A stretch of 64,000 nt of DNA from a virus (IMGVR_UViG_3300046784_000021:4794-68793); one strand, 5' to 3'. Shown: positions 1 to 64,000, counted from the first letter of the stretch. Translations and numbers: made by a program. The notes: generated by a model from the letters alone, not told the origin.

Positions 1-48
1 CTGGCGTTGTTCGAGCCGGGGCGGCGGCGGCGGAATCTCGTCACTCAC
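1..48 (-). CDS. 5' end of a gene running off the window (possibly start of packaging operon)
   Basis: GAGGAGG RBS 6 nt before GTG at 48; reads MSDEIPPPPPRLEQRQ. Confidence 0.45.
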   Translation of the reverse strand, partial: MSDEIPPPPPRLEQRQ

Positions 49-159
49 GAGCCGCCTCCTCCCTCGGGGACGACTCTGTCACCCGGCGGGAGCTCACCCG
101 ATGGTAGATCGGGATCGCCTGCTCGTCGCTGACCATGGATGCCTCCAACGCGTCTTGGT

Positions 160-175
160 ACCTTTGAATCGTAGG
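160..175. promoter_or_regulatory. Repeated motif ACCTTTGAATCGTAG (copy 1)
   Basis: Identical 15-mer at 40085-40099, variant at 40118-40132. Confidence 0.55.
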
Positions 176-213
176 CCAATGTGGCAACTTGGCTTGGATT
201 CGAGTGTTAGGCG

Positions 214-420
214 GTGGTGATGGTGGTCAGCTCGCGGGGCGGCAAGTACGGCTTCGTGTACCGCGCCCGCTTCGCCGTGTACCGGGCCTTGCGCCGCAGG
301 GGCATGTCGAAGACGAAGGCCGCGCAGATCTCCAACGAGGGCCGCACTCATGCCGCGCGCAGTCTCATGGCTCGGAAGGCGGCGCGCACTCGGCGGGCAC
401 GGGGGCGTAAGCGTCACTGA
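214..420 (+). CDS. Small basic hypothetical protein
   Basis: 68 aa Arg/Lys-rich ORF (VYRALRRRGMSKTKAAQISN), protein-like composition. Confidence 0.6.
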   Translation: MVMVVSSRGGKYGFVYRARFAVYRALRRRGMSKTKAAQISNEGRTHAARSLMARKAARTRRARGRKRH

Positions 421-765
421 AGGGTGGCGGCTGGCGGTAGCATCCCCGGACTGCGCGCGCCGGGGTGAGCGCGCGCCTGTGTTGGGGGGTTGCGATGGCT
501 GGTGGGTGCCGAGACTGCCGTACGTGCACGATGCCTGGGTTCGTGCGGGTTGGGCAGGACTGGGGTGTTGGGTTTCTGCATTTGATGACGTGCGGGATCA
601 GTTGGGTGGTGAAGCGGGGGACGGTGCGGCATTGTCCGCAGTGCAAGCATCTGCGGTCGCGTCATGAGCGGCGGGCGGACGGGTCGTTCATGGACTGAGC
701 TGGGGGCTACGACAACGCCCCGGACCGGTGGTGCGGTTCGGGGCGCAGCAGCGGCGAGGCAGCCT

Positions 766-1251
766 TCAGGCAGCCACGCACAGGAGCGCGGATAGGGGCA
801 TCTCGTCCCCATCCTCGTCGAGGACTAGGCCGTTGCGCTCCAGATACGCGGCGTACTCCCCCCGCTGGAGCTGCTCAGCTTCCGCCTTGGAGGCCCTAAT
901 GATCTCGTCGCGGAGACGGAGGATCTCAGTGACGGCCCGTTCCAGACGGCGGCATCCCCACTTGGCGAGGAGCCAGTCCCGCCGGACGCGGTCGTACCAC
1001 TCGGCGGTCATGACGCAGCCGCGGGAGAGGACGCGCCCGACGTGCTCGCCGTGGGCATCGTAGATGTGCCAGCCCTTGAGCGGGTTGAAGCCGGGCCAGC
1101 TGTCGCGAGGCAGGTTGAGGTCGTCGATGAGCTCTTGGGTCTCCTCGCTGGCGAGTTCGGTGGGGGTCATGGGGAGCACTGTGACCTGCTCGTCGTTGGT
1201 GGTGATGGTGTGGAGGGGGGTGCGGCGGGTGGAGGTGACGGTACGGCGCAT
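766..1251 (-). CDS. Phage hypothetical protein
   Basis: AAGGAG RBS before ATG; protein-like composition. Confidence 0.7.
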   Translation of the reverse strand: MRRTVTSTRRTPLHTITTNDEQVTVLPMTPTELASEETQELIDDLNLPRDSWPGFNPLKGWHIYDAHGEHVGRVLSRGCVMTAEWYDRVRRDWLLAKWGCRRLERAVTEILRLRDEIIRASKAEAEQLQRGEYAAYLERNGLVLDEDGDEMPLSALLCVAA

Positions 1252-1261
1252 GGTGGGCTCC

Positions 1262-1678
1262 TTACGCAGCGAGGGCGTCGGCGAGGAGCTCGACGCGGGC
1301 GGTGATCGGCAGGTCGACGGGGTACAGCACAGTGACGGTGGTGAGGCTGCTGATGCGGGCCGGCTTGTCGTCGGCGGCGGGGCGGGGCACTACATAGGCG
1401 GCGCGGTGGGTGGTGTACGAGACGATGCGGTCGGCTCGAAAGCTGCGCGCTTCCCCGGTGGCCCTGTCCATCGCCTTGATCAGGATGTCGCCGGCGTTGC
1501 TCAGGACCACATCGAAGATCTCGATCGTTCGCACCGTCTCGACGAGCTGGCCGGTGCGCTTGTCGGCCTGGTCCTTCTCTTCCTTGAGGTAGGTGATGGT
1601 GACGGGGTGTTGTTTGTCGAGGGCGGTGATGAGGCGGGTGAGGGTGGTGGTGCTGGTCTCGTTCTTGGTGTGCCTCAT
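1262..1678 (-). CDS. Stand-alone WYL-domain protein
   Basis: VTITY...RTIEIFDV...AMDRATGEARSFRADRI matches the WYL fold pattern. Confidence 0.75.
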   Translation of the reverse strand: MRHTKNETSTTTLTRLITALDKQHPVTITYLKEEKDQADKRTGQLVETVRTIEIFDVVLSNAGDILIKAMDRATGEARSFRADRIVSYTTHRAAYVVPRPAADDKPARISSLTTVTVLYPVDLPITARVELLADALAA

Positions 1679-1785
1679 CGGGGCCCCCTTGGTTCATCGG
1701 TAGCGATACCTGCTATCGCTTGCCGTGACTCAGACTATACGCCCGAGGGGGTGGCATCGCAAGCCTGTTGCGGTACCTTGTTCTC

Positions 1786-2088
1786 ATGACAACCCAGGGA
1801 CCCACACTCGACGAGATCGCAGCGGCCGGCGCGCGCCGTCAGCGAGACGCCGACCGCCTCAAGCAGTCCAGCGACGCGTTGAAGGAACTCGTCCTCGACG
1901 CACTACGGGACGGCGAAAACCGCCCTACCGACGTCACCAAGGCGTCAGGCTGGACTGCCGCGCACGTGCGGAAGATGGCGCGCGAGGCTGGCATCGCGCC
2001 GGACGAGCGGTACAAAGAGCGGGCAGAGCGGCTCCGCAAGACCAGCACCCCGGAGCGCCTGGCCGACAGCGAGGAGACGACCACATGA
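1786..2088 (+). CDS. Small HTH DNA-binding protein
   Basis: RPTDVTKASGWTAAHVRKMAR HTH-like; divergent from WYL gene. Confidence 0.65.
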   Translation: MTTQGPTLDEIAAAGARRQRDADRLKQSSDALKELVLDALRDGENRPTDVTKASGWTAAHVRKMAREAGIAPDERYKERAERLRKTSTPERLADSEETTT

Positions 2089-2360
2089 GCGCAGCAGAAG
2101 CCCCCCTGACTCCACGCGAGCGACTGATCCGGCAGCTTCGGAATCCCGGGCCCGTTGGCCTGGACGAGTACGACGCGGACCAGCTCATCGGCGAGTACGC
2201 GACCGAGCTGGCAGGGGAAATCCGCGCAACACGCGACGACATGGCCGTACCTGGGATTGAACCTGAGTTCCTCGACGGCATGAGCTACGCAGCCAACGGC
2301 ATCGACCCGAACATCTACGAACGCGAACGCCCGCAGAACAGCGAGGGGACCGCCGGATGA
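2085..2360 (+). CDS. Hypothetical protein (AHELAEQIR-like family)
   Basis: ATGA overlap with upstream gene; EYATELAGEIRA...AANGIDP. Confidence 0.6.
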   Translation: MSAAEAPLTPRERLIRQLRNPGPVGLDEYDADQLIGEYATELAGEIRATRDDMAVPGIEPEFLDGMSYAANGIDPNIYERERPQNSEGTAG

Positions 2361-2614
2361 GCGCGCGCGCAGACCTGTTCCACCGTCTCGTCGTCGATGC
2401 CGGGCTCAGCCCGCACTGGGCCGACCGGCAGATCGACGACTTCGCGCACGAACTCGCCGAACAGATCCGCGCCGAGGCTGGGCGCCCCCGAAAGCTGGAC
2501 GAGAGCGTGATGGGCCGGAATCTACGCCGCACCCGATTCCGGCAGGCCGCCGACCTCATCGACCCGCACGTCGGCGCGGGTCCGGTGCGCCCGGATGAGG
2601 AGCCCACACCATGA
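2357..2614 (+). CDS. Hypothetical protein (AHELAEQIR family)
   Basis: ATGA overlap; DFAHELAEQIRA...AADLIDP. Confidence 0.7.
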   Translation: MSARADLFHRLVVDAGLSPHWADRQIDDFAHELAEQIRAEAGRPRKLDESVMGRNLRRTRFRQAADLIDPHVGAGPVRPDEEPTP

Positions 2615-2937
2615 CCTTTCCGAACCTCAGTCCGACAAGCCGGAACGGCGACCCGCGCTGTGGGTCCCGAGACACTGACACAGGCCCCACCTGCGGTGCA
2701 CCCGCCATCTGGCACGTTGCGTGGCACCTCACCCCGACGGCAAAGTTCTCGCTCATCTGCGAGCGGCACATGGCGCAGGCGCAGAACACCTTCGTCTACG
2801 CGGACCGACACCCGGTGAACGTCGTCTGCGACATGCCCGGCACCGGGTGGGCGATCGAGGATCCCAGCTTCTGCGTGCTCCCGCCCGAAGCAACCGACCG
2901 CCCGTTCTTGGCGATGAGAGAACAACCCACAGCATGA
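2611..2937 (+). CDS. Cys-rich hypothetical protein
   Basis: ATGA overlap; spaced Cys/His residues. Confidence 0.65.
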   Translation: MTFPNLSPTSRNGDPRCGSRDTDTGPTCGAPAIWHVAWHLTPTAKFSLICERHMAQAQNTFVYADRHPVNVVCDMPGTGWAIEDPSFCVLPPEATDRPFLAMREQPTA

Positions 2938-3041
2938 CGACGGCCCGCCCGACCAGGCGGAATGGGTGGGGCCCCGCTGCGGCGGGTTGCGCGGCGGGGC
3001 CTGTTTCGTGGCGGATGGCGTCTCGGTGCGCGGTGCGGCTG

Positions 3042-3623
3042 TTACGGCCGCCATTCCTCGCGGTAGTCGGGGTGGTCCGCGTGCACGGCGGCCTTGCCCT
3101 TGGCCCACGTCTCCATCACGCGCAGCATGGCGGGCAGGTAGTCGGCCTCGCGCCGGAGTGCTCGCTGTCGCACGTCCGGCGACCCGACGCCCTCCCATTG
3201 GCCGGTGCGTTCCTCGTGCTCGATATCGGCGGCAAGTTCAGCGGCTGCCCTTTGGTGCGCGTCGTGGGCACGCAGTAGTCGCTCGTATTGGCGGAGCAAC
3301 TCGCGGTCGATCTCGATCTCGGCGAGGACGCGGGCCGGGTCGTGACGGGCGATGTGGGCTGCGTCGGCCATGCTCTGCGGATCGTCGGTCTCGCCCGTGC
3401 CTGCGACGCACACCGCTTCCTCGCCCGCCGGCCCGGCGAACACGGCTTCCTCAAACCATGACGTGCCCGGCTTCCGCCAGTGCTTCTGCGGGTCGTGCCG
3501 CCACGGGCCCGGAGTCGCTGATCGGGCCGTCCTCTCCTCTTCGTCGAAGCGGGCGCGGAGGAACGCCACCCGCTCGGCGCTCGCGCGGTCGGCGGCTGTC
3601 TCGTGCGGTTCGATTTCGCTCAT
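3042..3623 (-). CDS. DUF6221-like protein
   Basis: FLRARFDEEE...ARHDPARVLAEIE...ADHPDYREEWRP. Confidence 0.8.
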   Translation of the reverse strand: MSEIEPHETAADRASAERVAFLRARFDEEERTARSATPGPWRHDPQKHWRKPGTSWFEEAVFAGPAGEEAVCVAGTGETDDPQSMADAAHIARHDPARVLAEIEIDRELLRQYERLLRAHDAHQRAAAELAADIEHEERTGQWEGVGSPDVRQRALRREADYLPAMLRVMETWAKGKAAVHADHPDYREEWRP

Positions 3624-3913
3624 GGGGTGGTCTCCTCGTCTGGGCGGACCGGGCCCGCGCCGTTGATGGTCGGGTACAGGTCCGGGAAGGCGAGGCACGC
3701 GTCGGCTACCAGCGCCATTATCTGCGAGTCCTTCGGTACGCCCTCCTTCCGGTCGCGCACGAGGCCCTGGACGTAGCCCATGACGGCGGCGTCGTGGAAG
3801 AGGCCGCGCTCGCGGTCGGTGAGGTTGGCCTGGAGTCGCTCATAGGCGGCGGCGCGGGCGGCGTCCCGTGCCGTCAGGTAAGCGACCAGGGGCTCGGGCA
3901 GGTTCTCGCTCAT
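3620..3913 (-). CDS. Hypothetical protein
   Basis: Coupled ORF, protein-like; ends GAGPVRPDEETTP. Confidence 0.65.
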   Translation of the reverse strand: MSENLPEPLVAYLTARDAARAAAYERLQANLTDRERGLFHDAAVMGYVQGLVRDRKEGVPKDSQIMALVADACLAFPDLYPTINGAGPVRPDEETTP

Positions 3914-3926
3914 GGGGTGGATTCTC

Positions 3927-4271
3927 CTACTCGGGTGTGATGGCTTCGATGATCGTGCGGTGGGGGTTGTTGGGGTCGGGTCTGCGGTAGATCAACATCC
4001 CCTCTCGGCGGACAACAGTGGTCCCATCTGCGGGTTTGTCGCCAGAAGAGGGGCCGCTCCCCGGTGGGGGAGCGGGGTTAGCTGCATCACTCATGGATTT
4101 CTGGTGGCGTGCTGCGCGCCATAGCGCGATCGTGCCGACCGTCCACACGGTGAGGACTCCGGCCGCGTCCGATGCTGCGAACAGGGCCGCCAGTGCCCCG
4201 CCGCCGAGGAGGACGAGCACGCACGCGCCAGCGGCCGGGCTGCCCGTCTCCTCTTCCTCGGTGTCGGTCAT
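3927..4271 (-). CDS. Membrane protein
   Basis: Two hydrophobic segments; ATGA overlap. Confidence 0.6.
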   Translation of the reverse strand: MTDTEEEETGSPAAGACVLVLLGGGALAALFAASDAAGVLTVWTVGTIALWRAARHQKSMSDAANPAPPPGSGPSSGDKPADGTTVVRREGMLIYRRPDPNNPHRTIIEAITPE

Positions 4272-4780
4272 CCGACGGCCCCGTACACGGTGTCTCCGAT
4301 GATGTTCATTGCCTGTGCGAGCGGGACCGCAGCGTGGCCGGCCACGCCGGACGAGATGCCGAGTGTGATTCCGCACCACGTTCCCAGCAGCAGATCCCGT
4401 CGATATTTCGCGCTGCACTTGATGGCCGTCATGATGCCGACGGTGCAAATGAGTACCAGTCCGTTGCCCGTGGCGGTGAGGGGTAGGTAGTGGCCGCCGG
4501 TGCCGTGCTGACCCCATTCTCCGCCGACTCCATACACGAGAGCCGCGTCCCCCAGCCAGTTGCTGAGCCACAGCCAGCCGCGGGCTGCCCAGCCGATAGC
4601 GCCACCAATGGCGAGGATCGTGAGGACGCCGTAGGACCAGGCGAGGATGAAGGGCAGCAGCTTGCCGAGGTACTGCTGGGGGCGTTTCTGGAGGGACTTC
4701 AGCCCTGGCCACCACATGATGACGGTGGCGAGGAGGATGCAGATTCCGATGGTTACGCCGCCGATGGTGACGTACGTCAT
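4268..4780 (-). CDS. Multi-pass membrane protein
   Basis: MTYVTIGGVTIGICILLATVIMWW..., several TM-like segments. Confidence 0.7.
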   Translation of the reverse strand: MTYVTIGGVTIGICILLATVIMWWPGLKSLQKRPQQYLGKLLPFILAWSYGVLTILAIGGAIGWAARGWLWLSNWLGDAALVYGVGGEWGQHGTGGHYLPLTATGNGLVLICTVGIMTAIKCSAKYRRDLLLGTWCGITLGISSGVAGHAAVPLAQAMNIIGDTVYGAVG

Positions 4781-4791
4781 GGGTGGGGTCC

Positions 4792-4911
4792 TTAGCGGGG
4801 TGTGTGGTTGCGGCGGGTGCGGCGCCGGGCGCGGGGGTGCACTGCGAGGAGCGCGGCGAGTGCGCCTAGACCGGCGGTGGCGAATGCGAGTGCGATGAGC
4901 CAGGGCTGCAT
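4792..4911 (-). CDS. 39-aa single-TM protein (not in ORF track)
   Basis: AGGAG RBS; MQPWLIALAFATAGLGALAALLAVHPRARRRTRRNHTPR. Confidence 0.5.
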   Translation of the reverse strand: MQPWLIALAFATAGLGALAALLAVHPRARRRTRRNHTPR

Positions 4912-4944
4912 TCGGATGCTCCTGGTGACGGGTGCGGGTGCGGC

Positions 4945-5745
4945 TCAGCTGGCTGCGGCGAGTGCGTCGCGGATGCGCTGGGCGCGTGTCTGGCCGATGC
5001 CGAGTTCGCGCTGCATCCGGCGGAGCGAGAGCGGGCCGGTTGCCTGGAGGGCGAGGGCTTGTTCGATGAGTTCGTCGTCGGATGCGGTGCCGGTGGCGCT
5101 GGCGGCGGGTGCAGCCGGGTGCGCATCCGCATCCGGGCTGGGCTCGGTACGTCCCGCCTGCGCCGGGTCGGGCTCGGTGTCGGCGACCGGGTGCGCATCC
5201 GCTGCGGGGAGTGCCGGGCGCGCATCCGGCGGAACCGGGAGCTGGGAGGCGGGTGCGTCTGGGTGCGGTACGGCCGTGGAGGCGAGCGCGGTTGCCTCGG
5301 ATGCGGCTTGGTCGAATGCGGCGGATGCGGATGCGGGCGCTCCCACTTGGATGCGGTCGAGGGCCTCGTGGACCTGTCGCATGAGTGCGCCGAATGCGAT
5401 CAGCGCGGCTGACGGTGGGACGGCTGCGACGACGTATTCCATCGGCTGCGCGTGGTCGCCGACGCCGAAGACGTTGAGTGCGATAGAGCCGAGGGATCCG
5501 ACTGCGGCGAGTGCGTATGCCCACCCGTCGACGGTGGCGCGGAGGGATGCGCGGAGGACGAGGAGCTCCCCGGTGATGATGAAGAGGTCGACGGTTGCGG
5601 GCCATGCCCAGGCGCGGGCTCCGTCGAGGCCGTTGCTGCCAGCGATGTCGTGGAGGTGTTCGTAGGAGAGCCAGAAGGCGGCTGCGGTGAGGGCGATGGT
5701 GACGATGGCTGCGCCCGCGGCGAGTGCTGCGGTCGGGTTTTTCAC
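4945..5745 (-). CDS. DUF2637 membrane protein (SpdA-like) with C-terminal HTH
   Basis: AAFWLSYEHLHDIA...AWAWPATVDLFI; C-terminal LSLRRMQRELGIGQTRAQRIRD. Confidence 0.8.
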   Translation of the reverse strand: MKNPTAALAAGAAIVTIALTAAAFWLSYEHLHDIAGSNGLDGARAWAWPATVDLFIITGELLVLRASLRATVDGWAYALAAVGSLGSIALNVFGVGDHAQPMEYVVAAVPPSAALIAFGALMRQVHEALDRIQVGAPASASAAFDQAASEATALASTAVPHPDAPASQLPVPPDARPALPAADAHPVADTEPDPAQAGRTEPSPDADAHPAAPAASATGTASDDELIEQALALQATGPLSLRRMQRELGIGQTRAQRIRDALAAAS

Positions 5746-5811
5746 GGTGGCTGCTCCGGGGCGTGGGTGGCCGGGCCCGCGGGTGGTGCAGGCCCGGCCG
5801 GTCGGGTGGGG

Positions 5812-6000
5812 TCAGTTGAAGCGGCGGCGATCGCGCTCTTCCCACTGCTCGGCCTTGGCGGCGGCGAGTGCGACGCCTTGGTGGTGGCGCTCGCGACGTT
5901 TGCGTGCGGCTTTGGCAGTGGCGGATTCGCGGTCGGCGTACTTTGTGGCCGCGAGCTCGCGGTCGCGGGCGGGGCTGAAGAAAAGGTCGCGGAGCTTCAC
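5812..6000 (-). CDS. Small basic hypothetical protein
   Basis: GTGA overlap; VKLRDLFFSPARDRELAATKY. Confidence 0.55.
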   Translation of the reverse strand: MKLRDLFFSPARDRELAATKYADRESATAKAARKRRERHHQGVALAAAKAEQWEERDRRRFN

Positions 6001-6143
6001 CGGTCGTCCTCGGGCTGTTGTTCGGTTTGGCGGAGTTCTTCGCAGCGGGCTGCGGCTGTGGGGCCGGGTCGGGCTGCGAGGATCTCGGCGATTTCCTGCC
6101 AGGTGACGTCGCCGTGCTGCTGCTTGGGGAGGTAGCCGCTCAT
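5997..6143 (-). CDS. Small hypothetical protein
   Basis: ATGA overlap with upstream ORF. Confidence 0.5.
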   Translation of the reverse strand: MSGYLPKQQHGDVTWQEIAEILAARPGPTAAARCEELRQTEQQPEDDR

Positions 6144-6328
6144 CGCATGCCGCCTTGGGCGCTGGCGATGGTGAGGGCGAGCTGGTCGCGTGCTGCTCCG
6201 GCTGCCGTGTCGGGGTCGCGCTGCTGGTAGTCGGCGGCGCATCGGTCCACGGTGGCGGGTTGGTCGAGGATGCTGTGGCCGAGCGGGGTGCTGGGCGGCG
6301 TGGTGGGCGCGCAGATACGATCGGGCAC
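6140..6328 (-). CDS. Small hypothetical protein
   Basis: CAGGAG RBS before GTG (VPDRICAP...). Confidence 0.55.
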   Translation of the reverse strand: MPDRICAPTTPPSTPLGHSILDQPATVDRCAADYQQRDPDTAAGAARDQLALTIASAQGGMR

Positions 6329-6360
6329 GTTCGTCTCCTGTGTACGCAGGTGGCGGATTT

Positions 6361-6472
6361 CCCGGCCCGTGTGCAACCGCGGGTCGGGGTTGAGGCCCTG
6401 CCGGCCGTGCAACCGACCGGCAGGGCCGCTTTCATCAGCCCCGATCTCGTGTGCAACCACGAGGTCGGGGCT
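6361..6472. repeat. Three tandem stem-loops sharing loop TGCAAC
   Basis: Stems of 11, 14 and 15 bp (GU/mismatch allowed); loops at 6372-6377, 6408-6413, 6452-6457. Confidence 0.85.
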
Positions 6473-6500
6473 TTGTGCTGCGGTACAGACACTAGAACAC

Positions 6501-6520
6501 GACTTGCCATGTGGCAAGTC
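6501..6520. promoter_or_regulatory. Perfect inverted repeat, candidate operator
   Basis: GACTTGCCA-TG-TGGCAAGTC in a divergent intergenic region. Confidence 0.6.
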
Positions 6521-6530
6521 AGAGGGGATG

Positions 6531-6809
6531 ATGGTGCAAGACGGGTCGAACAAAGAACAGGAGGTGCCGGACTTGGTGACCTTCCGAGAAGCCGCCCGCC
6601 GCGTGACATCAGAAAAGATCGCGCCGTCTATGACTCACCAGCGGGTGTCTCAGCTCAGCCGGGACGACCCAAACTTCCCACCGGTCCAAGTGGTCGGCCG
6701 CTCGAAGGTCATCGACTGGAACCTTGGTCGGCCGTACTTCGTGGCACACGCCGCAAAGGCTGCTCAGCGGGACAGTCGACGACGGCAGGACACGGCGACC
6801 GACGAGTAG
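6531..6809 (+). CDS. Small HTH (Xis/AlpA-like) DNA-binding protein
   Basis: LVTFREAARRV...THQRVSQLSRDDPNFPPV. Confidence 0.65.
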   Translation: MVQDGSNKEQEVPDLVTFREAARRVTSEKIAPSMTHQRVSQLSRDDPNFPPVQVVGRSKVIDWNLGRPYFVAHAAKAAQRDSRRRQDTATDE

Positions 6810-6962
6810 CCGGACAGCAGAACGGCCGGGCGGACTCCTACATCCACCCGGCCGAGAACCAGCGGGATCCAGCCCGCTGATCAACACCCACTGAGAAAGG
6901 TGCCGCACGATGGTACCCACATTTGTCACGCTCGGCTGCGCCGCCCCGGCGGTGGCTTCCCG

Positions 6963-7859
6963 GTGATCGAAAACCTGCGCGGGCGCAGCACGGAGACGAA
7001 GTACGGCCGGATCCCCCTGTGGCTCTACGAGACCGGCGTGCCGCTCCAGGCCATCGCTGCGTACGGCTGGCTACACGGCCGCTACGGGCACTACGAGCGC
7101 GTCATGCCCAGCTACAAGACCTTGGCCAAGGAGCTTGGCGTCAGCAAGGGCAGCGCCGTGGCTTACGTCAAAGCGCTGATGTCCGTCGGCGCGCTGCGGG
7201 TCGAGACGTCCGGCGCGGCGGCCCAGAAGCCGAACGAGTACGTCATCGCCTTCAACGAGCCCTTCGAGGTGGTGGAACAGCAGGCGACAGCCGGTCAGCA
7301 TGCTGACCCGGTCAGCCAGTTGGTACGAAGGGGTCAGCGGGCTGACCGGAGGGGTCAGCCAGTTGGTCACGAAGAAGACGTTCTTAAAAAGACAGAAGAC
7401 TCTCTCTCCTCGCCGTCACCAAGCGCGCCACCCGCACCTCCCGCAGCCAGCAGCGAGAGAGAGACGATTGCTACGCCCCACAACAGCAGCGAGGCACACC
7501 AAGCCCTCGCCGCCTACGAGGAAGCCCTCGGCGGCACAGCCCTGCCCGCCGTCCGCCGCCAGCTCCTCGCCGACGCAACCGAGCTGCTGACCGCCCGACC
7601 AGCCTGGTGGGTCATCGACCGCGCCCGGGAGCTCCCCCGGTACGGCAGCAGCCTGTCGAAGCACGCGGCGATGTCCCGCGCGCCGCTCGCCCGCCCGCAG
7701 CACGCCGGAACGGTCGCCGCCGCGCCGGGGGACGGCCTGCCGCCGTGGTGCGGGCACTGCGCCGACGAAGAGCCCGCAGCCCGCCACAACACCCGACTGC
7801 GCACCATCAACGGCGCGCCCTGCCCGGCCTGCCACCCCGACGCCCTCGCCGCCGCCTGA
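6963..7859 (+). CDS. Replication initiator-like protein (N-terminal wHTH), module 2
   Basis: MPSYKTLAKELGVSKGSAVAYVKAL HTH; internal iteron-like repeats; directly upstream of dnaB; GTG start overlaps stop of an 18-aa ORF at 6910-6966 (track start 6900). Confidence 0.7.
   Translation: MIENLRGRSTETKYGRIPLWLYETGVPLQAIAAYGWLHGRYGHYERVMPSYKTLAKELGVSKGSAVAYVKALMSVGALRVETSGAAAQKPNEYVIAFNEPFEVVEQQATAGQHADPVSQLVRRGQRADRRGQPVGHEEDVLKKTEDSLSSPSPSAPPAPPAASSERETIATPHNSSEAHQALAAYEEALGGTALPAVRRQLLADATELLTARPAWWVIDRARELPRYGSSLSKHAAMSRAPLARPQHAGTVAAAPGDGLPPWCGHCADEEPAARHNTRLRTINGAPCPACHPDALAAA
7293..7368. repeat. Four 16-bp iteron-like repeats GGTCAGC-N4-TG(A/G)(C/T)(C/A)
   Basis: Copies at 7293, 7310, 7332, 7353; copies 1 and 3 palindromic. 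Confidence 0.7.
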
Positions 7860-7878
7860 ACCCGAACAGGATCGTCTG

Positions 7879-9234
7879 ATGCTTCACGCCGTACCCGACA
7901 CCCACGACGGCCCTGTCGACCGCGTCCCACCGAGCAACCTCGACGCCGAGCAGTCCGTCCTCGGCGGCATGCTGCTCTCCAGGGCCGCGATCGCCGACGT
8001 AGCCGACGTCCTCGACCCGGCCGACTTCTACCGCCCCGCGCACGAGACGATTTACCGCGCGATCCTCGCCATGCACGCAGACGGCGAGCCCGCCGACCCC
8101 ATCACGGTGGCCGCCCGGCTACGGAAAGACGGCGACCTGGAACGCGTCGGCGGCCCCAGCTACCTCCACGCCTGCGTGAGCACCGTCCCCGCCGCCGCCA
8201 GCACCGAGTACTACGCCGACATCGTCCGGAACCTCGCCATGCTCCGCCGCATCGTCGAGACCGGCACACACCTCGCCCAAATGGGCTACGCCGCCCGCCA
8301 CGACCCCGAACAAGCCGCAGAGGTACTCGACGCCGCAGCCGCCCACCTGCAAGCCCTCACAGCCGCCACAGCAGGCCGCACAGAATCCCGCGAATGGCTC
8401 CTCGACAAAGTCATCGACGACGTCCTCACCGACTACGACCGCCCCGCCGGCGACAACCTCCCACTGCCCTGGCGGGACATGACAGAAAAAGCCCCGATGG
8501 AACCCGGAGACTTCGTCGTCGTCGCCGCCCGCCCCGCCATGGGCAAGACTCTGGTCCTCCTGGAAATCGCCCGGCACGCCGCCATACGACACGGCCGCGG
8601 CGCGCTCATCGCAAGCATGGAGATGTCCCACCGGCAGATGGGCCAGCGGATCCTCGTCGCCGAGGCCGGCGTGTCCCTCGCCCGATTCCGAGCCCGAGAG
8701 CTGGACCCGAACGAACGCGAAGCGGTCGACGAGGCCGCCGGGCGGATCCTCACCGCGCCGCTGCGGATCGACGACACCCCAGCTGTGCCAATCTCGAAAT
8801 GGCGCGCCCGGTTACGCCAGCTCCAGGCGGAGGGGCAGCTGCCGGCGGTGCTGATCGTCGACTACCTCCAGATCGCGAAGGCGGAGACCGCGTCCGGCAC
8901 GAACCGCACCGGCGAAGTCGACTCGCTCGCGGCCGGGATGAAAGCGCTGGCGCAGGAGTTCGGCATCGTCGTCATCGCGGCGGCGCAGCTGAACCGGCAG
9001 GTCGAACTCCGGCAGGACAAGACCCCGACGCTCGCTGATCTGCGCGAGTCCGGCGCGATCGAGGCGAACGCCAACATCGTGATCATGCTGCACCGGCCCG
9101 ACTACTACGAACCCGAATCACCCCGCGCCGGGGAAATCGACCTGATCATCGGCAAAAACCGCATGGGCACAACCGGCATCGTGACATGTGCGTTCCAGGG
9201 CAGGCGGGCCAGAGTCGTGGACATGGGCCGATGA
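7879..9234 (+). CDS. dnaB: Replicative DNA helicase DnaB
   Basis: PPSNLDAEQSVLGGMLL, AARPAMGKT Walker A, IVDYLQI, QLNR, LADLRESGAIE, KNRMG. Confidence 0.97.
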   Translation: MLHAVPDTHDGPVDRVPPSNLDAEQSVLGGMLLSRAAIADVADVLDPADFYRPAHETIYRAILAMHADGEPADPITVAARLRKDGDLERVGGPSYLHACVSTVPAAASTEYYADIVRNLAMLRRIVETGTHLAQMGYAARHDPEQAAEVLDAAAAHLQALTAATAGRTESREWLLDKVIDDVLTDYDRPAGDNLPLPWRDMTEKAPMEPGDFVVVAARPAMGKTLVLLEIARHAAIRHGRGALIASMEMSHRQMGQRILVAEAGVSLARFRARELDPNEREAVDEAAGRILTAPLRIDDTPAVPISKWRARLRQLQAEGQLPAVLIVDYLQIAKAETASGTNRTGEVDSLAAGMKALAQEFGIVVIAAAQLNRQVELRQDKTPTLADLRESGAIEANANIVIMLHRPDYYEPESPRAGEIDLIIGKNRMGTTGIVTCAFQGRRARVVDMGR

Positions 9235-9299
9235 GCCGCCCGCGACGCCCCGCCGCCCGCCCGAAGCGAGCAGAAGCCCGCCACACCCCCACGGCCCGG

Positions 9300-9851
9300 C
9301 TACCGCGCGGGGACCGCCCACTCCTTGGGCTCAGCCGCCCCGGCAGGCGTATACACAACTCGCTCCGGCCAACCGGACCCCGGCACAACGAACGGGATCT
9401 TCCCTCTGAGGCAGTCCCCACCCTTTATGACCGTTTCGTCGAGGGGGTACTCGGGTTTCGGCATGTCGCCACCGCCAAGAGTCGTGACCTGGACGCGGGT
9501 GCCGTCCGAGTAGGCCAGCGACCAAGGGAACCGCGACGCAGAGATGTTGTAGCCGCCTGCGTTGCACACCTTCACCTCGGCGGTCGCCCACACGCCGTCT
9601 TCCAGCCCTGGGCGCTTCCCTGGGGCCTCCAGGCCGGTGACGGGTTGGGTGTAGGCGAGGACGCTGGTAGTACCGGCGACGTCCGGATCGGAGAACTTCC
9701 ATCGCCATGGTGTCCCGAGCGCCAGCGGCTTGTCGGCGGTCGGGGTGCGCGAAGGGCCGGGCTTGTCGGATCTTGGCTGATTGCTGGTGCAGGCAGCGAG
9801 CAACAAGACGGCGGCAGCGGCGGCGGCAGACGCCGCGATTCGGATGCGCAT
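9300..9851 (-). CDS. Lipoprotein
   Basis: Signal peptide with lipobox LLLAAC; beta-rich mature domain. Confidence 0.75.
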   Translation of the reverse strand: MRIRIAASAAAAAAVLLLAACTSNQPRSDKPGPSRTPTADKPLALGTPWRWKFSDPDVAGTTSVLAYTQPVTGLEAPGKRPGLEDGVWATAEVKVCNAGGYNISASRFPWSLAYSDGTRVQVTTLGGGDMPKPEYPLDETVIKGGDCLRGKIPFVVPGSGWPERVVYTPAGAAEPKEWAVPAR

Positions 9852-10155
9852 GATCCCCCCTGGGATTGGTGACGGTCGAATCATGCCGTGAACACCGCCC
9901 GCCGCCAGCCGAGTTGACAAACGCCCGCACGCGCCGCGTCAAGCCCGGCCGCGAACTGTGCGACGGATGCGACGTCCCTCCGCCGAGCGACGAAGAGCTC
10001 GCCGCGGCCATCGCCCAAGCCACCGCAGCAGCGACAGCCGCACCCGCCCCGTTCTGACCAGCCGCACCGCATGACCTGCGGTTTTGCCGTCAAAAGGCTA
10101 CCGATCAAGGCCAGTTACACGAGACAATGAACCCACACAAACCAGGAGAAAAAAC

Positions 10156-10647
10156 GTGACCGGCATCAGCCCCGTCGACACCGTCCGAGGACTCACGATC
10201 AAGCAGCCGTGGGCGTTCGCTATCGCCGAAGGCTTCAAGACTGTTGAGAACCGCAGCCGCCGAACCAACTACCGCGGCCGACTGCTCATCCACGCTGGCC
10301 TCGCCGTCGACCACACCGTCCCGATCGTTCGCTACAGCAGGGATGCCGCGATCCGCTTCGACGAGCTCGGTGGACCCCTCAACTTCTGGGACGCCCGCAC
10401 CATCGTCCCCAGCGCCTTCTACAAGCCGCAGCCCACCCTCTCCCTCGCAGCGGTCATTGCCACCGCGCGCCTAGCTGGTTGCCACGAGGCCATCGACGGC
10501 TGCTGCGCCCCGTGGGGATTCCCGGACCAGTGGCACTGGGAACTCGCCGACATCCAGCCCCTGGAGCGGGTTGTTGCTAAGGCCGGAGCCCTCGGCCTGT
10601 GGAAGCCGGACGCCAAGCTGCTGACCGCCGTCGAGGAGGCCGCGTGA
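10156..10647 (+). CDS. ASCH-domain protein
   Basis: LTIKQPWAFAIAEGFKTVENRSRRTNYRGRLLIHAG signature; CAGGAG RBS. Confidence 0.9.
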   Translation: MTGISPVDTVRGLTIKQPWAFAIAEGFKTVENRSRRTNYRGRLLIHAGLAVDHTVPIVRYSRDAAIRFDELGGPLNFWDARTIVPSAFYKPQPTLSLAAVIATARLAGCHEAIDGCCAPWGFPDQWHWELADIQPLERVVAKAGALGLWKPDAKLLTAVEEAA

Positions 10648-10835
10648 GCGCCTACGCCACCGTCGCCTGCGACGGCGAGTCGACACCGATCGGCCGGTGC
10701 ATGTCTGAGGACACCCTTCCGTACCTCACCTCCACCGCCACCCAAGTCCGGGCCTATCTCAAGCAGCAGGGCTGGCACCGGACCCGCGGCGGCCGCGACA
10801 TCTGCCCCGACTGCTGGAAAGCCGGACACCGATGA
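10644..10835 (+). CDS. Small zinc-finger-like protein
   Basis: VAC...C and GWHRTRGGRDICPDC; GTGA overlap. Confidence 0.6.
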   Translation: MSAYATVACDGESTPIGRCMSEDTLPYLTSTATQVRAYLKQQGWHRTRGGRDICPDCWKAGHR

Positions 10836-11172
10836 CCGCCGCCCGGGTCGGCCTGGCGCTGCTCACCGGCTACTCGGTGACGCCCAGCGAGGGGGAGCGT
10901 GCCGTCGCGGCGGCGGAAGCATGAGCGCCGAGACCGGACCTTTCCCCGGCGACGCGGGCAACCTTGAAATCTCCAGCCCCAAATTCAAGGCTGCGGCGCG
11001 GCCGCACGGCAAGCCGTGGCCACGGCTAGCTCTCGAGGCTGCGGGCCGGTAACAAAATCGATGCGCCCCACCCCGACCCATACAGGCGTGCAAGCCGTAC
11101 GCAATGATGAGACACGGCCCTACCGACACGACTCCTTCGAACAGCACCGGGCCACGAGTAGAAGGAACCGAC

Positions 11173-12129
11173 ATGAACATCACGCCGCAGCAGGAAAACC
11201 TGCTGACGCTCTGCGCGCTCCACCACGGCACCGCCACCGTCGACTGGCACCTCATCGCCAGAACTTGCCAATCCGAAGCCGGGCTAGACGCACTGCTCGC
11301 CGGTGAGATCCCGGAAGACTCCGCCGCCGCCCGGAAGTCCCTGCCCATCCTCCGCGGCGGCCTCGAAGACCAGGAACAGGCTCGCGCCCTCGTGGCGGAC
11401 CACCTGGAAGCCGCCGCACAGGTCGGCGCCCGCTTAGTGACGGTCCTTGACGAGAACTACCCGGCAAACCTGCGGCTGGTGCCCAACCTGCCGCCGTTCC
11501 TCTTCCACCTGGGGAACCTCGAACCCCGCGACGCCCGCTCTATCGCGGTCGTCGGCACCCGGGGTGCCAGCGAGGACGGGCTCAAGCGCGCCGCGCGGAT
11601 GGCTCGTGACCTGGTCAAGCACGACGTGGTGATCGTCAGCGGCCTTGCCAAAGGCATTGACACCGCAGCGCACACCGCGACGCTCGAGGCCGGCGGACGC
11701 ACCGTGGCCGTGATGGGCACGGGAATCGCCGTCCGGGTGTACCCGGCGGAGAACCGGCCCCTGGCCAAGAAGATCGTCGAACAGGGCGGCGCGATCCTGT
11801 CCCAGTTCTGGCCCAAGAGCCCACCCGCGCGGTGGACGTTCCCCCGCAGGAACGTCGTCACCTCCGGCACCAGCATGGGCAGCGTCGTCATCGAGGCGTC
11901 CAGCACCTCAGGAGCGAAGATGCAGGCCAGGATCGCCGCAGAACACGGCAAGCAGGTGTTCCTGCTCCGCTCGCTGGCCGCAACACAGCCGTGGGCGGCG
12001 AAGATGATCGCCGACGGTCGCGCCGTTGAGGTCGCCGAATTGGACGACGTCATCAAGCGGCTTGGCCGCCCCGACCGTGTGCGGAAGGCCAGCCAGCAGC
12101 GCATCCAGTTAGCGTTGGCGGGTCTGTGA
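11173..12129 (+). CDS. dprA: DprA/Smf-like (SLOG) protein
   Basis: DENYPANL, SIAVVGTR, IVSGLAKGIDTAAH, FPRRNVVTSG, VIEASSTSGA; AAGGA RBS. Confidence 0.92.
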   Translation: MNITPQQENLLTLCALHHGTATVDWHLIARTCQSEAGLDALLAGEIPEDSAAARKSLPILRGGLEDQEQARALVADHLEAAAQVGARLVTVLDENYPANLRLVPNLPPFLFHLGNLEPRDARSIAVVGTRGASEDGLKRAARMARDLVKHDVVIVSGLAKGIDTAAHTATLEAGGRTVAVMGTGIAVRVYPAENRPLAKKIVEQGGAILSQFWPKSPPARWTFPRRNVVTSGTSMGSVVIEASSTSGAKMQARIAAEHGKQVFLLRSLAATQPWAAKMIADGRAVEVAELDDVIKRLGRPDRVRKASQQRIQLALAGL

Positions 12130-12881
12130 GCTACGAACTCCCTAAGCCGCTTGGCTTCCCTCGGTGCGCCTTATGCGTCTACCGCTTCAACGGCACGCCG
12201 CGGATCTGTAGCGACTGCGCGGGCAAGACACTCGAGCCGGTCCCAGACGATCACTGCCCGGTGTGTTCGCAGGCCCTCGCCCCAGGCTCATCCTGCTGGA
12301 ACAATTTATGCCGGTGGGTGGAGGGCAAAGGGCGTCGCAAGCGGAGCATCACCAGGATCGACGCGGTGACTCAGCACACGGGACCGTTCCGTTCCAAGCT
12401 GTGGGACTTCAAGAACACCCATGGACACGAGATGTGGGGCGGGATCTTCGGGCGGCTGCTTGTCGGCTGGCTGGACAGCCACGCAGGCGCGGTGTCCGAC
12501 ATTGACATGATCGTCGGCAACCCCACCCACGCCGAGCGGAAACCGTTGCGGCACATAGAGGCGATCATGGCAGCGGCGTACACCGAGGACGCTCTCGAAC
12601 GGTGGCCTTTCGCTGTTCCGGAGAAACCGGCGCTGGTGAAGACAATGCCGACTGCCGCGTCTAAGTCGGGATCCTTCTCCCAGAAGGAAGAAGCGGCGTG
12701 GGAGCACGTCATGGCGATCCAACGCAGCCAGACCGCCGACTTCACGGATAAGAAGGTCCTCCTGATAGACGACGTGTGCACCACCGGGCTCCAGCTGAAC
12801 TACCTGGCGTACCGGCTCCTGGCCTTCGGGGCGACCGAGGTCCGGGCGCTGGTACTCGCGCGAGCTCCCTGGCGCAACTGA
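12126..12881 (+). CDS. ComF-like phosphoribosyltransferase with N-terminal Cys clusters
   Basis: VLLIDDVCTTGLQL PRPP-binding loop; CxxC motifs; GTGA overlap with dprA. Confidence 0.88.
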   Translation: MSYELPKPLGFPRCALCVYRFNGTPRICSDCAGKTLEPVPDDHCPVCSQALAPGSSCWNNLCRWVEGKGRRKRSITRIDAVTQHTGPFRSKLWDFKNTHGHEMWGGIFGRLLVGWLDSHAGAVSDIDMIVGNPTHAERKPLRHIEAIMAAAYTEDALERWPFAVPEKPALVKTMPTAASKSGSFSQKEEAAWEHVMAIQRSQTADFTDKKVLLIDDVCTTGLQLNYLAYRLLAFGATEVRALVLARAPWRN

Positions 12882-12908
12882 ACGGCCTCAGCCGCCACGT
12901 CTCGGACA

Positions 12909-12948
12909 CGCTGGTGCCCCGCCGTCCACAGCCGGCGGGGCACCAGCG
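12909..12948. terminator. Bidirectional hairpin between convergent operons
   Basis: CGCTGGTGCCCCGCCG...CGGCGGGGCACCAGCG. Confidence 0.7.
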
Positions 12949-13012
12949 ATGATCTAAGTTTCAAAAACTGGCCCTCATTTGAGGCGCTCTTTTTGAAACC
13001 GCGTGTCTGGGG

Positions 13013-13801
13013 TCAGAGGCTCGGCAGTGCCGGTATCGCCTGGGCCAGCCACCACCCAGGCTCCGTCGTGAAGTGCGGTGCCGGATGCGTCTCCCACCAG
13101 GAGCGGACCGCCGTCGTGCGCACGGTCTCGCCGCTGCGCTTGTCGAGGTACTCCACCGGCCGCTGCCCGGTGAGCCTGACCGAGACACGGCCGCGTTTGC
13201 AGCCGTCCGGGTAGTCGTTCCAGTTCACCCCGGCCTCGGACCACAGCAGCTCCTGCATGCCGCCTGTGTTCACGCCGTGCAGCCGCTTGTGGGAGAAGTG
13301 GGCCTGCGCCGCCATCGAGATGCTGTTGCGGACCGCGTCGCGCTGCCGCCACAGGAAGTAGTTCGCCACCTCCACCGGATCGGACAACGTGAAGACCCGG
13401 GCGTCGAACAGCGCCCGCTTCCCCCGCCGCCGTTCGTTGAGGACGGCGGTGGCCAGCGACGCGGCGATGGTGACCTGTTTGGCGACGACGCCGCCGAACC
13501 ACGGCTCGGTGCCGGCAGACGCGAAGTCAGTGAATAGGACGCTGACCTCGTCCGACTGTGTGTATGCGAAGCGCGCGCCGGAGATCTCCGCGCAGAGGGC
13601 TTCGGCGACGGCGTCCATGTCGGCCATGAACTCCTCGTCGAAGGGCCTGGCACAGCCGCGCAGGTAGGAGTGGAAGGCGCGGCCGTCGATACGGAGCAGG
13701 GTGTAAGTCCGGCGCGGGAGAACCGCCCGGTGAGCGGCCTCATAGCGCTTCATGCGATCGCCCAGCGCGGTCTTGTCGGTCGTGGTCGTGGGAGTCACCA
13801 T
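13013..13801 (-). CDS. thg1: tRNA(His) guanylyltransferase Thg1-like protein (3'-5' polymerase)
   Basis: LGDRMKRYE, LRIDGRAFH, YTQSDEVS, FDARVF, YFLWRQRDAVRNSI. Confidence 0.93.
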   Translation of the reverse strand: MVTPTTTTDKTALGDRMKRYEAAHRAVLPRRTYTLLRIDGRAFHSYLRGCARPFDEEFMADMDAVAEALCAEISGARFAYTQSDEVSVLFTDFASAGTEPWFGGVVAKQVTIAASLATAVLNERRRGKRALFDARVFTLSDPVEVANYFLWRQRDAVRNSISMAAQAHFSHKRLHGVNTGGMQELLWSEAGVNWNDYPDGCKRGRVSVRLTGQRPVEYLDKRSGETVRTTAVRSWWETHPAPHFTTEPGWWLAQAIPALPSL

Positions 13802-13804
13802 CGG

Positions 13805-14170
13805 TCAGCTCTCCTCGGCGGTGGCAGGGGCGGCGGTTGGCGTGCGGGGACCGCCGCTGTACGGGACGGCGTGGCCAGCGGCGATGAGGTCGGCGTTCAA
13901 GCACGCCCCGTCAGCCGAGCGGACCGTGCCGAGATACCGGCCGTACTTCTCGCGTTTCGTCGTCTCCAGCAGGTACGGCCCGGGGTGCCCGGCGAGCCAC
14001 GCCGCCGTGAATGCGGTTGCGGCGGCCCCTGCTGGGGTGTGCTTTTCGGGGGCGTCCAGGCCGGTGAGGCGGACCGTCTGCTCGACGCTCACGCTGAACC
14101 CGAGGTCGATGGCGAGCTGGAGCGTGTCCGCGTCGACTACGCGGATCAGCCGGGCGCGGTACTGGTACAT
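13805..14170 (-). CDS. Thermonuclease (SNase-like)
   Basis: RVVDADTL, VRLTGLDAPE, EKYGRYLG, LNADLIAAGHAVPYSGG. Confidence 0.88.
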   Translation of the reverse strand: MYQYRARLIRVVDADTLQLAIDLGFSVSVEQTVRLTGLDAPEKHTPAGAAATAFTAAWLAGHPGPYLLETTKREKYGRYLGTVRSADGACLNADLIAAGHAVPYSGGPRTPTAAPATAEES

Positions 14171-16044
14171 CAGGCGTCCTTGGGGTAGTTGACGGTGCGA
14201 CCGTCGAGTGCGGCGCGGATGCAGGCGATCGCGTGGGCTTGCGGGATGTCGCTGAGGCCGATGGTGGTGGACCAGCGGCTGGCGGTGGCCTCGGCGACCC
14301 GTAGACGCTGCTCGGCCTTCTCGGCCTTGGCCTTCCAGGTTTCGCGTCCGGCGGCGAGCTGCTTCATTCGCCGGTCCCGCACGGCGAGCACGGCGTCGAG
14401 CAGCGGTGCAGGACTGGCTGCGTCCGGGTCGTCGATGAGGAGTGAGTGGATCATGCGTAGCGCCGCCGCGCCTTGGACGCACAGCTCGTGCGTGGGGTCC
14501 ACCGGGTGGCAGCAGATCCATTCGGCCGTGACGTGGTGCTTGGCCGCTTGCCACAGGAATGTCGCGTACTGCTCGCGCAGCCCGGCATCCGGGGCGGTCG
14601 TGCGTCGCGTCACCTTGCGCACCGGCGGGTTGCCGCTGGCGAGCAGCTCGTTGATCGCGGCGACGGTCTCCGGGGCCAGTGGTGCGTTCACCGCGTCCCG
14701 GTAGGCGTGATCGGCATCCGGGGCGCTGCCGTGGTCGGCGTGCTGCATGACCATGGCGAGGAGCCGCTCGCGGACACCGCAACCGTCAACCCGCGGAGCA
14801 CCGACGGCCAGATCATCCGCGTACTCCCGCACGTCGGCGGCCAGCCCCTCGTAATCGGCTCGGAGCGCGTCGTGCTGGTCGGGATGCACGCACGCATCCG
14901 AATGCCCATCGCCCGGGACAGCCACCTCCACCGGCGTGCCCTCGGCCAGCATTTTGTCGAACTCGGCCTCGGTGACGTCCTCATCGTCGAGGATCCCGTC
15001 GAGCATGTCGCGCAGCACCGCGGCTTGTGCCCGGTCGAGGGTGATACCGCCTACCTCTCGGCCGTCGCCGTCCAGCCAGGGGATGCGCACGGTGTCGCCA
15101 GCAGCGTCGACGGTCTCCGCCCACGGGTATGCGGGCGGTTCGCTGTCCTCGGCGGGTAGCCCGTCCTCACCAACCAGCATGTGGCCGTGCTGGAGGTACC
15201 AGACGTCCGCGTACCCGAGCGTGCCGCCCTGGCAGGCCATCTGCGGCGGGCAGGACAGGGCGGCGCCAGGGCGGGCGAGGCAGAGGCACAGGTGCCAGTG
15301 GTTCGGGCCGTGATGGACGGGAGTCTGGCATTCGGTCCCGGGCAGGTGGTGCGGGTGCGAGCAGTTCGGGCAGGCGGTCTGATCGGTCACGGTCACTCCT
15401 GGTGGCTGGTGCGGGCAGTCGGGGTCGGTCTCCGGCGTGGCGTCGAGGAGCCGCCCGGGGTGCTCGTGCACGTAGGCGACGACGTTGCGGGGCAGGACGA
15501 GAGGCGGCCGAGTGACGTGCTTCTCGCCTGCCTCGAACACGGCCTCCACCTCGGCCGGGTCCTCGTCCGGCTCGTTGAAGGTCACCCGGCCGGAAGCGGA
15601 CGCTGCAGGGGGCCCGGCCACCAGTTGCGGGCCCATCCCCGCAGCTGCTGTCCATTCGTCGGCGACGTCGGAGTAGGCGGCGAACTCTTCGCTCAAGCGC
15701 TTCGTCCTCTCCTTGATCACTTTGGCGGCACCGCCAAAGTGAAGCCCGCGCACGTGTTGCCGTATCCGGTCGTACTTCTGTTCGGTGGTGTGCCCGTCCC
15801 ACTGGGCGCGCGGGTCGTCCGGCTCGACGCGCTCGACGTGCGCGAACAGGTCGGCGTCGCGAGGCGCGATGTGCCAGGACATCTGCTGGTCGTCGGCGGC
15901 GAGGTACACGATCTGCCAGCCCGGCTCGTCCACGTCGGGCGCGGGCGTGATCACGGCCGGGTAGACGGCGGCGAGCCAGGCGACAAGGTGCGCGCGCTCG
16001 CGGTACGCGGCGTCAAGCTGCTGCTCGGGCGTGGGGTCAGTCAT
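14170..16044 (-). CDS. Large mosaic hypothetical protein
   Basis: 624-aa ORF, coupled to both neighbours, several Cys/His patches. Confidence 0.65.
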   Translation of the reverse strand: MTDPTPEQQLDAAYRERAHLVAWLAAVYPAVITPAPDVDEPGWQIVYLAADDQQMSWHIAPRDADLFAHVERVEPDDPRAQWDGHTTEQKYDRIRQHVRGLHFGGAAKVIKERTKRLSEEFAAYSDVADEWTAAAGMGPQLVAGPPAASASGRVTFNEPDEDPAEVEAVFEAGEKHVTRPPLVLPRNVVAYVHEHPGRLLDATPETDPDCPHQPPGVTVTDQTACPNCSHPHHLPGTECQTPVHHGPNHWHLCLCLARPGAALSCPPQMACQGGTLGYADVWYLQHGHMLVGEDGLPAEDSEPPAYPWAETVDAAGDTVRIPWLDGDGREVGGITLDRAQAAVLRDMLDGILDDEDVTEAEFDKMLAEGTPVEVAVPGDGHSDACVHPDQHDALRADYEGLAADVREYADDLAVGAPRVDGCGVRERLLAMVMQHADHGSAPDADHAYRDAVNAPLAPETVAAINELLASGNPPVRKVTRRTTAPDAGLREQYATFLWQAAKHHVTAEWICCHPVDPTHELCVQGAAALRMIHSLLIDDPDAASPAPLLDAVLAVRDRRMKQLAAGRETWKAKAEKAEQRLRVAEATASRWSTTIGLSDIPQAHAIACIRAALDGRTVNYPKDA

Positions 16045-16343
16045 CAGCTGGTCTCCTTGGGCTGTTCGAGGCGGGCGGGCAGGGTGATCTCGTCCAGGAG
16101 CAGCAGTCCGAGGCGCAGCGCGACGGTGGAGGCGTGCGTGCGGTCGGCAACGCCGAGCTTCCGGTAGGTCTTCGCGAGCAGCGAGTTGACCGTGTCCGGG
16201 CTGACGCCGAGCTGGCGGGCGATGGCCCGGTTGGTGTGACCGTTGGCCGCGAGGCGAAGGAACTGGAGCTCACGGCGGGTGACGGGGTACCGGGGCACGG
16301 CCGGGTTTCTGGGGCCGCGGTTGACGGCGGCGGGCGCGGTCAT
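16044..16343 (-). CDS. LuxR/GerE-type HTH regulator
   Basis: TRRELQFLRLAANGHTNRAIARQLGVSPDTVNSLLAKTYRKLGV. Confidence 0.85.
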   Translation of the reverse strand: MTAPAAVNRGPRNPAVPRYPVTRRELQFLRLAANGHTNRAIARQLGVSPDTVNSLLAKTYRKLGVADRTHASTVALRLGLLLLDEITLPARLEQPKETS

Positions 16344-16714
16344 GCCGTCCACCGCCTCGTGGGTATGCCAGCGGCTTCCGCCAGGTCGGCGCAGCCCGTC
16401 GCACCCCGGCTGCTGTTGCGGATGAACGCGAGGCAGATGTCCGCGCCGAGGTCGACCATCGCCTTGTTCCGGAGCGGCCCGGCGGCACGCCCGTTCCCGC
16501 GCCAGCGCGCGGGGTGCATCTCCTCGGTCAGCCCGATGATCCTGTGGCGGACGGTCCAGCGGGAGGCGATGGCGTCTGCGCCGGTCGGGCACGCGCCGTG
16601 AACGATGACCGCGGGCACGTTCTGGTAGACGGCCATGGCGAGCGCGCTTTCGACGGTGAGCTCGTCGTCCCAGTCGCGGGAGCCGGTGACGAGGATCCGG
16701 TACGGCGCGGTCAC
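16340..16714 (-). CDS. SLOG-family protein (DUF2493/YspA-like)
   Basis: ILVTGSRDW, IVHGACPTGAD, AAGPLRNKAMV. Confidence 0.85.
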   Translation of the reverse strand: MTAPYRILVTGSRDWDDELTVESALAMAVYQNVPAVIVHGACPTGADAIASRWTVRHRIIGLTEEMHPARWRGNGRAAGPLRNKAMVDLGADICLAFIRNSSRGATGCADLAEAAGIPTRRWTA

Positions 16715-17076
16715 CGCTGTGCCTCCTCGCCGAGGACGACGCGGGCGGCGGCCTTGGCCTCGTTTGAGGCGCTGCGGTGCCCGAACTCGGCGAGCGTGTA
16801 CCGCTCCTGCCGCGCTTCACGCTCCAGCCAGTCGGCGACCGCCAGGCCTACGAGCGGGTGCATGGCGGCGATGTACGCGGCGTCGGAATCAGAGCCGGTC
16901 TCGCCATACTCGCCGGTCCAGGTGATCCAGTCAGCGTCGTTGACGCTGCCGACGCGGTGGCCGTAAGGGATCGAGGCGTCTGCAATCCACGGTCCTGGAG
17001 TAGTGGCGGTGGCGAGGGCGCGGAGTTTGTCGGCTGCGGCCTGGAGCAGCTCGGCGGCGGTACGGGTGTCGGTCAT
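16711..17076 (-). CDS. Phage hypothetical (Ead/Ea22-like N-terminus)
   Basis: ATTPGPW...DAAYIAAMHP. Confidence 0.65.
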   Translation of the reverse strand: MTDTRTAAELLQAAADKLRALATATTPGPWIADASIPYGHRVGSVNDADWITWTGEYGETGSDSDAAYIAAMHPLVGLAVADWLEREARQERYTLAEFGHRSASNEAKAAARVVLGEEAQR

Positions 17077-17209
17077 CTGTGGGTCTCCGTGGGCGTGTGG
17101 CGGGTTTTCAGGTGGCGGGTGGGGGGATTCGTCGCACTGGGGCGTCAGAGGCGCTCAGGCGGGCGTACACGCGTTCTGCGCATGCGGGTCCTTCGGGTTT
17201 GGTTGCGGA

Positions 17210-17533
17210 TCAGGCGGCGTCTTGGGCGGTTCGGTCCTCGGAGCGCCAGCGGTGGACGGTCCGCGGAGCGACGCAGACGATGCGGGCGATCTCAGCGGCC
17301 GGCAGTCCGATGGCGGTGAGCCGACGGGCGATGCGGCGCTGTTCGAGGCGAGTGAGCCCTCCGACGGCGCGGCGTTCACGGACGACGGTGTCGATGTCGT
17401 GGTCGTCTGCGGTCTGGTCGCCGTGGTGGGGGTCGCCGTGGCGGCGGATGCGGTTGTTGTGCATGTGGCAGACGCTGCGTCTGGGGGCCGCGGGTTTGGT
17501 GCAGTCGCGGATGCGGCAGGGGCGGGCGGTCAT
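17210..17533 (-). CDS. Zn-binding + HTH protein
   Basis: CxxxxC...CxxH then LPAAEIARIVCVAPRTVHRWR. Confidence 0.7.
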   Translation of the reverse strand: MTARPCRIRDCTKPAAPRRSVCHMHNNRIRRHGDPHHGDQTADDHDIDTVVRERRAVGGLTRLEQRRIARRLTAIGLPAAEIARIVCVAPRTVHRWRSEDRTAQDAA

Positions 17534-17691
17534 GACGCGGTCCTCCGGTTGTCGGGCTGGGTGTTCCAGGCGTCGCGTCGGGCGTCGTGGCTGGCGACGG
17601 CGAGTTTCCGTCCGCGGGGTGTGGTGCAGCGTTGACCGGCGGGGGCGTGGCACCAGGGACAGCGGATGGCCCACTCCGGCGGCTTCGTCAT
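17530..17691 (-). CDS. Small zinc-finger protein
   Basis: CPWCHAPAGQRC...H. Confidence 0.65.
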   Translation of the reverse strand: MTKPPEWAIRCPWCHAPAGQRCTTPRGRKLAVASHDARRDAWNTQPDNRRTAS

Positions 17692-18347
17692 GAGGCGGTG
17701 GTCTCGCGGAGCCGCTGCTGGAACTGCTCCAGCTCGGCACGTTCTTCGTCGCCCAGGTGATTGAGGCGGTCGCGTGCGGCAGCTCGGCGGCGCTCGGTCT
17801 CCGCGGCTTCGGCTTCCGGGTTGCTGCCGTCGCGGCGGGCGGCGTGCGGTGCCCGCTCGGTTCCGCCGGGAGTGCGGCACGGTCGGCCGATGGGGGCGCG
17901 GCAGTTGGGGCACTCGGTGCCGAGTGGGCCGGGCCGCTTCACCGCGGCGACTTCGGGCGGGATTTGGCGTCCGATGCCGGCGACGAGTTCTGCGACGGGG
18001 CGGCGGCGCATGGGCAGGCCCTCGGCTGCGCGTACGCGCTGGGTGCGGATTGCGGCGAGGTAGGCGGTCACGTCGTCCGGGTCGGCGTCGGGGATGTCGG
18101 CCGACAAGCCGGGGCCTTGGTAGTCGGCGGCGGTGTCGGCGCGCATCTTGATGACGGCCTGCCGGATGTCGGCGGGCATGATCCAGCGGGTTTCGGTGGC
18201 GTAGTGGGCGGCGACGGCCTGGCGGGCAGCGTCGTAGTCGATGTCGGCGAGGACTGCCTGCCAGGCGAGGACGTCGGCTTTGCCGACGGTGCGCCGGTCG
18301 AAGGCGGCGCAGAAGCCGAGGAGTTCGGCGGTCTCGGACGGTGTCAC
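17688..18347 (-). CDS. G39P-like helicase loader/inhibitor-domain protein with C-terminal zinc finger
   Basis: VTPSETAELLGFCAAFDRR...AW..VL.DIDYDAARQAV...WIMPADIR; downstream of initiator. Confidence 0.6.
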   Translation of the reverse strand: MTPSETAELLGFCAAFDRRTVGKADVLAWQAVLADIDYDAARQAVAAHYATETRWIMPADIRQAVIKMRADTAADYQGPGLSADIPDADPDDVTAYLAAIRTQRVRAAEGLPMRRRPVAELVAGIGRQIPPEVAAVKRPGPLGTECPNCRAPIGRPCRTPGGTERAPHAARRDGSNPEAEAAETERRRAAARDRLNHLGDEERAELEQFQQRLRETTAS

Positions 18348-19345
18348 TGGTCGTTCCCTTCGAGGGCGCGGAATTCGGCGGCGAGTTGGAGTGCGGCGTT
18401 GACGCGCTGGTCTGTGGTGGAGGGGCGGCGTCCGGCGAGGGGGACGACGTTCTCGGCTCCGGCTGCGACAGGCATCTGGGGTGCGCCGTACTTGATGAGG
18501 TGCTGGTTTCCGTCGGCCATCCACCGCTTCCAGGCCTCGTACCAGTTGCGCTTACGGGTCTGTTCGCCGCGGTGGTGGGAGATGAACTTGCGGGTCTCGT
18601 GGTCGACGTCGACGCGGGGGTAGGTGTTGCGGGCCCAGCTGCGCATCGTGTCGGTGAGCGCGAAGTCGTCGGGGATCTCGGTGAGAGGGGGGCGGCCGTC
18701 AGGCCGTTGGCCGTTGCCGGTGGGGCGGGTGGGGTTGCTGACGGCCTCAGCCCTCTCTTGGTTCATCTGACGGTTAGTGGGTGGTTCAACTGATGGTTTG
18801 GCGGACGTGGACGTCCCCCCGTTTGTGACGTGGACGTCCCCCCGCTGTGACGTCCACGTCCCCCCGTTCGTGACGTCCACGTCCGCCCGGACGTCCACGT
18901 CCGCCCGGACGTCCACGTCCGCCCGCTCGGGGGTCGATTCGGTATCTGACCTGTTCTTTTTCGCTTGGCGTGTGGCGCGGCCCCGCTCGCGGGAGGACAC
19001 CAGCGTCCGGGCGGACGCCCGCGTCCCCTCGTCGTCGCTTGCGCGGCCACCGGGAACGGTGCGTTCCATGGCGAGGTCGTAGACCTCGGGACGCTTGTCG
19101 ACGGGGAGGTGGGCGACCCTTGCCGGGTTGCCGGGCCGGATGAGCTTGAGCTCTTCGAGTTGACGGAGATCCCGGCGAACGGACCGCTCTGACTTGCAGG
19201 CGTACGCGGCGAGCTTGGCCAGGGATGGATATGCCCCCCGCCCCTTGGGGTCGGCGTGGTTCGCCAGCCCGGCCAGCGTGGCGACGAGCTGCGCCGGCAT
19301 GGGTGGCGCGAGCTCGATTGCCCACTTCATGGCATCGGTGCTCAA
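18344..19345 (-). CDS. Replication initiator (N-terminal wHTH), module 1
   Basis: LANHAD...AYPSLAKLAAYACKSERSVRRDLRQLEE; internal iterons. Confidence 0.8.
   Translation of the reverse strand: MSTDAMKWAIELAPPMPAQLVATLAGLANHADPKGRGAYPSLAKLAAYACKSERSVRRDLRQLEELKLIRPGNPARVAHLPVDKRPEVYDLAMERTVPGGRASDDEGTRASARTLVSSRERGRATRQAKKNRSDTESTPERADVDVRADVDVRADVDVTNGGTWTSQRGDVHVTNGGTSTSAKPSVEPPTNRQMNQERAEAVSNPTRPTGNGQRPDGRPPLTEIPDDFALTDTMRSWARNTYPRVDVDHETRKFISHHRGEQTRKRNWYEAWKRWMADGNQHLIKYGAPQMPVAAGAENVVPLAGRRPSTTDQRVNAALQLAAEFRALEGNDQ
18804..18925. repeat. Six 18-bp iterons GACGT(G/C)(G/C)ACGTCC(C/G)CCCG
   Basis: Copies at 18804, 18827, 18849, 18872, 18890, 18908 inside the initiator gene, as in lambda O-type origins. 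Confidence 0.85.
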
Positions 19346-19528
19346 CGGTCCTTCTCTCGGTCGTTCCGATTAGGGCATGACTAATAAACCCCCAGTTCAG
19401 GGTGGCTTTGCCGGGGCGTCTGATGTCTCTGATTCTACCCTGGGGTGTATAGGCACCCGCAATACGCTGGCAGTGCCGGCAGGTCGGCAAGGGTGTATGT
19501 CGACTGAATAGTCAGCTACTCTTTCGGC

Positions 19529-19705
19529 ATGACGACGAAGGGAACGCCCGGCCGCATGATCCGCGTGGACGAAGAGGCGTGGGCGGCGTACGGCGAGGTG
19601 TGCGACGCCAAGGGCCTGTCGCGTGCCGCCGACCTGCGCGTCTACATCAAGCGCGAGATCGCCGCGTACCGGCGCCGACAACGCGCCGAGTCCGCCGACT
19701 CCTGA
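19529..19705 (+). CDS. 58-aa ribbon-helix-helix-like protein (not in ORF track)
   Basis: MTTKGTPGRMIRVDEEAWAAYGEVCDAKGLSRAADLRVYI. Confidence 0.6.
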   Translation: MTTKGTPGRMIRVDEEAWAAYGEVCDAKGLSRAADLRVYIKREIAAYRRRQRAESADS

Positions 19706-19764
19706 CGCGCCGCCGCGGGCGGGCAGCACACAGCCACCCGACCCACGACACCCCAAACGCCCGG

Positions 19765-20307
19765 TCACGCCGCCTCGTCGCTCGCGAGGTAGTCGTACAT
19801 GTCGACACCGAGTCGGCCGCACGCATCGGCTGGACCGGTGGACTCCGGCGCGCGCAGCTTGAGGGCAAGTAGCTTCTTGCAGATCCCGACCGTGATGCGG
19901 TCGGAGGCAATCCGCCCTTGCGCACCCTCCAGGACGCCGACCAGCTCGCCCCACGTCATCTCGACATACAGGGCCTGCTGGTGATACGCCGCACCCGTCT
20001 CCGCGTCCCGGCGAACCACACCCATCACCGCGGACCGCTTGACGATCACGGACTGGTTATTGACTTCCATCGGGGTGCGGACCTTGTCCCACCGCTTGAA
20101 GCGCGAGACGTGCCCCGTGCGCGCGTCGTCGTCAATGACGTACCCGGCCCAGGTCCGGCCGGCCTGTACGGCGTCGACGAGCAGGCGGTGCATGCGGTCA
20201 CCGATCTCGCCGGACGGGCGACGTCGACCGTCCGCGTCGTATCCCGCTTCGTAGAGCAGGGCGTCGTACTCTGCGCGCTCCTCGGTTGAAAGCATCCTGC
20301 GGTCCAT
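19765..20307 (-). CDS. Hypothetical protein
   Basis: Coupled to ParB-like gene; protein-like. Confidence 0.7.
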   Translation of the reverse strand: MDRRMLSTEERAEYDALLYEAGYDADGRRRPSGEIGDRMHRLLVDAVQAGRTWAGYVIDDDARTGHVSRFKRWDKVRTPMEVNNQSVIVKRSAVMGVVRRDAETGAAYHQQALYVEMTWGELVGVLEGAQGRIASDRITVGICKKLLALKLRAPESTGPADACGRLGVDMYDYLASDEAA

Positions 20308-21188
20308 CAGTTCGCCTTTCCGACGACGCGCAGGCCGCGCGGTCGCCTTGCTTCTGCGGCATCGAGCCACGCCATCAGGGAGTCCCGAAGCCGGGTCATC
20401 GCGTCCCAGAGGTCTTCGTCGGCGACGTCTGCGGCTCGGTCGACGTCGAGGAGGGGGAGGCCGTCATTGGTGGCCTTGATCGCCTTCCACATGGCGGAGC
20501 GAAGCCGGGCGTTCTTGATCTCCGGGTCTTCCTCGACGTGTTGCGCGAGGGCGTCGGCCACCTTCGTGTGCGCCCGGTCGACGGCGGCCCCGGTGACCTT
20601 GACCTCCGCGAGCACCTCGCGGGCGATCTCGCGTACGGGCTCAGGCACGGGGATCTCAGCCTTGCCCTGGCGGACCATGCCCCGCTCGGCGGCGTCCCGG
20701 ATCTTGTCGACCTTGTCGAGGGTGCTGCCGGAGTAGCCGGTGCCGACGGCGGCGACCTTGCGGGTGGCACGATCGGCGGGCTTAGCTTCGTCCAAGTTGG
20801 ACGAAGCTTTCGGATGCCCTTTGCCGAATTCCTTACCCGCGTCTGCTTTTCGCTCCTCGGCCTTGGGTGCAAGCACCTGCGCCCGCCGCTCGCGCGCCCT
20901 GCTGGCCTCGTACGGCGTCAGCGGCTTGCGGCAGGTGTTCTCGTCAGCCTCACCGCGCAGGACGTCGGCGGCTGTCGCGAGGTCGACGACTGTCACCGGG
21001 ACCTCGGCCCAGCCAAGTTCGGTGACGGCGGCCAGTCGGCGGCCCCCTGCGACGAGCTCGCCGCTTGCGGTGATGACGACGGGGTGCATGAGGCCGACGG
21101 CGGTTATGGAGTCCGCGAGTTGCCGGATGTCGCCGAGGTCCGAGCGGTCCCGCTCGCCTACCTTGATGTGTTCAATCGGCTTCTTCAT
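20307..21188 (-). CDS. ParB N-terminal-domain protein
   Basis: IRQLADSITAVGLMHPVVI...LVAGGRRLAA...ENTCRKPLTPYE. Confidence 0.85.
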   Translation of the reverse strand: MKKPIEHIKVGERDRSDLGDIRQLADSITAVGLMHPVVITASGELVAGGRRLAAVTELGWAEVPVTVVDLATAADVLRGEADENTCRKPLTPYEASRARERRAQVLAPKAEERKADAGKEFGKGHPKASSNLDEAKPADRATRKVAAVGTGYSGSTLDKVDKIRDAAERGMVRQGKAEIPVPEPVREIAREVLAEVKVTGAAVDRAHTKVADALAQHVEEDPEIKNARLRSAMWKAIKATNDGLPLLDVDRAADVADEDLWDAMTRLRDSLMAWLDAAEARRPRGLRVVGKAN

Positions 21189-21405
21189 CTGGATCCTTTC
21201 TGTTGGCCGGGCAGGTGGCCCGGTGGGTATCGCGGACGGCGGCGGCGAAAGCGGGTACTTGGTCGCCGCTGGCGGAGGCGATCCATCCGCACCGGCCGCA
21301 GCGGTAGTCGGCAGTGGGGAGGCGGAGCCAGGTGCCGGCCGCCCGGGACCGCTGGCCACAGTCGATGTGGAGGCCGGGGAGGTCCGCAGGCGGCCAGCCG
21401 GTCAT
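21172..21405 (-). CDS. Small zinc-finger-like protein
   Basis: YRCGRCGW...HRATCP. Confidence 0.55.
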   Translation of the reverse strand: MTGWPPADLPGLHIDCGQRSRAAGTWLRLPTADYRCGRCGWIASASGDQVPAFAAAVRDTHRATCPANRKDPDEEAD

Positions 21406-21442
21406 GCGACGGCTTGGCGGGTCGGCGGCCGGGCGCGGGCGG

Positions 21443-22069
21443 TCATCTCGCCACCGCAGGTATGACCGTGGGCCAGCGGACGTTGTCCAGCGCGCGGCGC
21501 TGCTCGCGCGGCAGTTCGACCAGTGGGTATCCCAGCCAGTCCAGGCCCATCGCGGCGAGCGTCGCCGCGTCGGAGGCGTCGTACCGGCCGCCGCCCTCGC
21601 ACCAGATGCCGAGCCGCTCAGTGACGAAGGTGTGGACCATGCCCTTCGCGACGCGGGCCCGCTTCTCCTTCGGGTGGTCTTTGGCGGGGAAGGCGTGGCC
21701 GGTGGCGTAGATGGTGCGGGCGTGAGGGGTGGCGACGGCGTAGGGGATGTTCTTGCGCCAGAGGCCGTGGGTGAGGATCCACCAGAGGCCAGCGAGTTCG
21801 TGCTGGCCGGGCAGCATTTTGGAGCCGTAGGAGGGGCCTTCGATGACGACGAGGTCGGCGGCTTTGGCGCGGTCGAGGACTTCGGTGCGGAGCCATTCGA
21901 TGCGGGCGTGGCCCTTGTCGTCGTGTTTCCAGCGGAGGGCGTCGGCGGTGTCGGGGGTGGCGATGCCGAGGCTGGTGAGGCTGCTGTCTATGCCGATGAC
22001 GAGGGGCCGTGGCCCGGCTGCCGTGGTGGCGGCCGGGACGGTCTGGTCGAACAGGGTCGGGGCGGTCAC
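21443..22069 (-). CDS. RuvC-like Holliday junction resolvase
   Basis: VIGIDSSLTSLG, VVIEGPSY, DASDA acidic motifs. Confidence 0.85.
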   Translation of the reverse strand: MTAPTLFDQTVPAATTAAGPRPLVIGIDSSLTSLGIATPDTADALRWKHDDKGHARIEWLRTEVLDRAKAADLVVIEGPSYGSKMLPGQHELAGLWWILTHGLWRKNIPYAVATPHARTIYATGHAFPAKDHPKEKRARVAKGMVHTFVTERLGIWCEGGGRYDASDAATLAAMGLDWLGYPLVELPREQRRALDNVRWPTVIPAVAR

Positions 22070-22520
22070 TGCTCCCCCTTAGCGTTGAGGCCGAGGGCGT
22101 CGAGGAGCTGCTGCTCGTCGGACGGGTCGGTGGCGTGGCGGTGTACGAGGTGGGCGGCTGCGGCCTTCTCGGCCGCGGTGTTGCGGCGGGCGGCGGTGAC
22201 CGCGCGGCGGAGGTGGTCATTGGCCATGGCTGGTCACCGCCTCGGCGGGTCGGGTGGTGGCGCACTGGACGCGGCTGGCGATGTTCGCGTCGGTGGGGTT
22301 GAAGTCGGCCTCGAAGGTGGCGCGTTCCGGGTGCGGGGCGTAGCGGGCGCGCAGGGCCTGGAGGCGGACGGTGACGGCCCACGCGGTGATGGCGGTGACG
22401 ACGAACCCGGCGAGCGCGGTGACAGCGGTGGCGATCACGACGCGGCCTCCCCCGCCTTCGACTGCGCGGGCGGCGTGGGCTTGGGCTTGTCCGGGCGGCG
22501 GTCCTTACAACCGGTCCAGG

Positions 22521-23303
22521 TCATGCGCCACCTGCCTGGATGCGCTCCTGGCCGATACGGAAGAGGAACGCGCCGAGCGGCTCCTCATCGCCGGTCTCGT
22601 TGACGACCCTCGTGTCGTACAGGCCGATCTGCTTGATCTCGTAGTTGATCTGCGCGAGGCGCTGCCGGGACGTGCCGGGTTCCAAAATCTCGTCCCGATA
22701 AGAGGCAGCGGTCCGCGGAGGTGCCTCGCCGCGTTCGATGTTCGACTCGTCGCTGTCCGGCGCGCCCGTGGGTATAAGCCCGCCGACGAGGAGGACGACG
22801 CGCTGCGCGATCGTCTGCGCCTTCGCGGTGCCCTTGTCTGCGTAGTCGAGGGACTCGCCCTCGGACTCCATCTCGAAGAAGTCGCCGCGTGGCCCATACA
22901 CCCGCCACGTCACCTTCGTGGTGGCCTCGCGCATCGGCGTGCCCTTGCCGCTCTTGGCGTCCCGGTGCGCAGGAGTAACACGATGCGGGATGACGGACAC
23001 GCCGTGCTTCAGCGTGATCGGGCCAAAGGCCGCGACGGTGCGCTCGTAGCCACGGAAGTCGTACTTCTTCTTTCCGTTCTCGACGTAGGCGTCGCCCTTG
23101 CCGATGAAGGCGATGTCACGACGGACCCTGAGCCATGCGATGTGGACGGGGATGTCGGCCCAGTCCTCTCCCTCGGCGGGGACATAGCCGGAGAGGTCGG
23201 GCAGGGGCTCGGCTGCGAAGCTGCGAGCATCGCTCTCGGTGTCGGACGGAGCCTGTTCGGCGCGGCCAGCAGCAGCGGCGGCCCGCTCAGCGATCGTGGT
23301 CAT
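22521..23303 (-). CDS. ERF-family single-strand annealing protein
   Basis: IGKGD...YDFRGYE...GESLDYADKGTAKAQT; coupled to YqaJ. Confidence 0.8.
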   Translation of the reverse strand: MTTIAERAAAAAGRAEQAPSDTESDARSFAAEPLPDLSGYVPAEGEDWADIPVHIAWLRVRRDIAFIGKGDAYVENGKKKYDFRGYERTVAAFGPITLKHGVSVIPHRVTPAHRDAKSGKGTPMREATTKVTWRVYGPRGDFFEMESEGESLDYADKGTAKAQTIAQRVVLLVGGLIPTGAPDSDESNIERGEAPPRTAASYRDEILEPGTSRQRLAQINYEIKQIGLYDTRVVNETGDEEPLGAFLFRIGQERIQAGGA

Positions 23304-24349
23304 GCGTTGTGCTCCTCACGGACAGAGCGGGGAATGTTGATCTGGCGGTACGACCGGTCTTCGACGCAGTCGGCGTAGGCGTCGGGCCAGCGCTCGGCGA
23401 GCCGCTTGGTGTCCGTCCACTCCTTGGAGCGTTCGTCGAGGGACACGAAGACCCGGTCCAGCACGGTGGCGGCCTCGGCTCCGGCGAGCCCGGCGAGGAT
23501 CCGGGCCTTCGCTGCCTTCTTCCGCTTCTCGGCGGCCGTCAGGTCGTTGTGGGCGTCGAGGTAGTCGGCGACGGCGTCCTGCGTGTCGACGTCGCGGGTG
23601 ATGTCGACCGTGCCCGCGCGGTCCGGGTGGAGGCGGCCGTACAGGTCGAGGAGGACGTCCGGGTCGGCGTCGTGCGCGAGAACCGGCGGGCGGCGTTCGG
23701 TGATCTGCCGCCAGGCACGGGCCCCGACCTCACGGAGGTCAGTGATCAGATCGGGATGATCGGCTACGCGGACGACGAACTGCCGGTAGTCGTTGCCGCC
23801 GATCCGCACCGCAGCATGAATGTGGTCGAAGCCGCACACGTCGGCCTGCCATAGGGTCTGCGCGAGGACGTCGTCGGCGACGCCCTTGCGGAACTGCCCG
23901 GCCTTCATCTTGTCGCGGCATTTGATCTCGACGGCGCATTTCTCGTGGCCGTCGGCGAGAGGGCATTCGAGGACGCGGCGGTCGAGGGTGCACATCTGCC
24001 AGGGCCGGTCGATGTTGGCGACGAGGCCGACGCGCCAGACGACGGAGCGGTTACGGCGGGCCCACTCGCGGGCGATTCCTTCCTCGTCGATTCGCCCCCA
24101 CAGGGCTGGTTCGGAGTCGTCGCTTTCGAGAGGGAGTCCGCCGGTTTTGTCGTGGTAGACGGAGAGGGCGTTGCCGTGGCGGCTGATGCCGAGGATGGCG
24201 GCGATGTCGGAGGAGCCGATGCCGTCTCGGCGGGCGGTGAGCCACGCTTCGCGGTCGGCGTCGGCGGGGAGGATGAGGCGGCCGGCGGGGGTGACCCGCC
24301 GACCGGCGGCCGGGGCCGTGGTGGCCCCGGCGCGCGCGGTATTCGTCAT
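23300..24349 (-). CDS. YqaJ-like (lambda exonuclease family) nuclease
   Basis: WLTARRDGIGSSDIAAILG...TLDRRV...AVEIKC. Confidence 0.92.
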   Translation of the reverse strand: MTNTARAGATTAPAAGRRVTPAGRLILPADADREAWLTARRDGIGSSDIAAILGISRHGNALSVYHDKTGGLPLESDDSEPALWGRIDEEGIAREWARRNRSVVWRVGLVANIDRPWQMCTLDRRVLECPLADGHEKCAVEIKCRDKMKAGQFRKGVADDVLAQTLWQADVCGFDHIHAAVRIGGNDYRQFVVRVADHPDLITDLREVGARAWRQITERRPPVLAHDADPDVLLDLYGRLHPDRAGTVDITRDVDTQDAVADYLDAHNDLTAAEKRKKAAKARILAGLAGAEAATVLDRVFVSLDERSKEWTDTKRLAERWPDAYADCVEDRSYRQINIPRSVREEHNA

Positions 24350-24816
24350 TCGTCGGCCTCCTCGTCGTACGCGGAGGCGACCGTCAGCGCAGTGACGACG
24401 TAGCCGGTGGGGTACTCCTCCTCGTCGACTGCGGCGACCAGCTCGGCGACGCCGTCCTCCTCGTCCTCGATCCAGTCGAGGGAGACTGAGGGCAGTTCAC
24501 GGCGGACGTGCGTCTCGCAGTGGGCGCGGGCGGCGGCCGGGGTGGTGTAGTGGCCGAGGGGGGTCTGCTCGTGCTCGTACGCGGCGCGGTAGATGACCAG
24601 CTCGGCGGGTTCGCCGTCGGCCGTGTCCTTCTCCGCCTCGTCGGCCATGCGGCGCAGCATCTTGGCGTTGGTGTTCAGATCGCTGCCAGCGTGCTTGGCC
24701 ACCGCATCAGCGGCCTCGCGCAGCACCTCGGCGCGGTGGGCGTCGAGGTACTCGTCCAGCCGGTACGAAGTGCGGCCACTTTCGAAGAGGCGGTGGATGT
24801 CATCCCGGGCGCTCAT
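24346..24816 (-). CDS. Hypothetical protein
   Basis: ATGA coupled; LDAHRAEVLREAAD. Confidence 0.65.
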   Translation of the reverse strand: MSARDDIHRLFESGRTSYRLDEYLDAHRAEVLREAADAVAKHAGSDLNTNAKMLRRMADEAEKDTADGEPAELVIYRAAYEHEQTPLGHYTTPAAARAHCETHVRRELPSVSLDWIEDEEDGVAELVAAVDEEEYPTGYVVTALTVASAYDEEADE

Positions 24817-25175
24817 GCGGCACCTCGTTCCGCGCGAGCCGGGTTGAACCGCGACAGCCCCGCGATCACCGCGTCCAACTCGGCCCGCATCCGCAGCGCG
24901 TCCTCCAGGCTGATCGCGATCTGCGCGGGCGGCATGCACCCCGCTTCCTCGACCGCGTCGACCAGGGAGTCCAGTTCCTCCGGCGACGGATCGCCGCCCG
25001 CCGCGTCGGCGAGGTCCTCCAGGGCGGCGGTGATGTCGTCCGCTCCGCCGGTCTCCCGCCACGCCGCACCAAGGGCCAGAGTCCCGCCGCGGCGGATTGC
25101 GTCGACACGGAGGACGCCAGCGGCCCAGGTGGCATCGAGAGTGAATGAGAGTTGAGGCTTGGTCGATTCGTTCAT
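24813..25175 (-). CDS. Hypothetical protein
   Basis: ATGA coupled, protein-like. Confidence 0.6.
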   Translation of the reverse strand: MNESTKPQLSFTLDATWAAGVLRVDAIRRGGTLALGAAWRETGGADDITAALEDLADAAGGDPSPEELDSLVDAVEEAGCMPPAQIAISLEDALRMRAELDAVIAGLSRFNPARAERGAA

Positions 25176-25354
25176 CGGAATTCCCCCAGGGTGGTGATGT
25201 GAGCGGTGCGGCGGGCGAGCATGCGCGCTTTGATCTGCGCGTTCGTGGGCCGTTCCCAGCGGTGCATGCCGACGGTCGGATGCCACCTGAGACCGTGGTA
25301 GGACTCCTCGTTGCCGCACCGGCTGCAGGAGTACGGGGCTGGGATGCTGGTCAT
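25172..25354 (-). CDS. Small hypothetical protein
   Basis: CSRCG...HG...H; ATGA coupled. Confidence 0.55.
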   Translation of the reverse strand: MTSIPAPYSCSRCGNEESYHGLRWHPTVGMHRWERPTNAQIKARMLARRTAHITTLGEFR

Positions 25355-25741
25355 CGGCGGTCTCCCCGGCGGGAGTCGACGCCCAGCGCGGCCAGCAGCA
25401 AGGCCGCTGCCGCCGCGTCCCAGAACAGGGCGTCCGCCCAGTGCCCGACAGCGACCCCGTACGGGTCGGCCACCTCGACCGCGCCGAGCACGATCCACAC
25501 GGCGAAGCCCACGACCAGAGCGATCAGCAGGGCGATCACGACGCACCGCCCGGCGCGGGATGCGCGACCCCCGGCAGCGGGACGCAGGTGTCGCCGTCCG
25601 CGTCGAGGAAGTGCCGCTGCTCGGCGTGTGGCCCGTCCGTGAGGGGCTGGGCCAGCTGCAACGCGTCCAGGCGGGCGGCGAGCGCATGATCCGCAGCGCT
25701 GTACGGGCTGGGCTCGGCTTCGCGCTCTGACGACAACCCGC

Positions 25742-26014
25742 TCATACCGCACCGCCCAGCGGCTTCCGCACCAGCGGACCGAACCACGCCTCGACCAGCC
25801 GGTCCGTCCACGGGAACGACTCGCCCTCGCCCCGATCCTCCGGGTTCAGCGGCTCGTCGCAGGCCAGCAGCACGTCGCCGTCCACGGTGTGGCCCACGGG
25901 CCGCCACTCTTCGCCGTTGCGGTCCACGAACAGGCTGTCCGACGGGGGAAGGGGAACCGGGATGGTCTGGTCGAACCGGCCGTAGCTGGGAAGATCCGTA
26001 GGCGCGACACTCAT
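25742..26014 (-). CDS. Small phage protein
   Basis: FVDRNGEEW...GESFPWT...VEAWFGPL; ATGA coupled to antirepressor. Confidence 0.65.
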   Translation of the reverse strand: MSVAPTDLPSYGRFDQTIPVPLPPSDSLFVDRNGEEWRPVGHTVDGDVLLACDEPLNPEDRGEGESFPWTDRLVEAWFGPLVRKPLGGAV

Positions 26015-26805
26015 GCCACACCGCCGATCGCAGCGCGCATCTCCGCCTGCCGCTTGCCGATCCGCATCTGCACGAACGCCAGACCACGCGGCGTGACGTG
26101 CAGCGTGTAATGCGCGCACGAACCCCACGTGTGCTCGACGACCTTCTCCACCGCGTTGAAGCAGTCCGCGTGCGCCGCATAAAAGTCGTATTGCGTCGTC
26201 CCGCAAGTCGCCTGACGGCGGTAGACGAGCCTCTCGTCGAGGAGGAAGTGCCGCAGCTGTTTCTCGGTCCAGCCGATGGCCTTCGCCGCCTGCCGTACCA
26301 GCAGGTCGCCGTCCTGCGCGGCCATCAGCGTGTCGTGAGCGAGTGCCTTCGGCTCCAGCTCCTTGATGCGCTCGTCTGCGTCGACCAGCTGCCGGGCCGT
26401 CTCCGTCAACCGCTCGGCCAGTGCGAGGACGCCCTGCGGCGTCGTCAGATCCGGCAACGCGGGCGCGGCAGGGGCCACCGAGTACGAGCCGGTCCGGCGA
26501 ATCGCTGGGATCACTTCGTGGGTGACCCAGCGGCGGAACGGCTTCACCTTCGGCGAGCGACTGATGAGCATCAGGCCGTACACGCCCGACTCGTTCACCA
26601 GGAGCATGTTCTGTCGGCCGCCGGGGGTGTCCACGACGGCGGACGCCCTTTCGTCCTTGTCGAGCTGGGCGATGGCGTCGCGGTACTTGCTGATGCCGAC
26701 GGCGTCGCATGCGTCGCGGCCGACGAACCAGGGTTCGCCGTCGATCGTCACCGTCCGGACCGGCTGGCCGGTCTCCGGGAAGGTGAATGGGATGATGGTC
26801 TTCAA
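26011..26805 (-). CDS. Antirepressor (BRO-N + ANT-C)
   Basis: VRTVTIDGEPWFVGRDAC, VNESGVYGLMLISR, FRRWVTHEVIPAIRRTGSY, VTPRGL. Confidence 0.93.
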   Translation of the reverse strand: MKTIIPFTFPETGQPVRTVTIDGEPWFVGRDACDAVGISKYRDAIAQLDKDERASAVVDTPGGRQNMLLVNESGVYGLMLISRSPKVKPFRRWVTHEVIPAIRRTGSYSVAPAAPALPDLTTPQGVLALAERLTETARQLVDADERIKELEPKALAHDTLMAAQDGDLLVRQAAKAIGWTEKQLRHFLLDERLVYRRQATCGTTQYDFYAAHADCFNAVEKVVEHTWGSCAHYTLHVTPRGLAFVQMRIGKRQAEMRAAIGGVA

Positions 26806-26889
26806 GGTGTTCCACTTCCTTCTGTGTTTTCAGTGGGGTGCCGGGGGTCGCCTCTGCCTGGCAGTAAGGGGCGGCCCCGACTTCGTTTC

Positions 26890-27243
26890 TCAGGCGGCGG
26901 CGAGTGTCGACATCCGGCGGCGGCGCAGCCGGGCGGCGCTCGGTCGCGGCTTCTTGCGGGTGGTGGCCGCGTCGAGGGCGATCTGCGCGATGACGGCGAG
27001 CTCGGACTCGCTGAACATCAGCTGGTTGGCCATGTAGCGGCCGGGGAACTTCCGGCCCTTGCTGCCGTCCTCGGGGCGGTTGAAGCCGTCGCGCAGCCAC
27101 TTCTCGCCCTTCTTGCCGTCCGCCTCGGGCTCGCGGAGTCCAAGGCGGACGGCGGCCTGAGAGACGTTGTAGAAGCGCTCCAGGACGGGTTCACCCCGGG
27201 TCGTCCCCCGGGTGCTGGTGGGCGGTGTCTTCGTGGTGGCCAT
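26890..27243 (-). CDS. Excisionase-like HTH protein
   Basis: ERFYNVSQAAVRLGL...LMFSESEL; second gene after Cro-like. Confidence 0.6.
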   Translation of the reverse strand: MATTKTPPTSTRGTTRGEPVLERFYNVSQAAVRLGLREPEADGKKGEKWLRDGFNRPEDGSKGRKFPGRYMANQLMFSESELAVIAQIALDAATTRKKPRPSAARLRRRRMSTLAAA

Positions 27244-27496
27244 CGGTGTCCTTTCCGTGCTGGTCCTCGGGTGAGGTGAGGAGTTGGCGGTCGCGGGGCT
27301 TGATGCGTAGAGCGGCGCGTAGTCCCGCGTAGGTGGGGGGCCGCATGTGGCGTTTGAGGCCGAGTTCGATCTGCGCCAGGTAGGGGCGGGAGATCGAGGC
27401 GGCTTCGGCGCACGTGTTTTGAGTCATGCCGAGCTCCATACGGCGTCTGCGTATGGCGTCACCGTCCACCTGGAAGGTGGCTGGGGGTCTCTCCAT
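27191..27496 (-). CDS. Cro-like XRE HTH protein
   Basis: IRRRRMELGMTQNTCAEAASISRPYLAQIELG. Confidence 0.85.
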   Translation of the reverse strand: MERPPATFQVDGDAIRRRRMELGMTQNTCAEAASISRPYLAQIELGLKRHMRPPTYAGLRAALRIKPRDRQLLTSPEDQHGKDTDGHHEDTAHQHPGDDPG

Positions 27497-27629
27497 GGGG
27501 AGACACTAGCGCAGGTTTCTAGAGGTTTCTAGAGGAGTCGAGAGATTACTTCTCGTGGTCTACAGATAGCTCTAGATACTCCTAGGGATGTCACATTAAG
27601 AAGGGGACACCTTCGGATCAAAAAATGAT
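27497..27629. promoter_or_regulatory. Immunity switch region with CTAG repeats
   Basis: AT-richer divergent intergenic region; CTAG at 27506, 27519, 27529, 27572, 27582. Confidence 0.7.
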
Positions 27630-28118
27630 GTGTTTCTGGCGGTTACTGGAGGTTGCTGTCACCATGAGCGCATGGCCCTCCCCAGCGACGAAACCACTCG
27701 ACACCTGCGGAAACTCGCGACCTTGGTCGTCCAGCAGCGAGTCGCGCTGGGCTTTCCCAGCAAGGAAGCCGCAGCCGAGGCGTGCGGCATCTCGCACATG
27801 ACGTATCGGAAGATCGAGGGCGGGCAGTCCGTCCGGGATGCCACCTATGCCAAGTTGGAGATCGGCTTCAGGTTCCGACCCGGCTCTTGCAAGGCCGTCG
27901 CCGACGGCGTCGCGGACTCCATCACCCTGGAGGACGGCAGTGAGCTGATCGACGGCGGAAAGATCACGCGCTTCAATCGGGGGCACCTCGAAGAGGAGCT
28001 GCGGGGTGCGATCACGAAGTCGGTCATGCTGACAGCCCCAGATCTCACGCTGCGCCAGGTGGAGGCGATGAATGAACGGGTCGTGGAGGAACTGCGGAAG
28101 CGCGGGCTGTTGCCGTAG
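27630..28118 (+). CDS. Immunity repressor (XRE HTH); start may be 27672
   Basis: KEAAAEACGISHMTYRKIEGG; divergent from Cro-like, upstream of integrase. Confidence 0.8.
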   Translation: MFLAVTGGCCHHERMALPSDETTRHLRKLATLVVQQRVALGFPSKEAAAEACGISHMTYRKIEGGQSVRDATYAKLEIGFRFRPGSCKAVADGVADSITLEDGSELIDGGKITRFNRGHLEEELRGAITKSVMLTAPDLTLRQVEAMNERVVEELRKRGLLP

Positions 28119-28295
28119 TGGCTCAAACTGGGGCTGAACTGACACCGTCTCGCGTGCAGCTATTTCACCGTTACCGGATCGTGACATCGACTAGGTGTCG
28201 ATCCGTCAACAATCTCTATCCGCAAGGGGATTCGGCGTGTGACGCTGACAGTTCACCTGGGGGGTTCTCCGCAGCACGAGCAAAGGGGAACCCAT

Positions 28296-28490
28296 ATGGC
28301 AACGATCATCAAGTACGACGAGCCGGGCTTCATGGGGAGCATGGTCGAAGTACGCGGCAAGATCGTTTGCATCCTGGCCCCGGCCGCCATGGCCGACCGC
28401 GCAATACAGGCGCGCCTTCGGCGGGCGTTCCGGGGGCAGGGGGTCGACTGTAGTGCGTGCGCTCAATGCCCCGTCGGGAAGGCGCGGTAG
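28296..28490 (+). CDS. Small Cys-rich protein
   Basis: AGGGGA RBS; ends CSACAQCPVG. Confidence 0.55.
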   Translation: MATIIKYDEPGFMGSMVEVRGKIVCILAPAAMADRAIQARLRRAFRGQGVDCSACAQCPVGKAR

Positions 28491-28574
28491 ATGAGGCAGT
28501 CGGTGCGGAGGCCGACGCACCCTTGTGCTGCCGGCCTCCGCATTAACCAACGACTCAGCATGGGGGGATGACGC

Positions 28575-29942
28575 ATGCCCTACGTGGAGGCGCGCGGCAA
28601 CTCGGTCCGCGTCAAATGGTGGGGCGGCGAGTACAAGCTCGGGCCCGACGGGAAGCCGACGAAGGCGAAGAGGTACGAATCGGCCTCCGGCCCCGCGCCC
28701 GGCGTCAAGTTCCAGGATGAGGACGAGGCGTATACGTACGGCCTGGACCGCGAATACGAGGTTCGCCACAACAAGGCCGTGCCGCGGGCGAACTCGGCCA
28801 CGCTCATGGGCGAGTACGTGTGGATGTGGTTCGAGGCGGCCGACCTCAGGACGAACTCCGAGAAGACCTACCGGTCGATGCTGAAAGCGGTCGTCGAGCC
28901 GTACTGGGGGCAGCGGCCGGTCGGCGACATAACGCCGCTGGAATACGACTTCTGGAAGAAGCAGGTCAAGAAGAGGTACTCGGTCAACTACGCGGGCCAG
29001 CTCCTCGGCCTCTTCCGCATGCTCATGGAAGACGCCGTCCTCAAGTACAGGATGCGCACCGAGTCGCCCATCATCGAGCAGCGCCGCCGCGGCCGGTACG
29101 TGAAGAAGCAGACCCGTCGGGTGAAGCGGGAGTTGCCCATCGCAGACGTGCATCAGCTCGCCTCGAACGCCCACCACGTGTGGGGGTACGCGGGCTGGAC
29201 CTACATCTGGACCATCGCGTTCACCGGCATGCGGCCCCCGGGCGAGATGTACGGCCTCCAGCGCGGGTTCTCCTCGCCCAGCTGGCCAGCAGCCGACCCG
29301 GTCCGTGAGCGCCGGGAGCAGGCTCAGGAGCGCTACCGGACCGGGCTGCGCGCGCTGCGGGTGCAGCACCAGCTGTACTACGCGGAGAGCAGGCCGACGC
29401 TGGCCGGTCCGAAGTACGACTCGTACCGAACGCTGGTGATCCCGCCCTTCCTGCACCACATGCACGACGCGCTGCTGCGGTCTCACGACCGGCCTTGGGT
29501 ATTCATCTCCAAGACAGGCAAACCGCTGCTGGGCACGCAGTTCGCCCGGGACTACTGGCACCCGATGCGGGACGGCTCGCCTGAGCGGAAGGGCCGGAAG
29601 GGCCTGGAGCGGCCGGAGCTGAAGCCGGTGGAGGCGATGGCGGGTCAAGACATCTACCGGCTGCGGCATTGGCACCGGGAGCTCCTGGACGAGCCGGGCG
29701 CGGACATCGCGACGGTGGCGGCGGAGGCCCGGATGGGGCATGAGATGCCGGGCATGGAGGGCGTTTACAGCAAGGTGACGATCTCCATGGAGGAGCGTAT
29801 CGTCGAGTATCTGCAGGGGGTTTGGGAGAAATTCCTCGCGTCGGGTCCGTGGATCCCACCCTTTCCCACAGCTCTCCCAGTTGATCTTTCTGAGGGCACG
29901 TTTCCGCAGCTCAGCGGGCTTCCCGTCCTTGGTGAGATTTGA
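28575..29942 (+). CDS. int: Tyrosine integrase
   Basis: FTGMR catalytic Arg, RLRH, MGH...VY catalytic Tyr; N-terminal arm-binding region. Confidence 0.93.
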   Translation: MPYVEARGNSVRVKWWGGEYKLGPDGKPTKAKRYESASGPAPGVKFQDEDEAYTYGLDREYEVRHNKAVPRANSATLMGEYVWMWFEAADLRTNSEKTYRSMLKAVVEPYWGQRPVGDITPLEYDFWKKQVKKRYSVNYAGQLLGLFRMLMEDAVLKYRMRTESPIIEQRRRGRYVKKQTRRVKRELPIADVHQLASNAHHVWGYAGWTYIWTIAFTGMRPPGEMYGLQRGFSSPSWPAADPVRERREQAQERYRTGLRALRVQHQLYYAESRPTLAGPKYDSYRTLVIPPFLHHMHDALLRSHDRPWVFISKTGKPLLGTQFARDYWHPMRDGSPERKGRKGLERPELKPVEAMAGQDIYRLRHWHRELLDEPGADIATVAAEARMGHEMPGMEGVYSKVTISMEERIVEYLQGVWEKFLASGPWIPPFPTALPVDLSEGTFPQLSGLPVLGEI

Positions 29943-30150
29943 TCAGGTCCATCAATGCGCGACAAATTCTGTAGGCCACCTCTATTCGCGGCTCACCAGC
30001 AGGTCGGAGGCTCCATCCAGGGCTTTTACCTGCGTCGATGCGCTTTCCCCATGGGAGCGTTTCTAGACGTAACCTAGAGGTAGCTAGATGCAACTAGACG
30101 TTACTCAAGGTTGCCGCCATTGATCATCTCCCAGGTTTCTCCCATGGGAA
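29821..30150. other. Candidate attachment site (attP-like) with arm-type repeats
   Basis: T(C/T)TCCCA-type repeats near 29821(rc), 29862, 29873, 30044, 30127, 30136 and phased CTAG repeats 30063-30097 at the integrase 3' end. Confidence 0.55.
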
Positions 30151-30528
30151 AGGCGAAAGGCCCCCGCGAGATGCGAGGGCCTTCCTATGCCGTCACCGGC
30201 CAGCGGCAGGACAGGGGCTCCACCTGGGGGGCGGGTCCATGCCCCTACCCTGACCGCCATGGCCGATGACGGCGGTCTGAAAATGACACGGGCATACTGC
30301 AGGAGTCGCCCGGACCGCAGTTGTGCCCGACTACGGCTGGCCGCTAAACGGTCGCCAGACATCGTGACACTCCCATGGCTGCCTTGTGATGGATCCGTGA
30401 CCGAGGGCCCCGGTTGTCCGCGACAGGGGTACGGGCAACCGGGGCTGGGCCCGCTCCGACCGCGGGCCCCCACTCCGCCCGGGGGTGGCGAAGTGTCGTA
30501 GGGGGCTCGCACAGCCAGAGCGGGAGTC

Positions 30529-30714
30529 TCATCGACGCGGCCCCTCGAGGCGGTTCTTCGGCTCGCACTTCGGGCACTCGCACGGCGGGAACACACCGGT
30601 CATTATCGGGTGGTCATCAGCCGGAACCCTCGTCGACTCCTTGACCGTGGTCCGCTCCCCGGTGACGGGGTTGACCCGGTACACGGCGATGGTCAGCCCG
30701 TGGGGGTCGCTCAT
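30529..30714 (-). CDS. Small hypothetical protein
   Basis: LTIAVYRVNP...FPPCECPKC; ATGA coupled. Confidence 0.65.
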   Translation of the reverse strand: MSDPHGLTIAVYRVNPVTGERTTVKESTRVPADDHPIMTGVFPPCECPKCEPKNRLEGPRR

Positions 30715-30926
30715 CGCTGACGCTCCCGCTGCGTCCACTCCTCGCGCCGCTCCTCGGCGTTGAGTACGTACGGGCGTACGAGGAGCGACGTCTCGCCGTC
30801 TATCACCGCGGCCGCGGAACGGCGGCGTGCAGCTCGGGCGGCACGGGCAGCGCGAACCGCAGGCAGGTGCGGCGGCTTCCACGCAGGTCTCACTCGTTCG
30901 GGGTATTCGGCGGTAGGGTTCGCCAT
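30711..30926 (-). CDS. Small hypothetical protein
   Basis: GAGAG-type RBS; LLVRPYVL motif. Confidence 0.6.
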   Translation of the reverse strand: MANPTAEYPERVRPAWKPPHLPAVRAARAARAARRRSAAAVIDGETSLLVRPYVLNAEERREEWTQRERQR

Positions 30927-31112
30927 GTCGACCTGCTCTCTCAGGTTGGCCGCACCCCCGGACATGGCCGTCGCGGGGGTTTTCACATTGAGCATCGGGC
31001 CGCTGAGACTGTGGCGGCAGCGTGTGACAACCACCACCGTGGTTACCGGATTCACACCCTGTGTGAACTGTCTGTCGTTACGCTTCACACACAACGCAAA
31101 GCGGGGATTCTC

Positions 31113-32453
31113 ATGGAACCCAACACTCTTCTTGACGCCCTCCTCGACGAGGCAGGCATGTCTCATGCCGGACTGGCGTCGCGCATCAACAGGGCAACCA
31201 AGAGCAGCTCGAAAACCACGCGGTACGACCATGCGTCGGTCGGCCGTTGGCTGAAGGGTCAACGCCCGCGAGGCCAAATCGCCGAACTGATCTGCGTCAT
31301 CCTCTCCGAGAAGCTGAACCGCCAGCTCGCCCTCGAGGACATCGGCATGGGCACCCTGGGCTCAACAGGCTCTCCAGCCGCACCGCTCGACGGATTCATC
31401 GAGCGCTCAACCGCACTTTGGCGAGGAGACCAACAGGGCCGAACCGACGTCCAGCAGGCCCCCGTGATCACTGGCCTGCGCGCCGTCGGGCCTGTCTGGG
31501 AATGGGAAAACCCACCGGACGATGTGAACGTCTCACGCGCCGGTACGCCCCACGTGGGGCTCAGCGACGTCGAAGTGCTGCGCACAGCCAGGCGGCACTA
31601 CGAGCAGATGTACCGCAGGGCTGGCGGAGTCGCAACGAAAGACCGCATCGTCCGGTTCTTGAACCTGGAGGCATCACCACGCCTTCGCGGCTCCTACGCG
31701 GATGTCACAGGTCGGGAACTCCACCGCGCTGTCGGTGGACTCGCCGCCGTCGCCGGCATTTGCGCGTACGACTCCGACGTTCAGGGCCTCGCGCAACGCT
31801 ACTTCCACCAGTCGCTCCGCCTAGCCAAGGCCAGCGGGGATCGCGGGTTCGGCGGGTACGTCATGGCCTTGCTGGTGAATCAGTCCATCTTCATGCGGGA
31901 CTACCGGCAGGCGGTGGCCTTCGCCGAGTCGGGGCTGCGCACCGCGGGAAGCCACATCTCGCAGGCGCTCGCCACCGACCTGTACTCGATGCAAGCGAAG
32001 GCGTACGCGCGCATGGGAGATCAGCACAGTGCCCACCGCTGCATGAGCCTGGCCGAGACCGCCGCAGGGCGAATCCGCCGCGAGGAGGAACCCGATGAGC
32101 TGGGCTACGTTCAGCCTGGCCTCGTCGAGGCGCAGCTAGCCGAAGCCTGCATGAGCCTAGGCGACATGGCACCAGCACAGGAGTACGCCGTCGAAGCCGT
32201 GCGCACCCAGGCTCATGCCCGCGGGCGCGTACATCGCCTGGCGACGCTGACTAACGTCGAACTGCGCAGCGGCGAAGCAGAGCGCGCAGCAGCGGCGGCC
32301 GTCGAGATGGTGGATCTCGCGCAGGGCATGGAATCGCGGCGGCTCCGGGACCGCTTCGTGTCCACCCGTGCGGCCCTGGTTGAGCACGACTCTGCTGTCA
32401 CCGCGGACGCAGCAGAGAAGATCGATGAGACCCTCCGCGTGCCCCTGCCCTAG
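31113..32453 (+). CDS. NsdA-like regulator (N-terminal HTH, TPR-like C-terminus)
   Basis: PNTLLDALLDEAGMSHAGLA...YDHASVGRWLKGQRPRG; AQRYFHQSLRLAKASGDR helical repeats. Confidence 0.8.
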   Translation: MEPNTLLDALLDEAGMSHAGLASRINRATKSSSKTTRYDHASVGRWLKGQRPRGQIAELICVILSEKLNRQLALEDIGMGTLGSTGSPAAPLDGFIERSTALWRGDQQGRTDVQQAPVITGLRAVGPVWEWENPPDDVNVSRAGTPHVGLSDVEVLRTARRHYEQMYRRAGGVATKDRIVRFLNLEASPRLRGSYADVTGRELHRAVGGLAAVAGICAYDSDVQGLAQRYFHQSLRLAKASGDRGFGGYVMALLVNQSIFMRDYRQAVAFAESGLRTAGSHISQALATDLYSMQAKAYARMGDQHSAHRCMSLAETAAGRIRREEEPDELGYVQPGLVEAQLAEACMSLGDMAPAQEYAVEAVRTQAHARGRVHRLATLTNVELRSGEAERAAAAAVEMVDLAQGMESRRLRDRFVSTRAALVEHDSAVTADAAEKIDETLRVPLP

Positions 32454-32484
32454 TCTGACCCGACAGGCGACGGAGGGTAGGCCC

Positions 32485-33015
32485 ATGCAGTGGAAGAACC
32501 TCGGCGAGCACACGGTGTACGAAAACCCGTGGTTGCGGGTGAATCTTGCCGACGTCGAGTTGCCCGGCGGCCGGCACCTCGACCACTTCCTGTTGCGGCA
32601 GCGGCCGGTAGCCCTGGCCACGGCGGTGAACGACGACAACGAGGTGCTGCTGCTGTGGCGGCACCGGTTCATCCCTGACTCATGGGGCTGGGAGATCGCC
32701 GCGGGTGTCGTCGAGGAGGGGGAAGACTTCGAGGCCGCGGCGGCGCGCGAGATGCTGGAGGAAACGGGCTGGCGGCCGGGGCCGCTTTCGCACCTGCTCA
32801 CGGTGGAGCCGTCGAACGGATTGTCCGATGCCCAGCACCACGTCTACTACTCGGAGAGCGCCGAATACGTCGGCCATCCGGAGGATGATTTCGAGTCCAG
32901 CCGCCGCGAGTGGGTGTCCCTGAAGGCGGTGCCCGACTTGATCGCACGCGGCGAGATCCGCTCAGCGAACGCCGTCGCGGCGCTGCTCATGCTTCACTAC
33001 CTGCGTCTGGGCTGA
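32485..33015 (+). CDS. NUDIX hydrolase
   Basis: Nudix box GVVEEGEDFEAAAAREMLEETGW; GGAGG RBS. Confidence 0.93.
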   Translation: MQWKNLGEHTVYENPWLRVNLADVELPGGRHLDHFLLRQRPVALATAVNDDNEVLLLWRHRFIPDSWGWEIAAGVVEEGEDFEAAAAREMLEETGWRPGPLSHLLTVEPSNGLSDAQHHVYYSESAEYVGHPEDDFESSRREWVSLKAVPDLIARGEIRSANAVAALLMLHYLRLG

Positions 33016-33036
33016 CAGGCCCGTACGCTTGTTCGC

Positions 33037-33204
33037 GTGTCCGAGTCCCCGCGTATAGATGCGGCTGCCGCGAACGAGGTGATACGCGGCTTCCTCCTGT
33101 CGCGCGCCGGTCGGACGCTGACGCCGGCAGAGTGGGCGGAGTACGAGCGGCTCCGCGGCGCATACCTGGCCGCAGTGCGGGGAGCACGGCAGCCCGCGCG
33201 GTAG
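33037..33204 (+). CDS. 55-aa protein (not in ORF track)
   Basis: MSESPRIDAAAANEVIRGFL...EWAEYERLRGAYLAA. Confidence 0.55.
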   Translation: MSESPRIDAAAANEVIRGFLLSRAGRTLTPAEWAEYERLRGAYLAAVRGARQPAR

Positions 33205-33209
33205 CCGCC

Positions 33210-33255
33210 GCACACGACGAAGAGCCCACCGCCCGGCGCGCGGCAGTGGCGGTGG
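33210..33255. repeat. Boundary repeat/hairpin A
   Basis: GCACACGACGAAGAGCCCACCGCCCGGCGCG; near-identical copy at 34672. Confidence 0.75.
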
Positions 33256-33371
33256 ACGGTTTCGTCACTTCTTGCGAGACGATCCCTCGCGGGCGGGGCG
33301 TTCTCGCTAGAGTGCGGGCCCTGATCTACCGTGGGGGTATATATGGGCTGGCGTTGTCGGGGAGGTGCCTT

Positions 33372-34187
33372 ATGGGGACCGAGCTGGACGTGACCCTGCG
33401 CGGGCCACACGCAGGCATGGACGCGCAGCATTCACTGAGCGCGCTCAACAATCTTCTTGGACTGCTGACGGAGCTGGAAAGCACCGAGACGCGCCAGGCC
33501 AGCCGGTCCGGGACACGCTGGACTTTCAGCGGCCTGGAGCTCGGCAGCGTCCATGCGGTCCTCGAGCCATTGACGATCCCCGAACACTCCGGCTTCGACG
33601 TGGTGGATCGGATCACCTCGCGGGCCGTGGTAGGTCTGGCGGAAGCCGAGAAGGCACCGAGAATCCCCACCGGATGGACCCCCAAGGCCGCGCAGATGGC
33701 GCGAGACCTCGCCCGCAGCCTGGGCGCTTCCCCAGACGTTGGCATGCTTGTGCGGCTACGCCGGGGAGGGGAGATTCTTCAGACCGTTGAAGTGACTCAG
33801 CGCACCCAGCGCAACCTACGCGAGGCCGTCATGGCCCGTTTCACCAGCTTCGGATCCCGGCGGGGGCACCTGGGCGGACTGAACGACAGCAAGGGCCTAA
33901 GGGCCGTCCTGCGGACGGAAGTCGATGCCGAGAGCATTCCGCTGCGTTGCTGTGAGGAGCTGCGTGAGAAGCTGCGCCGGGCATGGGGGGAAGATCGGGT
34001 AGAGGTGACCGGGCGGATCACGGAGAACGCCGAGGGACAGGTCGTCAGGATGGACGTGCAGGAGATTGAACTGCTGCCCAACACGCCGGCGCTGACGGTT
34101 GAAGAGCTGAGGGGCGGGTTCTGGCCCGAGATGACCGGCTGCCGGGATTCTGTGCGTTACTTGGAGGGACTGCGTGGGGAAGGCTGA
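33372..34187 (+). CDS. Hypothetical protein, putative partner of PIN protein
   Basis: GGAGG RBS before ATG 33372; overlaps PIN gene by 14 nt. Confidence 0.75.
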   Translation: MGTELDVTLRGPHAGMDAQHSLSALNNLLGLLTELESTETRQASRSGTRWTFSGLELGSVHAVLEPLTIPEHSGFDVVDRITSRAVVGLAEAEKAPRIPTGWTPKAAQMARDLARSLGASPDVGMLVRLRRGGEILQTVEVTQRTQRNLREAVMARFTSFGSRRGHLGGLNDSKGLRAVLRTEVDAESIPLRCCEELREKLRRAWGEDRVEVTGRITENAEGQVVRMDVQEIELLPNTPALTVEELRGGFWPEMTGCRDSVRYLEGLRGEG

Positions 34188-34650
34188 CGAGCCGCAGTTG
34201 GTGTATCTGGACGCGAACTGCTTCATCGACTGGGCTCAGGGCGAGGCCAGTGCCCCCGCTGTGGAGTCGTGGTTGATAGCTGGCCGTCAGGGACGGGTCC
34301 AGCTGCCGGCGTCCACGTTGACGCTGGCGGAGGCCCGAGGGGACATGTCGGTGCCCGACGCCATAGAGAAGCGCCAGCGCATCCGGACGCTGCTTTTAGA
34401 GTCCTACGTCATGTTGGTTGAAGTGACACGGCGGGTAGGGCTCATCGCGAACGACATAACCGTGGACCGTACTCGTATCAGAGGCGCGGACGCCGCTCAG
34501 CTGGCTTGCGCGGTCTTCGCCGGGGCGGATCTCTTCCTCACCCGGAACTTCCGTGACTTCAGTGCGGGGGACGTCTATAGAGGTGTTCGCTTTTCCGAGC
34601 CCTATGAGTACGGGGGCGAAGGACTCTTTGACTCGGCGCTGGTGACCTGA
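34174..34650 (+). CDS. PIN-domain (VapC-like) ribonuclease
   Basis: VYLDANCFI, STLTLAE, GADAAQLACA, FLTRNFRDF acidic pattern. Confidence 0.85.
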   Translation: MGKADEPQLVYLDANCFIDWAQGEASAPAVESWLIAGRQGRVQLPASTLTLAEARGDMSVPDAIEKRQRIRTLLLESYVMLVEVTRRVGLIANDITVDRTRIRGADAAQLACAVFAGADLFLTRNFRDFSAGDVYRGVRFSEPYEYGGEGLFDSALVT

Positions 34651-34671
34651 CCGCGGCCGACAGCACCGCCC

Positions 34672-34722
34672 GCACGCGACGAAAAGCCCCCCGCCCGGCG
34701 CGAGGCCGAGACAGGGGGCTTC
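34672..34722. terminator. Boundary repeat B / bidirectional terminator
   Basis: GCACGCGACGAAAAGCCCCC...GGGGGCTT between convergent genes. Confidence 0.75.
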
Positions 34723-34732
34723 ATGGTTGCTG

Positions 34733-35356
34733 CTACGGCGTGCCGGTGTCCGGTCGGCCGAGGAGCCCGATCAGCTCGGCCAGGTCGCCCGGGGACATGT
34801 ACTTGCGAAGGGAGCGGGCAACCGACTCGGGGGAGGTGAGGACCACCCGGGGCTTGCGGATGCCGGCTTGGCGGGCGGCTGCGTTCGCGGTGATCTCGCC
34901 GGAAACGACCCGCTCGGCGAGGTCGGGGTGGTCCCGCTTGAGACGGGCCACTACACGCTCTCTCGTGTCGCTCCGAGCCATCGGAATAGAGTTCGTGTCA
35001 CGCTCTCTATTCCGGCCGTTCCCGATCTCGCCGTGGGCCGCAGCGGGCAAAACCTCCACGTCGTACAGGTGTTGCACCCGCCCGCGTAGATCGTCGTTGC
35101 TGCCACACAGCGCCAGCAGCTGACCCAAACGGCTACCCAGACCAGCAGGCGGCTTCCCCTCAACAAACGCCCGGAACGAGGCGTACTCGACATGACCGCC
35201 CGGCGGGGGCGCGTCGAACTCCCGCCACGCCTCCTCATCCAGCAGCCGCCGTACCAAACCCGGAAGAGCGGACATGACATCCGCCCCCGTCGTTGTCGAC
35301 GAGATAACCTCGCGGACCACTGTCCAATGACCCCGCGCGCTCACAGTGAGTTCCAC
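34733..35356 (-). CDS. Hypothetical protein with C-terminal HTH-like segment
   Basis: RLKRDHPDLAERVVSGEITANAAARQAG; overlaps helicase 3' end by 16 nt. Confidence 0.75.
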   Translation of the reverse strand: MELTVSARGHWTVVREVISSTTTGADVMSALPGLVRRLLDEEAWREFDAPPPGGHVEYASFRAFVEGKPPAGLGSRLGQLLALCGSNDDLRGRVQHLYDVEVLPAAAHGEIGNGRNRERDTNSIPMARSDTRERVVARLKRDHPDLAERVVSGEITANAAARQAGIRKPRVVLTSPESVARSLRKYMSPGDLAELIGLLGRPDTGTP

Positions 35357-37389
35357 ATTTCGCGGACGACCCCGATCGCTTTATCCAACTCCGGGACATC
35401 CGTGCGGCTCAGGTCGCTGATATCGGCTCGTCGCTTCAGCTCTGCCCACACGTGCTGCACCATCGTCCCGTAATCGCCGCCCTGTGCGCGCAGCCGCTTT
35501 GCGGCGAGCTGGTTCACCACCTTGTTCAGGGATGCCCGGCGCGCCTTCGCCCTAGCCTCCCATGAGCCCACAGATGCGGACTGCCCCCGCTGCTCCGGCA
35601 CATCCGACGACGGCTGAGCGGAACCGAGACCGAACGAGACACCTGTGCGCTGCATCGCCTCCATGACCCTCAGTACGACACCCGGCGCATCGCCTGACTC
35701 CGCAGAGATCCTGTTCACCTGCTCGTGGTCGAACGTGCCAGAACCCGGCAGCAGAAACCCGGCCGCCTCGCCCGTCGCCCCCTGGAACTGGTCGCCGAAC
35801 AGACTGCCCTGACCGCCGCCCTCTCCACCCTTCTTCGGCTCACTGTCATCGTCGGCATCCAGCCACGCCATCACGCCGTCGCCGATTTCACGGGTCACCG
35901 CGCCGGCCAGCGCTTCGATACCCTCTCCCTTCGGGACGAACATGTACGCGGTTTGGTCAACGTCTTCCGGTAGATCCTCCCTGACGCGCACGAAGCGGCC
36001 GAGGACCTGCCGGAAGAACAACTCGGTGCGCTTGTTCGTGGCGTATACGCCGACGCGCAGCTGCGGGATGTCGACGCCCTCCGACACCATCGCTACAGCC
36101 ACGAGCCAGCGATCCCGGCTCTCCCCGAATGCCTTGATGACGCCTCGGGCCCGCTCGGAGCTGTCTAGGCCGTTGGAGTCCTTCGACGCGGCGACGGGCA
36201 CCTCCGGCACACCGGTGACGCGGGCGAGCACCTGCGCGGCGGCGTGCGCATGGTCGGTGTCGAGGCACACCACGAGACCCTTGGCACCCGGGTCACCCTC
36301 TGCTCGCACGGAGGCGAGTCGGGCGTCTGCCGCCCGCAGTGCGGCTTCCAGCCACTGGCCTGCGGGGTCGAGGACCATCCGGTCGGCCTTGCGCCGGAGG
36401 TTCTTGGCGAGCTTGTCCTGCGAGAGACGGACCGTGCGGTCCTTGAAGTCCTTCGCGTCGAACCATGAGACATCGCTGTCGTACATCTCGAAAACAGCTG
36501 GCCGGACGGGTGAGGGCTTCTCGGAGAGGGCAACGCCGTAGGAATAGTCGAACCCGGCTGGGAACGGGCCGAGACGATCATCATCGGTGAACCGCACCCA
36601 TCCGGCCTTCTCATGGCCAGACGGGTAATAGGCGGCAAACGGAATCCTCGCCTTGTCGCTGCGGAACGGCGTTCCGGACAGACTGAGCCTGCGCTCGCAC
36701 ACACTCAGCGCATCCTCGGCGGCCTTGCCCCACGCGCCCTCGTCACCGAGGTGATGGACCTCGTCGAGGATCACAAGGGTGCGTTTGCGGCTGTTCAGGA
36801 TCCGATGGTAGGTGGGGTTGGCCGCAAGCGAAGAGTAGGTGATCGCCCAGCCCTGCACGGGTTTCCCGTCCTTGGTGGCAATCTCTCCGCGCCACTCGTG
36901 TGCGAGCCGCTTATCGATCTTGTCGTTCATCGTCCCGGAGTCGATGAGGATGCCGTGCATCTTGAACGTGTTGGCCCACTGCGCACGCAAGGTGAAGTTG
37001 GGGACGACGATGAGGATGCGCTCGATGATGCCGTCACGGAGAAGGTCGGCTGCGACGAAGGTAGACGCGTGGGTCTTTCCCGCGCCAGGGCAGGCAACGC
37101 AGAGGAAGTCCGCGCCAGTGTGGGCGTGGTACTTGGCGATGAAGCGGTTCTGCCAGGCGCGGGGAGACAGGAGCATCGTCGAGCCTTTCTTTAGGTTGCA
37201 GGTGGAGCAGAGTGCTTGGCCGTTGATGACGTCGGTTGGGCCGCCTGCTGAATAGGGCGTGATGTGATCGGCGTGCCACCCGGGCCGGAGTTCGATGCCG
37301 CACTTTTCACAGCGTCCGTCGGCGGCGAGGTAAAGGGCGGCGCGCTCGGATGAGTTGAAGCGGCGTCTCGCAGGATCGGCGGCGGTCAC
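35341..37389 (-). CDS. HNH endonuclease fused to SF2 (Res-like) helicase
   Basis: N-terminal CEKC...HADHITPY...GGPT...NGQALCSTCN; ACPGAGKT, ILDEVHH, LSGTPFR, MVSEGVDIP, QVLGRFVR. Confidence 0.92.
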   Translation of the reverse strand: MTAADPARRRFNSSERAALYLAADGRCEKCGIELRPGWHADHITPYSAGGPTDVINGQALCSTCNLKKGSTMLLSPRAWQNRFIAKYHAHTGADFLCVACPGAGKTHASTFVAADLLRDGIIERILIVVPNFTLRAQWANTFKMHGILIDSGTMNDKIDKRLAHEWRGEIATKDGKPVQGWAITYSSLAANPTYHRILNSRKRTLVILDEVHHLGDEGAWGKAAEDALSVCERRLSLSGTPFRSDKARIPFAAYYPSGHEKAGWVRFTDDDRLGPFPAGFDYSYGVALSEKPSPVRPAVFEMYDSDVSWFDAKDFKDRTVRLSQDKLAKNLRRKADRMVLDPAGQWLEAALRAADARLASVRAEGDPGAKGLVVCLDTDHAHAAAQVLARVTGVPEVPVAASKDSNGLDSSERARGVIKAFGESRDRWLVAVAMVSEGVDIPQLRVGVYATNKRTELFFRQVLGRFVRVREDLPEDVDQTAYMFVPKGEGIEALAGAVTREIGDGVMAWLDADDDSEPKKGGEGGGQGSLFGDQFQGATGEAAGFLLPGSGTFDHEQVNRISAESGDAPGVVLRVMEAMQRTGVSFGLGSAQPSSDVPEQRGQSASVGSWEARAKARRASLNKVVNQLAAKRLRAQGGDYGTMVQHVWAELKRRADISDLSRTDVPELDKAIGVVREMWNSL

Positions 37390-37463
37390 CGGGTCGGACC
37401 ACTTCCGGAGGTGCTCCCGCTGTTGCCTCCGGGCGCGGGCAGGTTAGTGTTGTCCTGTGCCAT
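37386..37463 (-). CDS. 25-aa leader ORF coupled to HNH-helicase
   Basis: AGGAGG RBS; MAQDNTNLPAPGGNSGSTSGSGPTR; TGA overlaps helicase GTG (GTGA). Confidence 0.6.
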   Translation of the reverse strand: MAQDNTNLPAPGGNSGSTSGSGPTR

Positions 37464-37640
37464 GGAGCTTCTCCTCCTGGTCATTTGCCCTCCGCGGGGT
37501 CGTGGCAGATTTCCCGCGTGAGGGCGCACTCGTCTAAGGCGCGGATTGATGTCAATCCGACCACCCGTCAGATTACTCCGTTCGTGTGACGTACCTGCGT
37601 TCTCGTGCACAACTCAGTCAGTGCGGTGCGGATCTGACGT

Positions 37641-37684
37641 GCATGACGAAGCGCCCCGCCCCTGCCGAAGCAGAGACGGGGCGC
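37641..37684. terminator. Terminator after lysis cassette (boundary family)
   Basis: GCATGACGAAGCGCCCCG..CTGC-CGAA-GCAG..CGGGGCGC. Confidence 0.7.
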
Positions 37685-37692
37685 GCGCTGTG

Positions 37693-38319
37693 TCAGAGAC
37701 GGCGTCGGTCTGCGGGTAGTGCCGCCATGGACGGGCCCGGCTCGGGGTGAGAGGGCTTCGGGTCGTCAGCGGGTGGTGCTCCGTCTCGCCGGCACACCAG
37801 CGCGTCGGGATCCCAGCTCGGGGCCTGCAACGAGTAGCCGTCGGGGCAGGCAGGGCCGGGCGCTCCGTCCGCCCCGTCGGTTCCGTCCCGTCCGTCTTGG
37901 CCAGGTGGCCCGGCGGGTCCAGTTGGGCCGGGGACAGTCGAATCGCTGCCGGCCTTCCCAGCGGGGCCAGGAAACGTGGAGTCGTTGCCCGGTTCCCCTT
38001 TCGGTCCGCGGGGACCTTGAGGCCCGGCCGATGGTTCGGGTGTGGGGGCATCCGCGCCGGGCGGCCCACTGGGTCCACGGGGACCGCGGGGCCCGACCAC
38101 GGACTGGCCCGGTTCGCCGCGGCTGCCCGGCGGGCCGGCGACTGGCCTCCCGCCGAGCAGCTGCACCTGTCGCGCAAGCGAGTCCCGCGCCTGGTTCGCG
38201 GCGCGGAGGTCCTGGCTGAGGCCCTGCACTGTCAGGACCATCCACGTGAACCCGGCCAACGCCGCGGCTGTCACGACAGCGAACAGGAGATCGCCGCGCC
38301 GATGTGCGATTCCTTTCAT
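37693..38319 (-). CDS. Collagen-like repeat membrane protein of lysis cassette
   Basis: N-terminal TM, coiled coil, Gly-X-Y repeats. Confidence 0.85.
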   Translation of the reverse strand: MKGIAHRRGDLLFAVVTAAALAGFTWMVLTVQGLSQDLRAANQARDSLARQVQLLGGRPVAGPPGSRGEPGQSVVGPRGPRGPSGPPGADAPTPEPSAGPQGPRGPKGEPGNDSTFPGPAGKAGSDSTVPGPTGPAGPPGQDGRDGTDGADGAPGPACPDGYSLQAPSWDPDALVCRRDGAPPADDPKPSHPEPGPSMAALPADRRRL

Positions 38320-38663
38320 GCTCCCGCCCCCCGGGCGTTGAGGTACACGGTCAACAAAACCAGCAGCACCGGCGCGACCAACGCGGTGAAGAGCAGCCGA
38401 CGGTCAGCGGCCCGACGGTCCGCCAGGCGCTGATCCTCCCGCCGCCGGTTCTCCGCCTCCTGCTCGCGGGCCTCCTCCAGGCCCCTCACCCGCTCCAGCA
38501 GCAGCTTCACGGTCTCGTCCCGAGCCTGTTGCTCGAGCTGGTAGCGCTCCATGGACACTTTGGAGTCGAGCCGGGAGCCGATCTCGCGTATGTCTTCCTT
38601 CAGGTCCTGGCGCACGTTTTCGAGCCTGCGGCAGACTTCGCCCAGAGTCGGCTCCTCGGCCAT
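38316..38663 (-). CDS. Coiled-coil protein with C-terminal TM (lysis cassette)
   Basis: Position after holin; LLFTALVAPVLLVLLTVYL. Confidence 0.75.
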   Translation of the reverse strand: MAEEPTLGEVCRRLENVRQDLKEDIREIGSRLDSKVSMERYQLEQQARDETVKLLLERVRGLEEAREQEAENRRREDQRLADRRAADRRLLFTALVAPVLLVLLTVYLNARGAGA

Positions 38664-38680
38664 GTGGTGCTCCGCTTAGA

Positions 38681-38905
38681 TCAGATGGTGTGCGAGGCCG
38701 GGTCGGCGTCCGCGGGCAGCGTTGATGCGGTGCCCTTTCGGCCGACGTGTCCGGCTGCCCAGCCCTTCGCCGCCGCTGCGGCGAGGGCTATCGGCACCGC
38801 CCACCATGCGGGGAGGTCGGCGGCCTCGACGGCGACCAGGCCGAGCGCGGCCTGCACACCAGTCCACGCGGCGCGCTCGGCGAGGTCCAACAGAAGTGGA
38901 TTCAT
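38681..38905 (-). CDS. Holin
   Basis: LLDLAERAAWTGVQAALG, two TMs, directly after endolysin. Confidence 0.85.
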   Translation of the reverse strand: MNPLLLDLAERAAWTGVQAALGLVAVEAADLPAWWAVPIALAAAAAKGWAAGHVGRKGTASTLPADADPASHTI

Positions 38906-38908
38906 GGT

Positions 38909-39751
38909 TCAGTCCTTGACGTCGAAGCCGTGGCGCTTGCCCAGCTTGGTGAGGGAGGTCTTTCCGGGGATGCCGTCAGCTGCGGTCCCGGTGTAGCCGA
39001 GGCGGTGCTGCCACGCGGCGTAGGCCCGGACGGTGGCGGTGCCGAAATGCCCGTCCGCGAGGCGCTTCTCGAGGAGTCCTTCGGCGACGAGGGCCTGCTC
39101 GACGGTCTTCGTGCCCGAGTACGACACGGGGGTGCCGCTCTTCGGCGGGTCCTGGCGGGCGGCGGCGACGAGTCGGGAGAGATCCACCACGGGCCGCGGC
39201 GGCACCCGCGGGCGGGCGGGCTCGCTGGTCTGCGGCTGCTCGGCCGACTCGGGCCGTGGTGCGCCGGCCTGCACCCATGCGTACAGAGGTCCGCCGGGGC
39301 AGGCGGTGGCGTAGCCGTCGCGGTGGCCCTTGATCTCGTCCCCGGCGCCGTTGCGGCGGAGGAGGTCGATGCCGTCGCGGATCGCGTCGAGCATGGCGTC
39401 GGTGGGCTGGGTGAGCCCCTCGCTGCCGACGAGGCCGACGATGGCGTAGTGGGCGCGGTTGAGGTCCTGGTTGCCGTTGGCTCCGGTGCGGTGGCCGATG
39501 CCGCGGCCTTCGAGCAAGAATCCGTGTGGGCAGGCGGCGTAGTTGTACGCCACGTCGCTGTAGTTCTCGACGGTGTTGGCGAGGTGGCTCTTGCGGATCG
39601 CCTGCCACTCTCTGAGGCACAGGTCGTGGTCCTCGAGCAGCTCCCGGCTAACCGCCGTGCCCTCGTAGTGGACCTTGACACCGTGGGTGGTGGCTTGGAG
39701 CGGGGCGGCCGACGCGGGCCAGCCGAGATCCTCGCGGGTGATCAGCTTCAT
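38909..39751 (-). CDS. Endolysin: N-acetylmuramoyl-L-alanine amidase + peptidoglycan-binding domain
   Basis: VKVHY, DVAYNY, LEGRG, GHRD...TACPG; DGHFGTAT...AADGIPG. Confidence 0.9.
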   Translation of the reverse strand: MKLITREDLGWPASAAPLQATTHGVKVHYEGTAVSRELLEDHDLCLREWQAIRKSHLANTVENYSDVAYNYAACPHGFLLEGRGIGHRTGANGNQDLNRAHYAIVGLVGSEGLTQPTDAMLDAIRDGIDLLRRNGAGDEIKGHRDGYATACPGGPLYAWVQAGAPRPESAEQPQTSEPARPRVPPRPVVDLSRLVAAARQDPPKSGTPVSYSGTKTVEQALVAEGLLEKRLADGHFGTATVRAYAAWQHRLGYTGTAADGIPGKTSLTKLGKRHGFDVKD

Positions 39752-39975
39752 CGCGCTCTCCTTCGGGGCATGCGAAACGCCCCGGCCGGAGCGGCTCGGG
39801 GCGTGGGTCGGTCAGCTGTCTTGATGCCGGTGATGTGGGCGGCGAACCGGGCGTCACGGCTGTGCTGGCCTTCGGACGCTTTGGCGAACGCGAACACCAC
39901 ACCGTCGCGCTTGTGAGCGGCCCAGTCCTGGGGCGCTTGGTAGGCGGAAACGTCGATGCCGCGGCAAGTGGGCAT
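39748..39975 (-). pseudogene. Truncated GH25 muramidase
   Basis: GIDVSAYQ...DWAAH...FAFAKASEG GH25 N-terminus, only 75 aa, runs into a hairpin. Confidence 0.8.
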
Positions 39976-40084
39976 GTTCTCTCTCCCTACGGCCCCACCA
40001 GCGGGACCCGAACGAAGTAGATCCGCTTGAGCGGCCATCGACGCCCTGGGTGTGGCCGTACGGATCGCCTCCACCCATGGGCGC

Positions 40085-40132
40085 ACCTTTGAATCGTAGC
40101 TTCACGACGCGGACTTGCCTATGAATCGTAGG
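40085..40132. promoter_or_regulatory. Two copies of CCTWTGAATCGTAG motif upstream of lysis cassette
   Basis: 40085-40099 identical to 160-174; variant at 40118-40132. Confidence 0.55.
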
Positions 40133-40269
40133 CTGTGCAACCGTGTAGGCGGGTCGACTTCACGGTCCCGACCCAGGCGGCGGGCCCGGCCGTGCGGGTC
40201 CCGGCCCGCCGCTTCCACCCGCACAGGAAACCCGCACCCGCCCGCGCAACCCGCACAGGAGCAACGCCC

Positions 40270-40581
40270 ATGGCCGACGGCACCAACGGGTACGTCCCCA
40301 ACCGCATCCTCGCCGACGAAGGGCACCCGGAACCGTCCTCGGACGACGAGCTGAACCCGGTGCTCCCCGTACGTCTCGACCCGCGTCAGCCCGCCTACGA
40401 CGCCGCGTACGACTACATCCGCGCCCTCGGCGACTACCTGCCACCAGACCCGGCCCACCGCAATGCGGTCATCTGGCGAGCCGTCCACGCCGCGCTCGGT
40501 GCCACACCAGTCGGACGCTGCGAGTCGTCGCACTGCGTTGAAGGCGACCACATCCTTCCGACCGAAGGAGAGGTGTCATGA
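40270..40581 (+). CDS. Hypothetical protein, first gene of antisense operon
   Basis: CAGGAG RBS; ATGA coupled to next gene. Confidence 0.65.
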   Translation: MADGTNGYVPNRILADEGHPEPSSDDELNPVLPVRLDPRQPAYDAAYDYIRALGDYLPPDPAHRNAVIWRAVHAALGATPVGRCESSHCVEGDHILPTEGEVS

Positions 40582-40967
40582 CCGCGCTCGGCATCCTGCT
40601 CGCCCACCTAGCCGGGGACTACCTCATCCAGTCCGACTGGATGGCCAACGAGAAGACGAAGCGATGGCTCCCCGCATGGGCCCACGCCGTCACCTACGGG
40701 CTCCCGTACCTGCTCGTCACGCAGTCGCCGCTCGCGCTCGCCGTCATCGTCGTCACCCATGCGGTCATCGACCACTACCGACTCGCGCGGCACGTCGCCT
40801 GGGCGAAGAACTTCCTGGCACCGCGCAGTTGGTGGCATCCGTGGGCCGAGTGCTCGGCGACGGGTTACCACAAGGACCGCCCGGCATGGCTGACCGTCTG
40901 GCTGATGATCATCGCCGACAACACGATCCACCTCGCCATCAATACAGCCGCCATCGCGTGGCTCTGA
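40578..40967 (+). CDS. DUF3307-like membrane protein
   Basis: LAHLAGDYLIQSDWMA...HAVTY...THAVIDH. Confidence 0.85.
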   Translation: MTALGILLAHLAGDYLIQSDWMANEKTKRWLPAWAHAVTYGLPYLLVTQSPLALAVIVVTHAVIDHYRLARHVAWAKNFLAPRSWWHPWAECSATGYHKDRPAWLTVWLMIIADNTIHLAINTAAIAWL

Positions 40968-40981
40968 ACACCGGAGATCAC

Positions 40982-41935
40982 ATGAAGGTCCTCGTAACTG
41001 GCGGCAGCGGCTTCATCGCCTCATGGATCCGCCGCGAACTCACCGCCCGCGGCCACAGCGTCCTCGTCATGGACCACCAGGACCGCCGCCACCTACTTGG
41101 CGACGGCGAGGAGTTCTTCCTCGGGGACATCCGCGACGCAACCGCCGTGACCGAGGCCGCCGCGCACGCTGACGGCATCATCCACCTCGCCGCCGTCCTC
41201 GGCACCCAGGAGACGATCAGCAACCCACGCCCGTCGGCCGAGACCAACATTCTCGGCACCCTGAATGTCTTCGAAGCCGCCGCCCAGTACAACCTCCCCA
41301 CCGTCTACGCAGGTGTCGGAAACGCCTGGATGCGAGACATCGGCACCGGCTCATACACCATCAGCAAGACGGCGGCCGAGGACTACGCGAGGATGTTCAA
41401 CGCGTACCGCGGCGGCCGGATCAGCATCGTCCGCCCGGTGAACGCCTACGGTCCCGGTCAGTCCATCGCCGCCCCCTACGGCACGAGCCGCGTCCGAAAG
41501 ATCGCGCCCGCTTTCATTTGCCGTGCGCTGACCGGTGCGGATATCGAGGTGTACGGGGACGGCACCCAGGTCTCCGACTGCGTGTACGTGGAGGACGTCG
41601 CCCGCACCTTCGTCACCGCGCTGGAACACACCGACGTGAACGGGCCGACGGAGAAGCCGGTGGAGGTCGGGCCGCTGACCTCGGTCACTGTCAACGACAT
41701 CGCGAGTCTCGTCGCGGAGGAAGCCGCGCGGGTGACGGGCCGGGATCCGGTCGGGTTGAAGCATCTGCCGATGCGGCCGGGTGAGGTGCCCAACGCCGTC
41801 GTCAAGTCGGACACGTCCACGCTCGCGCAGATCGGTATGACGGCGGCGGACTTCGTGCCGCTGGACGAGGGCATCCGCCGCACCGTCGACTACTACAACG
41901 AGGCGTGGCTGCCGGGGTATCTGGAGGCGGCATGA
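40982..41935 (+). CDS. NAD-dependent sugar epimerase/dehydratase 1 (extended SDR)
   Basis: VLVTGGSGFI, HLAAVLG, YTISK (YxxxK), NAYGPGQ, YGDGTQVSDCVYVED. Confidence 0.93.
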   Translation: MKVLVTGGSGFIASWIRRELTARGHSVLVMDHQDRRHLLGDGEEFFLGDIRDATAVTEAAAHADGIIHLAAVLGTQETISNPRPSAETNILGTLNVFEAAAQYNLPTVYAGVGNAWMRDIGTGSYTISKTAAEDYARMFNAYRGGRISIVRPVNAYGPGQSIAAPYGTSRVRKIAPAFICRALTGADIEVYGDGTQVSDCVYVEDVARTFVTALEHTDVNGPTEKPVEVGPLTSVTVNDIASLVAEEAARVTGRDPVGLKHLPMRPGEVPNAVVKSDTSTLAQIGMTAADFVPLDEGIRRTVDYYNEAWLPGYLEAA

Positions 41936-42237
41936 GCCAGGGAGAGGTGAGCGCCTACGTCGGGGGCCGCATCCATGCCGCTCGCAAGATGCGCGGCGTG
42001 ACGGCCCAAGCGCTCGCCGATGCGATCACTGGGCGTGGCTACGCAGCGCACCGCGCGACGATCGCGAAGATCGAGAATGGCATTCAGGAGAAGGTCCCTG
42101 TAGACGTCGTCGTACATGCCGCGCGAGTGCTCCAAGTGCCCGTTCTGTCGCTGCTTTCGGACGGTCCGTGGTGCAGCGCCTGCGGGGACGATCCGCCAGT
42201 GGGCTTCGCCTGCAGGAGCTGTGGGGCGGAAGCATGA
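41932..42237 (+). CDS. XRE HTH + C-terminal CxxC/CxxC protein, copy 1
   Basis: RIHAARKMRGVTAQALAD...IAKIENG; CSAC...CRSC. Confidence 0.8.
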   Translation: MSQGEVSAYVGGRIHAARKMRGVTAQALADAITGRGYAAHRATIAKIENGIQEKVPVDVVVHAARVLQVPVLSLLSDGPWCSACGDDPPVGFACRSCGAEA

Positions 42238-43244
42238 GGTGCCACTTCTGGTCCGCCGACATGGCAGGCAGCGCCTTTTACAGGGCCGTCATGCCCGCCA
42301 TGGCCCTGTCCTGGCTCGGCCACACCGCCACCCACGGCGTCCGCCTCCCACCCAACTGGGCCAGCTACGACACGATCGTCGGCTGCCGCGTCGCCCAGGT
42401 CGACCCGTCCCGGACGTGGCTGAAGCTCAAGGACGAGGGCAAGAGGTTGCTGCTCGACCTCGACGACGACTACTTCCACATCGACCCGTCGAACGTCGAC
42501 GCCCGCCAAGTCTGGGACGTGGAGATGCTCGGCCGGCTCGCCCACAACATGCAGCTCGCCGACCTAGTCACCTGCTGCTCCGAGCCCCTCGCCGAGGTGC
42601 TCCGGAACTATGCACCGACCGTCACGGTGATCCCGAACGGGCTGCCCGCCCAGTACCTCGGCCACCCGCGGGACTACCAGGCGGAGGGCCGGCCGCTGTA
42701 CGTCGGCTGGGCCGGCACGAGCAGCACGGTGGCAGAGCTCCCGGAGGCGGTCCGTGCACTGAACCGCATCGCGCAGTACCCGCGGGCGGGTGGGGTGATG
42801 GTGCGGCTGGTCGGTATCGGCCCGAAGCAGGCCATGGGGCTCGGTCTGCAGGGCCGGCAGATCGGGGCGCTGGGTTGGGTGGAGCGGATCGAGCACTACC
42901 TGCATGCGGTCGGGGAGTTCGACGTGTGGTGCGCGCCGTACAGGTCGACGCCGTTCAACGAGGCGAAGTTCCCGACGAAGTGGTTGGAGTCGTCGGTCTT
43001 CGGGATCCCGTTGATCGCCTCCGACATCGAGCCGTATCGCAGGGTGATCCGGCATGGGGAGAACGGGTTCCTGGTGAAGCGTGAGCACGAGTGGGGGAAG
43101 TACCTGAAGCTCCTCGCGGATGATCCCGGCCTGCGGCAGCGGGTGGGGATGGCGGCGCGGGATGAGGCGTCGGGGTCGATCATGCAGGCGCTGCACCACC
43201 GGTGGGAGGCCGCCGTGCAGGTGCCTGCGGAGGTGGCGGCGTGA
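42234..43244 (+). CDS. Glycosyltransferase (GT-B fold, GT4-like)
   Basis: VTVIPNG, VGWAGT, FNEAKFPTKWLESSVFGIPLIASDIEPY...IRHGENGFLV. Confidence 0.88.
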   Translation: MRCHFWSADMAGSAFYRAVMPAMALSWLGHTATHGVRLPPNWASYDTIVGCRVAQVDPSRTWLKLKDEGKRLLLDLDDDYFHIDPSNVDARQVWDVEMLGRLAHNMQLADLVTCCSEPLAEVLRNYAPTVTVIPNGLPAQYLGHPRDYQAEGRPLYVGWAGTSSTVAELPEAVRALNRIAQYPRAGGVMVRLVGIGPKQAMGLGLQGRQIGALGWVERIEHYLHAVGEFDVWCAPYRSTPFNEAKFPTKWLESSVFGIPLIASDIEPYRRVIRHGENGFLVKREHEWGKYLKLLADDPGLRQRVGMAARDEASGSIMQALHHRWEAAVQVPAEVAA

Positions 43245-43660
43245 ACGGGCTGGTGGAGTTTCTGCGGGCCCGGTACGCGGAGGCGCGGGCGCGCGAAAAC
43301 GGCAAGCGGCGCGCGATCCCAAGCCCCTTTGACGGGCACGAGGTAGAAATCCGCTACAGCTCGGATCAGGGCCAAGAGGTCATCGTCGACGGGCACCCGT
43401 ATCCGGCTGAACAGTACTTCGAGATCGCGACGGAGCCTGCCCCAGATCCAGACGTCCTCGCCGACCTGGACGCCAAGCTCGCCATCCTCGACGAGCACCC
43501 GGACGTCAACGACGGCGACTGCGGCACCTGTGTCAACGGACGGTGGGGCTACCCCACCCATGGCGGGAGCAGCCCGCAACGCTTCCCCTGCCGCACGATG
43601 CGCCACCTCGCTGCCCCGTCCGCCGCGCACCCAGACTACGACGAGAGGTGGCGACCGTGA
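43241..43660 (+). CDS. DUF6221-like protein, copy 2
   Basis: LVEFLRARY...VLADLDAKLAILDEH...AAHPDYDERWRP. Confidence 0.8.
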   Translation: MNGLVEFLRARYAEARARENGKRRAIPSPFDGHEVEIRYSSDQGQEVIVDGHPYPAEQYFEIATEPAPDPDVLADLDAKLAILDEHPDVNDGDCGTCVNGRWGYPTHGGSSPQRFPCRTMRHLAAPSAAHPDYDERWRP

Positions 43661-43845
43661 CCGGGCCCGAGCACTACCGCGAAGCCGAGCACCTCCTCGG
43701 CCGCTGCCTCGACTTCGGGCACGGCGAGCAGCGGCAGGCCCTCGCAGTCGAAGCGACCGCGCACTTCCTCGCCGCGCTCGTCGCGATCCTCGCCGAGGAC
43801 AAGTTCGCCGAACGCGTCTCCTGGCAGAAGGCGGTCGGCTGGTGA
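43657..43845 (+). CDS. Small hypothetical protein
   Basis: VTGPEHYREAEHLL; GTGA coupled on both sides. Confidence 0.65.
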   Translation: MTGPEHYREAEHLLGRCLDFGHGEQRQALAVEATAHFLAALVAILAEDKFAERVSWQKAVGW

Positions 43846-44216
43846 CGCGCGAAAACCCCGGGCAGCTCCCCACCTCCGCTGCCGTCATCGCCCGTATCCG
43901 CAGCTATCGCAAGGCCCAAGGCGTCAGCGTGCAGGCCCTCGCTGACGCCATCACGGCCAACGGCTATCACTGCCTGCGCAGCACGCTCGCAAACCACGAG
44001 GGCGGGCGACACCAGACGATTCCCGTCGATCTCGTCTGCGAGGCGGCCCGCGTGCTCGGCGTTCCGGTGGCTGCGCTGCTCAGCGACACCGCATGCAGTG
44101 TCTGCGATGACAAGCCGCCTCGCGGATTCACCTGCAACGCCTGCGGTGCTGGCGGGCCAACGCCAGCAGAAGAAGAGGTCAAGGGCGGCTCGTCGCCGGG
44201 GAGGCAGCAGCCGTGA
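43842..44216 (+). CDS. XRE HTH + C-terminal CxxC/CxxC protein, copy 2
   Basis: RIRSYRKAQGVSVQALAD; CSVC...CNAC. Confidence 0.8.
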   Translation: MTRENPGQLPTSAAVIARIRSYRKAQGVSVQALADAITANGYHCLRSTLANHEGGRHQTIPVDLVCEAARVLGVPVAALLSDTACSVCDDKPPRGFTCNACGAGGPTPAEEEVKGGSSPGRQQP

Positions 44217-45079
44217 ACATCCTCGTCACCGGGTCATCCGGGTTCATCGGCGGCCGCCTATACGACCAACTTGCCGCGCACGGCCACACTCCGATCCCTA
44301 TGGACGGGCGGGCCGGAACACCCACGACCGACCTTGACTTGCTGCTCCGCACCATCGAGTACTACGACGCCGAGCTGATCGCCCACCTCGGCGCGTCCTG
44401 CTCCACCAGCCGCAGCCTCCAGGATCCGGCCTCCGACTTCCACGACAACGCGCTCGGCACGTGCAACGTCGCCGAGGCCGCCCGCCGCGCGGGGAACATC
44501 CCCGTCGTCTACACGTCAACCGTCAAGGTCTATCCCGGTGCCGATGGGAAGATCGCGCCGCTCGGCCTGTCCAAGCGCGTCGGCGAGGACTACCTGCGCC
44601 TGTACGGCGACCTGTACGGCCTGCCCTCCGTGATCCTCCGCCCGTCCACCGTGTACGGGCCCGGTCAGGATGGCTCGCCCGAAGCCGGGTGGGTGACCTG
44701 GTTCCTCTGCGCCTTCTGGGGACGCAAGCCAATCACCATCCACGGCGACGGCACCCAATCCCGCGACATCCTGCACATCAACGACTTCACCGCGCTACTC
44801 GTGGACATCGTCGAGCACCACGCCGACTACCAGCGGCCAGAGCCCTACGACGTCGGCGGCGGCCCCGACAACGAACTCAGCCTCCTCGACCTCGTCCAAG
44901 CCTGGGAACACGACACCGGCACACGACACCCCGTCACCCACGACGAGCGCCTCCCCGGCGACCTCCAGCGCGTCGTCACCGACAACACCGCCATCACCAA
45001 CGTGCGCGGCTGGACACCCACCACCAGCTGGCTCGACGGCATCCGCTCCACCCTCGCCTGGATCGGAGACCAGTGGTGA
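44213..45079 (+). CDS. NAD-dependent epimerase/dehydratase 2 (YxxxK Tyr replaced by Leu)
   Basis: ILVTGSSGFIG, LRPSTVYGPGQ, HGDGTQSRDILHIND; LGLSK at the catalytic position. Confidence 0.9.
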   Translation: MNILVTGSSGFIGGRLYDQLAAHGHTPIPMDGRAGTPTTDLDLLLRTIEYYDAELIAHLGASCSTSRSLQDPASDFHDNALGTCNVAEAARRAGNIPVVYTSTVKVYPGADGKIAPLGLSKRVGEDYLRLYGDLYGLPSVILRPSTVYGPGQDGSPEAGWVTWFLCAFWGRKPITIHGDGTQSRDILHINDFTALLVDIVEHHADYQRPEPYDVGGGPDNELSLLDLVQAWEHDTGTRHPVTHDERLPGDLQRVVTDNTAITNVRGWTPTTSWLDGIRSTLAWIGDQW

Positions 45080-45834
45080 AAGTCGGCGTCATCATCCCCG
45101 CCCGGAACGCGCGCCCGTGGATCGGCGAGATGCTCGAATCCGTCCAGGCCCAGACGCATCCCGCGCACGCCTACCTTGCCGAGGACCGCTCCGACGACGG
45201 TACGCACGAATGGCTCCGTGAGCACCCGCACCTGTGGGCCGGCATGCGGCGGAACCGCGTCCGCAAGGGCTGGGCTGGCAGCCTCAACGCGGCCGCGGCC
45301 CTCGCCCTGGCCGACGGCTGCGACGCGGTCTTCACCGCGTCCGCGGACGACCGGCTACACCCCGAGTGCATCGCCCGCTGCGCCGCCCTCCTCAACGCCG
45401 ACGGCGGCCGGGACTTCGTCGTCCCCTACGCGCAGCAGTTCGACAGCGGCGACCACGTGCAAGCATCCCTGCCGGACTGCGGCCTCGACGACCTGGTGGT
45501 GTGGCCGCCGCTGATCGACAAGGCGCTGATCCGCCGCGAGACCTGGGAGACGGTGGGCGGATACAGCCCGAAAGCCACCCTGCCCGGCACCTGGGGGACG
45601 GCCGAGGACTGGGAGTTCTGGATCCGAGTGTGGAAGGCGGGCCTGACCCGCTACGCGGTGGTGGAGAAGCCCCTCTACTTCGTCCGCGTCCACCCCGGCC
45701 AGTTGTCGCACGAACGTGGCGAGTGGCACGAGGCCACCGTGGCTCTGTTCCGCAGGCTGCACCCTGACCTGCCGTGGACCGCCGACTCCGGTCTCTGGCC
45801 GCCCCGGCACCGCACCACACGGAGGACGGCGTGA
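45076..45834 (+). CDS. Glycosyltransferase family 2 (GT-A)
   Basis: VIIPARNARPWIGEMLESV, EDRSDDGT, ADD, EDWEFWIR. Confidence 0.9.
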   Translation: MKVGVIIPARNARPWIGEMLESVQAQTHPAHAYLAEDRSDDGTHEWLREHPHLWAGMRRNRVRKGWAGSLNAAAALALADGCDAVFTASADDRLHPECIARCAALLNADGGRDFVVPYAQQFDSGDHVQASLPDCGLDDLVVWPPLIDKALIRRETWETVGGYSPKATLPGTWGTAEDWEFWIRVWKAGLTRYAVVEKPLYFVRVHPGQLSHERGEWHEATVALFRRLHPDLPWTADSGLWPPRHRTTRRTA

Positions 45835-46073
45835 CCCTGAACCCGAAGGCTCCATCGATGCGCCTGTGGCACGTGCTACTCGAACACGGCGTCGACGAGG
45901 CGACAGAGCTGATGAACGGCTACGCCCACGAACTCGCCGAGCAGATCCGCGCCACCCCGAAGCCAGACGACCCCGACGATCGCGGCGGCTTCGTGGAGCA
46001 GGGCGCGGACTGGGCCGCCGACCTCATCGACCCCAAGGCGCAGCGCGCCAGTACCGAAGGAGACACACAGTGA
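45831..46073 (+). CDS. Hypothetical protein (AHELAEQIR family)
   Basis: GYAHELAEQIRA...AADLIDP; GTGA coupled. Confidence 0.7.
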   Translation: MTLNPKAPSMRLWHVLLEHGVDEATELMNGYAHELAEQIRATPKPDDPDDRGGFVEQGADWAADLIDPKAQRASTEGDTQ

Positions 46074-46933
46074 TCGACTCCAAGCGCGTGATTGCGTGGA
46101 CACCCTACGGGCGGCGCAGGACGTACAGCATCCTCATCAAGCACCTCCAACGCGACATCGAACGCGGCCTCATCGACGAAGTCTGGGCCTACATGAACAC
46201 CGACCCCGTCGGCCAGGAAGACGACATCGCCTACGCCCACGAGCTCGCCGCCCAGTTCCCGTGGTTCCGGCTCAAGCACCGGCCCGAAGGCGTCGACCTC
46301 GGCAACCTCCCCAAGCAGCGCTGGACTGGGCTCGCCTACCGCGAGATGACCGACCCCGACGCGGTCTATCTCCGCCTCGATGACGATGTGGTGTACCTAC
46401 ACGAGAGCGCCGTTGAGAACCTGGTCCGAGCTCGCCTGCAGATGCCGGCACCCACCGCGGTGTTCCCGATCATCTTCAACAACGCGATCGTCAGCCACTT
46501 CCTCCAGCTCTGCGGGAAGGTGCCGATGGAGTGGGGTGAGGTCAAGCAGTACTGCATGGACCCGACCGGCTGGGCCAACGGGCCATTCGCGGTCAAGCTG
46601 CACGAGATGCTCCTCGACCACATCGAGCGCGGCCGTGTCGAGGATCTGTACCTGTACCAGGACTTCCCCATCCAGCCCGGCACCCAGTTCAGCGTCTCCT
46701 GCTTCGCCAGCCTCGGCAGCATGTACGCCGGCCTCGAACAGCCCGGCGTCCTCGTTCCCGACGAGGAAGAATCCTGGCACACGATCCACCGGCCGCTCGT
46801 GTCCGGCGCGCCGAACATCCTCCGCGGGAACGCCCTGGTCAGCCACTGGTCGTTCTTCCCCCAGCACCCGTTCCTCAACAACACCGATCTTCTCGACCGG
46901 TACCGGGAACTCGCAGACAAGGCGGTGGCGTGA
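46070..46933 (+). CDS. Putative GT-A fold glycosyltransferase
   Basis: WTPYGRRRTYSIL, YLRLDDDVVYL (DxD-type motif). Confidence 0.65.
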   Translation: MIDSKRVIAWTPYGRRRTYSILIKHLQRDIERGLIDEVWAYMNTDPVGQEDDIAYAHELAAQFPWFRLKHRPEGVDLGNLPKQRWTGLAYREMTDPDAVYLRLDDDVVYLHESAVENLVRARLQMPAPTAVFPIIFNNAIVSHFLQLCGKVPMEWGEVKQYCMDPTGWANGPFAVKLHEMLLDHIERGRVEDLYLYQDFPIQPGTQFSVSCFASLGSMYAGLEQPGVLVPDEEESWHTIHRPLVSGAPNILRGNALVSHWSFFPQHPFLNNTDLLDRYRELADKAVA

Positions 46934-47151
46934 TGGGTCAGCAGCTCAACACCGAGGACGCGCTGGAAGCGTTCCGCAAGCGGCATGGTGAGCTCGCCGA
47001 CGAGAACGTCCTGCTCCGCGGCTACGCGGCAGGGCTGGAGCGGCGGGTCACGGAGCTGGTCGAGGAGAACGAACGGCTGAAGGGGGCCCAGCAGCAGCCT
47101 GCCGAACCCCCTCAGCCGTTCACGGGCATGCCGCCGGACGCGCCCGTGTAG
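46933..47151 (+). CDS. Small coiled-coil protein
   Basis: Last gene of operon; heptad-like LERRVTELVEENERL. Confidence 0.65.
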   Translation: MGQQLNTEDALEAFRKRHGELADENVLLRGYAAGLERRVTELVEENERLKGAQQQPAEPPQPFTGMPPDAPV

Positions 47152-47152
47152 G

Positions 47153-47365
47153 TCACATCGGGGTTGCGGTGACGTCCATCGCGTAGCGGGTCGCAGTGAG
47201 GCTGTTGATGTCCTCTCGGCTGGACACGGCCTCCTTCACTGCGTCGACGATGGCCTGCTGGTCCACCCCGAACGCCTCCTCCTCGATTTTAACGGTGACA
47301 GTGGCGGTGCTGTCGTTGGTGGTGCGGGCCACCACCTGGATGTACGGGTAGTCGGGTGCAGCCAT
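47153..47365 (-). CDS. Small tail-module protein
   Basis: AAGGAG RBS; last gene of tail operon. Confidence 0.65.
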   Translation of the reverse strand: MAAPDYPYIQVVARTTNDSTATVTVKIEEEAFGVDQQAIVDAVKEAVSSREDINSLTATRYAMDVTATPM

Positions 47366-47377
47366 GAAGAGGTCTCC

Positions 47378-48355
47378 TTACGCTTCGCGATACCAGCCCT
47401 GGATGGTGAGGCTGGCACCTGCCTTGAGGTCGACGCCCTGGACGTTGCCTGAGCCGTCTCCGTCGGCGTCGACGACGCGGAGACGGTCGCTTGTGGCCCC
47501 GGAGCCGCCGGGAAAGAACACGGCCTCGCCGCCGCGGAGGGTCCCGGATCCGGTGCCGTTCACGCCGATCGTTTCGCCGTGCAGGACAAGGGCTTGCCGG
47601 GTGGTCCTGTCCACGCTGGAGGGCATGTCGACGGCTACGAGGCCGGAGCCGGTGCCTGCGACGTTGACGACGAGGTACACCACCACGAACACGATCTTGC
47701 CGAGTTTGTAGTAGTAGCCGGTGCGGGTCGTCCACGTCACGGATCCGCCGTTGGTGACCGTTGGCGTGTATGTCGTCCACGTCGTGGCACCCACGGTCAG
47801 GCCGCCCGTGACCGAGACGCCGCTGGAAACGCTGAGGCTTCCGGTCAGGGTGAGGGTGGATGTTCCGCTGCGGGTGAGGGTGACGTCGGTTGGCGTGGAT
47901 CCGCCCGGCCCCCAGCTGTGCGCGCCGTCTGTCTCAAGGAGGAAGCGGCTGGCGGTGTCGCCGGTGACGCGGGTGGAGATGACGTCGTCGCCGGATGCGG
48001 CGGTGAGGACGGCGAGATAGGCGTTGGATCCCGACGCGCCGAAGTTGATCTGCTTGCCGGAGGCGATCTTCAGGTTGCTGTTGAACGTCGCCGAGCTGTT
48101 GGGGATTTCCACCCAGGATGCTGAGGCGGGCGACGTGCCGTTGGAGAAGTACGTCCGGTAGGACGTGTCGGACTCCATGATCGGTTTGCCGCTGTACGGG
48201 GACGACGGCCGGGTCGTGGAGGTGCAGGCCTGGTAGCCGACGGCGAGGTCGAGCTTGTCGAGGTTCTGGCCTATGTCCTGGGTGTAGTTGACCAGCTCGG
48301 AGCCGTCCGACTTGGACTTGTACAGCGCGAGCCTGCTGGTAGACGGGTCAGGCAC
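47378..48355 (-). CDS. Minor tail / fibre protein
   Basis: Ser/Thr/Gly-rich; C-terminal WTTYTPT...GYYYKLGKIV fibre-like domain. Confidence 0.8.
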   Translation of the reverse strand: MPDPSTSRLALYKSKSDGSELVNYTQDIGQNLDKLDLAVGYQACTSTTRPSSPYSGKPIMESDTSYRTYFSNGTSPASASWVEIPNSSATFNSNLKIASGKQINFGASGSNAYLAVLTAASGDDVISTRVTGDTASRFLLETDGAHSWGPGGSTPTDVTLTRSGTSTLTLTGSLSVSSGVSVTGGLTVGATTWTTYTPTVTNGGSVTWTTRTGYYYKLGKIVFVVVYLVVNVAGTGSGLVAVDMPSSVDRTTRQALVLHGETIGVNGTGSGTLRGGEAVFFPGGSGATSDRLRVVDADGDGSGNVQGVDLKAGASLTIQGWYREA

Positions 48356-48875
48356 TGGGTGCCCCCTTCGGGTCGGGCTCGACGGGGAGGCCCCCGTACA
48401 GGTTCAGCCAGCGATGTGTGTCGACGAACTCACGTTTGATACGGACGCCTTCAGTGGTGATGCCGTGTCGGTCGCGGATGACGGCGAGGGGGTCGGACCG
48501 CGGGTTGATGACGCGAACGTGCGTGGCCTTGGCGGCGGCGATGCGGTCCAGGTGAGCGGCCCGGGCTTCGCCCGTGTTGGTGGCGGTGTAGAGAGTGACG
48601 GGCTGCGCTTCGGCCCGGGTGTTAGCGGGGCCACCGGCAACGAGTAGAGACCGCATGCCGGTGCGGGGGCGTGGATCGGGTGTGTGGGGCTCGTGGAGGA
48701 TGACGTCGAGGATTTCCGCTGGGTCGGTGAGCCCGTATTCAGCGGCACGCCATTCCAGGGTTTCCTTGGGGAAGATGTGCGTGTGTCTGTTCTTGTCGGC
48801 GTCCTCGTAGATCACCGCCCACAAGTCGCGCGCAGGGTCTTCCGTTATGTCGGTGATGGTGTATTCGATAGGCAT
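48348..48875 (-). CDS. Tail-module hypothetical protein
   Basis: Coupled between tail genes. Confidence 0.7.
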   Translation of the reverse strand: MPIEYTITDITEDPARDLWAVIYEDADKNRHTHIFPKETLEWRAAEYGLTDPAEILDVILHEPHTPDPRPRTGMRSLLVAGGPANTRAEAQPVTLYTATNTGEARAAHLDRIAAAKATHVRVINPRSDPLAVIRDRHGITTEGVRIKREFVDTHRWLNLYGGLPVEPDPKGAPSA

Positions 48876-48877
48876 TG

Positions 48878-51730
48878 TCACGTCCTGAAGCACCAGAAGT
48901 TGAGGTCCCAGTTGCCGCTTCCGGCAGGGGCGATGGTGACGCTGAATCCGCTTGCGCTTTCAGCAGAGATGCGGACCTGGTGGTCGACGTCATCAAAGAC
49001 ACTGACGACAGGCCTGAGGAATGAATCCATGGTGGGGCCGTAGGAGAGGGAGATGCCGGTCCCGCCGTTGGTTACCACGTGACCGGTGAACAGCCCCTCA
49101 TTGCTCCCTGCGGCAATGAAGTCTTTCCACTTGCCGATATGACTGGTCACGCCGCTGGCGAAGTTGAAATATTGCCCGTTGCTGCTGTCGTCGGGGTTCC
49201 AGCCGATCCTCCCAATGGAGGGGTCAGCGTAGTAGTAGCCGCCGTCGGTGCCGGAGTTGTAACCAGCGAAAAGGTTGCCGGCACCGTATTGGATGTATCC
49301 GCCGGCGAGGGCGTTGGTGTCGGCGCGCACTACGGCGAGCTGATTTACGCCAGTGCCGAGGATGAGGCGGGAGAATACGTCGACTCCGCTGGAGTCGAAT
49401 GTGCCGCTGTTGACCCCGATGATGGAATCGGTGCCGGTTCCGAAAGTATTGATGTACGAGAAGTTTGAGCCGGAGTTGGCGTAGAAGCGGATTTCCGGCA
49501 GGTACGTGGCGGTGGGGTTGATCTCCAGGCGTCTGCCGGTCGTGCCGGACACAAGCTGGCCGAGGATGGACACGGAGCCGTCCGCAGCCGCGATGTTCAC
49601 GGTCTGGGTGCCAGCCCCGTTATAGGCCTGCACGCCAGCCGAGGAGAGCTCGACCCTCGCACCGGTGTCGGCGGTCTTGATGCGAGCGCCGACGATCCAG
49701 TCCGCGGCGATGGTTCCGGCGGTGACCTTGGAGACGGTGAGATCCGAGATGTGCGCGTCGTCGATGAGGAGCGCCGTCGCCGTAGCCGCGTCGCTGGGCC
49801 CGGACTTGTTGCCGGTCTTGTCGACCGCGACGACGCGGACGTACCGCGCGCTGGTCTCCTCGACCTGGACCGTGAAGACCACGGGGATCTGCGCCTGGAT
49901 CATGCCCGCGTTCGCCGGTGCCTTCCCCTTCAGCGTCGTCGTGTCGGGGGTGAACGTCGGCTCGTAGGAGACGTGGATCTCCAAGTGGTCGAGGTCCGAC
50001 TCCAGGTTGTACGTACCACCGGAGTTCTTGCCGAGGGTGTGCGTGACCTGTACCGCGATCCGTGACCCGGCCACTGATGGGGCGGCCGGCGTGGACGGGG
50101 GGATGTTGTCGGCCGAGGCTACGAACGTGGTCGTGCCGGACCATGCCCCGGTGTTGCCTGCCTTGTCGACGGCCCGGATCTGCACGTCGTAGCCGATGCC
50201 CGGGGACAGGTCCAGGAGTTGCGCGGTGGCGTCTCCCCACGCCGCGTACACGGTCAGCCACTTGCCGGTAGGCGCGGCGAACGGCTGCTTCCACAGCTGG
50301 AGGTCTTGCCAGCGGACTTGGGAGACCTGGGACCAGGTGGCCGGGTAGATCAGGTCGGTGTCAACTGCGTAGCGGATCTCGTAGTGGTCGCCGTCGAGGA
50401 CGGTGCTGCCGTCGACGTTGAGGGGGGCGTTCCACTGGATGATGGTGCGGGCGCGAGTGAAGCCGCGGGAGTCAAGGTAGGCGGCCCCGGTGAATGGGGT
50501 GACGAACACCGGGACGCCGGGAATCGAGGTGTCGGCGTTGGGGCGGGAGCCGATCGGTTCGGTGTTGCTGTTGGTGAGCTGCCGGGAGAAGTCGCCGACG
50601 GTCACGGTGGACGTGGTGTCGGTCTCCCATTCGACATACTGGGTGAGGTCGGTCCAGACACCGTTCGCGTCCCGGTACGCGACGGTGTACTGGTCGGTGA
50701 TCGCCCACTGGGTTTCCGTGACCTGCAATTTGATCGGGTTGACTCGCAAGCCCCGGAACGTGATCTCCGTGCTGGCGTCCACCAGGCCGGAGTCCGGGTC
50801 GTACACCCACACCCGGTCGCCGACGACGAAGCTGCCGTGGACGTCGTAGTCGGCTGTTGACAGAGTCAACGCGTTCCGGGTCGACGTGAATTGCGACAGC
50901 GCCAACTGCGCCCGTACTGAGGCGTTCGCAGTCGCCGTATCCGACTCGCTGACCAACCGGGTCAGCTTCAGCGCGTGGCCGTGGATGTCCTTGTACGGAG
51001 TCGCTGGAGAGATGTCCGCCGACCCGGTCGCAATGCTGACTCCCTCGCCCTCGGCCAGCAGAACGACCCGCGTGCTGTAGTCCTCCACATCCCGGGTGAC
51101 GTCGATGCTGCCGGGCAGCGCGCGGAGCGCCATGTCCTCGCCGGCGTCCTTGGTGGTGATGACGCAGGTCGGATTCACCACGAACAGGTTGCTGTCCGGG
51201 CCGGCGTCCAATGTGCCGTTGCCGTTGACTCGCCACGACACCGGAACGCTGGTGGTGGACATGGTGTCGCACACGTAGGAGATCGCTGACCGCGGGGACT
51301 CGTATTGGTGGTGGCCGGTGTACTGGCCGGACACCGAGTAGATGGTGCCTGCGGTGACCGCGCCGGATGCGGGAAGCAGCATGTTGATGGAGGTGGCGAA
51401 GCTGGCCGACGCGGGCGCGACGGCGTTTTCGATCACATCGCCCTTGCCGTCCTCGTCGCCCAGCCAGAACGCCATACCGACGCCCCCGACGCTCACGTCG
51501 TCCTGCGGGGCGTTCGTGCGACCGTCGTCGCCGATCGTGCGGGTGCGCAGTACGCCCACGTAGCGGGCCGTGGTCAGCAGGTTGTCGCCGTACTGGGCAG
51601 GGTCGAGGCGGCCGGGGACGATCGCGACATGGCCAAAATAGTCGAGGGCGTCGAGGACGTCGCGGGGCGTGCCCGGCGCGAGTTTGAACTCCCACGAGCC
51701 GAGCGCTTTGAGGACTTCCTGAACAGCCAT
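48878..51730 (-). CDS. Large minor tail / baseplate hub protein with Fn3-like domains
   Basis: 950 aa; YDVQIRAVDKAGNTGAWS, YVRVVAVDKTGNKSGPS. Confidence 0.85.
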   Translation of the reverse strand: MAVQEVLKALGSWEFKLAPGTPRDVLDALDYFGHVAIVPGRLDPAQYGDNLLTTARYVGVLRTRTIGDDGRTNAPQDDVSVGGVGMAFWLGDEDGKGDVIENAVAPASASFATSINMLLPASGAVTAGTIYSVSGQYTGHHQYESPRSAISYVCDTMSTTSVPVSWRVNGNGTLDAGPDSNLFVVNPTCVITTKDAGEDMALRALPGSIDVTRDVEDYSTRVVLLAEGEGVSIATGSADISPATPYKDIHGHALKLTRLVSESDTATANASVRAQLALSQFTSTRNALTLSTADYDVHGSFVVGDRVWVYDPDSGLVDASTEITFRGLRVNPIKLQVTETQWAITDQYTVAYRDANGVWTDLTQYVEWETDTTSTVTVGDFSRQLTNSNTEPIGSRPNADTSIPGVPVFVTPFTGAAYLDSRGFTRARTIIQWNAPLNVDGSTVLDGDHYEIRYAVDTDLIYPATWSQVSQVRWQDLQLWKQPFAAPTGKWLTVYAAWGDATAQLLDLSPGIGYDVQIRAVDKAGNTGAWSGTTTFVASADNIPPSTPAAPSVAGSRIAVQVTHTLGKNSGGTYNLESDLDHLEIHVSYEPTFTPDTTTLKGKAPANAGMIQAQIPVVFTVQVEETSARYVRVVAVDKTGNKSGPSDAATATALLIDDAHISDLTVSKVTAGTIAADWIVGARIKTADTGARVELSSAGVQAYNGAGTQTVNIAAADGSVSILGQLVSGTTGRRLEINPTATYLPEIRFYANSGSNFSYINTFGTGTDSIIGVNSGTFDSSGVDVFSRLILGTGVNQLAVVRADTNALAGGYIQYGAGNLFAGYNSGTDGGYYYADPSIGRIGWNPDDSSNGQYFNFASGVTSHIGKWKDFIAAGSNEGLFTGHVVTNGGTGISLSYGPTMDSFLRPVVSVFDDVDHQVRISAESASGFSVTIAPAGSGNWDLNFWCFRT

Positions 51731-51736
51731 ACGCGC

Positions 51737-52945
51737 CTACCTCCGGACTCCGTAGACGGCCTCTGGCATGCATGAGATGTACATGTTCCGCAGGTCGGTC
51801 GCTGCGTCTCCGGAGACCGCGGATCCGCCGCCAGCCACGACGCCGATCCAGAAGTCCAAGGCGGTCGTGCTGGACTTGATGACGCCGCCGTTGGTGTGCG
51901 CGGTGAACGATCTCGCGGATCCGACGGCGAACCGGTTGCCGTCGGCGTCGTTGCCGGTGGCGGTGACGTACCCGGATGCCGCGAACGAGGTGTTGGTCTC
52001 CAGCGTGGAGCGGTAGGCGGCGAGGGTCGCGGCGGTGCCGGTCTGGAGGTATCCCTCAACGGTGCGGGAGCCGCGGCGGAGGGTGAGGTCGAGGGTCGCG
52101 CGCCCGGGGTTGAGGCCCTTGGTCAAGCGGACGATCGCCATTTCGGGGTCGTTGCGGAGGAGGGTTGCCCCGTCCCACGAGGTGATCGAGGAGCCCGAGC
52201 CGGCCGCGCTGACGTTCCACAGCTTGGAGTGGTAGGTGCCGCCGGTGTAAGCCTGTACGTCGAAGCTGGCCGATGCGGACGGGGTGATGTTGACGAGGCC
52301 GTTCGTGAGCGACCAGCCCGCCGCGGCGAGGGGCACGTCGACGCCGTAGACCTCCTGGCTGGCGGTGGTGGTGACGCGGACCCGGCCGGTGAGGTACGAG
52401 GTCGGCGCGCAGCCCCAGCGCGGAGAGACGTTCGCTGGCACGCTCCGGTAGACGGTGATCGTGCCATCCGCCGTCGCGCGGGTCATCGTGGAGGGGTTGG
52501 TGCTGCCGGTGTAGTAGCCGTAGTGGCCGATCGGCGGGGCGTGCCAGCGCTCGCCCGTGAGGCTGAAGTCGTTGAGGCGGACTGCTCCAGTGAGCCGGGA
52601 CTGCAGGTCGGTCTCCGGATCGGACCCGACCCGGTCCAAGCTGACCTTCCAGTCGGCGGTGACGCGCTCGTTCAGGTGCTCTGTGTACGTGGAGGCTGCG
52701 GCTTTGACGGTGTAGTAGCCGTTCCGCTCCGGCTTATCGGTGAAGGTGACCGGGATGACCTGGCCGGCGGTCAGGGCGTTGATGCCGTCGTGGCGTGCGA
52801 TGACCTGCGCCCGGGTGAGTGGCGGGTAGGACTCCTGCCCTTCAAGGTCCAAGCCACGGCCGTCGCCGCCCGACTCCGCGACCGCGAATGTCTCCCGCAG
52901 CGGGATCCGACCGAGCTGGACGTCGCCCCAGTTGTACAGCGCCAT
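51737..52945 (-). CDS. Minor tail protein (distal-tail position)
   Basis: Immediately after tape measure. Confidence 0.75.
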   Translation of the reverse strand: MALYNWGDVQLGRIPLRETFAVAESGGDGRGLDLEGQESYPPLTRAQVIARHDGINALTAGQVIPVTFTDKPERNGYYTVKAAASTYTEHLNERVTADWKVSLDRVGSDPETDLQSRLTGAVRLNDFSLTGERWHAPPIGHYGYYTGSTNPSTMTRATADGTITVYRSVPANVSPRWGCAPTSYLTGRVRVTTTASQEVYGVDVPLAAAGWSLTNGLVNITPSASASFDVQAYTGGTYHSKLWNVSAAGSGSSITSWDGATLLRNDPEMAIVRLTKGLNPGRATLDLTLRRGSRTVEGYLQTGTAATLAAYRSTLETNTSFAASGYVTATGNDADGNRFAVGSARSFTAHTNGGVIKSSTTALDFWIGVVAGGGSAVSGDAATDLRNMYISCMPEAVYGVRR

Positions 52946-55900
52946 CAGGCCCGCCCCCTGTCGAACTTACGAAGTGCTTCCTTCATCTCCGACACCAGGG
53001 CGTTCGCCGCCGCGCGCCGGTCAGCCGGGCTGGAGAAGTCGAACGTCCCGGACACGGTGACGTTCTCGATCGTCACGCTGCCGCCCCGGCTGCCGGACAC
53101 CAGCTGCTCGAACATCGCGGTCTGCTGCGCGTCCAGGACCCGCTCCGGCCGGCCGGTCCGGTTGACGGCCATCGTCGCCCCGGGCTGGAGCAGCCCGCCG
53201 CTGTCGTACTTCGCGGCCGGCGCGAAGCCCCAGCGGGAGGTGAACATCGAGTCGCTGTAGCCACGCGCGCTCTTGCCCATGTGGACGCCGCGACCGCCGG
53301 AGCTCTCGACGTTCATCCCGGCGAGCGTGCCAGCGGTGTGGCCGACGCCCGCGTTCGTGATACCGATCATGAATGGGGAGTTCAGGTTCCGGACCCAGCC
53401 CGACGGAGCGGACGCCCCGAACGCGCCGGTGGCCCAGCGCCGGTGGGGCTTCTGCCCGCGGATGACGGACTCGATCGCCGACATCAGACCCGAGCAGTCC
53501 CAAGACGGGTTGCCGTTGCCAGCCCACTGGTAGGGCAGACCGTTCTGGGTCTTCACCCAGGACAGGGCGCGCTGCACGGCCGGCCCGCCGATGGCCTTCT
53601 TGTCCTCCTTGCCGAACCAGCCGAGCATCCCGTCGACGGCCTTGTTCGCCAGGCCTCGCATCAGGTCGCCGATGCCGCTGCCGGGGACCTGGTTGATGAG
53701 CGGACGCACGAGGGAGCTGAGGGCTTTCTGCGCGGCCGCCTTGAGCCCGCCGATGACAAGGTCCTTGGCCCAGTCGTAGGCACCGGAGACGGCGTTGCCG
53801 ATGCCGGAGGTGACTCTGCCGACGATGCCGCCGGAGGCGTAGTGCTGAGTGCCGCCCTGGTAGCGCTGGCGTTCCTGCTGCCGGGAGGGGTTGCCGCCGG
53901 TGCGGGTGGGCCGGTCCTTGCCGAGCATGGCGTCGATGCCGCGGTGTCCGCCGAGTTGCGCGACCTGGGCGTTGGAGAGGATACGTTCACCGGGGGTGAG
54001 CATGGCGGGAACGGTGTCGCTGTTGCCGGTGCCGGGGACGACGCCGCCCCTGTTGAAGCCGAGGCTGATGGCGGGCAGTGTGATTTTGCTACTGATCTTT
54101 CCGGCGATGGAGTTCCACATGCTGCGGATGCCGCCGTAGACGTTCTTGATGACCCACTTGACCGGTGCGCCGATCTTCGATTTCACCCCGTCCCAGATGG
54201 TGCCGAGGCTGTCGCGCAGCGAAGTGAAGGCCGACTTCATGCCGTTCTTGAACGACGTGATCTTGCCGCTGATCGCGGTGAAGGTCCCCGAGATCTTGTC
54301 ACGGACCCCGTTCCACAGGCTGTTCCACGTCGAGGTGAGCCCGGACTTCAGCGAGGAGAGACTGCCCTTGAACCAGTTCCAGGCGTTGGAGACCGAGTTC
54401 CTGAGCCCGGTATAGAAGCCGTCCCACTTCGAGCGGGCCGCCGTCCACAGGTCCTTCCAGGTCTGCGCGACCCAGATCTTCAGAGTGGTGAAGATCTTCT
54501 TCGTGTTCGTCCACAGCTGCGCGAACCAGCCGGTGATCGCGTTCACCAGGTCCGGGATGATGCTGTGCCCGACGAGGACGTCGTACAGCCACTGGAACCA
54601 GCCGACGATCGTCTTCACTCCGGTGGCCATGCCGTTGACGAACGAGGTGATCGACGCGGTCACCGTCGTGATCACCGGGACGAGGATGCTGATCGCACCG
54701 GCGAGGACACCCGTGAGGAGCTGCGCCAGGCCGACGATGAGCGGCATCAGCGGGGTGATGACCCGCATCGCCAGGTTCAGCAGCGACACCGTGAGCTGCG
54801 CTAGTGGAGGGATCAGGGGCAACAGCGCCGGGTAGAGCCGCGCGAACAGGGGAGTGATCTGCGCGAACAGCCCGGCGAACTGCTGGATCACCGGCACGAG
54901 CGCCTGGATGACCGGTGCCAGGCCCGTCGCAAGCGAGGTGATGAGTGGCACGAGAGCCGCGCCCAGGGACGAGATGATCGGGGCGAACGCCTGGATGATC
55001 GCGCCGAGGACGTCTCCGATCGGCTTCAGCAGCGGCATCAGTGCCTGAGCCAGGCCGATCAGTACGCGGCCGATGTCCTTCGCGATCGGTAGTAGTGCGG
55101 TGATGATCGGCATGAGGGCTTGGCCCAGCGAGCTGGCTAGGTCCGCGAGGACGGGCGCGAACTGTGTCGCGAGCTGCGTGACCACCGGGGCGAGCGCGGC
55201 GAGCAGCGGCAGCGCTGCCTGGATCACCGCGCCGAGCGTCCCGGCCACCAACTTCGCGATCGCGTTGACCGCAGTGAAGATGCTCGTGAGCGCCTTCTGT
55301 ACCTCCGGCATCGCTGTGATCCGGCGAAGCTCTTTGAAGACCGCGCCGAGCCCGCCGAGCGCATCACCGCCAGCCGCGCTTGCGGCCTTCATGACGTTGC
55401 CGAGGGTTCCGAAGATGTCGCCGATCAGATGACCGAACTGGACGGCTACGTCCAACGCTTGATCAATGATCTTTTCGAGGTGGCCGTTCTTCGCGGACTG
55501 ATCGATCTGCTTCGACAGCCGGTCGAAGAACCCGCCCGACGCCGTCGTCACCCGCTTGAACGCCGGCGACGCCGCCACGGAGATCTGCGCGAGCCCGGTG
55601 ATGAACTGCCCCGGCACCTTCGCCAGTGGCTTCAGCCCGTCGTTGAGGCCGGCGAACATCTTCTTCAGCGTCCCGGCCTTGCCGAGGTTGGTGACGGCAT
55701 CGAACGCGTTCTTCGCCATCGAGTTAAGGACTGTTGCCGTCCCGGTCAGTCCGGTCTTCAGCGACGGCAGGATGGCCGTGGACATCGTCGAGAACCTGCT
55801 GCCCAACCCGGCGAACAGGGCGTTCTGCACGTCGAGCTTCAGCCCACGCCACGCTTCCCGCTGGGCGAGGACAGCGTTCACAAACTCCCGCGCGTTGGAG

Positions 55901-57591
55901 GACAGCTTCGACATGGCGTCGCCGAGCTTGTTCACCTGGCTCGCCGACTTCTCCTGAGCGTCCGCGAGGGCCTGCACCGCCTCCCGCGCGGCCTCCTGCG
56001 CATCCGCAATCGACCGCGCCCCGTCCACCGCAGCCTTCGCCGCTGCGGCCTGGGCATCCGCGACATCCCGCTGCGCCTTCGCGATCCGCTGCGCCCCATC
56101 CTCCTGCGCGCGAGCCGCCTCCAACTCGGAGTCCTTCAGCGCCTTCGTCTTGTCGGCGACCTCCTGGTTGGCGTCGGCAATGTCCTGCTTGGCCTTCGTC
56201 ACCTTCTCGGAGCCCTCGACACCAGCGGTGTCGGCCTGCGCGGTCTGCTCCTGGAGGCGGGCCGTCTCGGTCTGCTGCTCGGCCAGCGCCTGGACAGCCT
56301 TGTCGTACTGAAGCTGAGCCTTGTCGAGGTCTTCCTGCGTGGCCTTGGCCCCCTTGGCCTTGACCGCGGCGAGCTCCTGCTCGGCGTCCTGCAGGTCGAG
56401 AACCTTCTGCCGCTGGTCCAGCTGCGCATCGACCAGGCGGGCGTTGAGGTCTTCAAGCTCCTCAGCGGCCTCCTTCCGCGCCCCGTTGAGGTCCTCCTGC
56501 GCCTGCCGTGCCGCCCGCTGCGCGTCCGCGAGATCCCGCTCCGCAGACTCCACCGACTCCAGCGCACGCCGGTTGGCGTCCGCGACATCGTCGACCGTGT
56601 TTGCGAGGCTCTGCTGCGCATCCTGAATGTCCCGGGCGGCCTTCACTCGGGCCTCGGCAGCGTTGACCTCCGCGTCCTTCACCGCCTGCTGCGCCTTCGC
56701 AAGCGACCGCTGTGCCGCCTCGACCCGGCGGGCGGAGTTCTCAGCGGCCTTCGCGGACTTCGTGGCCGGTGCGAACGCGGCCTTGAACGCGTCACCAATC
56801 CCCGACGTGCCGATCTTGATGGCCGCGAACACGGACGCCAGCGACAACACCGCCGGAGCGGCCAACGCGGCAGCTGGGCCCATCGCCGCGATCGACTGCG
56901 CGAGCGACGCGATTGTCGGCAGCGCGCCGACAGCTAGGCCGACCAGCTGCGCGATCCGCGACGACAGGATCCCGACGCCGCCAGCGGAACCGCCCGCGCC
57001 ACCGCCGAGGTTGTTCAGGCCCGCGAGGCTGCCGAGGAGTCGGGTGCGGACGTTGACGGTGCGGTCGCGGGTCAGGAACCGCAGGGAGTTGTTTGCGTCG
57101 GTGGTGTCGGCGCGGGCTTGCACGGTCATGGTGCGGCGGCGGACGAGGTTGGCGATGCTGTCGGCCGCGACCCTTGTGTCGACGTCGATGCCGATGCGGA
57201 CCTGGCGGCGTTGGGTGAGGTTGCGGATTTCGTCGGCGGCGACCCGCGCGTCCACGGAGGCGCGGATGTTGACCGTGCGTTCCTTCGTCAGCCGATCCAA
57301 CTGCGACTTCACGCGGTTGTAGGCGGCATCCGACATCTTCGGGCTGACGGTGACCTCGAGGTCCTTCAGCTTCAGCCGGTCGAGGGCAGCCTCGTCGAGC
57401 TTGATCTTGACGTTGACGAGGCGTTCACGAGCGAGCCGTTCGAGCTTGGCGAGCGCATCCCGGTCGTCGAGCTGAACGCCGACCTTCACCGCGTTCTTCT
57501 TGGACTTCAGGCGGTCCATGGCGCGGTCGTAGGAGGACTCGTCGGCTGTGACTTCGACGTATCCCTCGGCGATGCGAAAGCTACCCGCCAC
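52945..57591 (-). CDS. Tape measure protein with C-terminal NlpC/P60-like domain
   Basis: 1548 aa Ala-rich helical; GLPYQWAG...WDCSGL. Confidence 0.95.
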   Translation of the reverse strand: MAGSFRIAEGYVEVTADESSYDRAMDRLKSKKNAVKVGVQLDDRDALAKLERLARERLVNVKIKLDEAALDRLKLKDLEVTVSPKMSDAAYNRVKSQLDRLTKERTVNIRASVDARVAADEIRNLTQRRQVRIGIDVDTRVAADSIANLVRRRTMTVQARADTTDANNSLRFLTRDRTVNVRTRLLGSLAGLNNLGGGAGGSAGGVGILSSRIAQLVGLAVGALPTIASLAQSIAAMGPAAALAAPAVLSLASVFAAIKIGTSGIGDAFKAAFAPATKSAKAAENSARRVEAAQRSLAKAQQAVKDAEVNAAEARVKAARDIQDAQQSLANTVDDVADANRRALESVESAERDLADAQRAARQAQEDLNGARKEAAEELEDLNARLVDAQLDQRQKVLDLQDAEQELAAVKAKGAKATQEDLDKAQLQYDKAVQALAEQQTETARLQEQTAQADTAGVEGSEKVTKAKQDIADANQEVADKTKALKDSELEAARAQEDGAQRIAKAQRDVADAQAAAAKAAVDGARSIADAQEAAREAVQALADAQEKSASQVNKLGDAMSKLSSNAREFVNAVLAQREAWRGLKLDVQNALFAGLGSRFSTMSTAILPSLKTGLTGTATVLNSMAKNAFDAVTNLGKAGTLKKMFAGLNDGLKPLAKVPGQFITGLAQISVAASPAFKRVTTASGGFFDRLSKQIDQSAKNGHLEKIIDQALDVAVQFGHLIGDIFGTLGNVMKAASAAGGDALGGLGAVFKELRRITAMPEVQKALTSIFTAVNAIAKLVAGTLGAVIQAALPLLAALAPVVTQLATQFAPVLADLASSLGQALMPIITALLPIAKDIGRVLIGLAQALMPLLKPIGDVLGAIIQAFAPIISSLGAALVPLITSLATGLAPVIQALVPVIQQFAGLFAQITPLFARLYPALLPLIPPLAQLTVSLLNLAMRVITPLMPLIVGLAQLLTGVLAGAISILVPVITTVTASITSFVNGMATGVKTIVGWFQWLYDVLVGHSIIPDLVNAITGWFAQLWTNTKKIFTTLKIWVAQTWKDLWTAARSKWDGFYTGLRNSVSNAWNWFKGSLSSLKSGLTSTWNSLWNGVRDKISGTFTAISGKITSFKNGMKSAFTSLRDSLGTIWDGVKSKIGAPVKWVIKNVYGGIRSMWNSIAGKISSKITLPAISLGFNRGGVVPGTGNSDTVPAMLTPGERILSNAQVAQLGGHRGIDAMLGKDRPTRTGGNPSRQQERQRYQGGTQHYASGGIVGRVTSGIGNAVSGAYDWAKDLVIGGLKAAAQKALSSLVRPLINQVPGSGIGDLMRGLANKAVDGMLGWFGKEDKKAIGGPAVQRALSWVKTQNGLPYQWAGNGNPSWDCSGLMSAIESVIRGQKPHRRWATGAFGASAPSGWVRNLNSPFMIGITNAGVGHTAGTLAGMNVESSGGRGVHMGKSARGYSDSMFTSRWGFAPAAKYDSGGLLQPGATMAVNRTGRPERVLDAQQTAMFEQLVSGSRGGSVTIENVTVSGTFDFSSPADRRAAANALVSEMKEALRKFDRGRA

Positions 57592-57973
57592 CTGCGCTTC
57601 CTCCGCTCACGCTCACGAGCCCCGGGAATTGCGCCCGGAACTGGGTCAGCGAGATCTCGGTCTTCTCGCTGCTGCCGCTCCCAGATGGGGCGGCGGTCGT
57701 GCTCGTGCGGGTTGGGGTGCTGCGTATCGGTTCCTGCTGCTCGCGTTCCTCCTCGGCGCGGGCGGCCATCACGCCCTGGTAGGCGGTCAGCCGGTACACC
57801 AGCGCAAAGTAGCGGGGTGCGCTGATCTCTTGCTCAAGGAGATCGATGCCGTAGATGGCCAGGAAGTCGGCGTCGATGTCGTCCTGGTGGTCAAGGATCC
57901 ACAGGAGTTCCTCGACGCGGTCGACGATGGTCTGTGCGCAGGCCGGCTCCCGAATCTCGTTGAGGAGCCGCAC
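57581..57973 (-). CDS. Tail assembly chaperone, -1 frameshift extension
   Basis: In -1 frame relative to 57982-58374 and open through the slippery site. Confidence 0.8.
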   Translation of the reverse strand: MRLLNEIREPACAQTIVDRVEELLWILDHQDDIDADFLAIYGIDLLEQEISAPRYFALVYRLTAYQGVMAARAEEEREQQEPIRSTPTRTSTTAAPSGSGSSEKTEISLTQFRAQFPGLVSVSGGSAGGG

Positions 57974-57981
57974 CCACGCGG

Positions 57982-58374
57982 CTACTTCGCTTTTCCCCCC
58001 TTCGGGTTCCGGCCGAGACCGAGGTCGAGGACCTTCTCAACGATCCATTCCAGCTGGTCCTCGGTCAGCGCCCTCGACTGCTCCAACGCCATGTAGGCGT
58101 CCTCGCCGAGCACGCGAGTGAGGAGCGGTGCGGTGGCCAGGTCGCGGCCGTGCTCGCGGGCCTCACGCATGAACTGCAGCGCTACGCCCGGCGGGATGAC
58201 TTTCGGGATCGTGTACTCGTTGTCGCCGATGTAGAAGAGCGCCACGCGCTCCTCTTCTAGGTCGTCGTCGGAGTCGATCCGCAGCGGCTCGAAGTCCAGA
58301 CCGCCGCCGATGGCGGGCTTGGCCGCGGCGCGCTTGCGTGCGGCTGCGGTGCTCTGACGGGTGGTGGATGCCAT
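57982..58374 (-). CDS. Tail assembly chaperone
   Basis: GAGGAG RBS; ends in GGGGGGAAAA slippery sequence. Confidence 0.85.
   Translation of the reverse strand: MASTTRQSTAAARKRAAAKPAIGGGLDFEPLRIDSDDDLEEERVALFYIGDNEYTIPKVIPPGVALQFMREAREHGRDLATAPLLTRVLGEDAYMALEQSRALTEDQLEWIVEKVLDLGLGRNPKGGKAK
57991..58000 (-). other. Programmed -1 frameshift site GGGGGGAAAA
   Basis: 3' end of chaperone; -1 slip reads GGKSEVAAWVRLL into 57581-57973 ORF. Confidence 0.8.
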
Positions 58375-58400
58375 GGGTGGTGCTCCTCGCTTGGGCAGGG

Positions 58401-58913
58401 TCAGTTGGGCTGGCCGACGGGCGGCAGGACGTTGCGGAGAGAGAGCGAGTAGGCAGCAGCCGCAGCCAGCAGGTCCGGGTCGTCGTTGAACTGCCCGAGC
58501 CCGATGTTGCAGCGACGGCACAGCACGCCGCGGATGCACTCTCCGCAGGTCTTGCTGCCCTGGCAGCAAGCGTGATCGTGATCGACGTGGAACGCGTCAC
58601 TGAGGGGCAGGCGACAGAGCGCGCATGCTCCGCCCTGCGCCTCGATCAGACCAGCAATCTCGGCGCTGCTCAGCCCGTACTTATAGCGGCGCGCCGCCTC
58701 GCTCACGGCTTCCTTGTTGCGGCGCTGGTAGGCGACAGCGGACGCGCGCCGTCGCTCCGGATCACGATGGCGGTACGCCGCCGAGTACCCCCGGTCCTTC
58801 TCCCGCTTGCACGAGATGCACCAGGGGTGCAGGCCGTCAGCCTGATCCGCGCGAAGAGGGAACCGCTCCACGAGCTTCTCCTCGCCGCAATGCGAGCACG
58901 TCTTTGTCGTCAC
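58401..58913 (-). CDS. Endonuclease VII-like HNH (free-standing homing endonuclease)
   Basis: KTCSHCGEEK...WCISC; QGGACALC...HVDHDH...IRGVLCRRCNIGLG. Confidence 0.9.
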   Translation of the reverse strand: MTTKTCSHCGEEKLVERFPLRADQADGLHPWCISCKREKDRGYSAAYRHRDPERRRASAVAYQRRNKEAVSEAARRYKYGLSSAEIAGLIEAQGGACALCRLPLSDAFHVDHDHACCQGSKTCGECIRGVLCRRCNIGLGQFNDDPDLLAAAAAYSLSLRNVLPPVGQPN

Positions 58914-59473
58914 ACTTGATCCACAATGTGGAAGGGGGTGATGACCGAGCTGACGTAGTGCCCGGTGAACTTGACCGGGATCAAGGTCTGCTTGTCCTTG
59001 GTGTAGGCGAGCTCGGTGCTGTCGGTGTTGAGCATTCGGCGGCCGATGATGCGGCGGGTGCCGCCGGGGCCATAGCCGTCCATGATTACGGCGAAGTAGT
59101 TCGGCTGCGTTGCCGAGCTCGTCACGTTCGGGTCGAAGGACTTGAAGCCCGAACCGCTCGCGGCGGTGCCGCCGTTGAGGCTGATGGACAGGTTCTCCAG
59201 CGTGGCCTCGGCGAGGGAGGTCTCGATGGTGAAGTCCTGCTTGGTCAGTCGGCTGCCGACGCGGAGGGTGATCTGGTCGACCTCCAGCTCCGAGTAGGTC
59301 TGGTCGACGCTGAGCTTGACGCCGTCCTGGGTGCCGCCCAGGTCCGTCCAGGACGACGCAGGCGGGGCGGTGTTCACCGCGGTGTCCGCAGGCTCCGTCG
59401 CACCGTAGGCACCCTTGTAGAGGGTCGCCGGACCTTGAATAAGATTCGTGGTAGTTACAGTGATCGGACTCAC
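58910..59473 (-). CDS. Major tail protein
   Basis: NLIQGPATLY...WTDLGGTQDGV...IETSLAEATLENL. Confidence 0.9.
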   Translation of the reverse strand: MSPITVTTTNLIQGPATLYKGAYGATEPADTAVNTAPPASSWTDLGGTQDGVKLSVDQTYSELEVDQITLRVGSRLTKQDFTIETSLAEATLENLSISLNGGTAASGSGFKSFDPNVTSSATQPNYFAVIMDGYGPGGTRRIIGRRMLNTDSTELAYTKDKQTLIPVKFTGHYVSSVITPFHIVDQV

Positions 59474-59524
59474 ATCCTTCAGACGGCGGCCAACTGAGGC
59501 CGGTGTTCGGTGTTGTGCGCGGCG

Positions 59525-59713
59525 CTAGTCGGACTTCGCCGTCGTGGTGGTCTTCTTCGCGGGGGCGGCTGGTACCGCGGGTGCGGCCGCGGGCGGCGCG
59601 CTCGGTGTGGGTTCGGGGTCGAGGAGGATCCCCTGCCGCTGGAAGTCCAGGAAGGTCGCGTCGTCGACGTTGATCTCCCGGTCGGGCTGCATGGTGGTCC
59701 GGACGGTGCGCAT
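59525..59713 (-). CDS. Small virion-module protein
   Basis: MRTVRTTMQPDREINVDDA. Confidence 0.6.
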   Translation of the reverse strand: MRTVRTTMQPDREINVDDATFLDFQRQGILLDPEPTPSAPPAAAPAVPAAPAKKTTTTAKSD

Positions 59714-59940
59714 CAGGGGTAGTCGCTCCTCACGAGTGGGAACCGGTGGTGGCTGAAGTGCGGATGATGGCGGAGCTCGATGGTCTGTTCGGGCGGGATC
59801 GACCGCGGGCACTCGACGATCCGGATGTCGCCGGTCAGCAGGAACTCCAACTCCCCGCGGGAGTTGTGGACGATGACCCTGCCGTTCCAGCTGGCGAGCT
59901 CCCCGCCCAGCCCGGTGCCTTGGATGGCGTAGCGGCTCAC
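59713..59940 (-). CDS. Small hypothetical protein
   Basis: GTGA coupled to tail terminator. Confidence 0.6.
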   Translation of the reverse strand: MSRYAIQGTGLGGELASWNGRVIVHNSRGELEFLLTGDIRIVECPRSIPPEQTIELRHHPHFSHHRFPLVRSDYP

Positions 59941-60386
59941 GACGACACCTCCGTCCACGCGATGACCAGCCCCGGAATCGAGTAGCGGGCGTAGGAGGAG
60001 GCGTCGTCCCAGATCCGCCGGTGCTCGCCCACCGTGTACGCCGACAGCACCTGCGCCTGCGGGTAGCCGGCCGGAAGGGTGAGGCGCTGCGGGATGGTGG
60101 GGTGGTCGTAGCAGGCGGCCTGGATCGCTTCGGCGAGCGCGGCGGCCTTGTTCCACGGCGGCTTCTGCGAGTCGGGGTTGTGCGCCCAGCAGTCGACCGC
60201 CGTCACCGGCTCGCGCAGGGGTACGTACAGGTTGGGGGTGCCGCCTGCGGTGACGAGCGTGACGAACCCCGACGCCGCCCATGACGAGTTGTCCTTCGGA
60301 AGGGTCGTGGCCACACGGTCTCCGACCACGGTCTTCAGCCAGGCGGTGGCGACGAGTTCGGGCGTAGCCCGCAGCTGGAGGCTCAT
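59937..60386 (-). CDS. Tail terminator/completion protein
   Basis: Position; VDCWA motif. Confidence 0.7.
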   Translation of the reverse strand: MSLQLRATPELVATAWLKTVVGDRVATTLPKDNSSWAASGFVTLVTAGGTPNLYVPLREPVTAVDCWAHNPDSQKPPWNKAAALAEAIQAACYDHPTIPQRLTLPAGYPQAQVLSAYTVGEHRRIWDDASSYARYSIPGLVIAWTEVSS

Positions 60387-60754
60387 GCCGTCCTCCGTTG
60401 GAAAAGAGCCGGCCGCAAGTACGGCATGGGCGGGGTCCCGGGGTGGTTGACCCTGGCGACCGGGTGGTCGGCGCCTTCCCAGTACAGGGCCTGCTTGAAC
60501 CGCGGTTTGATGACGTGCGGGCTGGTGCCCATCTCCACGTCGGTGGCGTAGTTGCAGTCCAGCGACCCAACCCGGAGGACCTTGTCGTGGCACTCGGCCC
60601 GGAGGGAGTCACGGAGCCGGCCAGTGCGCTTGTGCACGTAATTGCGGGCGTCGCCGAGGATGGCGTCGCCGATGGTGCCGCCAAGCCAGTCGGTGATCGC
60701 CTGGTCGACGTGTGCACGCGCTGAGGGGTCGATCCGCACGCCGGACTTGCCCAT
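60383..60754 (-). CDS. HK97 gp10-like neck protein
   Basis: HKRTGRLRDSL...YATDVEMGT. Confidence 0.8.
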   Translation of the reverse strand: MGKSGVRIDPSARAHVDQAITDWLGGTIGDAILGDARNYVHKRTGRLRDSLRAECHDKVLRVGSLDCNYATDVEMGTSPHVIKPRFKQALYWEGADHPVARVNHPGTPPMPYLRPALFQRRTA

Positions 60755-60857
60755 GGCCGCCCTCCTCTCCGGGGGTGGTCGCTCGCTGGCCGCCCGGTCT
60801 CCCCGGGCTGTGTGGCCTCTTCAGTTCTTGATCGCTTTACGGGAGCCCATAAAGTGA

Positions 60858-61190
60858 TCAGGTGGTGCGCCGCAGATCCAGCCGGAGGTCCGGCACGGCC
60901 GCGGGGTTGGCCATCGACGAAACCGCGTCGACGATGTAGACAGCGCCGGTGCGCTCGTCGCGCACCCGGTCCTGGTCGGTGACGTCGGTCCGGGCCGGAA
61001 CCCGGGCGACGGCGTAGCGGACGATGCGTGGTGTCGGGTCGTCGCGCGTGGTGACCCGCCGGGACTGCTCCGTCAGGCTCGCCGGGACGCCAGCCGCCAC
61101 AGGGGTGTCGGTGTCCCGCTCGTCCCCGTAGGCGTCCGTGGTGGTGCCGCGCAAAATCGCGATGGTGGTGGTTGCGATGGCCTGCATCAC
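60858..61190 (-). CDS. Head closure / head-tail adaptor
   Basis: DAYGDE...DRVRDERTGAVYIV. Confidence 0.75.
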   Translation of the reverse strand: MMQAIATTTIAILRGTTTDAYGDERDTDTPVAAGVPASLTEQSRRVTTRDDPTPRIVRYAVARVPARTDVTDQDRVRDERTGAVYIVDAVSSMANPAAVPDLRLDLRRTT

Positions 61191-61633
61191 GGCCCCCCGG
61201 TGTACGGGGCCCAGACGAGCGAGTCGTCACTGCCATCGGTCAGCGGGTCACCGAGGATCGGGCCGGCACCCTCGATCGCAGAGCGGACGTGCACGGTCCT
61301 GGACCGCATCCACGACACCCGTCGCAGGGCGCGTGCGGCCATGGGGGCGAGGACCAGGCCGTCATCCTTCAGCGTGGTGGAGACCTGGTCTTGCTGAATC
61401 TGCGTGGCATCCAGCCGCGTCTCCAGCCCGAACTGCCCCGCGATCCACGCTGCTTGGTAGGCGACGGCCTGGCCCAGCCAGTGAAGGTCCCGCGTCCGCA
61501 TCCGGTCCTGGTCGGCATAGATGCGGTTGCTGAAGACCTCGATTGCGGCCTGAGCCTGGGCAAGCTGCTGATCCGTCACCGACACGCCGGTGGTGCCGAT
61601 GACGTCTTGCGCGGTCGCCCAGGCGTTGACCAT
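61187..61633 (-). CDS. Head-tail connector
   Basis: WATAQDV...AVAYQAAW; position after capsid. Confidence 0.75.
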   Translation of the reverse strand: MVNAWATAQDVIGTTGVSVTDQQLAQAQAAIEVFSNRIYADQDRMRTRDLHWLGQAVAYQAAWIAGQFGLETRLDATQIQQDQVSTTLKDDGLVLAPMAARALRRVSWMRSRTVHVRSAIEGAGPILGDPLTDGSDDSLVWAPYTGGP

Positions 61634-61635
61634 GA

Positions 61636-62010
61636 CTAGCCCTCGCCCTCGATCACTGAGCGCGGGGTGGTGGTGCCCTCCGGGCGGTGGTCGACCGACG
61701 CGGGAACGGTCTCCACCGAGTACCTCAGCGTCAGCGACACCCCGTCCGGGTGTCCCTCGGCGCCGTCGAATGTCACGTCACCGCGCGGGTGAAGGCCGCG
61801 CTGGATCGCCTCGTTGACGACGCCGACGCGGTTTGCTTCGTGCTGGTAGTCCTCGTCGTTCCACCGTGCGGCGAGTACGACGAACTCCTTCACGAAGCGC
61901 ATGCCGTCGGAGCCGTCGGCCGATCGCTCGTCGACCTCAACTTCGGGCTGTCCGGCCTTCGCCGGGTGCTGCTTCGCCCGCGCGCTGGTGGTCTTCTTCG
62001 CTACTGCCAC
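61636..62010 (-). CDS. Head-module hypothetical protein
   Basis: Directly after capsid gene. Confidence 0.65.
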   Translation of the reverse strand: MAVAKKTTSARAKQHPAKAGQPEVEVDERSADGSDGMRFVKEFVVLAARWNDEDYQHEANRVGVVNEAIQRGLHPRGDVTFDGAEGHPDGVSLTLRYSVETVPASVDHRPEGTTTPRSVIEGEG

Positions 62011-62073
62011 GGCTCACCTCCCAGGTCAGCTGTACCGCCCGGAGCCAGCGGGCGGTACAGCGTTGTTGGGGGG

Positions 62074-62988
62074 TCAGCCGACGAGGATGCTGGCACCGTT
62101 GGGGTGGCCGTAGGCGAAGCCGCGGCGGGCGCGCATCTTCAGGATCGACTCGTCGGTGAGGGCGGACAGTCCGTCACGACCGTCGATGAACACCGACTCC
62201 GGCCCGGAGCGGACGCCGAGGAGCATGAGCTCCGGGTTGACGAACGCCATGAGCGCGCGGCCGGTCGGGGTGCTGGTGGCGGTCGCGGCGAGCTTCGCCC
62301 CGAGGCTCCAGCGGATGTTGACACCGAAGACGGTGTCGGGAGTGCCGCCGAGGCCCTCGATGAAGATGGGCCGGTTCTGGGAGTCGAGGACGCCGCGCAG
62401 GCTCTTGCGGAACGCGGGGTGCGCGATGGCGACCATGGAGCCAGGGTCGAAGTAGTCGCCCGACTCGACGTTGCCGATCGCGGTGGAGAACTCCGAGTAC
62501 GTCGGCGCACCGGACGAGGAGGCGGTGGTGATGTTCGCGCCGCCGGTGTAGCTGAGGGTGGCGTCCGTGGTGTTCAGCAGCTGGTAGAGGCTGGTGAACG
62601 GAACCGTGGTGCCGTTGGACGCGGCCGACACGGCGAGGGACGCGTTGTCGATCATCTTGGCGTAGGACTTGCCCCAGCCCATCATCTTCGCCTCGATGAT
62701 GTTGGCGACCGAGTCGTCGATGTCCTCTTCCGCGATGCGGACGGCCTTGCCGAACTTGACCGCGCTGAGCAGGACTTCGTCGTTCAGCGAGGTGTCCTCG
62801 CCGTAGGTGCCGCCCTTGGCTACGACCGCGACATCCATGCCCGCGGTGCGGGGGACGTGCTTGGTGTCGGAGCCCATGGTGATACGGGCCGAGAGGGCCT
62901 CGACGGCGGACATCTGCTGGATGGACTGGACGACGCGGCTGGTCTCCCACTCTTCGGGGATCCACGCCTCCATCGTGTTGCGAGACAT
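62074..62988 (-). CDS. Major capsid protein (HK97 fold)
   Basis: AWIPEEW...VAKGGTYGE...KFGKAVRIAEEDIDDS...KMRARRGFA. Confidence 0.92.
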   Translation of the reverse strand: MSRNTMEAWIPEEWETSRVVQSIQQMSAVEALSARITMGSDTKHVPRTAGMDVAVVAKGGTYGEDTSLNDEVLLSAVKFGKAVRIAEEDIDDSVANIIEAKMMGWGKSYAKMIDNASLAVSAASNGTTVPFTSLYQLLNTTDATLSYTGGANITTASSSGAPTYSEFSTAIGNVESGDYFDPGSMVAIAHPAFRKSLRGVLDSQNRPIFIEGLGGTPDTVFGVNIRWSLGAKLAATATSTPTGRALMAFVNPELMLLGVRSGPESVFIDGRDGLSALTDESILKMRARRGFAYGHPNGASILVG

Positions 62989-63122
62989 GCTGGCCCTCCT
63001 GCGGGCGCGTGATGGGGAAGCTGGTCGGCTCGGGCCCCATCACGGGCGCCTTCGCAAGCAAGGGCGGTGTCCTGCTCCGATCGCCGGAGTAATTCACCTG
63101 ATGCTGAATATACCTCCCGGCG

Positions 63123-63839
63123 TCAAGCCCTGCCGAGAATCCGGGCGGCATGGACTTCCGCCGTCGACTTCGGCTTCTCCACCGCGGCAGGCTTCGGCGC
63201 GCCCGTCGGGCGGGCCTTCGGCTTCGGCCGCTCCTGCTGCACGAACTCCGGGTACTCGGACTTCAGTCGGTCCACTTCGGACTCAGCGCCGTTGACGCCG
63301 TCTTCGTCCACGGTCAGGGCGTCCCAGTCGACGAGCTTCTCCAGGCGCTTCGGGTCCGCGAATCCGGCCTCGGCCAAGGCCGCCTTCATCGCGGCCTTCT
63401 TCATGGGCTCCCGGTAGCGGGCCTCGCCTTCCTCGCGGGCCTCGCGCAGCTGCTTCTCGTGGTCGGTCTCGTTGACGCGGGCGGCGTCCTCCAGCTCCTT
63501 GTTGCGGAGCCGGTGCCGCTTGGCGTCCTCGTTGGCCTTCTTCAACGCGGCCTGGGTGCGCGTCCACTCGTCCTTCGACGGCGCCTTGAACTCCGGCTCG
63601 CCCTTCTCCGCCGGGGGCTTCGGTTTCGGCGCCTCGCCCTCCGGCTCGGGCTCGTCGCCGACCTCGGTCTCCGGCTCCTCGTCGGGGGCATCCTCGACTT
63701 CGACGTCGGGCTCGTCGCCGTCTTCGGAGCCTCCGGCGATGACGTGGATCGGGCGGCCGTCGGCACGGTAGCCGAGGATCGTGCCGGGCGGCAGGCTGAT
63801 GCCGGTGGGGGTGTCGTCGGTGGTGGTGTGGATGCCCAT
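63123..63839 (-). CDS. Capsid scaffolding protein
   Basis: Acidic N-terminus, coiled coil ANEDAKRHRLRNKELE, upstream of capsid. Confidence 0.85.
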   Translation of the reverse strand: MGIHTTTDDTPTGISLPPGTILGYRADGRPIHVIAGGSEDGDEPDVEVEDAPDEEPETEVGDEPEPEGEAPKPKPPAEKGEPEFKAPSKDEWTRTQAALKKANEDAKRHRLRNKELEDAARVNETDHEKQLREAREEGEARYREPMKKAAMKAALAEAGFADPKRLEKLVDWDALTVDEDGVNGAESEVDRLKSEYPEFVQQERPKPKARPTGAPKPAAVEKPKSTAEVHAARILGRA

Positions 63840-63891
63840 CTGTGTTCTCCCATCACGGGGTTGGCGGCGACCCATCGGCGGGTGCCGGGCT

Positions 63892-64000
63892 TCATGCGGC
63901 GGCCGGGAAGCGGCCGGTGCGGATGGCGGTGCGGGCGTGGGCCTCGACCGCGGGCAGCAGGTCGCCGACGGTGCGCAGCAGTTCCCGAGCCGCCCGGATC
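63892..64000 (-). CDS. 3' end of upstream head gene (MuF-like position), partial
   Basis: IRAARELLRTVGDLLPAVEAHARTAIRTGRFPAAA-stop. Confidence 0.5.
   Translation of the reverse strand, partial: IRAARELLRTVGDLLPAVEAHARTAIRTGRFPAAA

Follow-up and report, generated by a model that had tools for sequence, protein, structure and literature searches.

The gene for a fused HNH nuclease and SF2 helicase (P0001) and the gene that follows it, which encodes a partner protein (P0002), form a strongly conserved, obligatory unit that is widespread in uncultured actinobacterial phages. We tentatively propose that the pair is a phage DNA-processing helicase-nuclease whose nuclease is controlled by the partner. 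Although nameless, absent from Pfam and without a solved relative, the partner family is tied near-perfectly to one nuclease-helicase architecture. Should the pair serve phage recombination or repair, it would add a fused motor, HNH cutter and regulator to the processing of junctions, forks and ends, and would also provide a handle on the function of a helicase kept by every Streptomyces genome. Should it serve conflict, it would be a new, abundant and phage-borne system from the Actinobacteria, a phylum under-represented in defence-system discovery.

Layout of the cassette and its flanks

The window is the whole stretch of 64,000 nucleotides that was analysed, and its source record is a linear fragment of 68.8 kb, about 82% complete, of a Streptomyces-type phage from soil. 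An earlier note on this DNA had read three open reading frames here, the stop codon of the first overlapping the GTG start of the second (GTGA coupling) and the second overlapping the third by 16 nt, and all of this was borne out on the minus strand. The helicase and partner genes together take up 2.7 kb. The features are as follows:

37463 (ATG) to 37386 (TGA), minus strand: micro-ORF of 25 aa, with AGGAGGAG 6 nt 5' of the ATG, a strong AGGAGG site
35341..37389, minus strand: HNH-SF2 helicase fusion P0001, 682 aa; the GTG is the earliest possible start in frame
37180..37311, minus strand: HNH (beta-beta-alpha-Me) nuclease domain, residues 27-70, CxxC...CxxC zinc knuckles (PF01844)
35962..37167, minus strand: two-lobe SF2 (ResIII / RadD-XPB-like) ATPase core, residues 75-476, by Pfam ResIII/DEAD/Helicase_C and Foldseek
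35344..35961, minus strand: C-terminal region of the helicase, residues 477-682, by AlphaFold model
34733..35356, minus strand: partner P0002, 207 aa, directly downstream of the helicase gene
35042..35356, minus strand: partner N-domain, residues 1-105, by predicted model
34757..34975, minus strand: partner C-domain, residues 128-200, helical and HTH-like by motif and model
37650..37690, minus strand: 15-bp GC-rich stem-loop, then UUCGUC, directly after the collagen-like late gene
37543..37558, minus strand: perfect 16-nt palindrome GGATTGACATCAATCC with a TTGACA hexamer, unique within the window
34670..34717, unstranded: hairpin terminator 3' of the partner gene (terminator scan match 34705-34689)
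32368..33015, plus strand: NUDIX hydrolase gene (PF00293, 2.9e-20), convergent with the cassette
37693-38319, upstream of the cassette: collagen-like membrane ORF
38909-39751, upstream of the cassette: amidase/PG-binding endolysin gene

The micro-ORF had been counted as the first gene of a three-gene operon, a reading that falls since it is not conserved in any homologous locus examined: no homologous or same-position peptide is present in L003, L005, L032, L034 or L037-L039, and in L004 an unrelated coupled ORF of 32 aa stands ahead of the helicase. As neither the peptide nor its position is kept in relatives, we rejected it as a third component of the system, and it is probably a local translational-coupling leader. 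A remnant of the ParB/DGQHR-like gene that is coupled upstream of the helicase in L038 and L039 was also considered and rejected, the C-termini having no similarity.

The lysis-side genes upstream of the cassette include two small ORFs besides the endolysin and the collagen-like ORF. RNA folding of 37380-37700 gave a z of -3.8 and retained the stem at 37650..37690 in the centroid structure; judged from its sequence, this stem-loop is likely a terminator that parts the cassette from the lysis transcript. The palindrome may be a candidate -35 promoter element and operator of the cassette, a role that we infer from the sequence only; a consensus promoter scan found no full sigma-70 site at the cassette, and no repeats or iterons were seen there. 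The hairpin 3' of the partner gene is a copy of a 48-nt repeat (D1), the second copy of which, 81% identical, lies at 33208-33255, so that the copies flank a cassette of a 271-aa gene and a PIN gene on both sides; the NUDIX gene beyond it is probably the original neighbour of the pair. The slot is a variable post-lysis region in which the pair neighbours the PIN pair and the NUDIX gene and has hairpin boundaries of its own. This region differs in 53/53 phages with related endolysins, none of which (0/53) has the cassette. The accessory slot between lysis and att proposed in the earlier note therefore holds as regards the lysis genes and the variable region; att was not found, and the 68.8-kb record as a whole lacks integrases of both the tyrosine and the serine type. 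Nor does the record hold a RecT or AAA_24 recombinase, a RusA or a VRR-NUC, and the HNH of P0001 is its sole HNH. No RNA data set holding the cassette is listed, its only full holder being a soil metagenome from which the record may itself derive.

The nuclease-helicase and its partner

Public gene calls shorten both genes, giving a helicase of 611 aa that lacks the HNH and a partner of 180 aa; the long 207-aa start of the partner is supported by the conservation of residues 9-27 in homologues. The intact N-terminal HNH and the SF2 motifs claimed earlier for P0001 are confirmed by Pfam and by invariance among 26 homologues. Pfam places the HNH at residues 27-70 (PF01844, 5.9e-11; 42.8 bits against a cut-off of 21.4), ResIII (PF04851) at 75-243 (1.6e-13) and, weakly, Helicase_C at 368-469. 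In the 26-sequence alignment, which holds homologues of 36-83% identity, C27, C30, H39, D41, H42, N56, C61, C64 and N65 of the HNH are invariant, as are helicase motifs I (PGAGKT), II (DEVHH), III (SGT) and VI (FRQxxGRxxR); the catalytic His/Asn and the zinc-binding CxxC pairs of HNH nucleases are therefore present and invariant in the family. The AlphaFold model of residues 477-682 has a small beta domain, a disordered acidic/Gly linker and a three-helix bundle, and this region varies by subclade, alignment coverage falling to about 73% in the more distant clade.

The top structural matches to the ATPase core of P0001 are RadD of E. coli (Foldseek 1e-14) and archaeal XPB-Bax1 (5e-13), followed by LlaBIII, SauUSI, HsdR and UvsW, of which the restriction translocases LlaBIII, SauUSI and HsdR almost equal RadD. 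The likeness to RadD is structural only, as the RadD equivalog model (NF053632) gives 11.3 bits against a cut-off of 720, whereas XPB/RAD25 has weak sequence similarity to P0001 in lobe 2, and phrog_16 'DNA helicase' is matched at 4e-30. XPB acts with a separate nuclease, Bax1. Both RadD and XPB-Bax1 differ from P0001 in that they have no HNH and that their partner proteins are unrelated to P0002, and the P0001 family, unlike them, is phage-borne and patchy. The core also resembles a widespread actinobacterial family without HNH, as had been noted earlier: a paralogue matching model positions 70 to ~500-655 with E of 1e-140 to 1e-154 is present in 301/301 Streptomycetaceae genomes. This DEAD/DEAH-box helicase, encoded beside an IclR-type regulator, is a chromosomal core gene with neither an HNH nor a partner-family neighbour, and its presence in all 301 genomes marks the helicase core as of a housekeeping type.

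P0002 has no Pfam or NCBIfam match, a profile search of the PDB gave nothing, and Foldseek against the PDB returned nothing at E up to 0.001. The wide VIA-align search reaches at best a Z of 6.9 (rmsd 3.1 A over 80 aligned residues), to CidA and other helical repeats like it, which is within the background stated for the tool, and the Atlas offers only unnamed, mostly viral clusters, with a lead of 0.82 to DUF3102 and, for the long form of the partner described below, a feature lead of 0.94 to DUF6192. The N-domain is modelled as helices and a beta hairpin, with pLDDT mostly about 90 at residues 30-100 and lower before them, and this model corresponds to no known fold. Since it is common to short (about 200 aa) and long (430-550 aa) partners, the N-domain is likely to be helicase-docking; matches to it alone in long ORFs sit downstream of HNH-helicases. 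The C-domain carries a nearly invariant motif, RLKRDxPxLA..V..GE..A..AA...G, the region of which also matches further ORFs (about 290-390 aa) on mobile elements of Streptomyces genomes. The description of the partner as HTH-like is thus sustained by the helical C-domain of the AlphaFold model and the conserved motif, but not by any Pfam, PDB or Foldseek match.

Prediction of the helicase and partner as a complex gave an ipSAE of 0.52 (0.49-0.58 in three runs) against 0.00 for the best control, which is graded as weak support and not counted as evidence: this mark is reached by 58/80 solved complexes and 2/110 mismatched pairs, and at 0.60 or under stand only 7/80 solved complexes together with both passing mismatches. 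At least 80% of contacts agree between the runs and the partner pLDDT is at least 73, with no interface reported. A profile search (E up to 1e-10) puts the partner family at 2,112 clusters at 50% identity; in the Atlas, partner clusters are 69-81% viral.

Linkage and genomic setting

Linkage of the two genes across genomes had been set beforehand as the check on their pairing, and it was found both in IMG/VR (32/32) and in Streptomycetaceae (15 within 17). On IMG/VR contigs a partner homologue lies directly 3' of 32/32 HNH-bearing helicases with enough downstream DNA, and the partner is gene +1 in 30/30 called loci; in two cases that seemed to lack the HNH it is a split ORF just upstream of the helicase. 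About 17 low-GC relatives of the helicase without HNH have no partner. A second, mobile-type helicase copy occurs in 17/301 Streptomycetaceae genomes, and partner N-domain matches occur in 15/301, all within those 17. No other neighbour of the helicase is conserved. Among 50,697 isolated phage genomes the helicase family was found in none except PIS136, and copies of the cassette in phages that are not otherwise related share 75-81% identity, so that it behaves like cargo, as a mobile unit.

Because the partner is tied to the HNH and not to the helicase as such, the pair might also be taken for a toxin-immunity or addiction pair in which a toxic HNH is neutralised by the downstream partner, in the manner of colicin DNase immunity proteins or two-domain antitoxins. 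The translational coupling with the partner downstream, the partner's combination of a protein-docking-like and an HTH-like domain, and the unique palindrome over the putative -35 of the window would suit such a pair. We nevertheless consider it unlikely: many loci have the pair embedded in a long operon with no separate promoter, which means that autoregulation is not conserved, and an ATP-dependent motor of 680 aa is an unusually elaborate toxin. That such a pair stabilises the element, or causes abortive infection upon loss of the partner, is accordingly doubtful.

In most phage relatives the pair lies within co-directional early replication/recombination operons, beside RNase_T, ParB/DGQHR-like, DnaB, RecT, Sak4-like AAA_24, Rad52-like and PrimPol genes. 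This includes the three closest relatives (L037-L039, 75-83% identity), where it stands between RNase_T/WhiB/ParB(DGQHR)-like genes and an initiator-like gene with DnaB. Elsewhere it comes just after an exonuclease-sized gene and RecT (L006), just after a Sak4-like AAA_24 gene in an integrase-bounded prophage (L040), after DnaB (L003) or after PrimPol (L004), heads an operon with a Rad52-like gene opposite an initiator/SSB/MazG operon (L115), or, in phage PIS136, sits within a DNA-metabolism block.

We propose the following model for the pair as a DNA-processing helicase-nuclease. Gene 1 would encode an ATP-driven, RadD/XPB-like SF2 DNA translocase or helicase with an N-terminal zinc-finger HNH, and gene 2, translationally coupled to it, would supply its obligatory two-part partner, the N-domain of which most likely docks onto the helicase-nuclease while DNA or a conserved factor is the most likely contact of the HTH-like C-domain. 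During lytic growth the complex would work on the phage's own DNA transactions, loading on branched or broken replication and recombination intermediates and moving along them by ATP, with the HNH nicking or resolving these intermediates and the partner gating or targeting the nuclease. The cassette is accessory and not the replicative helicase. In favour of this model we count the intact and invariant enzyme, the obligatory pairing, the early-operon context and the RadD/XPB-Bax1/UvsW folds, as well as the HNH-less paralogue in 301/301 genomes, the 69-81% viral clusters, the lack of RusA, VRR-NUC and any further HNH in the record, and the reported adjacency of Sak4 genes to ResIII/Helicase_C helicases in Firmicutes phages. 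Against it we count the place of the window's cassette, which is outside any replication block, post-lysis and behind a strong hairpin, the lack of RecT and AAA_24 in the record, the rarity in isolated phages, the patchiness (17/301), the cargo-like transfer, the long-partner variants beside conflict genes, and the restriction-translocase folds, which are nearly as good.

The same neighbourhoods bear on two further explanations. The pair could be a replication-initiation module, with the origin bound by the partner and nicked by the HNH, and with unwinding from the nick by the helicase; the pair does adjoin initiator-like genes and DnaB in phages, and it is found in small islands, bounded by an integrase, that have no other obvious genes for replication (L032). 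We regard this as improbable, because the host phages already have initiators, DnaB or PrimPol, the putative DNA-reading motif is almost invariant across very different phages, which is unexpected for origin-specific initiators, and the cassette shows no iterons. It is very improbable that the protein is a packaging-associated HNH fused to a motor, akin to the terminase-stimulating HNH of HK97-type cos phages. Although its HNH is the only one in the record and the pair is at the distal end of the early region in L004 and L006, a terminase is never adjacent in the loci examined and the window's cassette lies 25 kb from the head genes; for HK97 gp74-type adjacency, the terminase region is absent from the source record.

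NUDIX and DGQHR/DndB-like neighbours recur but are not obligatory, with NUDIX genes no more than about 3 kb away from the helicase in L003, L005, L034, L035 (5e-58 to the window's NUDIX), L043 and L047. An XRE-TPR (WhiJ-like) protein at 30867-32453, which clustered with neighbours in four chromosomal loci, was rejected as a third conserved gene; its recurrence is likely coincidence given the 23% identity and the highly paralogous family.

Known systems and a possible role in conflict

The pair matches no named system in PADLOC or NCBIfam, and the earlier note had not recognised the architecture as a named one either. PADLOC finds only partial helicase-lobe matches to PbeA (1e-21 at best), which cover residues 72-244 only, in ATPase lobe 1, and nothing for the partner; NCBIfam TIGR04095 reaches 2.8e-13 over lobe 1, with 49.7 bits against a cut-off of 600. 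The pair differs from PbeA/TIGR04095 systems in that the match is limited to the helicase lobe, the nuclease is of another type and no methyltransferase is linked; the window holds no dnd genes, and a DndB-like neighbour is present in one distant locus only.

The earlier note had cast the cassette as a prophage defence or abortive-infection module. The intact architecture, tight linkage, variable slot, absence of a named match and conflict neighbours of the long partner agree with this, whereas the early replication operons of most relatives, the RadD/XPB folds and the universal housekeeping paralogue do not, and on account of this operon context, the repair-helicase folds and the paralogue defence, while possible, is not the reading with the better support. 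Put more broadly, a system of conflict between elements, whether prophage defence, superinfection exclusion or a restriction-like attack on the DNA of a competitor or host, is nearly as likely as DNA processing. The HNH-helicase might then be a translocating effector, comparable to type I/ISP/IV enzymes, Hna, Nhi and HmaA, and the partner a sensor, specificity factor or safety catch.

Several observations are consistent with conflict. The protein is built like restriction enzymes from a nuclease and an SF2 translocase, with LlaBIII, SauUSI and HsdR among its folds, and its best, though partial, PADLOC and NCBIfam similarities are to the Dnd-associated restriction helicases PbeA and TIGR04095. 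The window's cassette has its own boundaries and occupies a variable stretch past the lysis genes, with a PIN pair and a NUDIX gene as neighbours; the distribution of the cassette is patchy, and it has moved between unrelated phages. The long-partner variant occurs in chromosomal islands near a Hachiman-like pair and DndB-like, HMUDK-like, McrB_N, C5-methylase and Tn7-like (TniQ/TniB) genes, with AAA_21 also among its neighbours: L032 is a small low-GC3 island with a HamB-like gene (6e-55) and a 290-aa gene, the HNH-helicase and long partner, and an integrase, and a DndB-like gene (L046) or an HMUDK-like gene (L044) stands divergent beside the helicase. Moreover, variants of the partner share the N-domain but have exchanged the C-terminal half, as is often so for sensors of conflict systems, and the tie between HNH and partner would suit a nuclease in need of a guard. 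Against conflict stand the lack of a named-system match for the pair and of any PADLOC match for the partner, the early replication/recombination operons that house most phage copies, the closest included, and the housekeeping paralogue of the helicase core; there is no consistent linkage to a methyltransferase or any other self-marking gene, and the defence-type neighbours belong to the long-partner variant in a handful of loci, counted without a statistical test.

It is a serious if lesser possibility that the pair makes up a two-component conflict system, as yet unnamed and very abundant in actinobacterial phages and islands, whose effector is restrained or aimed by the partner. The N-domain might in that case dock, and the exchangeable C-terminal half, short and HTH-like in phages and long in islands, might sense or select target DNA. 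Phages could perhaps use the pair against co-infecting phages or host DNA, and islands could use it as defence.

Comparison with individual systems sets the pair apart from each. Hna, Nhi, HmaA and DdmD join helicase and nuclease in a single polypeptide and are found on mobile islands; the nuclease is C-terminal in Hna, HmaA and DdmD, of the PD-(D/E)xK type in Hna and HmaA, and in Nhi an HsdR-like N-terminal nuclease is joined to an SF1 helicase (PMC11232893). P0001 shares the one-polypeptide build, but none of the four requires a P0002-family partner, and P0001 has no significant PADLOC match to them. Relative to Hna, a single gene with an N-terminal SF2 helicase and C-terminal PD-(D/E)xK, the order of P0001 is reversed, its nuclease is an HNH and its partner is obligatory; Hna is not among the PADLOC matches, although PADLOC 2.0.0 may hold no Hna model. 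Nhi is SF1 (DUF2075), whereas the P0001 core is SF2 by Pfam and by fold. HmaA is not among the PADLOC matches for P0001 at E up to 1, and it matches the L032 homologue at 4.9e-06 over the ATPase lobe.

Hachiman likewise combines a nuclease and a helicase through two genes, with one subunit keeping the nuclease in check (PMC12278908). Its nuclease HamA (DUF1837) is separate from HamB, whereas that of P0001 is an HNH fused to the helicase, and at E up to 1 PADLOC matches neither HamA nor HamB to P0001 or P0002. With type III Res the pair shares the ResIII-type SF2 ATPase, but not the C-terminal PD-(D/E)xK, the only nuclease of P0001 being the N-terminal HNH and its last 200 residues having no nuclease match, nor the adjacent Mod methyltransferase, the 207-aa partner being the only conserved neighbour. 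ATP-dependent restriction enzymes (LlaBIII, SauUSI, HsdR) are among the top folds for P0001, and SauUSI is laid out as an N-terminal nuclease, a motor and a C-terminal domain.

The SF2 helicases of phage recombination, such as UvsW of T4 and the ResIII helicases beside Sak4, have neither a fused HNH nor a P0002-family partner, and the P0001 family is missing from isolated phages except PIS136. They nevertheless keep the same company as the pair, namely SSAPs, exonucleases and SSB, and Sak4 genes are reported to be common beside ResIII/Helicase_C helicases in Firmicutes phages (PMC8093625).

Layout of the window and the cassette

We propose that the gene for the 682-aa HNH-SF2 helicase (P0001) and that for the 207-aa partner (P0002) encode an intact nuclease-motor enzyme with an obligatory partner from a large unnamed family, a description we consider firmly supported. 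The virus record that holds them is linear, 68.8 kb long and an estimated ~82% complete, and comes from a soil metagenome; G+C in the window is ~68%.

Features of the window (position, strand, description)
Tail genes, -, including a 1,548-aa tape-measure protein closest to Streptomyces phage tape-measure proteins
40-47 kb, +, sugar-enzyme block
38909-39751, -, endolysin, amidase/PG-binding
Between the endolysin and the collagen-like ORF, -, two small ORFs
37693-38319, -, collagen-like membrane-anchored ORF, 208 aa, N-terminal hydrophobic helix followed by long G-x-x repeats
~37690-37650, -, GC-rich hairpin of 15 bp between the collagen-like ORF and the cassette
37463-37386, -, micro-ORF, 25 aa, preceded by AGGAGGAG, its end overlapping the helicase gene (GTGA)
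37389-35341, -, HNH-SF2 helicase, 682 aa
35356-34733, -, partner P0002, 207 aa, 16-nt overlap with the 682-aa ORF
34705-34689, hairpin with T-run after the partner gene
Beyond this hairpin, opposite strand (+), PIN gene preceded by a larger partner, NUDIX gene, XRE-TPR-like gene
33208-33255 and 34670-34717, 48-nt direct repeat, copies 81% identical, including a bidirectional terminator

The collagen-like ORF (37693-38319, -) is the final gene of the lysis block and directly precedes the hairpin that stands before the cassette. The three ORFs of 25, 682 and 207 aa lie where the earlier note had placed them, with their GTGA coupling and 16-nt overlap intact, but its att site on the far side of the slot finds no support, a tyrosine or serine recombinase being absent throughout the record. 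Nor does the description as a three-gene operon hold, as no peptide related to the micro-ORF was found in the homologous loci examined: in L004 the coupled upstream ORF codes for 32 aa of unrelated sequence, in L038 and L039 a gene for a 300-aa ParB/DGQHR-like protein is coupled upstream of the helicase, and in L003, L005, L032 and L034 a coupled upstream ORF is absent. With a coding-like GC3 of ~0.76 by hand count and a strong ribosome site, the micro-ORF may well be translated in this phage, but by this comparison it stands outside the conserved unit. Public gene calls for the same contig (P0003, P0123) place both starts too far downstream: the 611-aa call lacks the HNH domain and the 180-aa call lacks the conserved N-terminal helix, so that automated annotation conceals both the HNH fusion and the gene overlap.

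The copies of the 48-nt repeat flank the pair formed by a 271-aa gene and the PIN gene, which looks like a footprint and suggests that insertion of this pair separated the NUDIX gene from the end of the cassette. Further along, the ORF at 30867-32453 (+, up to 528 aa) has no Pfam match and is 23% identical, across 315 residues, to TPR-like regulators that begin with an HTH and occur close to HNH-helicases in several islands of Streptomyces (L035, L045, L047), a link that may be coincidental; its product is probably a WhiJ-like XRE-TPR regulator. A 455-aa ORF at 28575-29942 (+) with a good coding signal has no Pfam or PADLOC match; weak homologues (25-26%) occur in two phage contigs (L124, L164), similarly post-lysis and on the opposite strand.

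The nuclease-helicase and its relation to named systems

Pfam assigns residues 27-70 of P0001 to HNH, 75-243 to ResIII/DEAD and, weakly, 368-469 to Helicase_C. The zinc and catalytic residues of the HNH and helicase motifs I, II, III and VI are invariant among 26 homologues of 36-83% identity, which argues that the nuclease and helicase activities are both under selection. In the AlphaFold model (mean pLDDT 80) the nearest folds to the ATPase core are RadD (1e-14) and XPB complexed with the Bax1 nuclease, with LlaBIII, SauUSI, HsdR, Pol-theta helicase and UvsW close behind; since restriction and repair folds score nearly alike, the fold alone cannot separate repair from restriction. Neither PADLOC nor NCBIfam matches P0001 to a named defence protein, the PADLOC matches to PbeA being partial and confined to lobe 1 and the NCBIfam match to TIGR04095 scoring 49.7 bits where the cut-off is 600. 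That the architecture is not a recognised named system, as the earlier note had it, is supported for the pair as a whole: PADLOC returns no named defence system, with only the partial PbeA for the helicase and nothing for the partner. The HNH of P0001 is the sole HNH in the record, in which no RusA or VRR-NUC was found; both points count towards a DNA-metabolism role.

In Hna, HmaA and DdmD the nuclease is C-terminal, a PD-(D/E)xK enzyme in the first two, and the helicase of Nhi belongs to SF1 (PMC11232893). Type III Res likewise has a C-terminal PD-(D/E)xK nuclease and requires Mod, whereas the HNH of P0001 is N-terminal; in Hachiman, HamA and HamB are separate proteins, whereas P0001 is a fused nuclease-helicase. 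No system in this comparison (Hna, HmaA, DdmD, Nhi, Hachiman, type III Res) joins the present partner to a RadD/XPB-like core that bears an HNH at its N-terminus, and this makes the pair a new variant among helicase-nuclease modules in the broad sense, outside any named family.

Linkage and the partner family

Adjacency of helicase and partner recurs in Saccharomonospora phage PIS136, in a Streptomyces chromosome and in many metagenomic contigs. In 62 IMG/VR loci collected with the helicase alignment, the partner is the next gene (+1) in all 30 with both genes called, and a six-frame HMM search, applied where 700 nt or more of DNA follow the helicase, places a partner ORF downstream on the same strand in 32/32 helicases that bear an HNH; 30 of these fall within the distance window, and the other two (L054, L066) lie outside solely because the open frame extends further upstream. 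Of the partner-bearing helicases that seem to lack an HNH, one is truncated by the contig end yet still shows it, and in two the HNH sits in its own small ORF just upstream; ~17 low-GC HNH-less relatives lack the partner. A second helicase copy is present in 17 of 301 Streptomycetaceae genomes, and all 15 genomes that match the partner N-domain are among those 17. From these IMG/VR and Streptomycetaceae counts, the partner accompanies the nuclease-bearing form of the helicase, and the proposed co-occurrence of the two genes in other genomes is confirmed. Such a small HNH ORF, immediately ahead of the helicase, lies in two mid-GC viral contigs (L106 2328-2588, L110 1074-1370) and represents either a frameshift or a naturally split form.

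P0002 has no match in Pfam, PADLOC, PHROGs, NCBIfam or PDB, and structure searches with its model (pLDDT 81) returned nothing above background. The model comprises an N-domain (residues 1-105) of helices and a beta hairpin, then a disordered linker and a helical C-domain with the nearly invariant motif RLKRDxPxLA..V..GE..A..AA...G. A profile search puts the family at 5,094 clusters (50% identity) for E up to 0.001 and at 2,112 for E up to 1e-10, nearly all of them stand-alone proteins of ~190-220 aa, and the Atlas clusters nearest P0002 are 69-81% viral. The module is well defined and very common, with a partner family that has no name. The short partner (~200 aa) occurs in 6 Streptomycetaceae genomes; in 9 others the N-domain alone starts a 430-550-aa protein, which lies directly downstream of the HNH-helicase wherever checked (L032, L034, L046-L048). 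As the N-domain is common to both forms, it is the best candidate for the docking surface, and the C-terminal half is exchangeable.

Genomic company and the role of the pair

In the three closest relatives (helicase 75-83% and partner 66-68% identical) the pair lies within co-directional early operons, flanked on one side by RNase_T, WhiB and ParB/DGQHR-like genes and on the other by an initiator-like gene with DnaB, DUF4326 and a methyltransferase. Elsewhere it follows RecT, DnaB, PrimPol or, in a prophage bounded by an integrase, a Sak4-like AAA_24 gene, or stands with a Rad52-like gene facing an initiator/SSB/MazG operon; a published survey reports ResIII/Helicase_C helicases as common neighbours of sak4 genes in Firmicutes phages (PMC8093625). 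An HNH-less paralogue of ~600 aa is present once in each of the 301 Streptomycetaceae genomes (E ~1e-140 to 1e-154; e.g. L050 6546-8330, L051 6026-7849), followed by an IclR-type regulator in the 2 genomes inspected; no NCBIfam equivalog names it, and it is apparently an unnamed helicase universal in Streptomyces. We tentatively favour a role in phage DNA processing, in which the complex would act on branched or broken replication and recombination intermediates and the partner would gate or aim the HNH. Three points lead us there: recombination and replication genes surround the pair in most phages that carry it, repair helicases are the closest folds, and this universal paralogue marks the core as of housekeeping type. 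Less probable readings are that the two genes form a toxin-immunity pair, act as a nick-and-unwind initiator or supply a packaging HNH.

The closest relatives and the present phage have almost nothing in common outside the cassette, so the pair moves as a unit, and its mobility between actinobacterial phages, prophages and islands is firmly supported. None of 53 phage contigs with related endolysins carries the cassette, and the sequence that follows the lysis genes is different in all 53. In seven loci a NUDIX gene is again found close to the helicase. The neighbours of the long-partner variant are of conflict type, in few loci: a ~10-kb low-GC3 island with an integrase (L032, G105:C1:6496000-6514000) holds a Hachiman-like pair of a 290-aa gene and a 1,164-aa HamB-like helicase (3150-7501; PADLOC 6e-55) back-to-back with the HNH-helicase and long partner, and the 50 neighbours scanned include MazG_C, McrB_N, AAA_21, C5 methylase and TniQ/TniB. 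A conflict role, be it defence, exclusion or restriction-like, better accounts for these neighbours, for the cargo-like spread and for the position of the cassette in the window; the anti-phage function put forward in the earlier note is possible, and we rank the conflict role only slightly below DNA processing, our preferred reading.

A DndB-like gene (L046 12415-13590; PF14072, 7e-28) and an HMUDK-like (5-hmdU-DNA-kinase-like) gene (L044 7360-8439; PF18723, 9e-116) each lie divergently upstream of an HNH-helicase and belong with the conflict-type neighbours of the long-partner variant, and DGQHR/ParB-like genes flank the pair in PIS136, L037, L038 and L039, a possible link to DNA modification. 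PIS136 (L116, JX006077.1) is the only isolated phage with the family among 50,697 genomes, and integrase annotation is absent from its first 50 kb. It also has an ExsB/QueC-like gene of the 7-deazaguanine pathway, NUDIX and FtsK-like genes and IS200/IS605 transposases (15985-17420 and 47043-47393).
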